A stretch of 64,000 nt of DNA from Octopus bimaculoides (taxonomy: Eukaryota). The notes under the pieces are model-generated. The model ran no database searches, was not told where the DNA came from, and worked only from the letters and a program-made list of their open reading frames with translations. This document shows positions 1 to 64,000 of the stretch, in pieces. The stretch lies in contig NC_068988.1 in NCBI RefSeq assembly GCF_001194135.2, positions 51,702,833-51,766,832 on the forward strand. Reading direction: 5' to 3'. A program made the position numbers and the translations under genes. Within the stretch, counting starts at the first letter, position 1; the number at the start of each line of letters is the position of its first letter.

Positions 1-1239
1 ACACATATATACACATATATACATGCATACAGATATCTATACATATATACACTCACACACACACACATACACACAAACGCACACATTAGTCATTTGTTTT
101 TTTTTTATCCAAAACTACGTAAAAAGTACTGAATGGATCTTTATGAAATTTAGAAATTATATTCAATGCATAACGGCCATAACCACCATGAAAATTCATA
201 TATTTTTGATGTTGATGGAATTTTAACCATACAGATTACATACAAATAAAGTAATATTTCTAAAATTTCTTCTTAGAAGTCACAAAGCCCCCTTCATGGG
301 GACTTCACACCCACAATTACTCAGTTTTCCTAAGCAAAGACGAATACAGTTGTACTATTGGAACCTATAGGGTCACCCGAACATAACAGATGAGCATTAT
401 TTGTAATTCAACGGTACAACAGTGTAAGACTATCTTTTCAGATATACTTACATTGTGATTTCTGCAATGTGGTGCATAGATTGTCAAGAAAATGAGACGT
501 ACCTTTGCCTCCACTTTTTATTATCACTGGGTCACACATAGTCCCCAGTTGGTAACATTGATTTCAAGGCCTTCCCAGATGAGTGACTGGTTGTTCTAAG
601 ATATTTATTGATTGTAAATATTTTCTGCCCAGTTGCTTATCGCTATAGCGGTCATTTGCAAACTCCAGAGGCGACACTTTCATTTCCCTTTACTCCAAAC
701 GTCACACGTTGTTATTTCAATTGGGTCATGCCCTTCCAGTTGCTATAGATCCGTAATGCATCTTACAGCTGTGCCTGTCACCTGTATGGTGAGGAATCCT
801 ACATTGGGGAGTAATAACTACTACGCTCGGGTAGCCGACTGATTATCGTGATCATTCGTCTTTTGGTTTCCTGTAGCTTTACTCTCTTTTACAAACCCAG
901 TGAACATACATATATTTCCTATTTCAAAGAAATTCAAACAATACATATTACACCCAAGTTAAAAACATTCCCAACAATTCAACTTCTCTGCTTGACATTA
1001 ACACACCCACCCCCAATAGGGGCCTTAACTTCTACATTTTTCAGCTCCAAGAGCTCTGAAATTTTGGAATATGTGCATAAAGATTAATAGTATGGGATAC
1101 ATGTCTCATGATTAGAATTTTTTTAGGGTGTGTAAAGAGGGAAAGAACCCTCATGTGCAATTTTGATGAAATTCGAATCATATCTATTCCAGTTCCTTAC
1201 AGGAAATATAAGAGAAAAGTCTCATCCTTCAATTGCATG

Positions 1240-1271
1240 TAACACAGGCAACGCCGGGTATCTCTGCTAGT
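1240..1271 (+). mobile_element. Helitron/Helentron-like 3' terminus (the element may extend upstream over much of 80-1270)
   Basis: A GGC-AAC-GCCGGG hairpin remnant followed about 10 nt later by CTAG|T, the typical rolling-circle 3' end. Confidence 0.5.
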
Positions 1272-2021
1272 TATCTATATTTCCAAAGTGGTCAAAGTTG
1301 AACAATTTTTGAAAATAGGGAATTGGAAGATTTGATAGTGTTGAACAAAATACTTTGAGGTATTCAGTTACACCCTTTCACCTTCTGAGCTCAAATTCTG
1401 TTGTGATCAACTTTACGTTTTGCCCTTCTGTGGTTGATAAAATTGTCAAGTATTGAAGCTGATTTAATTTTCCTATAAAGCACCCAAGATGTGAATGGAA
1501 TGAAAATAAAAGATTCAAAGAAGAAGGAAAGGAATTTCACACAATTTCAGACATGCCCATTAAGGATGGATTACTTTCACAAGGTTCAGAAAGTATCTCA
1601 TATAAATATTTAGATTCTAAAGTGCCAGTCTGATACATAATATTTATTCACTGAAGCGGGATGGTAGATTGGTACCATCAGTAGAGAGATAGGCAAAATA
1701 CCTTGTGGCATTACTTGTATACCTTTATGGTCTGAGTTGAAAACTTACTGAGGCTACCTTCGCCTTTCATCCTAATTAACAGCTGAGTACTGACCTCAAT
1801 CTAACCAACTATGTATCATCCATCACCTTTGAAGTTTTTTTGCTTATGGAAATTATTATTATTATTTCATTGGGAGAGCGTGATAGATGGCTGATTCAGG
1901 AGATGATCAGACAAAATGGCTTGTGGTATCCAGTTACATCTCTGTGTAGCCTATTGGTTTGAATGTTGAGCTCACAACTGCAAAGTTATGTTTGATTCTA
2001 GGGCTGAGCAACATGTTATCA

Positions 2022-2340
2022 ACATCCTCATCATCATCATTATCATCTCCTTTAATGTCCGTTTTTCATGCTAGCATGGGTTGGACAGTTTGACCAGTGC
2101 TGGCAAGCCAGAGGGCTGCACCAGGTTCCAGTCTGATTTGGTTTGGTTTCTACAGCTGGATACCATTCCTAATGCCAACCACTTTACAGTGTGTGTTTGG
2201 TGTTTTTCACATGGCACCAGCATGAGTGCTTTTATATTGAACCAGTACAAGTGCCATTTATGTGACACCAGCACAGGACTCTTGCAGGACAATCCTCTCC
2301 ACTAGAGGGTTTGGTCTTAACACTTCTGCTGTGGAGGACA
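2022..2340 (-). mobile_element. Retroposon family B (RTE-type 3' tail ending in (GAT)n). Other copies at about 4735-4873(-), 7550-7630(-), 10325-10650(+), 35755-35985(-), 49205-49400(-)
   Basis: Recurrent catcatcat-tttaacgtccgttttccatgctggcatgggttggacggtttgac...tttctacagctggatgcccttcctaa module. The same tail is attached to the RTE ORF fragment at 22945-23350. Confidence 0.8.
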
Positions 2341-2765
2341 GGTCTAGTCCCTCTACTTTATATTACTCCAATTTACTCAAATGAAAAGGAGTACCAGTAA
2401 TTGTTATGGGGGTGGGGGTCATGCCTGCAATAGATTGGCACTCTAAAATTGCTGACCTTCTGCCAAACTTGGAAACAATATTTGGTGTGTCTATTGGCGG
2501 AGATAGTCTTTCAGAAACTGAGTTCAAGAGGCTGAATCATCAAAAGAGAGAAGGAAATGTTTTAGTTAAAAACCAATGACACATCCTTGTCATTGGCTTT
2601 CTTTCATCCTTTTTTTTTTAACAATAAGAAAGAGAAGGAGAGGAAGTACTTGTTGCTTTTACAGACCCACCCAAACTGAAGAGATTGATTGCGTTTCATG
2701 TTCATTTTGTTAGTAGGCAAATCATGGGCAAGAAGGGCAAGAAGCGACGGTTGTGGCATTAGCTG

Positions 2766-3090
2766 CAGAAGCAGCAGCAGTGGTAGCAGCAGCAGCAGCG
2801 GCAGCAGCAGCGGCAGCAGCAGCGGCAGCAGNNNNNNNNNNNNNNNNNNNNNNNNNNNNNNNNNNNNNNNNNNNNNNNNNNNNNNNNNNNNNNNNNNNNN
2901 NNNNNNNNNNNNNNNNNNNNNNNNNNNNNNNNNNNNNNNNNNNNNNNNNNNNNNNNNNNNNNNNNNNNNNNNNNNNNNNNNNNNNNNNNNNNNNNNNNNN
3001 NNNNNNNNNNNNNNNNNNNNNNNNNNNNNNNNNNNNNNNNNGTGGTGGTGGTGGTGGTGGTGGTGGTGGTAGTAGTAGTAGCAGCAGCAG
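2766..3090. repeat. (CAG/CGG)n and (GGT)n microsatellites flanking a 210-N gap (2832-3041)
   Basis: Read directly from the sequence. Confidence 0.95.
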
Positions 3091-3994
3091 ACCAAGGAGT
3101 GTTTCTTGCTCCATGCTTGAAATCTGTTTGTATTATAGCAGGGGTTGTCAGCTTCCCAGTCTTGACAAGATGGTCTTCCCTGCAGAAATGTTGTGGAAAA
3201 GAAAATGTGGTATAGCTCCAAACTACCAAGATACTACTTGGATACTTCATGTTCTAGAAAGTTCCTGAATAATCTGTAAAACGTCCAGAAGAAACTCACA
3301 ACCACATGTTTCATATTTTTCCTACTTAATTATGAATCATCGTTATTATTTAGTCTCAAGTCAGTTTTGATTGAACAGACTTATGATCAAGGTATACCAT
3401 CCATAAACATCCTGTCTTATTTACTGACACAATTCCTTTATCCAATGTCTCTTCTTTTCTCCATTTTTTGTTTAAGATTATAAGAACTGGTTTGAGGGAG
3501 AATTTAGTTGCTACTTCTAGTAGGCCAAATAACCACATAAGTCACCAAGGATAAGTTTTTATGATCACGTGACTACATTTAGTCTATCTTAAATGTCTTA
3601 ATCTACGAGAGAAACTCACTAACATGAGGAAAAGTGCAGGTGTATGAGACATCCTGGAAGGTGGCAATGGATATCATTTGTGACTGACGTATAAATAAAT
3701 ACATCCATTGATCAAAATATTCAGGCAGTTTTGAACTGAATAATCAATGACTCCAACAAAAACAACAACAACAACAATACCAGCCATACCCAAGAATATT
3801 AATAGATCAATCAATAATGTTTTTATATTTACATTGCTATTCACTGCATACATTTTCTCTTTCAATATTACTCCAGCTGTTTCAACTGGCACTTTTTACA
3901 TAGAGTCTATATGTAGCTGGATTCTGAATACCTGGGTTCTTTCTACATAGCTAGCTATATTATCTAAGTTTTGAATATTACTATCAATTGTAGG

Positions 3995-4200
3995 GCAGTG
4001 AGGTAGCATGCTGGGCTAAAGGCATAGTTGCATTTCACCTGTCTTTATGTTTTGAGTTCAAATTCTGCTAAGGTTGACTTTGCCTTTCATCCTTTTGGGG
4101 TCAATAAAATAAGTATCAGTTGAGCACTGGGGTTAGTGTAATTGACTTATCCCCTGCCCCCCAAATTGCCGGCCTTGTGCCAAAGTTTGAAACCAATATT
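3995..4200 (+). mobile_element. SINE family A copy. Others at about 4240-4445(+), 4873-5075(-), 10652-10800(+), 22420-22560(+), 41765-41980(-), 44513-44730(+), 45865-46000(+)
   Basis: Shared core gagttcaaattctgccgaggtcgactttgcctttcatcctttcggggtcgataaaataagtacc, with a B-box-like GAGTTCAAAT. Confidence 0.85.
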
Positions 4201-5559
4201 ACTATTCATTGTACTTTAAATTCAATTAGAGTGATTGCATAGAGGCCCAGTACATCAGATAAAATGCTTAGCAGTATTTTTTCAAGCTCTTTACATTCTA
4301 AGTTCAAATACTGCTGAAGTCAAACTTACTTTTCATTTTCTCAATGTTGATAAAATAAAGTCTCAGTCAAGCACTTGGGTCAATGTAATTTGACTACCCC
4401 TTCTCTTTAGAAATGCTGGTCTTGAACCAAAGTTTGAAACAATATTTGAAGTGGAGATAATCATTCAGGAACTGATCTTAAAAAGCTGAAAATATGTTGT
4501 TTTGAGGTTTGTTATAACATCAACAGTGAAGGCATATCACTTAGTAGCTAGGGTATTTGGCTCACAATCTCTGGGAGATTCAGTAAGACACACCATATGT
4601 GACAAGGCTGGCCCATTGAATTACAGGTATAAGTCACTTTTGCCGACTGAATGGACTTAAGTGTCTTGCTCTAGGACATGGACTCACGACCTTGCGATTG
4701 TGAGCCAAATACCCTAGCTACTAAGTGATATTCTTACATCATTTAACGTCCATTGTCAATGCTGGCATGGGTTGGACGGTTTAGCTGGGCTGGCACGCTG
4801 GAAGGCTGTGCCAGGGTCCAATCTGATTTGGCATGGTTTTCTACAGCTGGATGCCTTTCCTAACACCAACCACAATATTGATTTCAAATTTTGGCACAAG
4901 ATCAGCAGTTTTGGGGGCAGAGAATAAGTCAATTACATCAACCCCAGTGTTCAACTGGTACTTATTTTATCGACCCCAAAAGAATGGAAGGCAAAGTTGA
5001 CCTCAGCGGAATGTGAACTTAGAATGCAAAGACAGACGAAATGCCGCTAAGCATTTTGTTTGGTGTGCTAACTTACAGAGATACAATATCAATACTTCAT
5101 TTGTGTACAGCAGAAAATCTGTAGAATTTAATTGTTGGAAAACCTAGTTATCTAAGACAAACTTTCACATTGTGAAAATACCTAAAACCCATATCATGTT
5201 CCAGTTTTAATTTAATTTTTAATATCTCTGAGTTTTCCTTCCTCTATAGAAATTCACTTTGAGAAGAGAATGAGAGAGAGAGAGAGTGAGTGAGTGAATG
5301 AGTGAGTGAGTAAGTGAGGGGGAAGGAGAGATGAAAATGAAGTTAGATTCATCCAGTTCAAGTAACATCTGAGAAACTGAAGTTTTGTATAACACTATAT
5401 AAAATTACTCACAGATCAGCTGACTTTGGAGTAAAGTATTATTACACGTAATGTTAGAACAGAGTTGTTGTTGCTATAGTTTTCAATGAGTGAGGAGGAA
5501 ATTTTTATTTATTGATTTACTTTTTTTACCATGATGAGATAACATGGCTGAAGTGTTAT

Positions 5560-5810
5560 TTTAAGATAATTAGCATGTCTGAGTGCTAATTTACACCTGG
5601 GATGCTATTTTAGAATGGCTAACATGACTAGAGTCCTGATTAAGCAGATCTATAATCAAAGATATTTTAGCCTTGACCATTCCAATTCTTCAGACAGTGT
5701 ACTTTAGGTTATATTATCCAATATGTCATTTTTTGATTTTGTTTTCTTTTCTTAAGATGGTTATCTAAAATCTAGGAGAAAATTGACTGTTATTTTTAGC
5801 TGGCCAAGTG
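5560..5810 (+). repeat. Dispersed non-coding repeat family E. Further copies at about 16250-16440, 18380-18500, 21000-21160, 21900-22060, 27720-27810, 50380-50530, 52430-52610, 54900-55110, 56460-56620, 58200-58330, 58680-58830, 62230-62450
   Basis: Recurrent core ..acattatccaatgtgtc..taagatggtaggatgtgatttgagggagatttggctgctatttctagcaggtcaagc in both orientations. Confidence 0.65.
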
Positions 5811-6234
5811 ATCACATAGAGGTTCCCTTGCTGACTCATATATAGTGTAGGAAGATAGACAGGACTCATTGCAAAAATTAGGAGAAATGTGAAATCCTCA
5901 TATCTTCACTACAATTATGTGTTGAAATAGGTAAGATTTAGCATTAAATGTTATTGAATGTTACCAGATTCACATTTTCCATAATTTAGAGAAATTCCTA
6001 GAATCAAGAAGTCTTGAAGTAACTTTTACAAAGACCAAAGTTTTAATAAATAGGAAGAGAGACAATACCTTATTGTCATTAAGGAAATGGCTTGTTCAGT
6101 ATGCAAAAAAGGGGTAGATACAGTTGCCATATGGTACATTCATTGTACAAGATTTGCAATAAGATCAAATGCATAGGAAAATATTTAGTAGAATACACAT
6201 GGAATACACATGGAATAAACTGTCCCCAATGTTC

Positions 6235-6375
6235 AGAAGACTCACTTGAAATAGTTGAAATTCATTACCAAGGTGACCTTATTAGCTATAGAGGTGGGTG
6301 TTCTGGAAGCATGGTATCCAGAGTAAGAATGAGTTGGAAAAAGTTCAGTGAATTATAATCACAGTTGGCAAAAAA
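6235..6375 (+). mobile_element. RTE-clade LINE internal fragment
   Basis: The translation ...QGDLISYRGGCSGSMVSRVRMSWKKFSEL resembles the post-RT region of RTE ORFs (YLGD..S.GGGCS..V..R.R.AW.KF.EL). Confidence 0.65.
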
Positions 6376-6619
6376 AAAGACTTTGTTTTGGGGAGTGACG
6401 GACAATTCCGTGTTTCCATGTAAGTATATGTATTTATTTGTCTCTATGGTGTTAAAGGATATGCTGTATCTATTTGAGTGTTTATGCCTAGAAATGACGT
6501 CATTGTATTGCTTGGATTTCTATTTATACTGTTCTGGATGTTGAATTTTAGTGAGAAGTTGTTTTTGAACATAAACCCTGTAAGACGTAAAACTGAAAGA
6601 AGTGTATTGTGACAATGTC

Positions 6620-6985
6620 AGTAGTGGTTATGGTGTTGCAGGGGTGTGACAATGTAAGCAGTGGTGAAGGTGATGATGATGATGGTTGCGATAATGATAA
6701 AAGTGTGGTGGTGGTGGTGGTGGTGGTAGGGATAATGTTAGTATTGGAGTTAGTACAAAATTAGTAGTGTTGATAGTGGAGGTGGTACTGCTGGTGGTTG
6801 TGATAATGTTAGTAAAGGCAGTGGTTGTTTGCAACAACATTAGTTGTGGAGGTGGTGGTGGTAGTGACAATATTAGTTCTGGTAGCAATAGTGGTTATGC
6901 AAAAGATGGTAGTGGTGATCCTTCTCATGTTAGTGATGGTGGTTGTGACAATGTTAGTATTAGTAGCGGAGAAGATATGATCATT
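6620..6985. repeat. Degenerate (GGT/GAT/AGT)n trinucleotide low-complexity tract
   Basis: Read directly. It generates spurious poly-P/T/V/G ORFs. Confidence 0.85.
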
Positions 6986-7412
6986 GATGCTGTTCAGACT
7001 TAAGTTAATCTTGGCATTACAAACCAAGATCAAAAGCATTTGATCCATAATCATTCTCTCCTTTCCTCCAACTTATGTGACTACATTATCCAGTATGTCA
7101 TTACCTATCAATTTGACATTTGACATTTTTCATGTAATGTTAGTGTAACTTGTTTTCTTTTAGAATTATATGCCATTATGATGGGGCTGCTTTACATTAT
7201 TTTCAATACAAGAAAGTAGTCTGAAAAGAAATAGAATATACAATCAGTGGGAATTGTCATTAGTTAATCTACATCAATTATGCAATACCTAGATTAGTAT
7301 TTCAGTACAACACCTGACTAAGACAATTTAAACTGTCTCGCTGCAACTCTGCATCGAATATACAAATAAAACTTGAGTTATGAAAACGTCTAAGTTTCGA
7401 GGAAGTCCAATT

Positions 7413-8301
7413 TAGAGGAAGTCAAAGTTGATAGGAAGTTCAAATAAGAGGAGTTCTACTGTATATGTGTGTATGTCTTTGTGTCTGTGTTTGTCCCCTC
7501 GTCACTGCTTGACAACTGGTGTTGGTGTGTTACGAATAATAAAATATATTCATATATATCATCATCATCATCATCGTCATCATCATCATTTAACGTTCAC
7601 TTTCCATGTTGGCATGGGTTGGACGGTTTATATAGACATACATATATGAATATATATATATATATATANNNNNNNNNNNNNNNNNNNNNNNNNNNNNNNN
7701 NNNNNNNNNNNNNNNNNNNNNNNNNNNNNNNNNNNNNNNNNNNNNNNNNNNNNNNNNNNNNNNNNNNNNNNNNNNNNNNNNNNNNNNNNNNNNNNNNNNN
7801 NNNNNNNNNNNNNNNNNNNNNNNNNNNNNNNNNNNNNNNNNNNNNNNNNNNNNNNNNNNNNNNNNNNNNNNNNNNNNNNNNNNNNNNNNNNNNNNNNNNN
7901 NNNNNNNNNNNNNNNNNNNNNNNNNNNNNNNNNNNNNNNNNNNNNNNNNNNNNNNNNNNNNNNNNNNNNNNNNNNNNNNNNNNNNNNNNNNNNNNNNNNN
8001 NNNNNNNNNNNNNNNNNNNNNNNNNNNNNNNNNNNNNNNNNNNNNNNNNNNNNNNNNNNNNTAGAGGAAGTCAAAGTTGATAGGAAGTTCAAATAAGAGG
8101 AGTTCTACTGTATATGTGTGTATGTCTTTGTGTCTGTGTTTGTCCCCTCGTCACTGCTTGACAACTGGTGTTGGTGTGTTACGAATAATAAAATATATTC
8201 ATATATATCATCATCATCATCATCGTCATCATCATCATTTAACGTTCACTTTCCATGTTGGCATGGGTTGGACGGTTTATATAGACATACATATATGAAT
8301 A
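7413..8301. other. Identical 240-bp block on both sides of an N gap (7413-7652 = 8062-8301; gap 7669-8061), probably an assembly artefact
   Basis: The sequences are identical at offset 649 and diverge only at the (TA)n run. Confidence 0.85.
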
Positions 8302-8659
8302 CAAAAAAAGCACACTTTTTCTTATATTCATATTTTTGTGTAAATTCTATAGATATGGAATTGCAAATGTATATCCAATGATATTTCCATCTCACTGTAT
8401 GAAAACATTTGTTAGCTGATAACAGTTATGAGCTTTGTAAAGCAGACTACAAATGATGAAAATGATACATATACATATATATGTAGCATTTATTGTTGTA
8501 TATATGTATGTATGTATGTATGCATGTGTGTGTGTGTGTGTGTATTTATAAGTATCTCTCTCTCTATCCCTCCCATTGTCTGAGAAAGAAAGATAGGGAA
8601 TAGTGGTTAGAGAGGGTGTACACAATATAGGTGATGATAGGAGAGACAATTGAGTCTGG

Positions 8660-9000
8660 AGAGCTTGAGATGAAAGATCATCCAGTCAACCAGTTCTGAG
8701 GAGCAGAGGCCACAATAGTAGTAATAGAAAGGCAGAGTGAGGATAAGGTTCAAGCTAGGGTTAGTAAGTATGACTGCAGATCAGATGTTGGAGTACATCA
8801 GCCAAAGAGCAACTTGAGATTAAACAGTTGAGTGGCTTTTCTTTGAATGCAATCTAATATGTCATGCCACAGCAGTACCGTCCCACAAGTGGAACTGTCT
8901 GTATCCCAATGTTGGATTCACCTGAAATTTATGAAAGGTTAGTAGTTGTTGGGTTTGAAGCATTTTCTGAGTTTGAATAAGAAAGCCAGGTTTTATGATC
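8660..9000 (-). mobile_element. CR1-group LINE 3' fragment
   Basis: Broken translations HLWDGTA and FYYYYCGLCSSELV match the C-terminal part of the CR1/L2-group ORF2. Confidence 0.55.
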
Positions 9001-11299
9001 CAGCCTTTGCTATGTTAAGAATGTATGTTTGTTGGGAGAGATTTTCAGATTAACATTTGCATTGATCTATAACGATAAAAGTATTCACTAAGTCCTCTAT
9101 TTTCTAACTCGACAGGGTATTGTTTGAGGTAGATTTGTCAGCTATTTCTTGTGAGGTACCATTGTTGAATCATCTGTGTGTTGAACATAAAACTGACATA
9201 GAGCTAAACTACAGCAACAACATTCCAGCAACTACTCACTGGAAAGCAAAAGGGAAGATGACCACAATGATGATTACCATGATATTTCAAGGAATTATCT
9301 GAAACTTGAAGTTAAGTAAAATATTTAACTGATGACTGAATGAGGAGAGAGAGTCCTTTGTATTTGCTGTCTGTTTTTGCTCGTCTACACCAATCGTAAT
9401 TACTGTCTTTACAATAGTTAATTAATATATAAAATTCTGTTTTACTGAATGGTCTGTTTACAAATTGAAAAGGAATTCTACTAAGAAATAAGTCAATCGT
9501 AAGAACAGCTGCATTGTTACACTTTCCCTAAAAAAGAAAACAGAAATAAAAATAAATCTCCTTGGATTTGAATAACTTCTCATTTATTTCCACAGTACAA
9601 TTTCATGTCAATCACAAAAGGATTGGTTTTAAACTTCCTGAGTTCTGTGACAATCATAGAGTTGAAAAATAGTTTAGAGAAGAGAAAAAAATTCTGTTTA
9701 AATGTTTGTTTAAAATTTTTGAATTAAAAGCAAAACGAAAAAGAAAACTATTTACTGTTGGACAATAAAGTCTCTTATATTTATTTCTGTGGCTACACAA
9801 ACTGTAGTTAGTACTAACAATTAATTCTTTCTTCCTTATATAGGAACTATGTAACTATAACTGGCTAAGGAGAAGGTCTATCATATTATCAGATGAGGAG
9901 AGGTCAATGATTTTTATCTTGTTATATCTCGTGCTTATAGTCAAGTTTACTTCTTTCTGTGAGTGGTTATAAATAAGGTAATCTCTCGTTTTTAAGTATA
10001 CAGTAAGTGAAGGAAAAAATTCTTCAAAAGTCGGCATCAGCTAGTGAAGAAAACTCAGCTAAACAAATGAAACTAAAAGATTTAATTTTTCAGCATACCT
10101 CCACATGTGCCCCTCCACACCTGCTGGATGTTTTTCCTCATAACTTCCAGAAAAATGGATGTTTTGCAATGAAATTTTCTACAAATACATTTCAGATAGT
10201 GTTGATTCTGACCGTATCAGAATTTTTGTTGAAAACATTTTTCCAAGTGTTGGGTGGAAGGGTTTCAGAAAATTCCCGAGTCGGTTTTGTTTCCTCATAA
10301 CTTTCGGAAAAATGGGCATTTCTTTAATGGAATGTAAAAAAATATTCAAGCAAGGTCATTGCCAGTGCCGCTGGACTGACTCCTGTGCAGGTGGCACATA
10401 AAAAACACCATTTGAGCATAGCTGTTGCCAGTACTGCCTGACTAGCCCTCATGCCAGTGGCATGTAAAAGCACCCGCTACACTCTCAGAGTGGTTGGCAT
10501 TAGGAAGGGCATCCAGTTGTAGAAACTCTGCCCGATCAGATTGGAGCCTGGTGCAGCCATCTGGTTCGTCAGTCCTCAGTCAAATCGGTCAACCCATGCC
10601 AGCATGAAAAGCAGACGTTAAACAATGATGATGATGATGATGATGAGGATGTTCTGAGATGAAATTCTGCCGAGGTTGACTTTGCCTTTCATCCTTTTGG
10701 GGCTGATAAAATAAGTACCTGTTGAACATAGAGGTTGATGTAATTGACTTACCTAACCCCCACAAACTTGCTGGCCTTGTGCCAGAATTGGAAATCAGTA
10801 TTTGTTATAAGCGGTGTTAAAAAAACGTTTCTGCTTATCATGCAATACAGTTAGTTGTATTAGTGTCACATTCACTTATCTAAAAAGACAAGATGGCCGT
10901 TACTTATTTAACACATATAACCTGTTGTTGTTGGTATCCATAAGTCTATTTAAGTACAGTTGTAATAAATATGTTAAGGAAATTCCTAGTAGGAATTGAT
11001 TCATACATGATTATAACATTTATTTTCATAGCACTAGATGTATTTTTTTGTGAAGTCAACCATACAAATTTTGTGTTACAATTGCAGTAACCACCAGCAG
11101 AAAAAAAAATTGTTTTAGATGTAACATTCACTTTATCAAATTATGACAGATTTCTGCTTTTGTTATTTTGTTTCCTTGTACAGTTGCTAAGAGACAGCCT
11201 TGATATATGAGACAGCTTACACAAGTTGTAATTGACCATTGCAGTATTGCAAGCAAAACAAACTTATTTGCAAGAAATATTTTAATTCTTAGTATTACA

Positions 11300-11690
11300 C
11301 AGATGCGTGCATTGGTGTACATTAAGAAGCTTGCATTGCAACCACTTGATTTCAGGTTCAGTCTTAGTGTGTGACACTTTGGACAAGTGTCTTCTAGCCC
11401 CAGGCCAATCAATATCTTGTCAGTGAATTTGGTAGACAGAAACTATGATGAGGTCTGTTGTGTGTGTGTGTGTTTCTATGTTTATGAGTGTCTCCACTCC
11501 ACAACTTGACAACTGGCCCTGATTTGCTTATGTTTCTGTAACTTAGTGGTTTTGAAAAAATTAAACCAATGGAATAAGTACCAGATTTAAAAAAAAAAAT
11601 AAGCACTGGGGCTGGTGTTTTTCAACTAAACCCTGTAAGTGGTGTGCCTGCATGGCTACAGTCCAATTACTGAAGCATGTAAAAGGTAGG
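11300..11690 (+). mobile_element. SINE family C with a central (TG)n tract. Related pieces at about 12540-12600, 30330-30480, 33940-34545, 50270-50380
   Basis: tRNA-like head, ttggacaagtgtcttct...gaatttggtagacagaaact core, microsatellite, and a 3' catggc.acagtccaat.actgaa tail, repeated across the window. Confidence 0.75.
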
Positions 11691-13081
11691 GATAAATGCT
11701 AAAAGATTATTCATGTTTAACTGAATATTGATGATTGTACAGCAGATGTTGGTTGGATATCCAGTTTATGGTTTTCAGTTTTGTGACTGATGCAAACTTC
11801 AGAGATTTTTATTTTTCCTGCTGCTCTAGTTAACAGGTCAAGTACAATTATTTTTGCATTGTTCTAATAATGCAGCAGGAAGGCTTTCACATACCATCTG
11901 AGACTAGTAAGATTTCTGTGTTTGAGGATTTACAGAATGAATGTGCATAGAAGAGAATTACAGAGGATTGATTCACTGGGAAAGAAAATTGATAAAATGA
12001 TTGGTATGGTACCCAGCTCAAGAGAAATACATGTTGGATGAAGGAGACACAGGATTAGTAAGCTCTGAGGAGTGGAGACCATTACAGTAGTGATAAATAA
12101 GGAGACTGAAGAGATATTGTGTTTGAGACAGCTATGGTTTCTCATTGTCTTCCGCTGCTTTATTGACAATTTACTTTGTTGGTCTTCGGCTCTCTTGAGC
12201 TTATCCTTGAAGTACTAGACTTATTTAATGCTTAAGAAGGTGTACTGGTACATGTGACATCATAGTGTGCCAACATAGTGGTGGGTCTATGTGACACATG
12301 TTCAGGGCTTGGCACTTAGTTATTGGGTCATCTGCTATTTGGTACACAACTGTGGCTTTTGACAGGCGTTATCACCCAGGACCAGGGCATGCAAAACTAT
12401 AGACTTATTATGTATAAGGCTATAGGCTAACATTTAAAGGCTTAATAATAGGCAAATGTATAACCTTAACTATAAGCAAAATAGAAGTTAAGATATGTAC
12501 AAAACCACAGCAATGCACACACACATACATACATATATACATGTGTGAGTGGATTTGGTAGAAGGAAACTGAAAGAAGCCAGTCGTATATATATATATAT
12601 ATATATATATAGGTAAAGTAAATGTTAGAGGTAATACTTGACAATTGTAAGCACCTGTGTATGCCAGCTCGTGGTTGAGGTGAAAGAATAAATTGTAAAT
12701 GCAAAAATAAAAACAAAAACACAAAGGATGTATGTATGAATATAGGCATTCTTGGGGTATACTGGAAGAATGCCATGTATATATCTGTGCGTGCATCTTA
12801 ATCTTATTGGTTAAATTTCAAAATCATATGATAGGGTCTTATCAAATTACTTCATTCAGCAAATCTTATCTCGCTGGAGAAAGATGTGGCTTGCCGTTCA
12901 CAGTCCCTTTGAACATCTCATGAGGTTCGTGATTTTGTGTAGTTATATTTTTTAGCTCTTATTTCTAGCAATTGTAGGTGCTATTGACCTGTTGGCCTGA
13001 TAATTGATGAGGAGTTGGCACCCATCTATGCCTGTTTCTCAGTTGTTTGTACATTTATTATATGTTTTTTAACTCACTATG

Positions 13082-13085
13082 TCTA

Positions 13086-13155
<70 letters not shown>
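13082..13155. repeat. (TC)n(TA)n microsatellite. Other simple repeats at 1-80 (CA/TA), 5270-5315, 13790-13826 (AAT, next to gap 13827-13909), 46205-46265, 51445-51520, 61245-61285, 61625-61680, 62720-62770
   Basis: Read directly from the sequence. Confidence 0.95.
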
Positions 13156-13159
<4 letters not shown>

Positions 13160-13788
13160 CACACTTGATAATCTATTGTTTAATGTGATCATATACAAAT
13201 TGATATTCTACAAACAATATTTAACTTGTTAAAAATTTAGTCATTTGACTATTCAGGGTCTCAACTGCCTATCTTTCTCTATGTGTAAAAACATACATAC
13301 ATACATACGTACGTACATATTATGTGTTCAAATGGATATATGAGGTAAGATGAAAAGAAGACAGAGCAACAGATTGAGAGATGGGGAATGCTGCATAGCA
13401 AATATGAAACAATTCTTAGCCAATAGACCCAAATCAAGCACAGAATGTGCCCACAGATACATACATATAGATATATTCAATTAAAAATTAAAAGCAATGC
13501 TAGTGGTGTAAACATTATCAACTATACATGCTTAATCTATGTGTTTTACTTGTTCATCTGTTTGTGACTGGCAATTCAGTTTGTTCCCTGTTTGATTCAG
13601 GTATGTGATGTTGATAAGCCACAAAATGGTGAAATCTCAGTATCCATCACATCTGGAAGGGATTAGAAGTGAGTTGTCTTGCCTGACTATGACTTTTGGG
13701 TGTTTTAACACTCAGTGCTAAGAGGAAGTCATCTCCAAAGCATTGTAACTGCGAACAAGCAAAATGCATATATTGAGTATGTATGGTC

Positions 13789-13826
<38 letters not shown>

Positions 13827-13919
13827 NNNNNNNNNNNNNNNNNNNNNNNNNNNNNNNNNNNNNNNNNNNNNNNNNNNNNNNNNNNNNNNNNNNNNNNNNN
13901 NNNNNNNNNTATATATATA

Positions 13920-14440
13920 TCAGGTTGAGTAAGAAGTAAGCAACGTTTTAAATCATGAAGGATTTGTACTGGACTTTTGCAGAATTTTGAATTTTTTAAA
14001 AACCATTTTTTTGCAGTTCTTATGATACAGACATAGATTTGTCTAAATGCATCAAAAAATTAACATCGATATTTTTTTCATCGTTGTTACAATTATCTGA
14101 AATGGAACTGCCAAAGCGCAATATTTGGACAATTTTGCTATTCAACTTCAAAAATGGATGTAAAGCAGCTGAAACTGCTCGTAATATCAACATTTGGTGA
14201 GGAAATGACCAATGAGTAGTCAGCTCGAAAATGGTTTAAACGATTTCACAGTGGAGACCTGAGCCTTGAAGATCGCGAGCATAGTGGACACCCATCTGTC
14301 ATCGATGACAGTCAATTAAAGACTGTCACTGATGAAGATCCACATAAAAAAAACTTGAGAACTGGCAAAAGAGCTTCAAGTTAGCCAGAAAGCTGCCAGC
14401 AATCAGAAAAGCTTGACAAATGGGTACAACATGATTTTTC
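13920..14440 (+). mobile_element. Mariner transposon relic: left TIR plus N-terminal transposase
   Basis: TA|TCAGGTTGAGTAAGAAGTAAGCAACGTTTT TIR. From the ATG at 14102 the translation is MELPKRNIWTILLFNFKNGCKAAETARNI...RKWFKRFHSGDLSLEDREHSGHPS...KLDKWV, with stops and frameshifts. Confidence 0.88.
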
Positions 14441-15049
14441 TAAAGCAGAAAGCATGACCAAAACAATTATCAGATATGATTGGTTGGAGCAGTAAAGCCA
14501 GAGCTCTTTTGCACTGAAGAAGCAAATATCTACATCTGTTCAGACAGAAAGGAAAAAGAAACTGCTTGCTTTCAGGAAAGCCAGAATGAAAATCGAGGGA
14601 TGTATGTTTATATCAAAAGGAATTGGGCAAAGGATTCCAGAATTATCTCCCTTGGTTTGATATGAAAAGTCTGAAAACAAAGTCATGAACGAAAATTTTA
14701 TTTTAGTGGGAGGTAGTGCATGTATAAATATTACATGTACAAATGGATACACGAGGAGAGATGAAAAGAAGACAGAGCAACTGATTGAGAGAGATAGTAC
14801 TGCACTGCAAATATGAAACAATTCTTAGCTAATAGACCCAAATCAAGCACAGAAGCACTTGGTAGTAATTGCAATGGGTCTTTAGACTATTTAAAAAAAA
14901 TTTACCCGTAACTGGTGTCTGTATTTAAATTGTGCTTATTTTAGCTATTGCTCATAGATTTTGTTCAATATGTTACAGACAAAGACTAAATTACAGACTT
15001 AATATATATTCAGACAAAATTATAGACTAAATAATAAAATTGTCTAGAG

Positions 15050-15346
15050 CAGGGGTTTTCAAACTGTGGTCCACGGACCACAGGGGGTTCGCAAGGACAA
15101 GACAGGGGGTCCGTGGACAGCAAATACTTTTTATGGGCAATTTGATTTTATATATGTTTTTTAATCGAAATCTTTTAATTGGCAATAGACCTATTTGTTA
15201 AATACTGTTAAATAAATAAATGTAAAAATATATGTTATTTTAAGCAAATATTTATGTATAAATTTCATAAGCGTTTATAAGGGGTTCCCTAAGGTAAAGC
15301 CTGAAATATAAAGGGGTCCGCAAGTCAAAAAGTTTGAAAACCCCTG
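15050..15346. mobile_element. hAT (Charlie-like) MITE, 297 bp
   Basis: Perfect 15-bp TIR CAGGGGTTTTCAAAC/GTTTGAAAACCCCTG and perfect 8-bp TSD GTCTAGAG (15042-15049 and 15347-15354). Confidence 0.93.
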
Positions 15347-16717
15347 GTCTAGAGAATATGTATTTTATTACAGATTTAACTTATGACTCTGTATATTCAA
15401 ATTCCTTACAATCTACTTTTGCCAATTAATGTGCCCACAAATATTAGCCAATTTTTTTTACCTGTGCTTTTACTTTCTGCAGTGAGCATGGGGGCTAATC
15501 TTTATAACTGGCTGAAATCTTTTATTCCCAGTTGGAAAGAGGCAACCACAGTACTAGAACAACATTCTGTGCCCTATGTAATGACATCTGGCATCTCACA
15601 AGGATCTGTTTTTAGTCTCGTGCTGTTTGTTGCATTATTGATGAAACAGTCACAGTACATCTGAGCATTGTATACAATAAGCTTCTTATTTTGTTACAAT
15701 CACAAAAATTGATGAACAATGGCATAAAATGTTTATAGTAAATGGTACTGGATGAGTATGCTCTCCAGCAGACCATGATTGCAGGTGTTATAAAATCACT
15801 TAATATTAAAGTACAAATGTATGAACACACACACAAAGTTACTCTTATATATAACTTCAGACACACACAGAGTTTCTCTCATATATAAAAGCAATGACAA
15901 ATACACAATGTTAAAAATGTCCTCATACCCATAGCAATATTAGTATTTAAAAATTGGAAACATCATGGAAATGAGTCCACTCCCCATTTTGTTGATGTTT
16001 ATTTAAAGGAAAATGTAAAGTATATTTGTCTTGAGTTAGTGTAATATCTGAAGAATGATTACTGATGTTTGTAGTCACCAGTTTGAAACCTCAATTGGTA
16101 TGTAATTGTTCTACTTGAAAGGAAATGAAGGTAGAGTGGGAGGATATGCAGAAGGGAAAAGGAGAAAAGGAGAGATGTTATGTTCATTTGATGGAATGTC
16201 AGGGAGAAATAATGAATTTGAGGAGAGTCACAGGCTCTGGATTATGACTTAGCTTTGTTGTGAGTGTGTTGTTGTTGATAAGCTCCAACTCAGCCCTCTT
16301 ACAGCAGACACATAATCAAAGATGTTCTAACCTTGAATCCTACATCTTTTGTCAAAATGGTGCTTATAAGACCAGATTATCTGATGTGTCCTTATGTTTT
16401 AAAGTCAGTAGTGTATGGTTTTGAGAGACATGAAACTATTATTTCTAGTTGTCCAAGCAATTGTGTAGAGTTTTCTTTATTGATTCATTCATGTTGTTGG
16501 TTGATACAATGACGACTCTGAGGTCAGTAAATGTGATCAATGGCATGCCAGCAGTGACCATCCTATTTTTTACTTTCTTTCCGATATATGCATCTAGGAC
16601 TACATATCATTTTAAAAATCGTAGGATGCGATGATTTTAATGAGATTTAACTTGCACTCCTTGGTTTGTTTATGTGTGTATAAATATTTTCATTTTATCT
16701 AGTCTAGAATGAGCTTG

Positions 16718-17103
16718 TGGAGGCACAATGGCTCATTGGTTAGGGCAGCAGACTTGCAGTCATAGGATCGTGGTTTTGATTCCCAGACCGGGCGTTGTGA
16801 GTGTTTATTCAGCGAAAACACCTAAAGCTCCACAAGGCTCTGGCAGGGGATGGTGGCGAACCCTGCTGTACTCTTTCACCACAACTTTCTCTCACTCTTA
16901 CTTCTTGTTTTTGTTGTGCCTGTAATTCAAAGGGTCAGCCTTGTCACACTGTGTCACGCTGAATATCCCCGAGAACTACATTAAGGGTACATGTATCTGT
17001 GGAGTGCTCAGCTACTTGCGCATTAATTTCACGAGCAGGCTGTTCCATTGATCGGATCAACTGGAACCCTCGACGTCGTAAGCAACGGAGTGCCAACAAC
17101 AAC
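16718..17103 (+). mobile_element. Full-length tRNA-derived SINE (family D)
   Basis: A-box TGGCTCATTGGTT, B-box-like GGTTTTGATTCC, (AAC)n tail, and a 12-bp TSD AGAATGAGCTTG (16706-16717 and 17104-17115). Confidence 0.9.
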
Positions 17104-17161
17104 AGAATGAGCTTGCAGATGTTATGAGTTTTCTAAACAGTCCTTGTGATTAGGGACATTA

Positions 17162-18033
17162 CAAGGTGGTAACAAAAAGTTCCAGGACTTATGCTAAATA
17201 AAAAATAACTTATTTACCTATTGTTTTGGCATCATCTCCTTTGAAATAGTTACCTTGTGCAGCAATACACTGGTCCCAGTATTCCTACCACTTTTGGAAT
17301 CCAGCCTGGAAATTATTTTCCAAAAGTGAGCCAAAGATCTTCTGTGATTTGCTATGATATTAAAACAGTGACTTTTGAGCTGCATTTTCATCTTGGGAAA
17401 GAGATGGAAGCCTGCAAGTGCTAAATCTGGTGAATAGGATTGGTGGAGAAGTGATACCATGTTGTTTTTGGTAAGAAACTCACAAGTAAAAAGAGCTCAG
17501 TGATAGGATGCATTGTTGTCATGAAGACTTCAACTCTTCGCACTCCACAGATTCGGTCACTTTCACTGAATGTCCTCTCTCAAATACTTTAAAACAACAC
17601 AGTAGAACTCACAACTGATGGCCTGGCCCTACAGGGACAAATTCTGGATGCACAATACCACATTTCCAGGGATGTTGTTCTGCTTTTGAAGCACCCATGC
17701 CTCTTGGAACATTGCATACGACCCATAGTCCCATCGTCTTAATCTTACCAAAGCATGTTCAATGTTTCTATAGCAAACTTCTCAAGTTTGACACAAAATT
17801 TCATGTTGGCTCTTTGCTCCAACTTCCTGTCTATGACACAATCAGACTACAACATGCACATGATCACAAAAACACAAATTTCACAACTGGCAAAGTAAAC
17901 ATAGCAATGTCACTAAGCACATGGTCCACTGCCTCATGAAAGTCGCTACTGGTTCTCACTGTGCACACAACCATGTGCAGCTGTCTTTTGATGTGCTACA
18001 GAACTAGTCCAGAAACTTTTTGCTACCATCTTG
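17162..18033 (-). mobile_element. Internally deleted mariner element
   Basis: Imperfect TIRs caaggtggtaacaaaaagttccaggact and agtccagaaactttttgctaccatcttg. The minus-strand YSPDLALAGFHLFPKMK corresponds to the mariner YSPDLAP motif. Confidence 0.88.
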
Positions 18034-18206
18034 AATGTGAAGTAACTATAAAGCTTTAAGTCATCTGAATGATTTCTATTATGATCGAAGTGTCTTTTTT
18101 TTCTATCTGCTCAAGTATAGTGTAATTAGGATTACATTATCTAAATATTACGGAGATGTACTTGCATAGCAAGTGACCTGATCTGAGATCGTGTGCTGGA
18201 ACGAAA

Positions 18207-18387
18207 ACAATTGCAGCATAGGAAGGTGTTTATAAGCCATTTAAAATAACACACAAAATCCGTTAGATTCACTTCAACATTTAAATTAAATTAAATTAAT
18301 TAATTTAAATTTAAATGTTGAAGTGAATCTAACGGTCTTTGTGTGTTATTTTAAATGGCTTATAAACATCTTCCATGCTGGAATTGT
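18207..18387. repeat. Long near-perfect inverted repeat (about 80-bp arms, AT-only centre)
   Basis: The left arm acaattgcagcat..ggaaggtgtttataagccatttaaaataacacacaaa..cgttagattcacttcaacatttaaatt is mirrored on the right with only a few mismatches. Confidence 0.92.
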
Positions 18388-21300
18388 ATTATCTAAATAG
18401 TCCTGTTGTTTTATTTTCCTTTAAGACAGGAGAGAATGATTTGAGTGAAGTTATGAGTGCTATTTTAGCAGTGACATTTCCTGTAGAGGTTCTTCCTTTA
18501 CCTTGAGTGGTTAATGATCTGCTGAAATAAATTACATGTCCATGTCTTTCCCCCACTTTTACTTGGTTGATGTAACAACTATGGTAAAATGGTAAAACTG
18601 ATAAAGAATTTCAGAAAACATTTACAGCAAATATTGTTGTTTAGATCCTGCAGATGCTTGAGTAAAGTCATTCAAACTGTAACCATCTTGAAATTTTGTA
18701 TAAAAACAACTACATTGTCCAATGTTTTATATAAGGCAGTAGAGTGTAATTTGAGGGGGCTTAGGCTGGCATTTCTAGCAGATCAAGCAACTGCATTGTC
18801 TCATTCATTAGCCCTGCAGTACCAGGTGTATGGGAGTTAGGGTACCAACCCATAGTTTAGATGGCATGGCAGGTAGTATCTAGGCAACACGGTTTTAAGA
18901 GTAGAGGCTGTTAAAAGAGAGATGAGACAACTGGACAGAAGAACCTGTGCCTATAAAGTAATGATGTGTGATGTGTTGTACATATAGGTAGCTGGCCACT
19001 TTTGAGATGAAGATCATTGTTGGGTAGATTTGTGATAAGTATAGTCTCAACAGCTGTTTAGGATGTGTTAGTGTGTGTCTTAATGTTTTATTTTTCTGTA
19101 TTGATCTGCTTCTGTACATTTGTTTATGCACAATTATAAGTGTGTAGATGGTCTTAAAGATTACATCTAATGTCACTTGTACATATATTGTGTAAGACAG
19201 AGACTGATGAGCTAAAGAATTAAATTAAAAGTGTAGAAAGATTACCAAGAAATGAAGTGACTCTCAGTAATATCATGGCTACTATCAAATTTCACCAGAA
19301 CAGAATAACTAAAAGATATTGTTTAGTGAAATGAAGATTTTGGGTGGGAACAATCTACACAGTAACAGTCAGCCATTAACTGCAGTTCCCACCTACACTA
19401 AGATAAACTGTTTACATTGAGGAGTCAGCTGTAGCGTAATGTTGAAACATGTCATAAACATAGTGAAATACTGCAGTCTATTACTTTCTGGAGGAACCTC
19501 TATGTGGCTGTTCATCCTACTAGAAATAACAGTTACATCACCCTCAAATCCTAATTTACTGGCTCCAAAATGGAAGGACACAGTGTAATCCTGGATCAGG
19601 ACTACATTAAGGAAGGATGATCAATACTTTGATGACGAAGGTTTGCTTGATCAGAAGTGACCTGAGGTTAAAGAAAAGCAACCTTTGGAGGGAGATTCCA
19701 TCCATTGCTCTGTTTAACACTACGCCCTTGCACCTGAGTGCTTTTAATAGACTCCACTCTACTGTAACAAGCTAAACCAAGTTTCTGATCAGAAAAAAAC
19801 CCCATAAATTGTAATTTTCTTCCCCACCATTTACCCCATGTCAAAGGACTTCTGTTTTCATTTACTGATTAAACAATAAAAATTTTCTTTAATTAATAAA
19901 CAAGACATTTTGGATATCCATATCTAAAATGTCTTATTCTTTGCACAACAGCTTATAGTTTAAAGCATGGTGCTCTGTGCAGCTCCCAAAAGGATACAAA
20001 ATAAATACTTTATAAGAAGCAACAGTGGAAACATGGATTGCATATGCTATAGTGAAGGTAACCTGTCTAAAGAAGCAGCAACTCAGTATATAGATTAATA
20101 TAGGATAGAGAGAACTCTTTATTCCTGGCAAGCAACCCCTCTAGTGCTAGGTAGCACAGTAAAATGGACCCAACCTCCACAGTGATATTGTTGATGATAG
20201 GACAGGCATCTAATCATAAAAACCCTGTCATGTACAATAATCCAGACTGGTGGTTTTCTCTGTTGTTGGGTGCAACAGATGTTAAAGAGTCTGAGAAGAT
20301 GCAGTGCAACACATGCATGTATACAAAACGAGTATAAAATGATAATGAGGCTGAAGATAATTAAGAAATAACCCATCATAAATGATGATGAAAGAATATT
20401 ATTCCAAATATATGTAAGAGTGAAGGATTATATTATACAAAATAAAAATTCTTTGCTCTGTAATTCCTTATTTATAGAGGTTGGGATGTAGCTGATTGTT
20501 TAATTAAACAGAAGATGTAATGAATGATATATATCAAAAATTTCTAGTCATTTGAAATATCCCAATTAGTTACAAAAGTCTTATGGCAACTGGTAGCGGC
20601 TTTTAAAGGTAAGGGGAGATAATTTCTAGAAATTCAGAATCAATCTCTTGGTTAATTTATGTACATAGCAGGAGGAAAGCTACATACACGTTTATATTTA
20701 TCTCAATATGCTACTGGTACCTGTTTTATTGATTTCAGGGAGGATGAATAGTGGGGTTAGTATAATTATAATTCAGAATGTACAGTGATATAACAACCGA
20801 AATGTCTTTTGCCTGCCACTCAACTAGTTCTTGCCAACATGTTTTATTATTAATCAAAATATTATTTTGAAAATCTACGATTCACAAGTTTAATCTTATC
20901 AGAATGATATAAAGAAAAAAATTGTCATCACCTCTCTGATTCTTCACTGCACATGTGATTTTGGAATGGAAAATAGGATCATATTGTTTAGCACTCAGTT
21001 AACCTTGATAAAGCAAACCTCTCATGAAAAATATTCCAGTTGTAATTATCTTAGCAATTTCTGACAGTATGTTTGGTCTACTAATCCTGTCTTTTCTTTG
21101 ATATGAGAATGTGATTAGGGGGAGATTTAGCTATTTCTGACATGTTGAGCAATATCCCAGACTTGCTATGCTTCTACTAGGGTCCAAGTTAATATCCCTT
21201 TATCATGGCTGTAGTCCATACTGCATTGGAGTAAGAGATTTGAAAGCTGTGTCATTATTAGCACTATCATGCTCCTAATTTAAGACCATGACTTAAGCCC

Positions 21301-21784
21301 ACACAAGAACTTGAACTCCTGAATAAATAAAAATCATTAAATTTTACCATGAAATTGCTCTTTATCAAAGCTAGCCCTTTCACAACTTTAGCACCTAGTT
21401 TCTTGATGTCTCTGCCTAGTGTTAGGTTATACATGGGTAGCAAAGGACACCATAGTGCAGTGTTGGTTGCAGAATACAAACTATTTAACCCTTGGCTGGT
21501 TCTTTGATACTGTTGTCTTAGCCATCCATGATTCCACCAAAATTCAAAGGACAGGGAAAATAAGAGGTTATACTTTCAGAGAAAGTGTTGTGAGTTCAAG
21601 TATGATCAGTAGCACTGTACAGTTAACAAAATACTGAACTCATTGTTTCACTTACAAGATATGAGCCAATGGGTTAATATCTCTTTGTTCTTTAAACTTA
21701 ATTGAAATATCAATCAAATTTCCATTAAATCACATGCTAAAAAAGTCAAAAAGGACAGGACAAATTGAATAATAAAACTCTAGA

Positions 21785-21897
21785 CTGGTCATGGGCAAAC
21801 TGCGACCCACAGGACTTTCTGAATAGCACTTCAAGGAAAAACTGTCTTCAATTTTTTTAGCAGTGCTGCTGTTTCTCAAAATGGTTGCTCACACCTG
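21785..21897. mobile_element. Degenerate hAT-like MITE
   Basis: Imperfect TIRs ..gtcatgggcaaac and ggttgctcacacctg, flanked by CTAGA-containing target-like sites. Confidence 0.4.
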
Positions 21898-22944
21898 TCC
21901 TAGATAATACTTAACAGGACAATATGGACATGGTTGGATTGCCTTTGAATCATTTGTATGATCAGGGCTGATAGAGAGTGAGCTAATACAGGAGATTCTA
22001 CATTGTAAATTTAGAAAGAACAGCCAAATCTCTCTCAAATCACACTCCTTAAAATGTGTAGGCTTATGTTAATGTCTGAAAATATTAATAGGGATGGAGG
22101 GCAAAGGTAAAGAATATGCACACCTAGTGGTTAGGGTTATGCTGAAAACAGGGTGTGCATATTCTTTACCCAAATTTCTGGCCCCGGGTCTATGTCAGAA
22201 ATTATTATAAGAGGTGGTGGATTAACAAAATTGTTAGAATACTGTATTTGTTCTGACTCTCTAGATTACGAGTTTAAATCCCTTTGAGTTCAACTTAGTC
22301 ATTCATTCTTCTGAAAGAGGCTCAATAAAAATAAAGTACCATGGATTTAATCCACTAATCTGTTCCTCATATTTATGGCTTGTGCCTGTGTATAAATTAT
22401 TATAATCAAAAGAATTGTAGGCTGGCAATTCATTAAACTGGACAAGATGCTGTGTGGTGTTTTATCGTGGCTTTTTACTTCCGAGTTCCAATTCTGCTGA
22501 GGTCAGCTTTGCTTTTCATCTTTCTGGGGTTAAAATACCAATAAAGTACTAGAGGTGGAGTTTGAGTCTTCTCTCCTGTCCTCACTTCAAGAGTATCACA
22601 GTGACCGAATCATTGTTATGAAACACCCATAACAAGTAAGTGTGGTGATATAGCAGTATTCTTATATTGATAAGCATAAGTAAATTAATGGATCTGCCCA
22701 AATAATTTACTTACATGCCTTTATGAAAGAGAAAGAAAGGAACTCTTACACCTAGGGTTCATCCATTTTACATCCATATTGCCTTGCTAGAATAGGTTGA
22801 ATACTCATTATTAAGGCATTATTTTACAGCCAGATGCCTTTCCTGTCACTAACCTTTACGTGTTTTTAAAGTAAGGCATTCCTTTATTCCACTTATCTTT
22901 GAAAGTACATGGCTATGACACTATTTCTTTACAGGAAATGTCAG

Positions 22945-23350
22945 CATTATCATCATCATTTAACATCCATTTTCCATGCTGGCAGGGGCTGGACGGTTTG
23001 ACAGCAGCTGTTCAGACTCCAATTGTCTGTTGTGGTATGGTTTCTACGGCTAGATGCCTTTCCAGTTGCCAATCACTTTAGAGTATGCTGGGTGCTTTTT
23101 ACATGCCATTAGCATATGTGCTTTTACACAGTACCAGTACAAGTGCATTTTTTGTTGTACCAGAACCAGTAAAAGACAAGCCTGTATGTGTGGATGACTG
23201 CAATTTTATTTAGCTTGATGTATCTTCTCAGGCACAGCAAATTGCCACAACTTCTGGTCCCTTGTCATCTCCTAAGTGAGGCCCAACATCTGAAGATCCT
23301 TTCTCACCACATCATCCCATGTCTTTCTGGGTTTACCCCTTCCACAGGCT
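22945..23350 (-). mobile_element. 5'-truncated RTE LINE 3' end with (GAT)n tail
   Basis: The minus strand reads GACGRGKPRKTWDDVVRKDLQMLGLT*EMTRDQKLWQFAV (RTE ORF C-terminus), followed by the family B tail. Confidence 0.82.
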
Positions 23351-23458
23351 CCCTTCACAATACAATTAATCACAAATTTTGCTCAAGTATTTTATTTTAT
23401 TTTTTTTGTGAAAATGTCACAGAATGTTAATATTCATACACATGTGCACACTTACATA

Positions 23459-23629
23459 TGAGAGGCATGAAAAGCTCCTGGCTTTAAGGGTATTACAAAA
23501 GGCCTGGTTGGAGGCCCACTGCAATAAATGTGTGAATCTCAGAGGCAAATATGTTGGATAAAATCATAATTAATTGATCCTCCTGTATTTTCTTTTATCC
23601 AAAGCCAGGAACTTTTCAGTACCTCCTAG
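23459..23629. mobile_element. Mariner-derived MITE
   Basis: TIRs tgagaggcatgaaaagctcctggcttt and aaagccaggaacttttcagtacctcctag between TA dinucleotides. It holds a transposase-end remnant (KCVNLRGKYVG*). Confidence 0.75.
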
Positions 23630-25752
23630 TACATAATGGACTTCCATACAGTTTCCATCAACCATTTTCACTCGCAAAGCTTTAAATATGCTAAACAGTG
23701 AAATAGATTGAAACCATGTAGCAACAAAGCAAACTACACCTACACAGCCATACCTGCAACAGTAAACCATGAAGACATTAAAAAAAAATAGAATAAAAGA
23801 ATAAAAAAAAATAGAATAAAAGAATAAAAAAAAAAGCAAAGTATTTTTTGAAAGTTTTATTTCTTCAAGGATACACATATTTCAACTGCAGTAACCGGCA
23901 GTAAGAGTGTGTGTTCCATGATGAAATTTTGACCAGTAGGTGTCTGGACAGCAGGTGTTCCCAAAGTTTGTATGGTCACCAATCTAATCCCCTCTGACCA
24001 CCTTGTTACAGAGATTATTAGACTAATCAAAATGCAATAAATAAAATAGAAGAAATAATTTTAGATGAAGTTTGTGAGAAGCAAGGGAGAAACTTGCACA
24101 CTGGAAAGATCCATGACTCAAGGATTAATAAATAAATAGATAGAAAGTTCTGTTGTAATGAGGAAGTTGCACTATTCTGGTAGGACTGAGAAACTATGAA
24201 ACTAATTTAGTTAACCTTTAGGAAAAGAAAAAAAAAATAAGTGAAAGGTAATTATATCATGGCAGAAATTGTGGTTGAAGTGTTCATATAATTTAGAAAA
24301 AAAAAAAGACCAAGTTCTCATATAAATAAAATTCGCTTGAGAACTAACAAATTAAGCTTATCCACAAAGTTAGGCTTCTTATTGAAAATAATAATAAAAT
24401 AAATAAATAGAATGAAGCAAATCTGCAAAGGATTAACTTTGAATTTTCTAGATACAATTTTACTGGAAACTAGATTAAGTTTCATGTTTGAGAAAAGAAC
24501 CAGTTGAGCATTGAATGATATATATTTTAACTGAGCATAGTAGTTTCAAGCTGCAGTTAAGACTAAGATATGGGGGGGTTAAGATTTTTCAAGAAATATT
24601 TCTAGCATTGAGTAGATAAATAAACATGAATGAATAGCAAAGTAAAAATATTTTACTTTTTTTTAAAAATATATTCCATTTTACCACAGATAGTGTTTCT
24701 GCCCTAGATTATCAGCTGCTGTCTATGTACTTTACATGTTCACCATGCACATCACATTATAAATGTCATTCAGTCATTTAGTTGATATATGTGTGTGTGT
24801 GTGTGTGTATATATATATTATTATATCATTTGTATTATTATATATATATATATACTATATATATAATAAAATATTTTTTAATATTTATTCTAATTTGTTA
24901 GTCAAATATATGAAGAATAGATTTTGAAGTTAGAAACAAAAGAATTAAAAATTTTAGATTGTCCATGTAATTAAAGTTTAATTAAAAAAATGTTAGAAAT
25001 TAACAGAATGATATTATGATGCTTTAAATAAATGCAATTAAATAATATGTACAAAGACAATATGTTCTTCATATACAAAATTGGCAGGAACAATTCCAAC
25101 ATGCCAACTACTTAAAACAATAAATATATATATAATTTAAGAACTGTTAAAAGTACAATTCTTTGGTAAAAGCAGAGTGAAGTAATAAAGTATTATCATT
25201 CTTTTTATCCAGCAGAATTTAGAAAAAAGTAAATAACTGCTAATGGTGCCAGCAGGAACCATTGAAAAGAAAATCAACTGATAATATTTTGAGAGATAAA
25301 ATGTTTCTGAAGTAAACGGTTTGCTTGTATAAAGGAACTTTGAGGGAGGGGAAAGAAGGAAAAAGTGAAATATGTATATATATATATACACAAAGCAAGA
25401 GGGAGAATAATCAATTCGACAATGTCTAAAACAGTCGAACGATAAAATAATGGGGGTAGAGATCTATAGCTAGAAGTTAAAATGCCTAATGTAAAGCTGG
25501 CAGCTAATAAAGACTGACAGTATCAATGTTTTAATGATAAAAGTTGCTGCATAGAGAAAAGGGGAAAGAGATGTTTAGTGTTTGTAACAGCCAAATATTG
25601 TTGGCGTAAAATATGCCACACAAAAAAAAAAAAAAAACATGCTAGGGAAAATATCTAGAAGCTGTTAAGATTTACAGAAAATGTTAGCGTGCAAGCTATC
25701 CTAAAGCCTTCCCACAAAATTTTTGTCTTTTTTTTTTAATTACAAGAGTCAT

Positions 25753-25758
25753 TTTATT
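25753..25758 (-). other. Candidate polyadenylation signal of ODC
   Basis: AATAAA on the minus strand about 300 nt after the stop. More distal AATAAA hexamers also occur in this AT-rich region. Confidence 0.35.
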
Positions 25759-26061
25759 AAATTAAATTTAAAAAAATAAAAATAAACAAACAAAATGTTG
25801 ATTAACCAAAGATTAGATTCAAACTAAAATGTTTAGTGAAGGAATATTTAAATAATCTAAGTTACCTCCCTTATGCCTAACTATTTTTGAGGTTGACATA
25901 GAGGAAGTTTAAGAGTTGTAAAAACAAGGGAAAAAATATAGGAAAACGTAATAGAAGTTTGATATATTTAAATAATCGACTCAGTTATAAACTGATTGTA
26001 ACTATTAGCGTCTGCAAATGGAGTGTCCAATGAACTTGTAAGAGGTAATCAGAGGTCAAGT

Positions 26062-26170
26062 TTAGATATTTGAAATCTCTAATGATGCTAAATCATCCTC
26101 AAAATTAGTGCCTTCCATGACACGACGACTTTTCAAGTCACAGTTCTGCTCCTTCCAATCGAATCTGTTC
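26062..26170 (-). CDS. ODC1: ODC terminal coding exon (NRFDWKEQNCDLKSRRVMEGTNFEDDLASLEISNI*)
   Basis: Pyrimidine-rich acceptor ttttccatttgattgtag|G completes the TG|G Trp codon, followed by 35 open codons to TAA. Assigned by splice signal and phase, not by sequence homology. Confidence 0.8.
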
Positions 26171-26931
26171 CTACAATCAAATGGAAAACAACAAAAATTA
26201 ATAAATGTTTCAACACAACATTTGCACACAATACTCATCCCCCATAGTTACAGAAATTTCAAATCATTTCACCAACAATCTCATAACTAATAAACTACTG
26301 CCACAAATTTCTCATGAAATTCTTGCATTAGATTTGAACTCGCATGCTATTGGTCCAACACATCTACTTCACCCAATTCACTTCTTTAATGAAAGTGGAA
26401 TCAACTTATTTCACCCCTCCTGTATCTATGTAAAACATTTGTTCTTCTATAGAACTGTATCGTTTCATAAATCCAGTCATAAATGGGACATCAATTATGT
26501 TCAGACAATGAATTTTTCCAGTTTGCCATTTGTAAAGCAGTAAAATTAGATTTGATAATCCAAAGTTATTTGCTACACCAGCTCCAAATTGAACTGAAAA
26601 ATTTCAGATTACAATTAAAATGGTCTGATTGATTAAATACATTTTGATATTTAACTTTCTCTTCACCATTCTGAATTCAAAACCTTACTGGGATGAATTT
26701 AGCCTTCCACTTTCCTGAAGTCAATGCAATAAGTATCAGTAAAGTTGCGGTCCATGTAAATTTTGTGTTGATGCTCATCTCAGAAATCTTTGTTAGAACT
26801 TTTAGCAGAGTATTAACTGACAGTAAACAATGGACAGAGAACATCAAGTACAATTAAGATAATGAAGTTTATTATATCACTGCAAAATCGCCCTCCCATG
26901 AAAATGCTACAATTAGAAGTCAAGTCCTTAC

Positions 26932-27146
26932 CAAATCTCCCGATCGCAGTAGTAGTAGTGTATTGGTTCAGGCATACCATTGAATTGAGAAGACACACAG
27001 AAAGTGTATGCTCCCATATTCTCAAAGTAAAGCCAATCACCAACTTTCATAGCTGGAAGCTGACAGTCTGTCAGGATACAGTCCAAGCCATCACAAGTAG
27101 GGCCCCAAACGCTAGAGCTGTACAACATATCGACATCAGACAGGTC
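26932..27146 (-). CDS. ODC1: ODC coding exon 9 ([22 protein letters not shown]...ENMGAYT...[18 protein letters not shown])
   Basis: tttcttgcag|GAC ... TG|GTAAGG, 215 nt. WGPTCDGLD (catalytic Cys), MGAYT and FNG motifs. Confidence 0.97.
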
Positions 27147-28896
27147 CTGCAAGAAACAAAATGTATGTTATTAGATAAATGTTCCAGCAATGATGTTAAA
27201 TATTAAGTCAGTGGGAAGAGGTTTTCCACAACCATAAAAAGTAGGATCATTGAAAAAAGGGAAAAAGCAAGCTCAGGTATGAAGGTTAAGAAATAAATAT
27301 GAAATACTGGCTCTAATATTATGTGAAACGTTTTCTCCCCATTTGATTTTAATCCAGTATTGCAAGGCATTACTTTTGAAGATGCTGAATGAAAATCTGA
27401 AAATAAGCACCTTATACATGAAATGAACATGGGATCCAGATGTACATACAGATCAATCATTGCAGCAGAAAATAAAAGATGTTTAACATTGGCCGTGAAA
27501 AATTACAAAATACACTCGTTTGATTAGCAGATATTTACAGGTGTAGAGAAACCCCTGATATATCCAATTACCTAACCAATTTCATTCTAATAGTGTCATT
27601 TCCTATACCATGCACCAAATACTTTGGTTATAATAAAGTTTCATGAAGTAAACAAAAAAAGGGAGAAATAAACAGCTATAGAAGTCAGGCAACTGATTCT
27701 AGGAGTCTCACACATTTGCTCAACCTGCTAGAAATAGCATTCAAGTCTGCTTCAAATTACACCCTGTTGCTTTGGAAGTTGAGGGACACATTGGATAATG
27801 CACTCCTAGATATGTAATGCCTAAAGAGGAGGATAGCAAAAGCATAGCTTGAATGTCAAAAGGTAACTTTGAGATAAACAATTGATGAAATCAATTAATA
27901 GTATTTTTTTAATTAGATCAACTAAATACACAACCTTCAATGAATGTTTAACACTTTAGAAGAGAAGTAACCATAGTTGTGGATGAAATGGAGACTTTTA
28001 GATGAAATTTTCAAAAATGAAATTATAATGTTAGTAGACTTTAAATGATGGAAGATAGGATCTAGGAAGATACAAAGCAATCAACTTCGTCCACGTTTTC
28101 AGAACATAGATGTAATAATTAGGGTATTTAACATCTTTGTTATTGCATTCAGTGGTCAAAAACCCAATTCCTACAACTAGTGTCAATCTGAACCATGGGT
28201 TCAAATTTTGCAACAGCCACTGTGTTTTAAGCAACATACATAATCAGTTTGTGTCATCCCAAATAGCTGAGAAATAATATCTTTTTCCCATTTTATAGTT
28301 GTATAATAGTGGCCATTAGGTCATCTAGTTGTAAATAAGAATGCAAAACTATTAAAAATATACAAATTTGGTTTGCAAACATCTTATGTTCTGTTTCACT
28401 GAGACCCCATGTTCTCAGGCCTAAAGGGTAAAGAAAGAAAAGAGGAAGACAGAAGGAAGAAACATTTAGTTTAAGAAATAGGGATCACGTGGACGGATTT
28501 GGGAGATTACAAAGCAAGTGGAAACTAAAAGGGACATCTCACCTTATCCTTGTTCCATGATGAACAAACCTGAGAAAAAGCAAGTAACTTGCTTCAGAAA
28601 TGCTAAACGGATGAAGAACTGAAGGTAAATTTCATCAATAAAACTTATTCAGTACTCTGTACCATTTTGTCAACATGGCAAAGTTCAGTACATTTTTTTC
28701 GATGCATGCATGTTTTTGTGATGCTATAGTAATCTATCTAATGGCAATGTGATGTGCAGCTATGATAATTCCTAACTATCTTTTTTTATCCAAGAAGATA
28801 GACCTAACTTTCATTAGATAAAAATAGGTACTTTATATATGAATACAGAGGAAAAGAAAATACATATAAAAGAGAAAGAGATACAAAGATATTTAC

Positions 28897-29021
28897 CTGG
28901 ATTACACTCGGAAACACTTTGGCATGGTCCAGCAAGATACAGTTGAAGGAGCCATAAACACCATCATTGACATAGTACATGAAATGGGGTTCGTCATTTG
29001 CATCCGGCTCCCTGTCTGCAC
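28897..29021 (-). CDS. ODC1: ODC coding exon 8 ([42 protein letters not shown])
   Basis: ttctttgaag|GT ... CAG|[19 protein letters not shown] motif. The 5' boundary could instead be 29015 (a second in-frame AG). Confidence 0.93.
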
Positions 29022-29498
29022 CTTCAAAGAAAAGAGCTTCTTTATTAAGCAAAATAGTGACAGTAGATGAAAAGAAACAAGGAAATTTTAAAAGATTCAG
29101 CATACAATATAACCCAGTACATTTATTTGGAATTGTTTTTACTTAGGTCAATTATTTTAAATCTGAAGTCATTTCATCATTTAACTTGGGCCTAAAATTC
29201 TGTATTTTCTTATGGATAACCAAAATCAGTGTGCAAGTCACGACAGCTTTGTCTCAAGCTGCAAATGTTGATGTTATATTCGGTATCAATGTAGGGAAGT
29301 AAACGGGGCCATATAAGAAGTCAGCACTTGTAATTGTGATTAAGGCTAGGTTAAGCAAAAAAAGACTTCAGTTTGAGAAGGGATCAATCGATGAAAGTGC
29401 AACAATCAACGTCTATAGCATTTGCATTATAATCTAGTATTATTGTGTGTAGAGCTTGCAGAAACTAAAAATTTTTTTAAAAAAAAGTTGATCCTTAC

Positions 29499-29658
29499 CA
29501 AGCGCATTCTCATCTCTACTTGTTACCCTCATAGCTATGATATTCACTCCAAGGGTATATGCTGAAGATACAAAGTACCGGCCTGGTTCAGCGATGATGT
29601 CCACCCCACATGAAGGAGGGAAGTAAATATCCAGTGACTCATTTATAACTTCAGCAAT
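29499..29658 (-). CDS. ODC1: ODC coding exon 7 (IAEVINESLDIYFPPSCGVDIIAEPGRYFVSSAYTLGVNIIAMRVTSRDENAL)
   Basis: ttttctag|ATT ... CTT G|GTAAGG, 160 nt. IIAEPGRY motif. Confidence 0.97.
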
Positions 29659-29969
29659 CTAGAAAAGAGAGAAACCACATTTAACAGCATTCAAAGTCGA
29701 CTGAAATGATTAAGAGATGGCTCATGTCACTAGAGCGGCTGCTGCTATTACAACTACTAAGTAATAATACAGACTTAAAACAATAAAACTATTGGAATTA
29801 AATACAAACATTTCAACATCTTCAAAGACAAAAATATTGGCTCGACATGATATTGTTACAAGCATTACAAGGATGGAGATACACACACACAATCACAGTA
29901 TAGACACTTGACAAATAATTACTTGAAGAGTCCAGCTTTTCAAACTGTCTTTCAAAGAGGTAAAATTAT

Positions 29970-30305
29970 TCTTCTTCTTGTCCAATACTTTGAATCCAGT
30001 TTTGTCCCCGTTAACAGGGGTGGTTGGATCTACCTCACTCCTACAGCAACCGCTCTCACACCATCTTGCCCAGTTTTGGGTGTTCTCCCTCTTCAAGTCA
30101 ACCCTCCTAATCTCCTCCTCCATGTCCCCTCCATGTTTTCTTTGGTCAACCTCGCTTTCATGGTTCATTCACTCTAAACTCAAAAGCAGTCTCCTCAGAA
30201 CATGATCCACATCCCTCCTCAACACATGTCCATACCACTGCACTCCATTCGTCCTTGCCAGCTATTCCACCGATTCCTCCAACCCCATCTATCTCAGCCT
30301 GAACT
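29970..30305 (-). mobile_element. RTE LINE 3' fragment of a second family ((GAA)n tail) in ODC intron
   Basis: Minus-strand translations GVQWYGHVLRRDVDHVLRR and EEEIRRVDLKRENTQNWARW are typical of the RTE ORF end. Confidence 0.8.
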
Positions 30306-30513
30306 CAAATTGAAGTTTTTATTAACACAATGCAGGGCACAATCTCGTGGTTAAGATGTACACTTTGCAACTACATGTGCTGGAGTTTGATTCTACTGCA
30401 TCCTACTATGTCTCCCTTTGGGCAAGTCTTGAGTCAACCAATGTAAGTGAAATTTGGTAGACTGAAACCAAGTTGAAGTCAGAGGTGGGAGTTTATGTTG
30501 TTCCATTGCTTAA

Positions 30514-30730
30514 TTTAACCACTTAGCATTCAGATTACTGTCAAATGTAATGCTTATTTATTCACATAGTTTAAATTTAATCATACATTATCTTGTAGCC
30601 TCAAGATTTTGATGATGTGATTGCTTATTTTTAGAGTGACATTGTAAGGTAGGAGTGAGAGGCTAGATCAAACCAGTTCTATAAAACAGATAGAGAATTT
30701 CAGTCCAATAGGGCACCTGAATATCATCTA
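30514..30730. mobile_element. TTAA-flanked (piggyBac-like) MITE family. Related copies at about 32365-32590 and 43027-43250, termini at about 37840 and 47380
   Basis: ttaacc(c/a)cttagcatt... starts and ...aagggttaa ends, with a shared body (aataagcattacatttgacag; acaatgtcattc). Confidence 0.6.
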
Positions 30731-30837
30731 TAAGTATTCCAACCAAGATTGTAGTTTGAGGTTAACTTTCTTCTACTGATCTCAAAAAGATCATGGATGG
30801 TGCCCTTCTTCCATTGAGTAAGCCATTAATAGTATAC

Positions 30838-30868
<31 letters not shown>

Positions 30869-30899
30869 AAAAGACAAGAGATTGGATATACAAACTTAC

Positions 30900-31065
30900 C
30901 TCATCAAAGGTTATTTCCGGAATTTCATGTCCAGGAAAGCCTCCTCCTATATCTAAGAGTGTTAAATTGTAGCCAAACTTTTCAGCAACATCAAAGACAT
31001 GGCGTGCATCTCTGATAGCAACTTCATAGGCTGCTGCTTCTTGACATCCACTGCCAACATGGAAG
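30900..31065 (-). CDS. ODC1: ODC coding exon 6 (FHVGSGCQEAAAYEVAIRDARHVFDVAEKFGYNLTLLDIGGGFPGHEIPEITFDE)
   Basis: ttccag|C TTC ... GAG|GTAAGT, 166 nt. FHVGSG and LDIGGGFPG motifs. Confidence 0.97.
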
Positions 31066-31199
31066 CTGGAACCAGAATAAATTTATCCGATTGTTATTAC
31101 ATTTTTGGCAGAATAAAAGAAAAGACATGTAAAATATAGACTGTTAATGGTCTAACAAGGAAAAACTAATGACTTTAAAATGGCAGCAATTTTTGAATC

Positions 31200-31960
31200 C
31201 ATCACATACTTGTATCTACCCTATACCAAATCAAGTTACTGCTACTTACTACTCAAACAATCATGTAATAGCTCATCATCTGAGTCATCCAGGCTACACC
31301 ACCCATACAATTGTAGTAATTGAAGTGTACAAACAATGAGCCATTTTCATCCACAAGTGGTTGGACACAAGATTCTTTCTGCTCATAGGCGCTTGCAAAT
31401 TTCCTTTGTGTCATTGGATTTTCACTTCTTTATATCCAACATAAGCTCCTTTTCTTCTTGCAATCGCCACAGCACTAGTATACATTGCTACAGCTTCTAA
31501 GCCCACAAATTTGTCTGAAATATCAGTCGAAAAATGATATATGGCTTTCAGCCACATCGTATGGAAATGATGATTTCCAGCTCATAATACATACTATGCC
31601 ATACTGATTGACCATTGTCTTCTTTATAAAACCAAATTGCAACAATACTCAGTGTCCACTTCACAAATCTTCCAAACCTTCATCCCTTATTTTATGGCTT
31701 ATCTGGCATACATTGCTTGAAAGCCTTTAAATTCTACCATCCCTTCATCAATGGACAGTCTTTCTTGGTTGGTAATAGGACTTACATTTACTTTGAAAAG
31801 TATCCAGGTCTTAATTTAAAGACATCTCCTGGATACTGGAAAGAACATTATAATCATACTTGTTAAATTAAGGATCATAATGTTCTTCTCCATGTATTGC
31901 TGTTGGTGTTTTGCTCATGTGATAATATTAGAAAATACCCATTATTATATTTACTTAAAT
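31200..31960 (-). mobile_element. piggyBac transposase relic in ODC intron
   Basis: Fragments RLSIDEGMVEFKG, FKQCMPDKP, GMKVWKICEVDTEYCCNL and YNNCMGGVAWMTQMMSYY match piggyBac catalytic-core motifs (SIDESM..FKG, KP.K.G.K.W, YN..MGGVD..DQ). There are multiple stops and frameshifts. Confidence 0.82.
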
Positions 31961-31995
31961 ACCTTTATGATTAACCCAATAGTACTCATACATAC

Positions 31996-32133
31996 CTGAC
32001 ACCAACGACTTTTAAGTCGAGGTCTTTCGCTCTCTTCAGTAGAGATGGCACTGTTTTCAGCAGGCACCCAAACTTCAGGCTTAGTTCACACTGAACCTTA
32101 TAGTCATTTGGAGGAAGGATCCTGATAACCAAT
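31996..32133 (-). CDS. ODC1: ODC coding exon 5 (LVIRILPPNDYKVQCELSLKFGCLLKTVPSLLKRAKDLDLKVVGVS)
   Basis: tttcttag|A TTG ... AG|GTATGT, 138 nt. SLKFG and VVGVS motifs. Confidence 0.97.
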
Positions 32134-32843
32134 CTAAGAAAGAACGATAAAGGAATGACAATTAGCAATGTTGTTTGAGATTTCATAATTGCCATTTTGC
32201 AAAGACATAGCTTTTATTGGATTATTTATACTATCTTAAATATGTTATCACAAATTTGGCAAAATCATCTCCCACATGCACACAAAGTAAATGAAAGAAA
32301 AAAAATTAATAAAACCCCATTATGGAAGAGCTATAAATAGTGATGATATTACATCGGTCTCTTACCATCTTACACTTTACCATTTAAATTACTCTCTCAA
32401 ATGCAATGCTTAATTATTCACATTGTTTTGGATTAACTATGATTCATAATCTCATAGCTTTAAGATTTCAATGTTATTATTGTTTATTTTCAGAATGACA
32501 TTATAGGATGGAGTGAGAGGCTGGATCTGGCCAGTCTGAATATAAAACAGGCACAAAATATGGCCAATTTAAATGCTAAAAGGTAGTTAATGATGTTCTA
32601 TGTTAGCACTAGTTAGACAAGAGTGAAGGTATGAAGAGAAACTGATTTAAGAGGAATGTAGCATTAATCACAAGCAGTTTTAAGGTCTTTCCTGCAAGAC
32701 AACTATCTAGAAACTGAAGGGTCATAAAATCAGTTCAAATAAGATTTACTATAATGAAAAATAATCGCACAAGTTTATGCAAACCTCAAATAGTTACATT
32801 AAAAACTGAGAAATAAGATCAAAATAGTGTAAAGGACATTTAC

Positions 32844-33016
32844 TTGGCATCTGGATAGAGTTCTTTGATCTTGTACAGTTCTGTTTCATTGTCAAATGTC
32901 ATCAAAGAGACATTATTCTTTGCAGCATATCTTATAAATGATTTTTGCTTGCATGGGTTGGCATAAATAATGTTGTCACTAGATACACCGAGTTTCAAGA
33001 TTTTCGAGATTTCAGT
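32844..33016 (-). CDS. ODC1: ODC coding exon 4 (TEISKILKLGVSSDNIIYANPCKQKSFIRYAAKNNVSLMTFDNETELYKIKELYPDAK)
   Basis: ttttcacag|ACT ... AA|GTAAAT, 173 nt. IIYANPCK and MTFD motifs. Confidence 0.97.
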
Positions 33017-35128
33017 CTGTGAAAAAAGACAAAAGATTTGATATTTAAGATATTGACAAAGAAACAGCTATCTTAGCATATATTTCTTGATAGTAAATTA
33101 TGGTCTAAAAGAACCTAACAAAATCACAAACTTTTAAGAGGAGCTTTTGAGTAACTAAACATAGCAAACAATATCTTGATATTCTGTGGCAGTTTCAGTC
33201 TTTTCACGCCCCACTGTCACAGTCAATTAAGTAAATGAGGGAGAGTATTTAAGTGTTGCTACTGTACTAAGGATGGTACTGTGACATAATTCTACAAGAC
33301 ATTCAACATACTGACTATGTTGTAAAATAATAAACTGAAAGCTGGGTCTCACAGAGAAAAGAAATGGCTGAATGATTGATTTTCTTAGTAATGGTTCTTC
33401 AAAGATTTCGATTTTTGTCATACAAGAAATATATATTGTATAAACATGACATTATAAATAGGAATTGTTCAATTCTATGAAATACATTTCTCAAATACAA
33501 TTTTTATGCAAAAAAACTGAAGATTAAACAGATGCAGCATTGTAAATATCTAAAACTAAGTCCTATAGTCTTATGTTTACAGTGAGGAATGGCCTTGATG
33601 TTTTTTATCAAAGAATTGTGTGTCGTGTGAAAAACAGTATTATTACAAATTGTAACACGTAAAAATACAAAACATAATTCAAATATCAGTACCCTTACAG
33701 TTCCAAATAAACAGTCTTCTTATGAAATCTTTAATATACATTATAAACAAGTATTCATGATCCTAGATTCTATAACATATCTTTACCTCCAATTTTCGTA
33801 AGTCCTGCTTGCTAACATTGCAAAGACTAAAGTACAGGGAATAAATACAGAGCAGTTTTTTTTATTGTTATTGATCATTCAACCACAAACTCTTCATTGA
33901 CAAATCATGTGCTATCACACAGACATCTAACAATACCTAAATTATGTTGCATGCACTGTCTGCACCACGACCATGTGATTCTGGGTTGACCCCATTGTAC
34001 AGCTGCTTGGACAAGTGTTTACTTATAATCTTGGGTTGGCCAATATATTGAGTGGAATATGGTAGACAGAAATTGTGCAAAACCTTGTTGTGTGTGTGTG
34101 TGTGTGTGCAATTTTTACAAGGAAAAGGTTGATTGAGTTTTGAAATTTCACCATGGATTGATTTCTTGAAGTGTGTACCTGATGAAACTTTGGGGAGAGG
34201 AAGAGAGAGAGAGCACCCCAAAAGATCCCTCAAATGCATGGGGTGACGCTTCAGTTAATATTTGACTGTTTTGATGCATGACTGCACACACACACACACA
34301 CACAGAAGTATGTGTATATGTCTGTATCTATGTGTGTGTGTGTGTGTTTACCAATGCTGTCAGTTTTTAAAAAAAATTGTGTTGTGTCAAAATATTATCT
34401 TAGCCACTTAAAAAAATATAGATCAACAAAATAAGTACCAGACTGAAATAAGTACTGAGGCTGATATGATCGACTAAAAGTTCTCAAAGGCAGTGCCCTG
34501 GCATGGCCACAGTCCAATGACTGAAACCAGTAAAAGAATAAAAAGAAAAAAAAAAAAATCAGAGAAACAACATTGAGAGGGAATTAGAAACAATAAAAAA
34601 CCCACAATGTCAGAGACAAATTAGAAGGTCAACATCAGATTTTGAAAGCAACTGACACTAAATACAGGTTGACCTCAAAAATCTAATCACAAGACATCCA
34701 ACAAAGCTAAATATGGAAGCAAAGCAAATGAGCTACTGATCTACTTTAACAAAGTTAATGATGAAATTAATTGGGATAGAGTAGTTGATAAATTTATCTA
34801 GTTTAAAGGCAGTGAGTAGTTGAATACAACCAACACTACTGCGTGACCTTTACACCGTGTTATTTAGTAGAATACTAAACCTGCTACATCATTCAATACT
34901 TGATGGAAATATCCAGCCAAAGCTTTAATGAAAACATTGCAATGCTTCTCATTTCAAAAAATGTTAATTTGTAATAGTGAGAGGCAACAATGTGTGATTA
35001 TACCGTGTAACATTTAGATGGGTGTGAGAGATGGAGCAGAGAGAAAATATGAAGTGATGGAAAGCGACAATGATGTCAGTGAACAACTAAAAAGCTTTAA
35101 GAGTGGGAGAATGTTAAGATCAACTCAC

Positions 35129-35205
35129 CATACTGGCACAATCAAATCCTGTTCCAAGGCTGACCAAGGTCTTCAGAACCACAGGATCATCATTGCACTT
35201 AACAG
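35129..35205 (-). CDS. ODC1: ODC coding exon 3 ([26 protein letters not shown]), with the PLP-binding Lys
   Basis: ctttcag|CT GTT AAG TGC AAT ... ATG|GTGAGT, 77 nt. AVKCN and GFDCAS motifs. Confidence 0.96.
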
Positions 35206-36026
35206 CTGAAAGTAAACCGAAAGATTACACTGAAGTTTCCTCTATGTTGCAATGGTGGCAATTATTTACACAATAATATGAGGTTAACTGGCGTTTTAAA
35301 AATTAATTTATAGATTCATCCATTAATGAATATCTTTAACCTTTTAGTAGAGTTACTTCAATTGTAAGATTTGATCTACTGGATCCAGGAGTCATTTCTC
35401 TAAACAATAGAACCATAGCAAAATTTGATTCTTGGTTCTTGTATAAGAGATAAATAGATCTATACCTATATTTTGGACATTTACACAATGTTGGAATAAT
35501 TAGTTTAAGAGTTACATCGCCCTTTGTATCATGAACTACTCAACAATGAAGCAATTGTAGTAGCAACACATTTTGCTGAGTTAGGCAGAGAGGTGAGACA
35601 CAACACAAAGGTTGCAGCAAAATTAGAACACATGACCCTTATACTATCATGAAGACTTTCCTCTGTCAACATAAACAGTTGTTAATATTTTCTAATATAA
35701 TGAAATACTTGGAAGGATTCATTGTCAATAGATTCTTTACATACAGTACCAAGGTATCATCATCATCATCATCACCACCACTACCACCACCATCAGACAT
35801 CTGTTTTCCATGCTGGCATGGTCTGAACTGGTAGGGCCAGGGGCCACACCAAGTTCCCACAGTCTGTTTTGGCTTGGTTTCTATAGCTGGATGCCCTTCC
35901 TAATGTCAACTACTCCACAGAGTGTACTGGGTGCTTTTTATGTGGCACCAGCACCCACACCAATGCTTTTTACATGGCAGCTTGTTTTTAGGACATGCAA
36001 TATATTCTCAAGTATAAAGTACTTAC

Positions 36027-36123
36027 CATAAAATGGCTTGATTCTTGGTAGTTTGACATTCCAGTTACAATACTTTTCAATAATATCACCAATGTTGCAA
36101 ACGGTGAAAGCATCTTCACATCC
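36027..36123 (-). CDS. ODC1: ODC coding exon 2 (GCEDAFTVCNIGDIIEKYCNWNVKLPRIKPFY)
   Basis: ctacag|GGA ... TAT G|GTAAGT, 97 nt. The LPRIKPFY motif precedes the PLP lysine. Confidence 0.95.
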
Positions 36124-36946
36124 CTGTAGAACAAAATAATTACTGTTAGAACTACAATTTACTTGCTGTTACATAACAAGAAGAGGCGAATTAATTCTAT
36201 AGAAATAATAACAGCTAACCAAGATGCTTTACAATCACTGGTTTTGCAATCTTTTATTATCAGGAGTAATATTTGACCTAGTATTAAGTTACTGAATGAA
36301 ACATTTTTTATTATGTGTATCTCATTTGTATTTGAATGTATTTTGCATCACTAATATCCGAAAAAATACTATATTCTGCTTTGTATCTATGGGTGTCAAT
36401 GTAGAGTTTTCATAAAAGTTTTGCAATTTGTAGCTTTCTCAACAAACAGCATGTAAAATAGAGTAGAGCTGCATACTCAATAACCAAATAATCTGCTCAA
36501 TATGCAAGACAAACAAGTAGGCAAGGATGACAAAAACTGGCACATAGTATAACCAACTACCCTAATAAGTGCTGCTTTGTCATTACATGTAGTAGTGGCT
36601 CACAAAATATAAAACCTTTCTTAGAGTGAAGTGTTTTATACAAATGTTATATATGTGAATCACTGTATTGTACCACATGTCCATGAGAAAATTTAAAAAA
36701 ACCTAAAGCTAGCATCAAGAGCAAGTATGCAATGAATATTTTTCATTGGTTATAGCTTACAGCTTGACTGCTACTCATGTTATCTATTCAAATATGAAAA
36801 GCGAAGTTGACCCCCAACAAGATTTGAATTTAGAATGTAGAGACATCCACCAACATATTGGTAAGGCATTTTGTCAGCTGATCCACAAATTTTGACATCT
36901 ACCACTTTGGGTTTTAAGAACAACAAATCAACTATAAAGAACTTAC

Positions 36947-37069
36947 CGTTTTTTTGCGATCTTCTATCAGTTGAGCTACAAGCTCCTTGTGGGAAGGATT
37001 GGGAAGCAGTTCTGGGACTACGATGTTCATTTGGCGTCTCATAATTTCGGAGGAATCTTCAAGCGGCAT
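36947..37069 (-). CDS. ODC1: Ornithine decarboxylase coding exon 1 (MPLEDSSEIMRRQMNIVVPELLPNPSHKELVAQLIEDRKKT)
   Basis: Acceptor ctttcag|ATT at 37102, first ATG at 37069, second in-frame ATG at 37042. Donor ACG|GTAAGT, phase 0, in frame with the next exon. Confidence 0.85.
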
Positions 37070-38559
37070 AGAGAGGAGTGATCAAGTAATAATACAAACA
37101 ATCTGAAAGCAAGATGGAAAAAATATTAAAATGGAAATACTCGAAGGAAAAATAAAAAATAAAATTACTCTGAAATTTGAAAATGAGTAACAGAAATTTG
37201 GATTTATTCTTATTCCAATAAAACTGCATCAAAACTAATATTTCTGTTTGGGACCAGGAAAGTTGCACTATTTTGCAATTGCTTACCCTCTCTGAAATAA
37301 GACAATGAAATACTACTCATATTTGGGATGGTGTTTCTATTGTATATGGACACATTCTAGCTAGGAACCAACTCCAGCCCACCTCACCCCAAGGCAATGT
37401 TTCATTCACCCTTAGGTTATGTCAGATATGTCATTTCTTGATTATGTTATCCCTACTGCAATTAGAACAATCTCTGCTCTCTGAACTATTTAGCAGGATG
37501 TACTCTCTACTCAGACCAATCAGTTTTCTGTGTCTCACTTTTCAAACCTGTACTAATTGCTTCATCCAACCTATCATTTTTTGGAATCCCACCCTATTTT
37601 TCACATTTTGTCTAATTCTTTTGTTACTGTATTTATTTTGAGATGCTCTGTGTTTCTTTCAATTACTTTAAATATAACAAAGAATTTAGTAAAATAACTT
37701 AGTTATCATTCAGCTAGTGTTAGGAACATAAATTGTGACTAAGGTTTGGTGGAAGATTTTAATTCAAAATCTATGTAAACAAGATATTTTTACTCAGAGC
37801 TGAAGCCAGTTTCAGCCGGGTTGGTAACAAAAGGGTTAAACATCTCATCCAACAGATTTTCAAATCGAATATCAACTGCATGTAAACTCTCTAGTCGCTT
37901 TAGAGGTGGGCACTGCCACTAACAAATTATTCCTCTTACTGTGAGCTCTGCACAGTAACAAGTGAAGGTGCCTGACCTTTCAACGTCAACTCCAGTTCTG
38001 CTGTACCCCTACACAATATTTGGTTTACCTTACTAAAACGGTAATTGCCTTTCTCACTGAACTAAGTTTCAACTGATATTAGGCAAGTTTTTTAGCTATA
38101 ACTTCTGCAGACAACTGGAAACTTCAAATCTACCCAATCTGTGTAAATCTGAAATACAGACAGACATATTTTATATATAATGTCAATTTCCTATTTCAGG
38201 ATGTGTGTTTATTTTTTTTATAGAGATATGACAGCAAGACAAGAAAGACAAGATCAAAGGAAAAACAAGGTATTTATTTTATTGTCCTACAATGGCGAAT
38301 AAAATGTTTAGCCTCCATCTAAGCAAAACAAATATATTATAGAAGTTTTTTTTTGTTTGTTTGAAATGAGCTTTTTCACTGATATCTACACTTTCCACCA
38401 GTATTTTTAATTGGTTTGACCCCAAAAGAAAGAGTCCTGCATATAGCCTTTACAAGCTGAAATCTGCATTTCCTGGATAGGATGGAAATTCTAGAGAGGC
38501 AAGGTTCTGGAAAGCAAGGACTAGGCATATTAGTAAATGCAGAGCTTGCAGGAGAGATA

Positions 38560-40480
38560 TAATATGAGAAACTAAAGGAAGAAAAACGTGTGAGTGCCTG
38601 AATGAAGGTGATATAAAATCAGTAAGCTGTGTGGAGAAGTCAATGTATTACAGCAAGGACACAGCACATCCATAAGCCAGAGGTTACAGTGTAGTTTCAA
38701 GTGCAACTTCATGCCAATCAGTCGTGTGGTCTTTTGTGTGGAGGGAGGATGAACTCAAGAACATAGTGTAGCAGCAGCACCATCCCAGATGTGGGAATAG
38801 TATTCCCTTATGGATTTCATTACAGCTTTGTAAAGGAATCACTGGTTGTTGGGGAGCTGAAATATTATCAAATACTGAAGAGGAAGGCCAGTATTTGTGA
38901 TGTAGTTTTTTTCCTATGTTGAGAGTGTGTGCAAATGCCAAGACAAATTTGTAGAAATGGTGAAGACTAGCTTTAGTAGTAACCTTGAGAGTTCTAATTA
39001 TATGCCGTTTGTGTTTAAGGATGGGCTACAATACTGTAATGATTGTGTCCTTGAAGGGGACAAAATTGGCATATCATTAGAGAGTGTTTGAGGTCTCTAT
39101 AAGAAGTTGTCAAAACTGAATGTAAATGATGCTTCTTGTAAATGTTAAGCAAAACTGTAAGGTGCTGTAATCAGCATATGAAATTTAGAGGTGATAGTAA
39201 GCTATCCATTGGTGGATAGAAGACAGAGTGGGGAGAAAAAGAAACATGAGGTACACCAAAGTTGATCAGAATGCAAATGAGAGAGAGAGAAACACATTTC
39301 ACAAAATTTCTTTTGAGTGTGGGTTTGATGGTGAGTAAATAAGAGAGTAGGTCACCAAGAGTTCTAGTTTTATGAATGCTATACTGATGGTCATTAAAGA
39401 AGGAAAGGAATATAAAGAATTGGAATGTGTGATTTTTAATGATGGTCCTCCTCACCTTTGGGATAGCTGGCAGGTAAGAGGGGCTATGTTACTTGATAAG
39501 GGGACACACTGTTGAATGCTTCTTAAGATTAGGATAGATACTTGTAGAGAGAGAGCAAGGACAGAAGCTAGCTCTGGGAAGCATTGTTTGAGGGCAATGG
39601 CACATTTTCAAACCCAAAATTTGGGGTTAGTTTGAAGTGATTGGAAGTACTTTTCCGCTTGGTAAGCATGTATCTGTGGTGATGGTGGGGCCTGGTATAG
39701 TGTATAGAGATAGCTTTTGATATCTACCAAGTATGCACAGTGGAGAGATGGATGCAAAGCAGCCAACAGAGGTAGGGCTTTTTCTAAGGACTACTTAAAA
39801 AAAAAAACCCATCATGGTTGAAAAGTACAGGGATGGCAATACCATTAAATTGGTAGACATTACTTTTGAAAGGAATCAGAAAGAATGGCTGCCGCTCAGA
39901 GGCAACAAATTTTAGAGCAGTGATGCAGAGCAGGTATCTTTTGTATTGGGAAGATAGTTATAAATAAGTTGTGGTAATAGGTAAATGCCATCTAGTTTGT
40001 AGGGCAGGTGATTTTCTCCAAGTGTTGCAGGCTGTACTCTGTTTGTACAAGTAAAGTTTTGAGCAAAATGAACCAAAAGTGTATAAGGATCCATGTAGGA
40101 ATAAACTAACTGTAAAGTGTTAATTGCAAAAGAATTGGTTACTGTACTAATGAAATCAGTATGAAGTGTGTGAGAGAGTTAGCAACAGATGGCTGAAGTG
40201 AGATATGTAACATTAATATGAGGAGAGCAACAGTGGTTGAAGGTGTTCAGAAAATGGTTAATGCAGCAGATATATTCAGAAGAGTGGAGGAGTGAGACTG
40301 AACCAGAGTAACTGGAAGACTTTGTTACAGACATCAGAGTGAGAAGTCAGAGGCAGAGAGAGCAAAGTCTATATTTGTATAGAGAGTAGCCTGGACAGCA
40401 GAGATGGGTTCAAATAAGAAGAATGACATAATTAAGTCTTGGTGAAAAATAAGAAGTTTGGTTTATGTGTTAGAGGGTCT
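38560..40480 (-). mobile_element. CR1-group LINE ORF2 relic in the ODC leader intron
   Basis: Collinear degraded motifs: KPNFLFFTKT (endonuclease), IALKQCFPELASVLA, NDHQYSIHKTRTLGDLLSYL (RT domain 2 region) and EYYSHIWDGAAA (C-terminal). Confidence 0.75.
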
Positions 40481-41338
40481 AAATTGAGTAAGAGTCCACA
40501 GATATCTTAGGGAAGAGGAAGAAGGACTGTGCTGTTTCAGTCAAGATATTTTAGGAGTGTAGCAGGTATTGGCCCCACCATGTGGTCATGATACGATATC
40601 CTTGCTGAGAGTTTGGCTCAAGTGGCTGTAATAGAGACCTGATTAATGCACTCACAGGCCTAAAGCTGGTATTATCCAGGAAACAGAATAGGAGCTTCTA
40701 CACATTTAACCAACCTTGTGCCTCACAGGTAACAAAACTACACAAGAAAGGTAGTAAGGTTACAAGGTAGTAACAGGGTCAAAACAAGCTTGATCAATAA
40801 GAGAGTGGGAAGGTGTGTGCTGGGAAAGAAATCAGAGATTGAAGAAGTAAATAATAGAGACAGAAAGTGAAAACAAGGGCTCATATTTGGTGATATATAC
40901 CAGCAAAAGATGTAGATATTATCTTTTACCTCCATTTCTGTCACACACACACACAAGCTTTGACAGATTCCATCTACCATATTACAATGCAAGGTATTGG
41001 TCAAAATGAGGCGCTGGTAGAAGACACTTGCCTCATGTGAGGTGCAATGGGACTGAACAAGACAATTGCAAAGCAAACTTACACGAACACATTATGCTTG
41101 TGAAATTCATGACCAAAGGAGATGAAATGAAATAAAAAGTATACTGATAAGGTCAGAGAAACAAGCCATGTGAATAATTCTGAATTAAAGCAATATATTC
41201 ACAGATAATGTCCCTCAAGCCTGAACCTAAAGTGTAATCTATACTTCTTCAGAGACTGAAATAACATCCACTTCAATGAGAAAACAGAGGATTACTCACT
41301 ACCTCTCAGTCAAATATATATCTAAGTATCAACTAGAT

Positions 41339-41748
41339 CAGGTGTGGAGAGCCTGCTGGCTTCTAAAGGGCTGGGCTAAGTGCAGCCGTCTGAAAGAAGG
41401 CCAACGTTTGAGAAAATCATTATACTGGTCAATGTTTGATTTGATTTGATTTGAAGCCTACACTTCCAACCAATTGCAAATTTTAGAACACCTATTTATA
41501 CATTTGTTTACACTAGTAGTTATTTGTTTAAAGTAAATACAATTGTATTTAAAATCTAGAAAACTTAAAGAATTTGATGGAAAAATGCCAGGGATGTTTG
41601 TGCTTATTTCAAAATTATTGTTTTTTCATATTTCATTAGAATTTTTATGCACAATGTTTTATAAAATAATAGGTTTAGCACCACAAAAATTTTGAAATGT
41701 TAACTTGTCTGATGCAGCCTTCTAACATAAAAATGTTCTCTATCTCTG
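41339..41748. mobile_element. Degenerate hAT-like non-autonomous element
   Basis: Termini CAGGTGTGGAGAGC and TGTTCTCTATCTCTG are imperfectly inverted. The left flank contains CTAGA. Confidence 0.4.
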
Positions 41749-44700
41749 AACTTGGTAACAATTAATGGTTTCAAATTTTAGCACAAGGCCTGCAATTTCA
41801 GGGGAAGAGGGAAGGTCAATTACATCAACCCCAGTGTTAATTAGTACTTATTTTATTGAACCTGAAAGGATGAAAGGCCAAGTCAACCTTGGTGGAATCT
41901 GAATTCAGAAAATAAAGACAGATGAAATGTCACAAAGCATTTTGCCTGGTGTGCTAACAATTCTGCCAGCTCACCACCTTTGAACTTGATGAAAATTAGT
42001 GAAAGATATCAAGGAGAGAGGAAGGAAATTGCTAAAGTTTCATATGCAATTCTTTCCTCCTCTATTCCAGCACATGCAGAAAACAAAAATCTATTGTCTA
42101 AATTTGCAATGCTTTACATATTGGCATAGGTTGGAGGGGTTGTTATGATCCAATTCCTTGTTTGAATTAACACTCTTCAAGTTCAGATAGGAGATAACAG
42201 TTCTTTTGTCTCTTTTCAAATAAGGAAAACAAAACTTATCCACCAGGAAAAATTAAAAGACTTGTGGCAATTATTAATAACATGTAAGAAAATGGTATTT
42301 TGTTATGCAACCATAATATACTACAATGTATATTAAATGTTTTTTGTAAGTCAATAACGTGTTCTACATCAAGCATCTCAGATATGAAATGTAACAAAAT
42401 CAGTGCTGGCTTTAATTTCTATAGAAAACCTGAACAAATGTTGTAGCAATTATATATACAGAAATGTAGAATACCCAGTAATGAAAAATAGAGGGACCAA
42501 GGGAAGAGTTCTAATAACCAGATGTTTAACATTGACAAGGTACCTTATTTTTGACTTGGCTGAAGAGCTTCTCACATTGATAATGGATTCCTGATTCAGA
42601 TAACTGAGTTATCACAAAAACTCATATATTATTCAACAGACAACTGTACAACAAACCTTGTGCAATATTAGCAATTACTATATATAAATAAAATTGCAAA
42701 AAATTTCTAGCACTCAAGAAGATGCAGGTTTTAAGATTAATCAGCTCTAGTGTGCTTGGTATTAGCAGAATAAAATCATTTTTGTAGAAAGCTGATTTAC
42801 AAGTCGAAATGAATAATGTATAAAAATTAAAATAACAAGGTAAATGTATGTGTAATTGTGTTTTAAGTATTAAAAAGAATGCTAAATAACACAAAATTTG
42901 TTCTAGGCAGATCATTAATGTGATGAAAGATGGCAAGAATTTCATATTGTACATGAATTTTTAACAAGTCATGATTGAAAGACAAGAGGAATGACTGATG
43001 GCAGTACATTAAACAGTGTTTAGACTTTAACTCTTCAGCATTTAAACTGGCCATATCCAATGTAAATATTCTGCCTTGTTTTATGTATAAACTGGCCCGA
43101 TTCAGCCCCTTATGCATTCGCTACAATGTCATTCCGAAAATAAAAACACTCATATCATCACAATCTTGAAGTTACAAGACAATACTTGGTCAACTGAATA
43201 CAATGTGAATAAATAAGCATTACATTTGACAGAGTAGTCAACCATATTATTCATATTTAGCCAAAGCCAGCTCATCTGTAGCATATTTCTGGTACTTGCT
43301 TTATTGACTCAAGAGTGATAACAGTCAAGGTCAGTTGCAGAGGAATAAGTAGTAGAATCAAACACAGAATGATGAGTACTACTAATCAGACACAAACAAA
43401 AATGTGTATTCTGATGAGTTAAGATTTGTCCATACAGTTTCTTTATGGCCAGATGCTTTTTCTTTTGCCAAACTTTATGTATTCCCAAGCAATCTAATAT
43501 TTTCCCCTAGCTTGGACTGCAAACAAACATCACTGATTATATGATGGTGAAATTTGTTTCTTATTAGATTGCAATGTTAAGACAAGGAAACTCAGTCTCT
43601 GTCTTCGAAATTCACTATAATCATTAGTAAACAATTTAGTGGGTGTACTTAGGAATGGGATGCTACCAAGATTGTTCCAATCCTAAAGTAAAATTCTGGC
43701 GACATTCTTAACTTGAAAGAAAATTCACTATTAGATTAGGTAAGGTATCCGAGCAGCACTATCCCTAACCACATAGGCAAACATCTATACAATTACCTCA
43801 AACAACTAGCATTGAGGAATGAGTGCAAATTTGTAAAGAATACAAACTAATATTTATTTATCACGGAATATTACTAAATAGTATTTATTGTTGCAGAAAC
43901 TGTTGTGGTAGAATTAAACTCTTCTTTTGGGAATATAATAAGATATATTCAAGGATACAGACATATACTTATATATGTAAACACATTGCACATACACATA
44001 CATAAATACATGCTTCACGACAAATAAGTGTGTATATTTACAAGACTGTAAAAGAAGTGTCTTTAAATGTATAAAAACATTGTCTGAATGAAGGACTCAA
44101 TACATGTGCCAAGTCTATATTGATTATAATTCAATTGATAGCAACTTCAAACAATTTTGTGGGTGTGTGTGTAGACATACACACATAACTTTTATGCCTG
44201 CTCTCTCTGCTGGCAAGAGTAGGATGAATCATCACAATATGAGTCAGTTCTTATACAACATTACTGCTTTTCCACATTGATCATGCCTCATTCCAGTGTT
44301 CTGTTTCGGCATTATTTCTACACCTGGGTGTCCTACAATAACATCAACCAATTCAAAGTGTGCTGGATGCACTTTATCATGGCACTGTACAGGAGATGTC
44401 AAGTCTTCGAACAAATTTAAGAATCTTCTCTACATTATCTCACTTTACAGAGTGTATTGAGTCCATCTTTTCATGGAACTAGTACTATTATTATTATGTT
44501 GTTATTATTAATAAGACAGCAAACTGGCAGAATCATTAGCACACCGGGCAAAATGTTTAACAATATTTCATCTGTCTTTTTGTTCTGAGTTCAAATTCTG
44601 CCAAGGTCGACTCCACCTTTTATCCTTTCAGGGTCAATAAAACAAGTACCAGTGGAACACTGGGGTCAATGTAATTGACTTAACCCCTCCCGTAAAATTT

Positions 44701-45089
44701 CAAGCCTTGTGCTTTTAGTAGAAAGTATTATTATTATCATCAAGTGTGTTTTGTGCTCTGCAGTGTCTCCATTCATTCAAAGCAACATGACCATGACCAT
44801 GAGAGTGAATAGAGAGTGGGGAGCGAGGAGGGAAATAGTGGTTTAAAACAATGATAGAGGTGAGAGCATTGGAACAGATACAAAACTGCAGTGAGAGTAT
44901 GATGGAGAAATAGAGAGAGAATTCAGTGGATGAGAAGTTAAGCTGGTTAGTGAAGGAGAGATTAGCGACAGAGATAAAAAGTGTACCAGAGAGCTTAAAA
45001 AGAGAAATAAGCTCAAATGTAGTGAGGAGAGGAGCAGCAGATGGCAGCTTAACAGAGATATACTAAACAATAGCTCAAATATAGACATA

Positions 45090-45360
45090 AATATCATGTC
45101 ACCATCACTACCACCATTCATAATGCTTACTATTCCATGCTTGCATAGATGGGTGAGGGCCCTCTCTAGCAATGCATGCTATCAACCATTAGTCCTTTGT
45201 CATTTTTATGAGAACACTCTCCTAATATCAATCTTCAATGTCTCTCATGTCTTTCTAGGTCTCCCTTTTTCCACATGTTCCATCCACTTCAAGTCATCTT
45301 TCATATGTACCACATGCCCATATCAATGTGGTCTTCTCTCTTGCACACTATATCTAATTT
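45090..45360 (-). mobile_element. Degenerate RTE LINE 3' fragment
   Basis: Minus-strand translations IRYSVQERRPH*YGHVVHM and EVDGTCGKGRPRKT. Confidence 0.65.
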
Positions 45361-46219
45361 CTTTTTAACCATTTTGCCCCAGTTGTACTACGTGGTTCAT
45401 GTAATCTAAAATTACAGAACAGAACATGCTCACTACATTTCTTTCTAGTCTTTGTAAATCATCTGCATTCAAGCCCCACATTTCACAACTGTTCAGCATT
45501 CCTAGTTTACACACAAGCACAATACAATTTGCTTTTTAATCAGAGAAAAATCGCCTTTTGTTTTGTTTATGTGTATATGTCATTTTTATTTTTACACCCA
45601 TTTTTTTTCCATACAGGTTTGAGTTTGACACAAGTTATTGAGACGGTATTCTACAACCCTTTCAGTAACCAACATTCATTTTTCAAGGTATTGTTATTCC
45701 ACTATTTTCACATATAATAAAACCAGCCACAACACAGGTAGGGTAGGGGTGAAGGTAGTTGAGAAATGCTTATTACATGACTTATGTTAAATATTTATTT
45801 TTACTATTCATTAGAGGTTATCTCAACATCTGCAAGTTTTGTCTGTGTAAAAGAAGTTAAGACAACAAACTGGCGGAGTTGTTAGAGCAATGAATAGCAT
45901 ACCCTGCAGTGTTTGTTCGGGTTATCTGCACTCTTCGAGTTCAAATTCATTCAAGGTTAGCTGTGCTTTCTATGCTTTTTTGGGTTGATAAAATAAAGAA
46001 TCTCAATCTAAAGCAGTGTCTAGCAGATTGCATTGGTCTTTGCTTGTCTCATGGGAAACATTAGTCACAGAGATGGAAGGCTTCAATGAATGGGTCTACC
46101 ACTAGAAGCATTATCTAGGAGACCTAGACTGAGAAAAACTTTCCAAGTACAATCTATAGTCTCACGAGATACAGCCTCTGTGCATATATGTGTGTGCGTG
46201 TGTGAGGAGAGAGAGAGAG

Positions 46220-46250
<31 letters not shown>

Positions 46251-46299
46251 GAGAGAGAGAGAGATAATTCACAAAAAAAAAAACGAAAAAAAAAAATGG

Positions 46300-46560
46300 T
46301 GAAGACAGGTGGTGTAGACAACAGATGTATTAGTTTAACGATCAGGAAGTGAAGTCTTTAATGTTTCGAGTGTACACTCTTCCACAGAAAGAAACAGGGT
46401 GAGAAAAAAAAGAATGTATAGTGGCTAGCGATCTATCATGGCGAATGCCAGACAGAGGGGTAAAAAGCAGAAAGTACAAAAAAGTTAAGAAAAGTTCAAA
46501 AGCTTCAAATGTCGTGGTGTATTGGAGTGATACAACGGATGTTAAAAGATGGTGAGATAT
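46300..46560 (-). mobile_element. Possible Penelope-like pseudo-LTR fragment
   Basis: Contains a degenerate minimal-hammerhead-like string (CTGTGGA-AGAGTGTACACTC-GAAACATT) on the minus strand. The assignment is an inference. Confidence 0.35.
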
Positions 46561-47209
46561 ATACATATAAAAATTTGTTGACTGTGACCAAGTTCCACCC
46601 GAGGGTTTGTTCAACTGTGTGAGTGTGTAAGTGTGCATCTATCTGTGTAGGACTGTCTATCTTTATTTATTGCTATGTATATCATTTTATGTGTGCAGCA
46701 TGTATATGTGTACAGATGTATCTGTGTATATACATAAATACTTACATGACTTTACAGTAGACTGAGGCTCAATTAAAAAGATCAGAGTTCAACACATTAC
46801 ATAGAGTATATATATTGAGTTATAAGTTGAAGATCTCAATTGAAATTTTAGCCGGTATACTTAGACCAAATCATTGCCTTTTATTTGCATATATAAAAAC
46901 ACAGATAGACATACATAAATTGTTTGGTGTGGAGGTAGAGGTATACATGCACACATACACTAAATCTATATGCTTTAGTTAAGTGAGAGATTCAATGATC
47001 TCATTCATTTTGCAATAATCTCATTAAGATCCATTTACAAATGTGAAAACATGGTTTTGGTACAAGTAGGAAGAAAACAGGGTAGAAAAATTATAAATGA
47101 TGAAACTAAAAGTTTGAAAACCCTTCATTTACTAATAAAACATCTCAAACAACAAATGTGTAATATAACATCTCACCTGGCCAATAGGAACACCTGCACT
47201 CAGCCGATG

Positions 47210-47311
47210 CTAGCTGGGATCCCACGGTGGCTCTGCGTTGAAGTTGAATTTCCGCTTGAAATGGCAGAAGCCTTCGGGATTTTCTATGTAATAAAGACCA
47301 GAACAGCCGCC
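47210..47311 (-). CDS. uCC upstream ORF, part 2: GGCSGLYYIENPEGFCHFKRKFNFNAEPPWDPS*
   Basis: Acceptor ttttttcag|GGC at 47311, open frame to TAG at 47212-47210. The C-terminus FNFNAEPPWDPS* closely matches the recalled AZIN1 uCC end (FDFNAEPPWEPS*). The exon continues 33 nt to the donor CCAG|GTGAGA at 47177. Confidence 0.93.
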   Translation of the reverse strand, partial: GGCSGLYYIENPEGFCHFKRKFNFNAEPPWDPS

Positions 47312-50300
47312 CTGAAAAAAACACAAGAAAATACATTAAAATGGGAACTGGCCCAAAGAATTATTCCACATGCCCTGAATTAACCCTTTTGATACCGACC
47401 CACCAGAAATCATGTCTGTTTCTAAAATACAAAACTTGCAGTTTTAAAAATGTTTATATGAAATTAAAACCTGCTGTAGTTTAAATTAATTAATTGTTAT
47501 AAATTAATTTCCATAGTTGCTTTCATATCATTTCCAAAAGTAATTGAAGTATATAGACAGTGAATTTTATTAGAAATACAGTCATGAATTGCTTAAGGTC
47601 AAAATCAGAATCATTTCTAATCTGTCAGCATATCGAAGTTGACCATTCTTGGGTATATATATATATACAAAAAAAAAAAAAAAAATGCTTGTAATCAAGA
47701 CGTAGGTAAATAAAAATACTAAAAATATAAATATACATGAAAAAGCTTCCATCAGTTTAAACTAATGTCAAAATATCAACCATTTTAGTTGCTGTGATCA
47801 AAATTTTATTTTCTATATAAACATGTTATGACAGAATTTAGGTAAACAGACAGAGCAATATTCTAAACAGTAAGCAGTCAGAAAGACATGGAAAAACTGA
47901 TATAATGTTAAAAGGTAGAGAGGACAGTGAAGTTATTTTACTAGTTGAGTCAATGTTAAACACTGCATAGCTTTTAAAGCAGCTATAAACTATGCAAGCA
48001 ACTCTAATTAGACAAGTATTATTCAGTTATGTAGATATACTTATCTTGATGTTTAACAATCATAAATGATACATTAGAGTAAACAGAAAAGCAAAAGGAA
48101 CCCACATTTTAAATATATTTACATTTTAGCTTATAGAATCACATTACCATCATCAATTAATAAGCCGGTTGGTTGCGCTGTTTACTTTCAATGAGGTAAA
48201 GTATAAAGCAGTTAACAGATACCAGCCATCAATAAGTTTTGGTGTCCGTAGCAGTATATGGTAAAATGTTTTATTGAATTATACTGCCATGCTAGGTTTT
48301 AAAAAAATTAACTAGTTTGTAAACACAGTAGACAAAGGATCTGTAGTGTCTCAGAAAATATATAAACGTTGCATTTGTTTTGAGCCTAAAACACTATATA
48401 TCAAATTTGTTTGTAAGATGACACTAGTTATATTAAGGCATCCACAAGAAATATCATGAAGATAAACTGACAAAATAATCTCATGAACTCGAAAAAATGT
48501 GTATACCTATAAGATTAGCAGCCAAGGCTTTTGATCACACATAGGTTTGCTCAATCTAAACAACACATACATTCATTATGTTAATTAAACTCAAAATTCT
48601 CAGCTCAAGGAGCAAATAGGAAGGACAGCCAAATCAGCCTTTTTGCTTGAACATCAAGATTAAGTAACGATTCGCATGCCACTGAAGATATAACTAATGG
48701 AATGGTCATTTTTGTAAAATATTTTGAATTAATAATATAATCAACTTCTCATCCTATATATTATTTTTTCCCATTTAGTCATGGAGGGATGAGCAGTGCT
48801 CTTGACTGTTAATTGTTCAAGGACTCCCAAGATTGGTAGAAAGAAAGGAGGAAGTTATCTTCAGACTGGAGACATGGCTTGAATCACTGCAACTGAATGG
48901 CCTCTGCCAATAATAGTACTACAGAGCAATGGATTGAACAACCACACAGGTGGGTGAAATAGTAAAACTGTCTTCAGAAATACATTAGATATTTTTGAAA
49001 ATACAAATCTATTTTTCACATAATACAATGTATGAACATTTATAGGACAAAAACTCATTAATTAATTAATAGCTTAATGAGCTGTGAAAAAAAAATGAGT
49101 AAAAGTTCAACCATGCAATCTTTCTGAAATATTGAAAGTTAGGTTAGATGAGAGTCCCTTGTACCAACTTTAATGCATTTAGTTTTCTGCCTAAACAAGT
49201 TGTGGGCAGTAACATCATCATTTGACATCTGTATTCCATGCTGGCATGGGTTGGACACTTTGACAGGAGTTGGCAAGCCAGTGGACAGTGCAAAGCTCTA
49301 TTGTCTATTTTGGCATGGTTTCTATGGCTGGATGCCATTCCTAAGGCTTAACCTTAGTGTACTGGGTGCTTTTTACATGGCACCAGTACCACTGTGGTCA
49401 CAAAGTAACTTGCAAGACAAAGACCCTCATGACAGGGAGTGGGAGTAGTATTGGGGGAGGTGGCTTTGTGCCAGTTGATAAGAGGTTTAAGTATAAAAGA
49501 GCAATAGAGATAGGTGTCTTGCTATAGATGAAACACATGGCTACCCCAGTTGGAAATGAAAGAAGAGAAAGGAAGCTGGCAGTGAAGAGTGTTGGACGTA
49601 CTTTCAAGGTACAGTGGAGATGAAGATAAGTGAAGTGGTAGAAGGGATTGGACAAGGTGAGTGGGCAGGAGGATGCTTCAATAGAGTGTGAAGAAAGATG
49701 GCTAGAGATGAAGCAGAAGTGAGATGTATAGGAGTGGCTCAGAAAGGGCATTGACAGTGATAAAGAGGTATAAGGTGTAGCAGAAGGGGGAGAGAGAACA
49801 ATGAATGAAGGCACTGAAAGGGGATGATGTATGCATGTGTGTATAATAGTGGAATAGGTTGGATGGTTTGACAGGATCTGATGAACCACAGGGTTGCATA
49901 GAACTCTACCGTTAACTTTAGCATGCATGTGTGTGTGTATATATATGTACACACACATACACGTTTATATATATATATATATATAACTACAAGTGTAAAC
50001 TATAAAACCACTAGATTTATTACTGAAAAACTACCAAGTAGAATGAAGTAAGCAAGTCTAATATCATTAAAATGTATTGCTAATATTTTACTTGGTGTGA
50101 CTAGCTATTAGTTACCATAGCAACTTAGACCAATAGTGCTTCTTTGTTGAAATTGGAAACTAGAGAGAATTAGGAGAAAAGCAGGATTCCCAGTTTCTAC
50201 TTAGAACAGACAAACACTTTATAAAGTGAATAGAAAGAAGAGATTGCACATATCAAAAATGATCAGAGAGAATTCTCTAAGACAATGAGGGAAAATATAA

Positions 50301-51452
50301 GTACTGGAGTTGATTCATTAAATTAAAACTCTTCAAAGTATTGCTCTACCATGGCTGCAGTCTAACGGGTAAAAAATGTGAGATAAATTGTGTTTTGGCC
50401 TTGATTGTTTTTGTTTGTGTGTAATAATGAATTTAGGACCACATCATTCAATATACAGTTTTGTTTTTGAGATGGCAGGATATAATTAAGATTTGACTGC
50501 TCTTTCTAGCAGATCAAGCAAACACATAAGCCCCTGCTTTGGTTAGTTTTGGCTACAAGCTATGTAAAATTTTAATAGAATGGAACCACCTAGTAGATTT
50601 TGAATTACATTTCAGTTGCACATGGTTACCTCTTAACTATTAAGTCTGACTTAATAAAATAAATGACTGAGGTTATAATTAGAGATACCAACTGAAAGAA
50701 AAAAGAATTTCATTGTGAAAAATCTAATCAGAAATACTATGCTGTGAGTGAGGGGGGGGGGAGACTTCACTGTTGTTGATATTAATCCATCTAAGAATTT
50801 AGAACAAGTATTATTAATGAGTCAGTTATAGACACCATTTTACAGAAATAAAGAAAATTCATCCAAAATAATTCTATTTGATGTTTAGAAAAACAATATT
50901 CATTTCTTACAATGTATATAAAAACAAAATGGTTGATTGAGAGAAATAAAAGCTACATAACTCACAATAGGAATCTATTGTAAGCTATGTATCTTTAATT
51001 AACAATCCACTACCACCATGGTGAACACCATAGGGAAAGAGGTAAGCTTCCAGCAAACTGAAACCATAGATAATTCACTTCACTTACACTACTAAGCTTT
51101 TTGGAGAGGACTTTTGTGCCTAGTCAAAAAGTAAAGCGATATTTCATCACGTCTTGCGTTAGCTGCTGCAGAAGTTCCATCTTTTCCTTCGTCTTTAAGC
51201 CCCAACTACCACCTGGTGCCTGGTGATGAATAGAGAGCTTTGGCCGTGCGTAAATGGCAAGTACAGAAGCTGCAGAGAGTATGGAAAATACAAACAGGTA
51301 GAGATGTGGAAGTTACCAAATCTATCAACTTTCAAGCAAAAGCAAAATTACAAGTATATATTTCATTTTCCCTACATCTCACAAACGAATCCCAACAAGC
51401 TTGCCTGCTAAAGTGATTCATAAGCCATGCTGTATGTATGTATATGTGTGTT

Positions 51453-51508
<56 letters not shown>

Positions 51509-54028
51509 CACACACACAGCATGGTACATTTGGTTTCCTTCACTGGTTATGCTATTCTCTGATAAAGATTACAAAACAATAAGACTTAAATAGAAAGTGA
51601 GTGCATTTCCCTGATAATTCACAATTGAAATCACTGCCTACATTTTGTTTTAATAGATAATATTAAAAATGTGATTGCACAACATTCTGAAATAGCTTAC
51701 TTGATATGATAATCGTGCATATATACTTGACATATAAATAAAGTATTATTATATATTCAACATAGTTCTTCATAAAAATACCAAAGTCTTCCCAAAATTC
51801 CATATTCCTAGCCCACTTTCACATGAAAGCTTACACTTAAGACTTATACTTTATGAAAAACTATTGCAGCTTTTAAATCTGCAGCACTGCCTAACTCGGC
51901 AAATAGTTTTAGGTAATTGCCACCTTATAAGGTTGGCAGAAGAAAAGGAAAAGTACACATCTACAAAATTCCTTCACAATATCAATGCTAGCTTCTAAAA
52001 TCAGTCTCAGCTAATTCCTTTGACACTTAAACTATAATACTACTACAATGAATACAAACTAGATCTTTAAAATATACTTATAAAAAGCAATATTTACATA
52101 AAGCAAAACTAGAAAGTATCTTATATTCTAGGTTTAATTACATTGGTTTACTGAGATACCATGAAAGTACCCTAACACTGTTACTTTGTGTAGCCATTGT
52201 TCCTACCTTATCATACTTGAACAAGCTGTTGCTATTGAAAAACTGAAATTCCAACCATCAACAGTGAAAGAGCAACAAGTGGTCTATTCAAACTTACAGA
52301 AAGAAAAACAGCAATGGACTCAGTAATAGGGTAAGAAACAGGCAGTGCAAATTCAGCATGTACATGCTTCTAAGTGGTACTAAGAGCACTAACATAATAG
52401 TATACACAATCAATTTGAAACCTACAAGTTTTGATTGATGGTCATTGTTTAGACCAGGTCATATCTGAAGAAGCAGATCTGACAAAAGGCAATATAGGCC
52501 ATAACAGTTCTGTCTTTCTTCATCAAACTATTTTATCCAATATGTACCTCCATTTTTAAGACACTGGGAGGCTTGTTAGTTAAATTTAGCAGATCGAAAG
52601 CTATCATCTTGTGAATGTTGATGGCTCTGAAAAATGTGATTTGATAAGGACGGAGTAAAGGGCCAAAAGAAACTTGTAGATGAAATATGATTCAAGTTCC
52701 TATTTTCCCTTTATATCATATCATTTCAAGCCTATGACCCTAATTATATATATATATTTTTATCAAAACTTTTGTCTATGCTGTCAATATCACTTGAATA
52801 TGCCTTGAACGTGAGGTAGAGATAAGTGTTCACAAACACAAAAGAATAAAGTTAGAAGATTCAGGATAGAATCATTTTATTGTTATTTACAAAACTATAA
52901 CAGATGCAATTAAATTTTAAACAAGTTGAACACGTAACACATGAGAATACAATCAAAGCATTAAAACAAAAAAGCTAATACTATTATGGACATTCATTTT
53001 AGCAATCAGCAGTTAGCTTCCATATAACTGAAAGATTTCCAACTTTGGCACAAGGGTATAAGCTAACTTTACTCGACATCAGTGCACGACTTATTTTATC
53101 GACAGGAGACGAATGAGAGAAAACTGACATAGTAAAGAGATAAAAGAAAGAACAACTATGTTATTCAATAAAATTCTGTCTATTTCTACAATCAGACTTC
53201 ACAATCAGACTTCAAATAATTAAATAACGAGTTGATTGATACTGGATAAAACGTATTTTTGAAATAGGCAATCTTGTGATTAAGGATTAGTTAGTACTAC
53301 AGGCAAAACACGGAGGCAGAAAGAGAAAAAAATAAAGGTAGTAAATAAGTTGTATTTATAATCATAAAATGAGTAAAGGAAGACCATTTCGAAAGCACAT
53401 GGCAGCAAAAGCGGAGATAAGTGCTTTAATATTGGGAAAGAGATCAGGCTGTAACTGAAATACCATTTCATTTAAGGCAGTGGTAGAATAGTCGAATAAA
53501 GCGTTTCCAGGTTCCTCTCCGTTGTAAAAGAAAAAAAACTCTCCACAGCTACTACTACTAGTCATATGCGGCATTATCTACTGCTATGAAACTAGAAATT
53601 GAGGTGGACTTGTTTCACGCATTTACATGCACTTTCGGAGAAACGAATACGTACACCGACACTAATAAAAATGTCTTCAGAAATGGCTTCTCCATCCAAG
53701 AATTTCCGAGACAGATGGACGCGACTAAACAGCCATGGCTATCTGACATTATCTTAGCCGAGAATTTGTGTTGAAGCTAATGCCTGCAAGGTAGAGAAAC
53801 AGGAAGAACTCAACACAATTTCATAACAAGACAATGTGTGCCAATGAATGTGTGTATATGTGTGTGTATTAAAAAAATCAATATGGTCACCTTGACACAT
53901 AACCAAGGTAGAACGTTAATCAGATTGACACACACTACACAACTCAATCATAACGACTTACACACACAAAGCTCAGCCGGACTGACAATACACCACAGCT
54001 TAACTGGATTGTACACACAAAATTCAGA

Positions 54029-54060
<32 letters not shown>

Positions 54061-55258
54061 TAAACAGCCTTACTATGGAGACAGATAAAATGCCCAATGC
54101 CAAAGACATCATCTAAACGCATTGTCTTGCTTAAGGTATTGAGAGAGAGAGAGAGCGAGTGGGGGGTACGGTCAGCTGGTAATGAATAAATACATTTCTA
54201 GAAATGTCACGCAGTAGAAAGCAGACGATGTTAGAACGTTTACGAATGATTTTATAAGATTGAAGCATTCAGGGAAGTAATAAATCCCTATAACTTGGTG
54301 GATAGTGGTTTCTTTCCATGAGCAGGGAAGATAAAGTTTCCCCAAGGACTTCAGTAAATTATTCTAGTATGAATCGAAAATCCTCAGTTTACGAAGAAGT
54401 CTCAATTTACAGTTCTCGATAACCATAAGGCTTCGATTTAAATCAATTTTAAACCAACCTTGAAGCAACTCACCCGTCACAAGAGCTTCAGTCCATACGA
54501 AACTAAAAATTACAGCATAGACTCTAGAATCGGGACTTTAATCGGAAATAATAATTAATAATAAATATATGTAAGCAACAGATGACTGTTAGATGCTAAC
54601 GCATGTACATAAAAGGATATTTTTGATAAGAATTGCTGGTTATTGAATGTCCATTTAACTATAAATGTTCAATATAATCAATGAAAAATAGTAAAGGGTT
54701 GCAGAGACTGGCAATGGCCAGAGAGGAGATAACGCAGTGGACAGCAGAAACTAGCAGACCATCGTTGTGTCTGTCCAACAGCATAATGATGCGTTTTATA
54801 GCACGCAACTATTCGAAATTTCATAAGCAACAAGCAAGCCGGTTTATTTTAATATTGAAGCACTTTCTGAAAGAGACATATTTTGAACATTAAATATTTC
54901 TTTTATTAGTAATTACTCATTCGTAGTGATTAGCTACTATTTCTAACTGGTTGAGAGGCTACATAAAACTTACTGTCTGAAGAAATAGCAGTCAAATCTT
55001 CACTAAATCACATACCAGTCTTCAAAAGAGGGATGCATTAAGGATAATGTAGTTCTCGATTTTGTCTACATTTAAAGATGTAATAGCCACGGTTTGCACT
55101 CCCTAAGATTAAAGCTCATATCATATAGAGTACAAATGAAACACATTGCTATCCAGACTCAGCAAAGTGAAGGAAACATTATCTATTTATCAACTGTTAT
55201 AGACTGAAAATAATAAATGTTACCAAAAGTAGGTGAGAATTAAAAGGTAGAGATGGAC

Positions 55259-55606
55259 TATATGTAATCTGAACCTTTCCCCCCCTTATTTATTAATTTT
55301 TTTTACGGAATCCCACGTTTTAGGCTATGGAGATTCCGATTCTGAAAAAAAAATTTTTGAAAAATTTCAATCCCCCCCCCACCACCACCACCAAGCAGGC
55401 TATTTACATGCTAGAAATAACAGCCAAATCTCACAAAACTAGTGTTAGGGTTAGGTTTACCCTGTGGATCTATATAAAAACCGGGGTGGGGGATCGAAAT
55501 TTTGAAATTTTTTTTTCGGAATCGGATTCTCCATGGTCTGAAACATAGGATTCCGTAAAAAAAAACAAATTTTAAAAGGGGGGGGGGGATACCCAGATTA
55601 CATATA
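55259..55606. mobile_element. Palindromic MITE with about 125-bp arms
   Basis: The left arm tatatgtaatctg..ttttacggaatcc..tggagattccgattc.gaaaaaaa..aaaatttc.atccccc is mirrored at 55485-55606. The spacer contains TTAGGGTTAGGTTTA. Confidence 0.85.
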
Positions 55607-58454
55607 CTCCATCTCCACCAATTAAAAGGTTGTTTTTATTAAACTGTCACAATTCCGATTTGTAGTCATGAAACTAGACATAAATAATACGTGAGCACAA
55701 GAGAAAAGTAGAAACAGGTAAGAAACTAGAGACCAATCTAAATAATAATAAACATACAGCGAACATATTTCTCGTCACGACTGAAGATGGAAATGAATAA
55801 ATAATGAGTAGATTCTCTCCACACACAGAGATTTACAAAGCCTCTAAACATTCGCTCGAACTGCTTGAAACAAGAGCTAAAATCTCCTAAAAATTGAAGC
55901 CTATTAATTTTTAAAAAGGACATTGGACAGTGTGGTCCTAGAAAAACAAAAGAGAAGACTGTCATGGTCGGAACGCTTCTGACTGTTAGTCGACACAATC
56001 AGAACTGAACACACACACACAAACAATCTGACATGGCCGACAGTTAATCATGTAAGCAGGTGGTGGTGGTGGTGGTGATGGTTGCCACGTGTGGTACCAG
56101 AGATAAAGTCAATGTTGGTTTTACTGTCACGCTAATAATCAACTGAAGTGAAGTCATCAGTATAAAATTAGAAACAACAGTCGCTCGCTGTTTGAAATAA
56201 CAATAAAATGATTTTGGTAAAAGTAGTAGATATAACGAAGATACCGCAGAAGTATCAAACCGGAGAACACCAGTTTGCCCCAGCCAACGTGAGATTATCT
56301 AAACTCACAATCGACTTGCTATAAAAAAAGATTTTCCTCAGTTTTTTTTGTTTGCAAAAGTAAAGATATTGGATAATATACATAGTGCACTGCCTTATAA
56401 AAAAAGATGCGATAGTCGTGGTTCGGAGCAGGTGTGTGACCAGAGGTAAAAACCGTCCCACGTTGCTAAAACCACTGGCAAAAATCTTACATATAGCTAG
56501 GATTTATGTCATGTGTTAAGAAACTGATCTCATCTGGAACAAGATAGGATGGTCTTGACTGGAACATTTTTGATCTAGGACTAAAACAACAGGCCTTTGA
56601 CCAACTCTAACACTGTTCTATCTTTTATTTTTCTAGTTTATAAACAGCTTGCGAGAGAGAGAGGGAGAGAAAGAGAGATTTGTTACGCTAATAGTACTAA
56701 AGTAAACTTGATAATTATATGCAACAAAAAGAACTGCTACGAATTCAATGCTTGGCTGGCTAGTAAAGAACGAAAAAATTAACAACATTGGGGAAGAGGG
56801 TCAGAGGTCGGATAGAAATTATATGTAAACTACTGTCCGAAACACAAACACATCACATGGTTTAGAATTTAACCAAAGTAAGACATGAAGCCAAAGAATG
56901 ATTGTGATTAAGTGGAGGTAGTAAAAACCAACGATTCTAAGGCGAAAAAAATCGACATTCTGCAGAGTGAACAGATTGTGGGACACGAAAAATTACTGGA
57001 AACACAATGTGATGTATAACATGCGAAGCAGAGTATATAAACAGTGATATAAAGAGGAAAAAAGAAAAACGCCTACTTAACTCGCAGGCTTAAAAAACAT
57101 TCCAAATATCAACACAACCAAACGCTCTAACGGAAGGAAGAAAGTACGTAAACTATTTTAGTATGGATCTAAGGAATAAGATTGAGTATGACCCCTCTTA
57201 AGATCTGAAAAGCCGAGGTGCCAGGCACACACAAATTGTAGTAGAATAAACACTCCGCTAAGGTATTATTCAAAGTGCGAATGAAATAATAAAAAGAGTA
57301 CTCAATAGAAATGCCATAATTTAAAAAGAGTAAAACATAAGTCTATCGAGCAGTTCTCACTTCGTATTTTGTAGACATATCCATCACACACAGGCACGTG
57401 GCATTGCGGTTAGATTAAGGCCACGGGCTTCGATTGCTGTGCTAATTTATCTTGAACGAATCGTCCCTCATTCCATTTCCTCATCGAGTTTACTACCGTC
57501 GGCGTTCTTATTTAGGTGTTGAAGCTGTTCACCTACTGAGCAAAACGGTTCATTTCACGTTGCTCCAATGGGCTGGTACAACCCTCTTTTTCCCCCTGTA
57601 GTTATCACATCTTGGATGCTTCCCGAGGATCAAGAGGCAGAGCGGTCTTTCTGTCTGCTCAAGACGACATAGGCACCTAAAACAATTAGCAAAAGTGCAT
57701 GCGCACGCACACACATGAACCATCGCATTTCTCGAAGTAATTTGCATATATCCCACCCCGTACTGGGTTAGCAAAAGAGAACACAATAAACAATGATATA
57801 CAAAAGGGATGATGTACACAACTGAAACGACAGATCATAGATCTGCTCGGTTAAGTTGAACGGGGTTAAACAACATGCATGTGTATTAACCAAATTCGAA
57901 GCCAGTTTAATCATAAATATTCATCAGGCTGACCCGATTAAATAGTTTGGCCAACAAAAGTGCCCCAGCTAAAGCTTTCTACAAATGTCTTAAAGACTAC
58001 GTCATTCAAGGTTTCCTTTCTTTCAATGATCTTATTCGTAGGCATTGTGAAATCGATGAGATCAACATGGCTAGTGCTATTAGACAAAAGCAGGGACTGC
58101 AGGCGAAGAATTTCTGAGGACTCACGTCTCTAGGAAGGAAGAAAAGATTGAAATGTGATTAGTGAGGGACTATGGATGACGAATACACACTATGCGTTAT
58201 GACCAAGTCGGATGGGCCGAAATAGAGATAACACGAGATTAGTCAGCTATATATTAGCAGTGAATGAGACAGAAGTAGGAATTGCTATCTTTTAGCAGAT
58301 CAGGCAACCTCGCAGAAGCTCTCTCGTTTGCTCGATGAAGTTAGCATATTGTGTTACAATATTATTTGAAAACAGACGACAACCATAAATGAACAGTTTT
58401 CAGTAAGTAATACCAATCGACAAAAGTATTACTTATCTGGATCTGAGTTATTCT

Positions 58455-58668
58455 TTTCTACTCTAGGCAGAAGGCCCGAAATTTTGGGAGAGGGGGGGGG
58501 AAGTCGATTAGATCGACATCAGTACGCAACTGGTACTTAATTTATCGACCCCGAAGGATGAAAGCAAAGTCAACCTCGGCGGAATTTGAATTCAGAACGT
58601 AAAGACAGACGAAATACCGCTAAGCATTTCGACCGGTGTACTAACGTTTCTACCAGCTCGCCGCCTTC
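58455..58668 (-). mobile_element. SINE family A, best-preserved copy
   Basis: Complete ggcggcgagctggtagaaacgttag...gaattcaaattccgccgaggttgactttgc...ggggtcgataaattaagtaccag with CpGs retained. Confidence 0.88.
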
Positions 58669-61242
58669 TGGATCTGAATAATTGCTGGAAGTGTTAGCTA
58701 TATCTCTCTCAAATTACATCCTACTGTCTAGTACATGATATACAAAAAGGTGGGATGATGAACACGATCAGAATGCTTTGATCAATCGGCCTGCTCGATC
58801 AGATTGACCCGAGGGACTAAACAATAAACATGTGTGAATCAGACAGCGGGGGTCCAATTCTTGTTTAGGAGTGTAATAGCAATCGACATCATTACTGCCA
58901 TATACAATAGTAACAGTGGAATGATGTAACAGAACCTCTGGTAGCAGTATTAAAGAAACCCAACTATGGAATCAACAAACACACATTGCCTGTTGAGTAA
59001 CAAATTACTTTTACAGGTTGTAGCAGCTTCGTTGTCAAGGAAACAAAGATTGCAATTAACGGAGGTATATTCCTCGAACAAGCCAACAAATTCTACCATC
59101 ACTCACAAGCCGTAGTAAGCAAGGTGCACACAGTACACACTGCTGTAAGCTGAAATGAGGATTACTGTATATCATCAGCTAATTAGACATGGAGAACAGA
59201 CAGGCAACTTTTACTCTGACTATTCAGATTGCTACTGCAGGCGATGGACTAATTAAATATTGTAAAATAATCCTGATTATTATTATTATTATTATTATTA
59301 TTAAGGGAGCTCTCTAAAACGATACAGTCGAAGTATTTGCCCTTAAGCAGACCCTTTCTCACAGCAGGAGGTCTGTCAGTTAGGGAGGGCAATTCAATTG
59401 ATAAAAAAACATGCAGTGGGGGACAGCTTTAACACCCACATAAAAACACCGATGATAGTAAGCTACGTTGGTGAGGATATGGAGCGAGGGGGGTGGGATT
59501 TGTACAAGATAAATTAGGACAGGAAGGCAAGGAGACCAGTTGGATCTCATTCATAACTTCTAACAATAGACAGTAAGAGAAAATGTTTCTTCATTGGGTA
59601 GCTTAAGTGGTACTGAAGAGGGAGACTAAATTTTGAAGTAGGGATGGTAAAGAGATATTAGTACAAGGCTGTAAAAGGGGACGTATATACTAAACTAGTT
59701 TACACGCAGTACGAAACTTAACATTTTCAAGTGTTTAACACTTCAGCGATTTATTCATCCACCTGCCTCCAGCTTTCAGCCCAAACAAAGTGAACTGGTT
59801 GGTATTGATATAGATTTAACAAAATGGTGTTAGAAATAATGAAATAAAGCTGGTTTAATCCACGTAGATATCACCATAAAGGAATGTCTGTCGAGAGAGG
59901 AGGGGCAGTTAGTAATAATCGAAAGATAAAACGTACAGAAAATTAAGAAATGATGATAACTATAACGTCAGAAAGACATTGGTTAACACAATATAAATAA
60001 TTGTAGGTGATTAACTTGTATTTTAGATTAATCATCCCCCGCACTATTATAGCGCTGGAATATGTGACGATGACAGCAAATAAATTTAGATGAGCTATTT
60101 ATTTAGACATTTCATTAATCAAGAAACAGATAATAACGATAGAGAGGTTGACGTAAATAAAATTCGCCCTCACCGCCAAAGGATCGTAGATTGGGAAAAT
60201 TGAAAACGACATGTGATGAAATAATGGCGACTGGTCCATGCGTAGTTGGTGCAACAACAGAACAAGGCGGATAATAGGAGGCAACTGACAATTTCAATGA
60301 GATTGGAAGATATAAACAGCATTATTTATATATCACACACGTTAAATAAAAATTTAACAGCACAACCATTTTGCTACATTGAATTATAAATGAAAAAAGA
60401 TGAAGACAGAAAGCTAAAAACGAAATGCGTTCTAATGAGTTATATACAAGAGCTGGAGGTGAAAGCTAGTAAAGAGCCATGTAACCAAACCATCTCTAAA
60501 ATAACTAATGTTAAACGTGATTACAATTATTTTAGTTATTATAACAAAGCTAACAGAACAAAAGAGATAGCCAAAGATGGTCTTCTATAAGATGACAAAC
60601 CATATAAAAAATACTGTCAGGTCTTAAAACCTTGTTCAAGAAGTAAATTATATTTTTCCTTTTATCTACCGTTTCCATTACCAAAATATCAATAGTATGG
60701 CGATGTTCTTTTTTTTTTTTCTTTTAAATATACTAAGAATAGTAGGAAAGTAAACCAAACGGATTATTAACGATTGGAACAAGAATCTGAAAGTAAAAGA
60801 GACTAAACAGAAAAAAAAAAAGAAAAATTACAGATGGTGACAGATCGAATCACAAGAGTCGCAATGGCACCACCAGCAATATTAGTTAGCTACAGTAGTA
60901 GCAGAAGCAGTATCGCGGTAATAAGAACATAGTAAATGAGTTTAGTAGTAGATGTCTATATATAGCCAAACAGTGAGTTACATACACCATGGCGAGAGAT
61001 AGATAGATGTACAGCTCATTACAGTCAGACTAGACAGACACAATCAGACGATATTCCATTGAGAAAAAGTGTGAGTGTGGGAAAGACAGACATTAAATGA
61101 TAATGATGGTAATGATTTCTTGCCCAATATAAAATAACGTTTGCGTTTTGCAGTATGTTTACACATGCACACACATGTGTATAGGGCTGTATGTCAGTGT
61201 CTCATCTCATCCCCTCTGTAAGTAGAGGGTAGGAACAAATAC

Positions 61243-61289
<47 letters not shown>

Positions 61290-61310
61290 CATATGTACGT
61301 ATGTATACAC

Positions 61311-61624
61311 ACACATTATGTACTCATAAAAATAAGAGCCAGCAATAAAAATCAATAATGCTAAATGGCTACGTAGACAGAGAGAGAGAGTGAGAGGCTC
61401 TCAGCAATTACAATCTGACCGATCACACATACATAAGTATATGCAGGTCTGTCTCTCACATANNNNNNNNNNACACATTATGTACTCATAAAAATAAGAG
61501 CCAGCAATAAAAATCAATAATGCTAAATGGCTACGTAGACAGAGAGAGAGAGTGAGAGGCTCTCAGCAATTACAATCTGACCGATCACACATACATAAGT
61601 ATATGCAGGTCTGTCTCTCACATA
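61311..61624. other. Duplicated block of about 152 bp across a 10-N gap (61463-61472), probably an assembly artefact
   Basis: 61311-61462 is repeated from 61473, differing only by one AG unit in the (AG)n run and bounded by microsatellites. Confidence 0.85.
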
Positions 61625-61633
61625 CGTACGTAC

Positions 61634-61682
<49 letters not shown>

Positions 61683-62731
61683 CACGGATAAATTGATTTC
61701 TTGTAGTTCTTGAATCAGTAAGAAAAAAAAATTACCGTAGAATAAAAAAAAACAACATATTTAATACCTGTTGAGGAAATTAGTTGTATTCCATCACTTA
61801 AAGAAGGTAATATTATATACATATAATGTATGTGTGTGTATGTATGTATACACACTTCGCATATTTGTGTTGTATGCGTTTGTTCTGTATATACGCACAT
61901 ATGCGAATGTATGTGTGTGTATATATATACATATATATATATACATACATATATATGTGTGTGTGTATGTATGTATACACTGGTGTATGCATTTAAGTCT
62001 CAAATTGCGTGTTTAATTCAAAACATAATTATTGTTTTGGATCATAGTTCACTGAACAATGGATGATTTGAGTGAGAAGATAATATATTGTTTTTATCTG
62101 GACATTAGAATCACCCAATTAAACTGACCTTACTCAGAGGTCGGGTTTAATGTGCATTGAAGGTGTGAGATAGGGTTAAGAAACCAGAATTTATAATATA
62201 TATATTCCTGTAGCCAACGTGTAAATGCGTTTATGTGTATATGTTTAGCCCCAAATCAGCACTGATTACGCTAGAAATATCAGCCAAATTAAAGACGTTC
62301 CAGTCGCAACCATCGCGAACGTTTGTACATTTAAGACCATAGAACAGAATTGTTTAATGAATCCCTTAAGGAAGAGGGAGGATATGGTGCGATGTGATAT
62401 GAGGACTTCGCTGCTGTTTCTAGCAAATCGAGCGATCACACAGAGACACCCGTCATATGTGGTGAAAACACATTCAGGACCTGGTAGATTGCTTATACAT
62501 GAATGTTCCCGTCAGTAAGAATTATGGGGGTAATATAGATTATATAATGCTGTAGGTGTTTTCAGTAACAACAGATTGGATATTACAGAACAGTGTACAT
62601 GTATGTGTTCTATGGCTAAGTGCATGTACGTATATACGTACGTAAAACTATAGATCTTAAAGCAAATATCAACTGGCTAATCAATAATTAAACTGAGCTA
62701 TCAATGAAACCACACTTTGAGATATATATAC

Positions 62732-62773
<42 letters not shown>

Positions 62774-63353
62774 GTATATATTAGTACAATGATTACAGCT
62801 CGATGCCAGACACAACCAAACCGTGATTGTGCCCCATTATATGTAATGTGTACAGGTATCTGTATTTGAATAGCAGGAGTTATTGAAATGGGAAATACAA
62901 GACTTTCTTTCATACTATCCCAAAATGGTGATGATGTAACGTCAACTGAACAGAAAAAACCCCCCAGAAATACAGTATACTACTGTAACTATGTATGAAC
63001 AAGGAGCATATACAAGGGCCTTCGAATTACTAGATATAGCAGCCAAAACAGGATGTGAGAATAGTCATAGACAGTCACAACTTAGGTATACTAAACTAAG
63101 ATTGATGATTTAGGACTAACAGACAATAGATGATCAAACAACGATGTCAACTACAAATTTGTACCCAATCTACGGACTATGTCGTGAACAACTTCAATAT
63201 ACCCATTATCTTCAATATATAGACATACACACTATGCAATTTTTAGAAATATGAAGAAAAAATACAGCAAAAGCAAGTACCGTTAAGTGAAGCTAGGTAA
63301 CGGTTTAACTAAAAAATATATATTTATATTAAATATATTATTTATATATTTAC

Positions 63354-63401
63354 CTGAACAGAAGCTCCACAACCGTTCTCCTTACTGTTTTTCCCCGGAA
63401 T
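63354..63401 (-). CDS. uCC upstream ORF, part 1 (AUU start) in the first exon of the ODC gene: IPGKNSKENGCGASVQ
   Basis: Minus strand reads cagcaag-ATT CCG GGG AAA AAC AGT AAG GAG AAC GGT TGT GGA GCT TCT GTT CAG|GTAAAT. The ATT has A at -3 and is followed by CCG, like the AUU-CCG start recalled for AZIN1-type uCCs. There are 16 open codons ending at a phase-0 donor that joins the PPW exon in frame. Confidence 0.85.
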
Positions 63402-63414
63402 CTTGCTGATTGTG

Positions 63415-63562
63415 GACTAACACATTAAAGCATAATACAGCCAAAGGAAAAATTGACACACCGGCGTTAGAATGTAAAGCGTAATTGATTCGCCTTCGAC
63501 TTCCTATCAGAGTGTGACACCGGTGAAACAGGCTGCGCACAGGTCATGTAAAATGTTATATA
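63415..63562 (-). promoter_or_regulatory. Candidate ODC core promoter / 5' end
   Basis: TATATAA at 63562-63556 lies in a CpG-containing patch. An Inr-like TTAGTC at 63420-63415 lies just upstream of the uCC AUU. The TSS cannot be determined from sequence. Confidence 0.45.
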
Positions 63563-64000
63563 CGACGCCGCGCATGTATACAAATGTGAGTAGTCTAGCG
63601 GAGGAACAAAGTGGTTGAGGAGGTGTAGGAGATAAAAACATATATCTGAGAGAAATTTTAGAAAAATATTAAAACGAGAGAATGTTGGTAAAAGTTCTAA
63701 CAGGTAAAAGTAATTGTAAAAAAAATTAAAAGCTTATGATACATTGCACTACGTGACTATAAGCGTGATTATGTATGTAAGAATGTGCTACTTTTCTCTC
63801 TTTCTCACTTACTCATTTTCTTTCTTTATCTCCCTCAACAGTCTTTCCCCACCGACTCACTTATCTCATTTGCTGTCTGTCCTCTCTCTTTATCCCAGTG
63901 TGTTCTTCCTCATTTTCTCTCTTTATGTCTTTCTACATTTCTCTCTCTAACTTCCTCGTTTTTCTCTCTTCCGGTCTCGCTTATACGTACGCACACACAT

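What the first reader, a model, noticed from the sequence alone, without database searches (positions are those of the whole stretch)
47177..63401. Hidden AUU-initiated, PPW/PS*-terminated polyamine-sensing uORF (uCC) split by a 16-kb intron in the ODC leader
Seen: splicing 63401-63354 to 47311-47177 gives one 49-aa frame starting at ATT (context AAG-ATT-CCG) and ending NFNAEPPWDPS*. The spliced leader has no AUG between this ATT and the ODC start, and the spacer from uCC stop to main ATG is 66 nt. Established: AZIN1 and some ODC-homologue mRNAs carry AUU-initiated uCCs. High polyamines inhibit eIF5A, ribosomes pause at PPW, queuing boosts AUU initiation and the main ORF is repressed; PS-stop is a separate polyamine-sensitive termination motif. 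Inference: this cephalopod gene is autoregulated the same way. The peptide is invisible to ATG-based ORF tracks, and its Cys-containing N-terminal two thirds look lineage-specific, so this instance is probably unannotated, although the class itself is known.
Basis: partly seen in the sequence, partly recalled or inferred. Interest (0 to 1): 0.92.

Follow-up and report, generated by a model that had tools for sequence, protein, structure and literature searches.

The report
Octopus ODC leader carries known uCC
The 5' leader of the Octopus bimaculoides ornithine decarboxylase gene really does encode, across a 16-kb intron, a 49-codon AUG-less upstream reading frame that is the orthologue of the known polyamine-sensing "uCC" of ODC-family mRNAs, so it is a sound but expected example of a known regulator.

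Summary
Observation confirmed. On the minus strand, 63401-63354, 47311-47177 and 37102 onward join through canonical GT-AG sites. The result is a 49-codon frame without AUG, AUU...NFNAEPPWDPS-UAG, 66 nt upstream of the ODC AUG. The coding sequence I assembled is identical to Octopus bimaculoides ODC isoforms X1 and X2. The N gap lies inside intron 1 and does not touch the frame.

Transcript assemblies from two other cephalopods carry exactly these junctions. Every mollusc ODC leader I could read has the same element: A at -3, AUU, 46-50 codons, EPPW(D/E)PS-stop, and no AUG in any frame before the main AUG. The amphioxus gene has the same 33-codon second exon. Substitutions are wobble-biased (5/2/15 by codon position; pN 0.06 against pS 0.47).

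This is therefore a genuine orthologue of the uCC described for AZIN1 and invertebrate ODC mRNAs. Polyamine sensing is inferred by homology, not shown. The claim that the N-terminal two thirds are lineage-specific is wrong.

Three extras: both leader introns are ancient; about 45 non-coding nt after the stop are conserved across molluscs; and a short AUG uORF ends 10-31 nt before the AUU in 11 of 13 leaders.

The parts
63556..63562 (-). TATATAA, candidate TATA box about 30 nt upstream of the inferred transcription start
   Evidence: Read directly. The 5' end of cephalopod-B transcript L017 aligns to about 63530. This is inference only.
63354..63532 (-). Leader exon 1 (5' end approximate; 3' end exact, CAG|GTAAAT)
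   Evidence: BLAST of transcripts L017 and L003 ends at 63353. The donor was read.
63417..63433 (-). Two overlapping 2-codon AUG uORFs (ATG CTT TAA and ATG TGT TAG). The second is in frame with the uCC, and its TAG lies 5 codons before the AUU.
   Evidence: Short AUG uORFs ending 10-31 nt before the AUU occur in 11 of 13 leaders.
63354..63401 (-). uCC codons 1-16 (IPGKNSKENGCGASVQ). The AUU initiator is at 63401-63399 in the context AGCAAG-AUU-CCG, with A at -3.
   Evidence: A at -3 and AUU followed by (C/A)CG are invariant in 13 of 13 full-length uCC leaders, and also in the Aplysia gene.
47312..63353 (-). Intron 1: GT-AG, phase 0, 16,042 nt including the 10-N assembly gap at 61463-61472
   Evidence: Aplysia has an intron at the same position (L020 3123-9084).
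47213..47311 (-). uCC codons 17-49 (GGCSGLYYIENPEGFCHFKRKFNFNAEPPWDPS)
   Evidence: The second exon also holds 33 uCC codons in Argonauta, Aplysia, scallop and amphioxus.
47222..47230 (-). Pro-Pro-Trp codons 44-46 (CCA CCG TGG), the predicted polyamine/eIF5A-dependent pause site
   Evidence: Invariant in all 15 sequences, with synonymous variation in both Pro codons. In mouse Azin1 the PPW is at residues 47-49 of the uCC (bioRxiv 10.1101/710061).
47210..47218 (-). Pro-Ser-stop (CCC AGC TAG)
   Evidence: The CCC AGC codons are invariant in all 15 sequences; the stop is TAG or TAA, followed by a pyrimidine.
47177..47209 (-). First 33 nt of the conserved non-coding block after the stop (CATCGGCTGAGTGCAGGTGTTCCTATTGGCCAG), ending at the exon 2 donor
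   Evidence: Alignment A1. No codon periodicity and no consensus hairpin.
37103..47176 (-). Intron 2: GT-AG, 10,074 nt
   Evidence: The junction is proven by transcript L009 from another Octopus species and by transcripts of cephalopods A and B. The same intron is 440 nt in Argonauta, 719 nt in Aplysia and 608 nt in scallop.
37090..37102 (-). Continuation of the conserved post-stop block across the exon junction (ATTGTTTGTATTA)
36947..37102 (-). Exon 3, with the ODC initiator ATG at 37069-37067 (context CTCTCT-ATG-C, pyrimidine at -3)
26062..37069 (-). ODC coding region in 11 coding exons, all GT-AG: 37069-36947, 36123-36027, 35205-35129, 33016-32844, 32133-31996, 31065-30900, 29658-29499, 29021-28897, optional microexon 28569-28543, 27146-26932, 26170-26062
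   Evidence: The translations are identical to O. bimaculoides XP_014767555 (469 aa) and XP_014767558 (460 aa).

Best explanation
The window holds the Octopus bimaculoides ornithine decarboxylase gene. [quoted passage not shown]

Shown here:
- The 49-codon frame is conserved as protein.
- It starts at a conserved AUU with A at -3, just downstream of an in-frame stop.
- The stretch from that AUU to the ODC AUG contains no AUG.

Inferred from the mouse AZIN1 work:
- Most scanning 40S subunits pass the weak AUU and translate ODC.
- The few ribosomes that start at the AUU pause at Pro-Pro-Trp (codons 44-46) when polyamines are high, because polyamines interfere with eIF5A.
- Scanning subunits then queue behind the paused ribosome, back to the AUU about 130 nt upstream. 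This raises initiation at the AUU and blocks access to the ODC AUG.
- ODC synthesis therefore falls when polyamines are abundant.

Because the downstream ORF is a catalytically competent ODC, the loop here is direct end-product feedback on the biosynthetic enzyme.
For: Splicing:
- All leader and coding exons have canonical GT-AG sites.
- Transcript assemblies of two other cephalopods (ODC 75-76% identical) contain ...GTTCAG|GGCGGCTGT... and ...GGCCAG|A(C/T)TGTTTG... and map collinearly onto 63353, 47311-47177 and 37102.
- An Octopus species transcript (ODC 98.7% identical) confirms the exon 2/exon 3 junction.

Identity of the main ORF:
- It is identical to RefSeq O. bimaculoides ODC X1/X2.
- It matches Pfam PF02784 and PF00278.
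- It scores higher against human ODC (472 bits) than against AZIN1 (379 bits).
- PFYAVKCN and WGPTCDGLD are present. By established ODC enzymology these hold Lys69 and Cys360.

Coding conservation:
- 13 full-length uCCs, from cephalopods, bivalves, Mytilus, heterobranchs, caenogastropods and one non-mollusc, are 46-50 codons long. All start A(-3)NN-AUU-(C/A)CG, with an in-frame stop 3-13 codons upstream. The Aplysia uCC, assembled from two genomic exons, is 49 codons and starts the same way.
- Over the last 13 sense codons of 15 sequences, minimum changes by codon position are 5/2/15.
- Octopus against cephalopod B gives pN 0.06 and pS 0.47. The ODC coding sequence gives pN 0.135.

Scanning logic: 0 ATG in any frame between the AUU and the main AUG in 13 of 13 leaders, where about 47 are expected from base composition.

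Mechanism from the literature:
- The AZIN1 uCC is about 50 codons and AUU-initiated. Spermidine represses the main ORF 6.5-fold, and this is lost with AUU>UUU or when the last 10 codons are changed (PMC4458265).
- PPW pause, eIF5A and queuing are described in PMC9082881, PMC11058473 and PMC8705083.
- Animal uCCs of six phyla end in Pro-Ser (PMC2811004).
Against: - No O. bimaculoides transcript spanning exon 1/exon 2 could be read.
- The closest transcript (L009, another Octopus species) begins exactly at the first base of exon 2. This could reflect an alternative first exon or simply a break in the assembly graph.
- No ribosome profiling or reporter data exist for any mollusc, so translation of the frame and its polyamine response are inferences.
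- The +4 base after the AUU is C or A, never G, so the initiation context is only partly 'Kozak'.
- In mouse liver disome data the strongest collision site in the Azin1 uCC was at residues 14-15, not at PPW (bioRxiv 10.1101/710061). The pause geometry is therefore not fully settled even in the model system.
- The primary papers (Ivanov 2008, 2018) were not available to read.
Confidence: 0.8

Rival explanations
1. The uCC is translated and represses ODC, but mainly through slow termination at Pro-Ser-stop together with the conserved nucleotides just before and after the stop. It would act by blocking or tuning reinitiation, rather than through the PPW-eIF5A-queuing route.
For: - The last two sense codons are CCC AGC in all 15 sequences, although synonymous codons exist.
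- The stop is always followed by a pyrimidine, and about 45 nt after the stop are conserved across molluscs.
- The first ~9 nt after the stop also resemble amphioxus: CATTTGCTG against CATCGGCTG.
- The review notes that Pro-Ser is also the end of the plant AdoMetDC small uORF, and that Pro near a stop affects termination (PMC2811004).
Against: - In AZIN1, mutation of PPW alone derepresses the main ORF, and other pause sequences can replace it (as summarised in PMC9082881 and PMC11058473).
- PPW is invariant here too.
- The two routes are not exclusive.
Confidence: 0.2
2. The exon 1/exon 2 join is a minor isoform in O. bimaculoides. Most ODC mRNAs would then use another first exon, so the frame lacks its AUU and the element is weak or differently initiated in this species.
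For: - The only same-genus transcript contig (L009) starts exactly at the first base of exon 2. That is what a branch in an assembly graph would produce.
- RefSeq lists four accessions for isoform X1, which suggests several transcript variants.
Against: - Exon 1 with its AUU, 16 codons and donor is about 85% identical to the cephalopod A and B transcripts up to the exact donor position. That would not be expected of an unused exon.
- In cephalopod A, several independent runs give the same leader.
Confidence: 0.12
3. Initiation is not at the AUU but at another near-cognate codon in frame (AUC at 63410-63408), or by reinitiation after the mini AUG uORFs.
For: - In the octopus, the open frame begins 5 codons before the AUU and contains AUC and AAG.
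- Short AUG uORFs end 10-31 nt upstream in most species.
Against: - In bivalve L004 and heterobranch L005, no near-cognate codon other than the AUU lies between the upstream in-frame stop and the conserved peptide.
- The AUU with A at -3 is the only start-like codon conserved in 13 of 13 leaders.
- 10-31 nt is short for reacquiring a ternary complex (general knowledge of reinitiation).
Confidence: 0.07
4. The frame is not translated. The conservation would reflect an RNA or DNA element that happens to be open.
For: The flanking non-coding spacer is also very conserved (62 of 66 nt between octopus and cephalopod B), so nucleotide-level constraint does exist in this leader.
Against: - Variation is wobble-biased (5/2/15) and pN/pS is about 0.13.
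- Length differences among the 13 aligned uCCs keep the frame.
- The stop position is conserved.
- By contrast, the true non-coding block shows no periodicity and tolerates a 2-nt indel.
- The homologous AZIN1 frame has been shown experimentally to act through its AUU and its encoded C-terminus (PMC4458265).
Confidence: 0.03

Closest known systems
uCC of vertebrate antizyme inhibitor 1 (AZIN1) mRNA (Ivanov, Loughran & Atkins 2008; Ivanov et al. 2018)
   Same: - About 50 codons with no in-frame AUG.
[quoted passage not shown]
- PPW close to the C-terminus (residues 47-49 in mouse, 44-46 here), followed by x-Pro-Ser-stop.
- It lies in the leader of an ODC-family gene.
- The expected logic is the same: high polyamines repress the main ORF.
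   Different: - The main ORF here is an active ODC, not the catalytically dead decoy. Feedback therefore acts directly on synthesis rather than through release of antizyme.
- No experiment exists for the octopus element.
uCCs of invertebrate ODC mRNAs ('animals belonging to six phyla', review PMC2811004)
   Same: The octopus element aligns along its whole length with those of bivalves, gastropods and a non-mollusc, and in its second exon with amphioxus. It shares both leader intron positions with Aplysia, and intron 2 also with scallop and amphioxus.
   Different: Only species-level details differ: three Cys residues shared by the cephalopods, a 16-kb first and 10-kb second leader intron, and 2-codon instead of 5-11-codon AUG uORFs upstream. 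I could not check whether a cephalopod sequence was already in the 2008 data set.
Fungal ODC uCCs (Pezizomycotina, Basidiomycota, Zygomycota)
   Same: Non-AUG-initiated conserved frames in ODC leaders, with two adjacent prolines near the C-terminus (PMC2811004).
   Different: They are thought to have arisen independently, are 22-100 codons long, and lack the animal Pro-Ser end.
AdoMetDC (AMD1/SAMDC) regulatory uORFs
   Same: Polyamine-responsive, peptide-dependent uORFs in the same pathway. The plant small uORF also ends in Pro-Ser (PMC2811004).
   Different: They start at AUG, are much shorter, and work by termination stalling or leaky scanning between two uORFs, not by queuing onto a near-cognate start.
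Antizyme +1 programmed frameshift
   Same: A polyamine sensor built into translation of an mRNA in the same regulatory circuit.
   Different: A recoding event inside the main ORF. I checked the frames after the uCC stop and found no conserved shifted or read-through frame.

Membership tests
uCC of ODC-homologue mRNAs | Lies in the 5' leader of an ODC-family mRNA, upstream of and separate from the main ORF | tested here: met
   The stop lies 66 nt before the AUG of an ORF identical to O. bimaculoides ODC. The same arrangement is seen in 13 other leaders.
uCC of ODC-homologue mRNAs | About 50 codons, no in-frame AUG, conserved near-cognate (AUU) initiator near the 5' end in a favourable context | tested here: met
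   The frame is 49 codons. AUU with A at -3 is invariant in 13 of 13 leaders, and an in-frame stop lies 3-13 codons upstream. The +4 base is C or A, not G.
uCC of ODC-homologue mRNAs | Conserved C-terminus with adjacent prolines (PPW) and, in animals, a terminal Pro-Ser before the stop | tested here: met
   The frame ends ...NFNAEPPWDPS*. EPPW(D/E)PS* is present in all 9 sequences found through the ODC protein, independently of the motif, and in the 7 found by pattern.
uCC of ODC-homologue mRNAs | Conserved as a coding sequence (synonymous-biased substitution, frame-preserving length changes) | tested here: met
   Changes by codon position are 5/2/15. pN is 0.06 against pS 0.47. Lengths of 46-50 codons all keep the frame.
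uCC of ODC-homologue mRNAs | The leader allows leaky scanning: no AUG between the weak start and the main AUG | tested here: met
   0 ATG in any frame in 13 of 13 leaders, against about 47 expected.
uCC of ODC-homologue mRNAs | Polyamine-dependent repression of the main ORF that needs the AUU and the last ~10 codons | not testable with these tools
   Known only for mouse AZIN1 (PMC4458265). Needs reporters with and without spermidine or DFMO.
uCC of ODC-homologue mRNAs | Ribosome pause at PPW, eIF5A dependence, and queuing that boosts AUU initiation | not testable with these tools
   Literature only (PMC9082881, PMC11058473, PMC8705083). Needs Ribo-seq or in-vitro translation.
Active ornithine decarboxylase (as opposed to antizyme inhibitor) | Group IV decarboxylase fold with the PLP lysine (PFYAVKCN) and the catalytic cysteine (GPTCDGLD) retained | tested here: met
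   Both motifs are present in the assembled protein. Pfam PF02784 and PF00278 match. Human ODC scores 472 bits against 379 bits for AZIN1. The roles of the residues come from established ODC enzymology.
Non-AUG N-terminal extension of the main ORF | The upstream frame is continuous and in frame with the main ORF | tested here: not met
   A conserved stop codon follows Pro-Ser in all sequences, and the spacer length varies from 64 to 162 nt.
Stop-codon read-through or frameshift extension after the uCC | The conserved sequence after the stop behaves as coding in some frame | tested here: not met
   There is an in-frame TGA in bivalve L007 and a 2-nt indel in heterobranchs, with the downstream nucleotides retained. 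Column entropy by codon position is 0.51/0.66/0.63, so there is no periodicity.

The most novel reading that the evidence does not exclude
The uCC may be only the middle part of a three-part leader module conserved across molluscs:
1. A short AUG uORF that ends 10-31 nt before the AUU.
2. The uCC itself.
3. A non-coding block of about 45 nt that starts at the uCC stop and runs across the exon 2/exon 3 junction (31-33 nt after the stop in molluscs, 35 nt in amphioxus).

I found no description of the flanking parts in the papers I could read. They would tune how many scanning subunits can start at the AUU, and what happens to ribosomes at or after the Pro-Ser stop: pause strength, reinitiation on ODC, or interplay with the exon-junction complex.
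Probability: 0.3. Interest if true: 0.55.

Novelty: new member of a known kind. Interest (0 to 1): 0.3.

Why it matters
It adds cephalopods to the species known to carry this element. It shows that the polyamine-sensing uCC sits ahead of the active ODC gene throughout molluscs. The exon structure is the same in octopus and Aplysia (16 + 33 codons), and the 33-codon second exon, with an intron 31-35 nt after the stop, is shared with scallop and amphioxus. This points to an origin before the protostome-deuterostome split.

For annotation, it is a reminder that ATG-based ORF calling and protein databases miss this regulator entirely: no related peptide was found among 5.8 billion protein clusters.

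For specialists the octopus case itself is expected. The features that could open new experiments on how uCC-mediated control is tuned are the conserved block after the stop and the positionally conserved AUG uORF upstream.

Tried and rejected
- **Peptide search.** Searching the 49-aa peptide against the protein collection found no candidate. Short or partial leader ORFs are evidently not in it, so that search was wasted.
- **Primary papers.** Ivanov 2008 (PNAS) and Ivanov 2018 (Mol Cell) are not held under DOI or PMC id. I relied on reviews and citing papers.
- **Coding hypotheses for the block after the stop.** Read-through and the -1 frame ('QLASAECRCSYWPDCLY') looked tempting. I rejected them because of an in-frame TGA in L007, a 2-nt indel in heterobranchs with the downstream nucleotides retained, and no codon periodicity.
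- **RNA structure for that block.**
  - The RNAalifold consensus is only -1.66 kcal/mol, with no compensatory pairs.
  - Single-sequence folds of whole leaders show no shared pairing.
  - Rfam finds nothing in the window or in four leaders.
- **Exon 1 in other genomes.** It was not found within about 9-10 kb upstream in Argonauta or scallop, so the intron 1 position is confirmed only in octopus and Aplysia. In amphioxus I searched only for the PPW exon, not for exon 1.
- **Other content of the window.** There are no tRNAs and no real ORFs of 130 aa or more; those listed are N runs or low-complexity sequence.
- **Vertebrate AZIN1 leader.** I could not obtain one for direct comparison. AZIN1 ranks too low in the ODC-seeded searches.

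Full report
**The observation**

- Exon 1 contains ...AGC AAG ATT CCG GGG AAA AAC AGT AAG GAG AAC GGT TGT GGA GCT TCT GTT CAG followed by GTAAAT. The ATT is at 63401-63399 and the last exon base is 63354.
- Exon 2 begins after a long pyrimidine tract and CAG at 47311. It runs GGC GGC TGT ... GCA GAG CCA CCG TGG GAT CCC AGC TAG (stop at 47212-47210), continues for 33 nt, and ends GGCCAG|GTGAGA at 47177.
- Exon 3 begins after TTTCAG at 37102 and reaches the main ATG at 37069.
- Joined, these give a 49-residue frame, IPGKNSKENGCGASVQGGCSGLYYIENPEGFCHFKRKFNFNAEPPWDPS*. PPW is at codons 44-46.
- There is no ATG in any frame in the 216 nt from the ATT to the main ATG, and the spacer is 66 nt.

The assembly gap at 61463-61472 lies inside intron 1 (63353-47312), about 1.9 kb from the exon 1 donor, within ordinary AT-rich sequence. 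It makes the intron length (16,042 nt) an estimate. It has no bearing on the frame, which is set by the splice junctions.

**The gene**

I assembled eleven coding exons with GT-AG borders from 37069 to 26062.

- The two products, with and without a 27-nt microexon at 28569-28543, are identical to Octopus bimaculoides ODC isoform X1 (XP_014767555, 469 aa) and X2 (XP_014767558, 460 aa). The window is therefore O. bimaculoides.
- The protein matches both Pfam ODC domains. It retains PFYAVKCN and WGPTCDGLD, and scores higher against human ODC than against antizyme inhibitor 1 in the PDB (472 against 379 bits).
- It is therefore an active ODC rather than a decoy. The assignment of the catalytic Lys and Cys to these motifs rests on established enzymology.

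**Are the exons joined?**

I could not look up the window's own spliced protein in the assembly index. Related proteins could be looked up.

- A protein 76% identical to the octopus ODC is encoded on transcript contigs from many sequencing runs (L001-L003, L010-L015). A second, about 75% identical, is encoded on L016-L019.
- All octopods in the database, including Argonauta, are at least 87% identical to the octopus protein, and all other molluscs are at most 61% identical. These two are therefore other cephalopods, probably decapodiforms. The species are unidentified.
- Both carry ...AATCAGCAAG ATT CCG GGC ... GTT CAG GGC GGC TGT ... CCA CCT TGG GA(T/C) CCC AGC TAG, then 64 or 66 nt, then ATG CCG CTT GAA.
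- BLAST places them on the window in three collinear blocks that end or begin at 63353, 47311-47177 and 37102.
- A transcript from another Octopus species (ODC 98.7% identical) confirms the exon 2/exon 3 junction. That contig starts exactly at the first base of exon 2. I note this as a caveat, because it may indicate an alternative first exon.

**Is it a conserved coding frame?**

I read leaders from transcripts of three more distant molluscs found through their ODC proteins (L004, L005, L007). I also read genomic loci of Aplysia, scallop, Argonauta and amphioxus. One scan of JGI metagenome and metatranscriptome contigs with the 24-nt degenerate pattern for EPPW(D/E)PS-stop gave seven hits. 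All seven lie 78-162 nt upstream of an ODC ORF. By their ODC proteins they are bivalves, Mytilus, heterobranchs, caenogastropods and one non-mollusc.

- All 13 full-length uCCs read from single sequences are 46-50 codons long. They start A(-3)NN-AUU-(C/A)CG and have an in-frame stop 3-13 codons upstream. In two of them no other near-cognate codon lies in between. The Aplysia uCC, assembled from its two genomic exons, is 49 codons and starts the same way.
- Over the last 13 sense codons of 15 sequences, the minimum number of changes by codon position is 5, 2 and 15.
- Between octopus and cephalopod B the uCC has pN 0.06 and pS 0.47, while the ODC coding sequence has pN 0.135. The leader peptide therefore evolves more slowly than the enzyme.
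- No ATG occurs in any frame between the AUU and the main AUG in 13 of 13 leaders, where base composition predicts about 47 in total.

These are the signatures of a translated, scanning-dependent upstream frame.

**Comparison with what is known**

- A review by the discoverers states that uCCs occur in the leaders of ODC homologues in animals and three fungal groups. Most start at non-AUG codons, usually AUU in a good context. Nearly all have two adjacent prolines near the C-terminus, and in animals of six phyla the frame ends Pro-Ser (PMC2811004).
- For mouse AZIN1 the uCC is about 50 codons. Spermidine represses the main ORF 6.5-fold relative to DFMO treatment. This is lost with AUU>UUU or when the last ten codons are changed (summarised in PMC4458265).
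- Later work mapped a polyamine-dependent pause to PPW, which is at residues 47-49 of the mouse uCC (bioRxiv 10.1101/710061). It implicated eIF5A and proposed that scanning ribosomes queue behind the paused ribosome and so boost AUU initiation (summarised in PMC9082881, PMC11058473, PMC8705083).
- Every sequence-level criterion is met by the octopus element. The functional criteria cannot be tested with these tools.
- I found no held paper that mentions a cephalopod ODC uCC, and the peptide has no relative in the protein collection. The instance is therefore probably unannotated, but the kind is well known. I could not read the 2008 and 2018 primary papers, so I cannot exclude that a cephalopod EST was already in their alignment.

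- The N-terminal two thirds are not lineage-specific. The alignment shows a shared core, ASVQGG.S...Y.E.PEG, and Mytilus is 58% identical to the octopus peptide overall.
- The Cys after PEG(F/L/Q) recurs in scallop and amphioxus, and after PEAV in Aplysia.
- The intron is not a local oddity either. Aplysia has exon 1 with exactly 16 codons (L020 3075-3122) and a phase-0 intron.
- Exon 2 holds exactly 33 uCC codons, followed by 31-35 nt and a GT donor, in Octopus, Argonauta, Aplysia, scallop and amphioxus.
- Only the intron sizes differ. Intron 2 is 10,074 nt in O. bimaculoides but 440 nt in Argonauta, 719 nt in Aplysia and 608 nt in scallop.

**Additional features noticed**

1. About 45 nt after the uCC stop are conserved at the nucleotide level in all molluscs sampled: TAG YATYKGCTRAGNGCARGTGTTYC..YTGGCCAG|AnTGTTTGTA, running across the exon junction.
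   - There are 17 invariant columns in 13 sequences, and conservation stops after about column 47.
   - The block is not coding. There is an in-frame TGA in one bivalve, heterobranchs have a 2-nt indel with the downstream nucleotides kept, and there is no codon periodicity.
   - I found no consensus hairpin, no shared fold and no Rfam match.
   - The non-mollusc L028 lacks the block. Amphioxus shares only the first ~9 nt and TTGTT after the junction.
   - In cephalopods the whole 66-nt spacer is 62 of 66 nt identical between octopus and cephalopod B. That is more conserved than synonymous sites in the uCC.
2. The last two sense codons are always CCC AGC.
3. A short AUG uORF of 2-11 codons starts 24-51 nt upstream of the AUU and ends 10-31 nt upstream of it in 11 of 13 assessable leaders. 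In the octopus it takes the form of two overlapping 2-codon uORFs at 63433-63417. The peptides are not conserved, but the position is.

I could not establish whether these flanking features are already described.

**Verdict**

The element is an orthologue of a known regulatory uORF class, so it is a new member of a known kind with modest interest. The mechanism is inferred by homology with good confidence. The open points are the usage of exon 1 in O. bimaculoides itself and the function of the conserved flanking features.

Noticed in passing
window 47209-47177 and 37102-37090 (minus strand); also L004, L005, L007, L017, L020-L027: About 45 nt of non-coding sequence right after the uCC stop, spanning the exon 2/exon 3 junction, are conserved across bivalves, gastropods and cephalopods. 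They show no codon periodicity, no consensus hairpin and no Rfam match. The function is unknown.
   Followed up: partly
window 63433-63417 (minus strand); L003, L017, L005, L022, L024-L028 and L020 upstream of the AUU: A short AUG uORF (2-11 codons, peptide not conserved) starts 24-51 nt upstream of the uCC AUU and ends 10-31 nt upstream of it in 11 of 13 leaders. The octopus has two overlapping 2-codon uORFs, and the second shares the uCC frame.
   Followed up: partly
window 63353-47312 and 47176-37103; L020, L021, L029, L030: Intron 1 is at the same position in octopus and Aplysia (16 + 33 uCC codons). The 33-codon second exon, followed by an intron 31-35 nt after the stop, is also present in Argonauta, scallop and amphioxus. 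Only the sizes differ: intron 2 is 10,074 nt here, against 440 nt in Argonauta.
   Followed up: yes
window 47218-47213 (minus strand): The final Pro and Ser codons are CCC AGC in all 15 sequences compared, including those found without any motif bias, whereas the other Pro codons vary at the wobble position. This suggests a nucleotide- or tRNA-level constraint next to the stop.
   Followed up: partly
window 28569-28543 (minus strand): A 27-nt microexon (VCSSWNKDK) with GT-AG borders distinguishes ODC isoform X1 (469 aa) from X2 (460 aa). It is present in the Callistoctopus cDNA-derived protein and absent from the proteins of cephalopods A and B.
   Followed up: partly
window 37075-37066 (minus strand): The ODC AUG has a weak context (CTCTCT-ATG-C, pyrimidine at -3), identical in the three cephalopod transcript sets and in Argonauta. 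The other molluscs mostly have A at -3, and all have A at +4.
   Followed up: no
window 8245-8108 and 7596-7459, flanking the gap 7669-8061: Identical translated stretches (TLNDDDDDDDDDDIYEYILLF...) lie on both sides of an assembly gap. This is a repeat or an assembly duplication. Further gaps are at 2832-3041 and 13827-13909.
   Followed up: no
window 23382-23275 (minus strand): A short open stretch, ...GRGKPRKTWDDVVRKDLQMLGLT, resembles the tail of a retrotransposon ORF. This is from memory and was not searched. Related short repeats (…SNPCQHGK…) recur in the window, in the region downstream of the gene and in an ODC intron.
   Followed up: no
L003 1-35; L010, L011, L013, L014 1-23: The 5' end of L003 looks like an 18S rRNA chimera (from memory). 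Four contigs from independent runs start with Illumina adapter remnants that abut ...(GT)TCGCAATCATCG. This probably marks the true 5' end of the cephalopod-A ODC mRNA, about 105 nt before the AUU.
   Followed up: no
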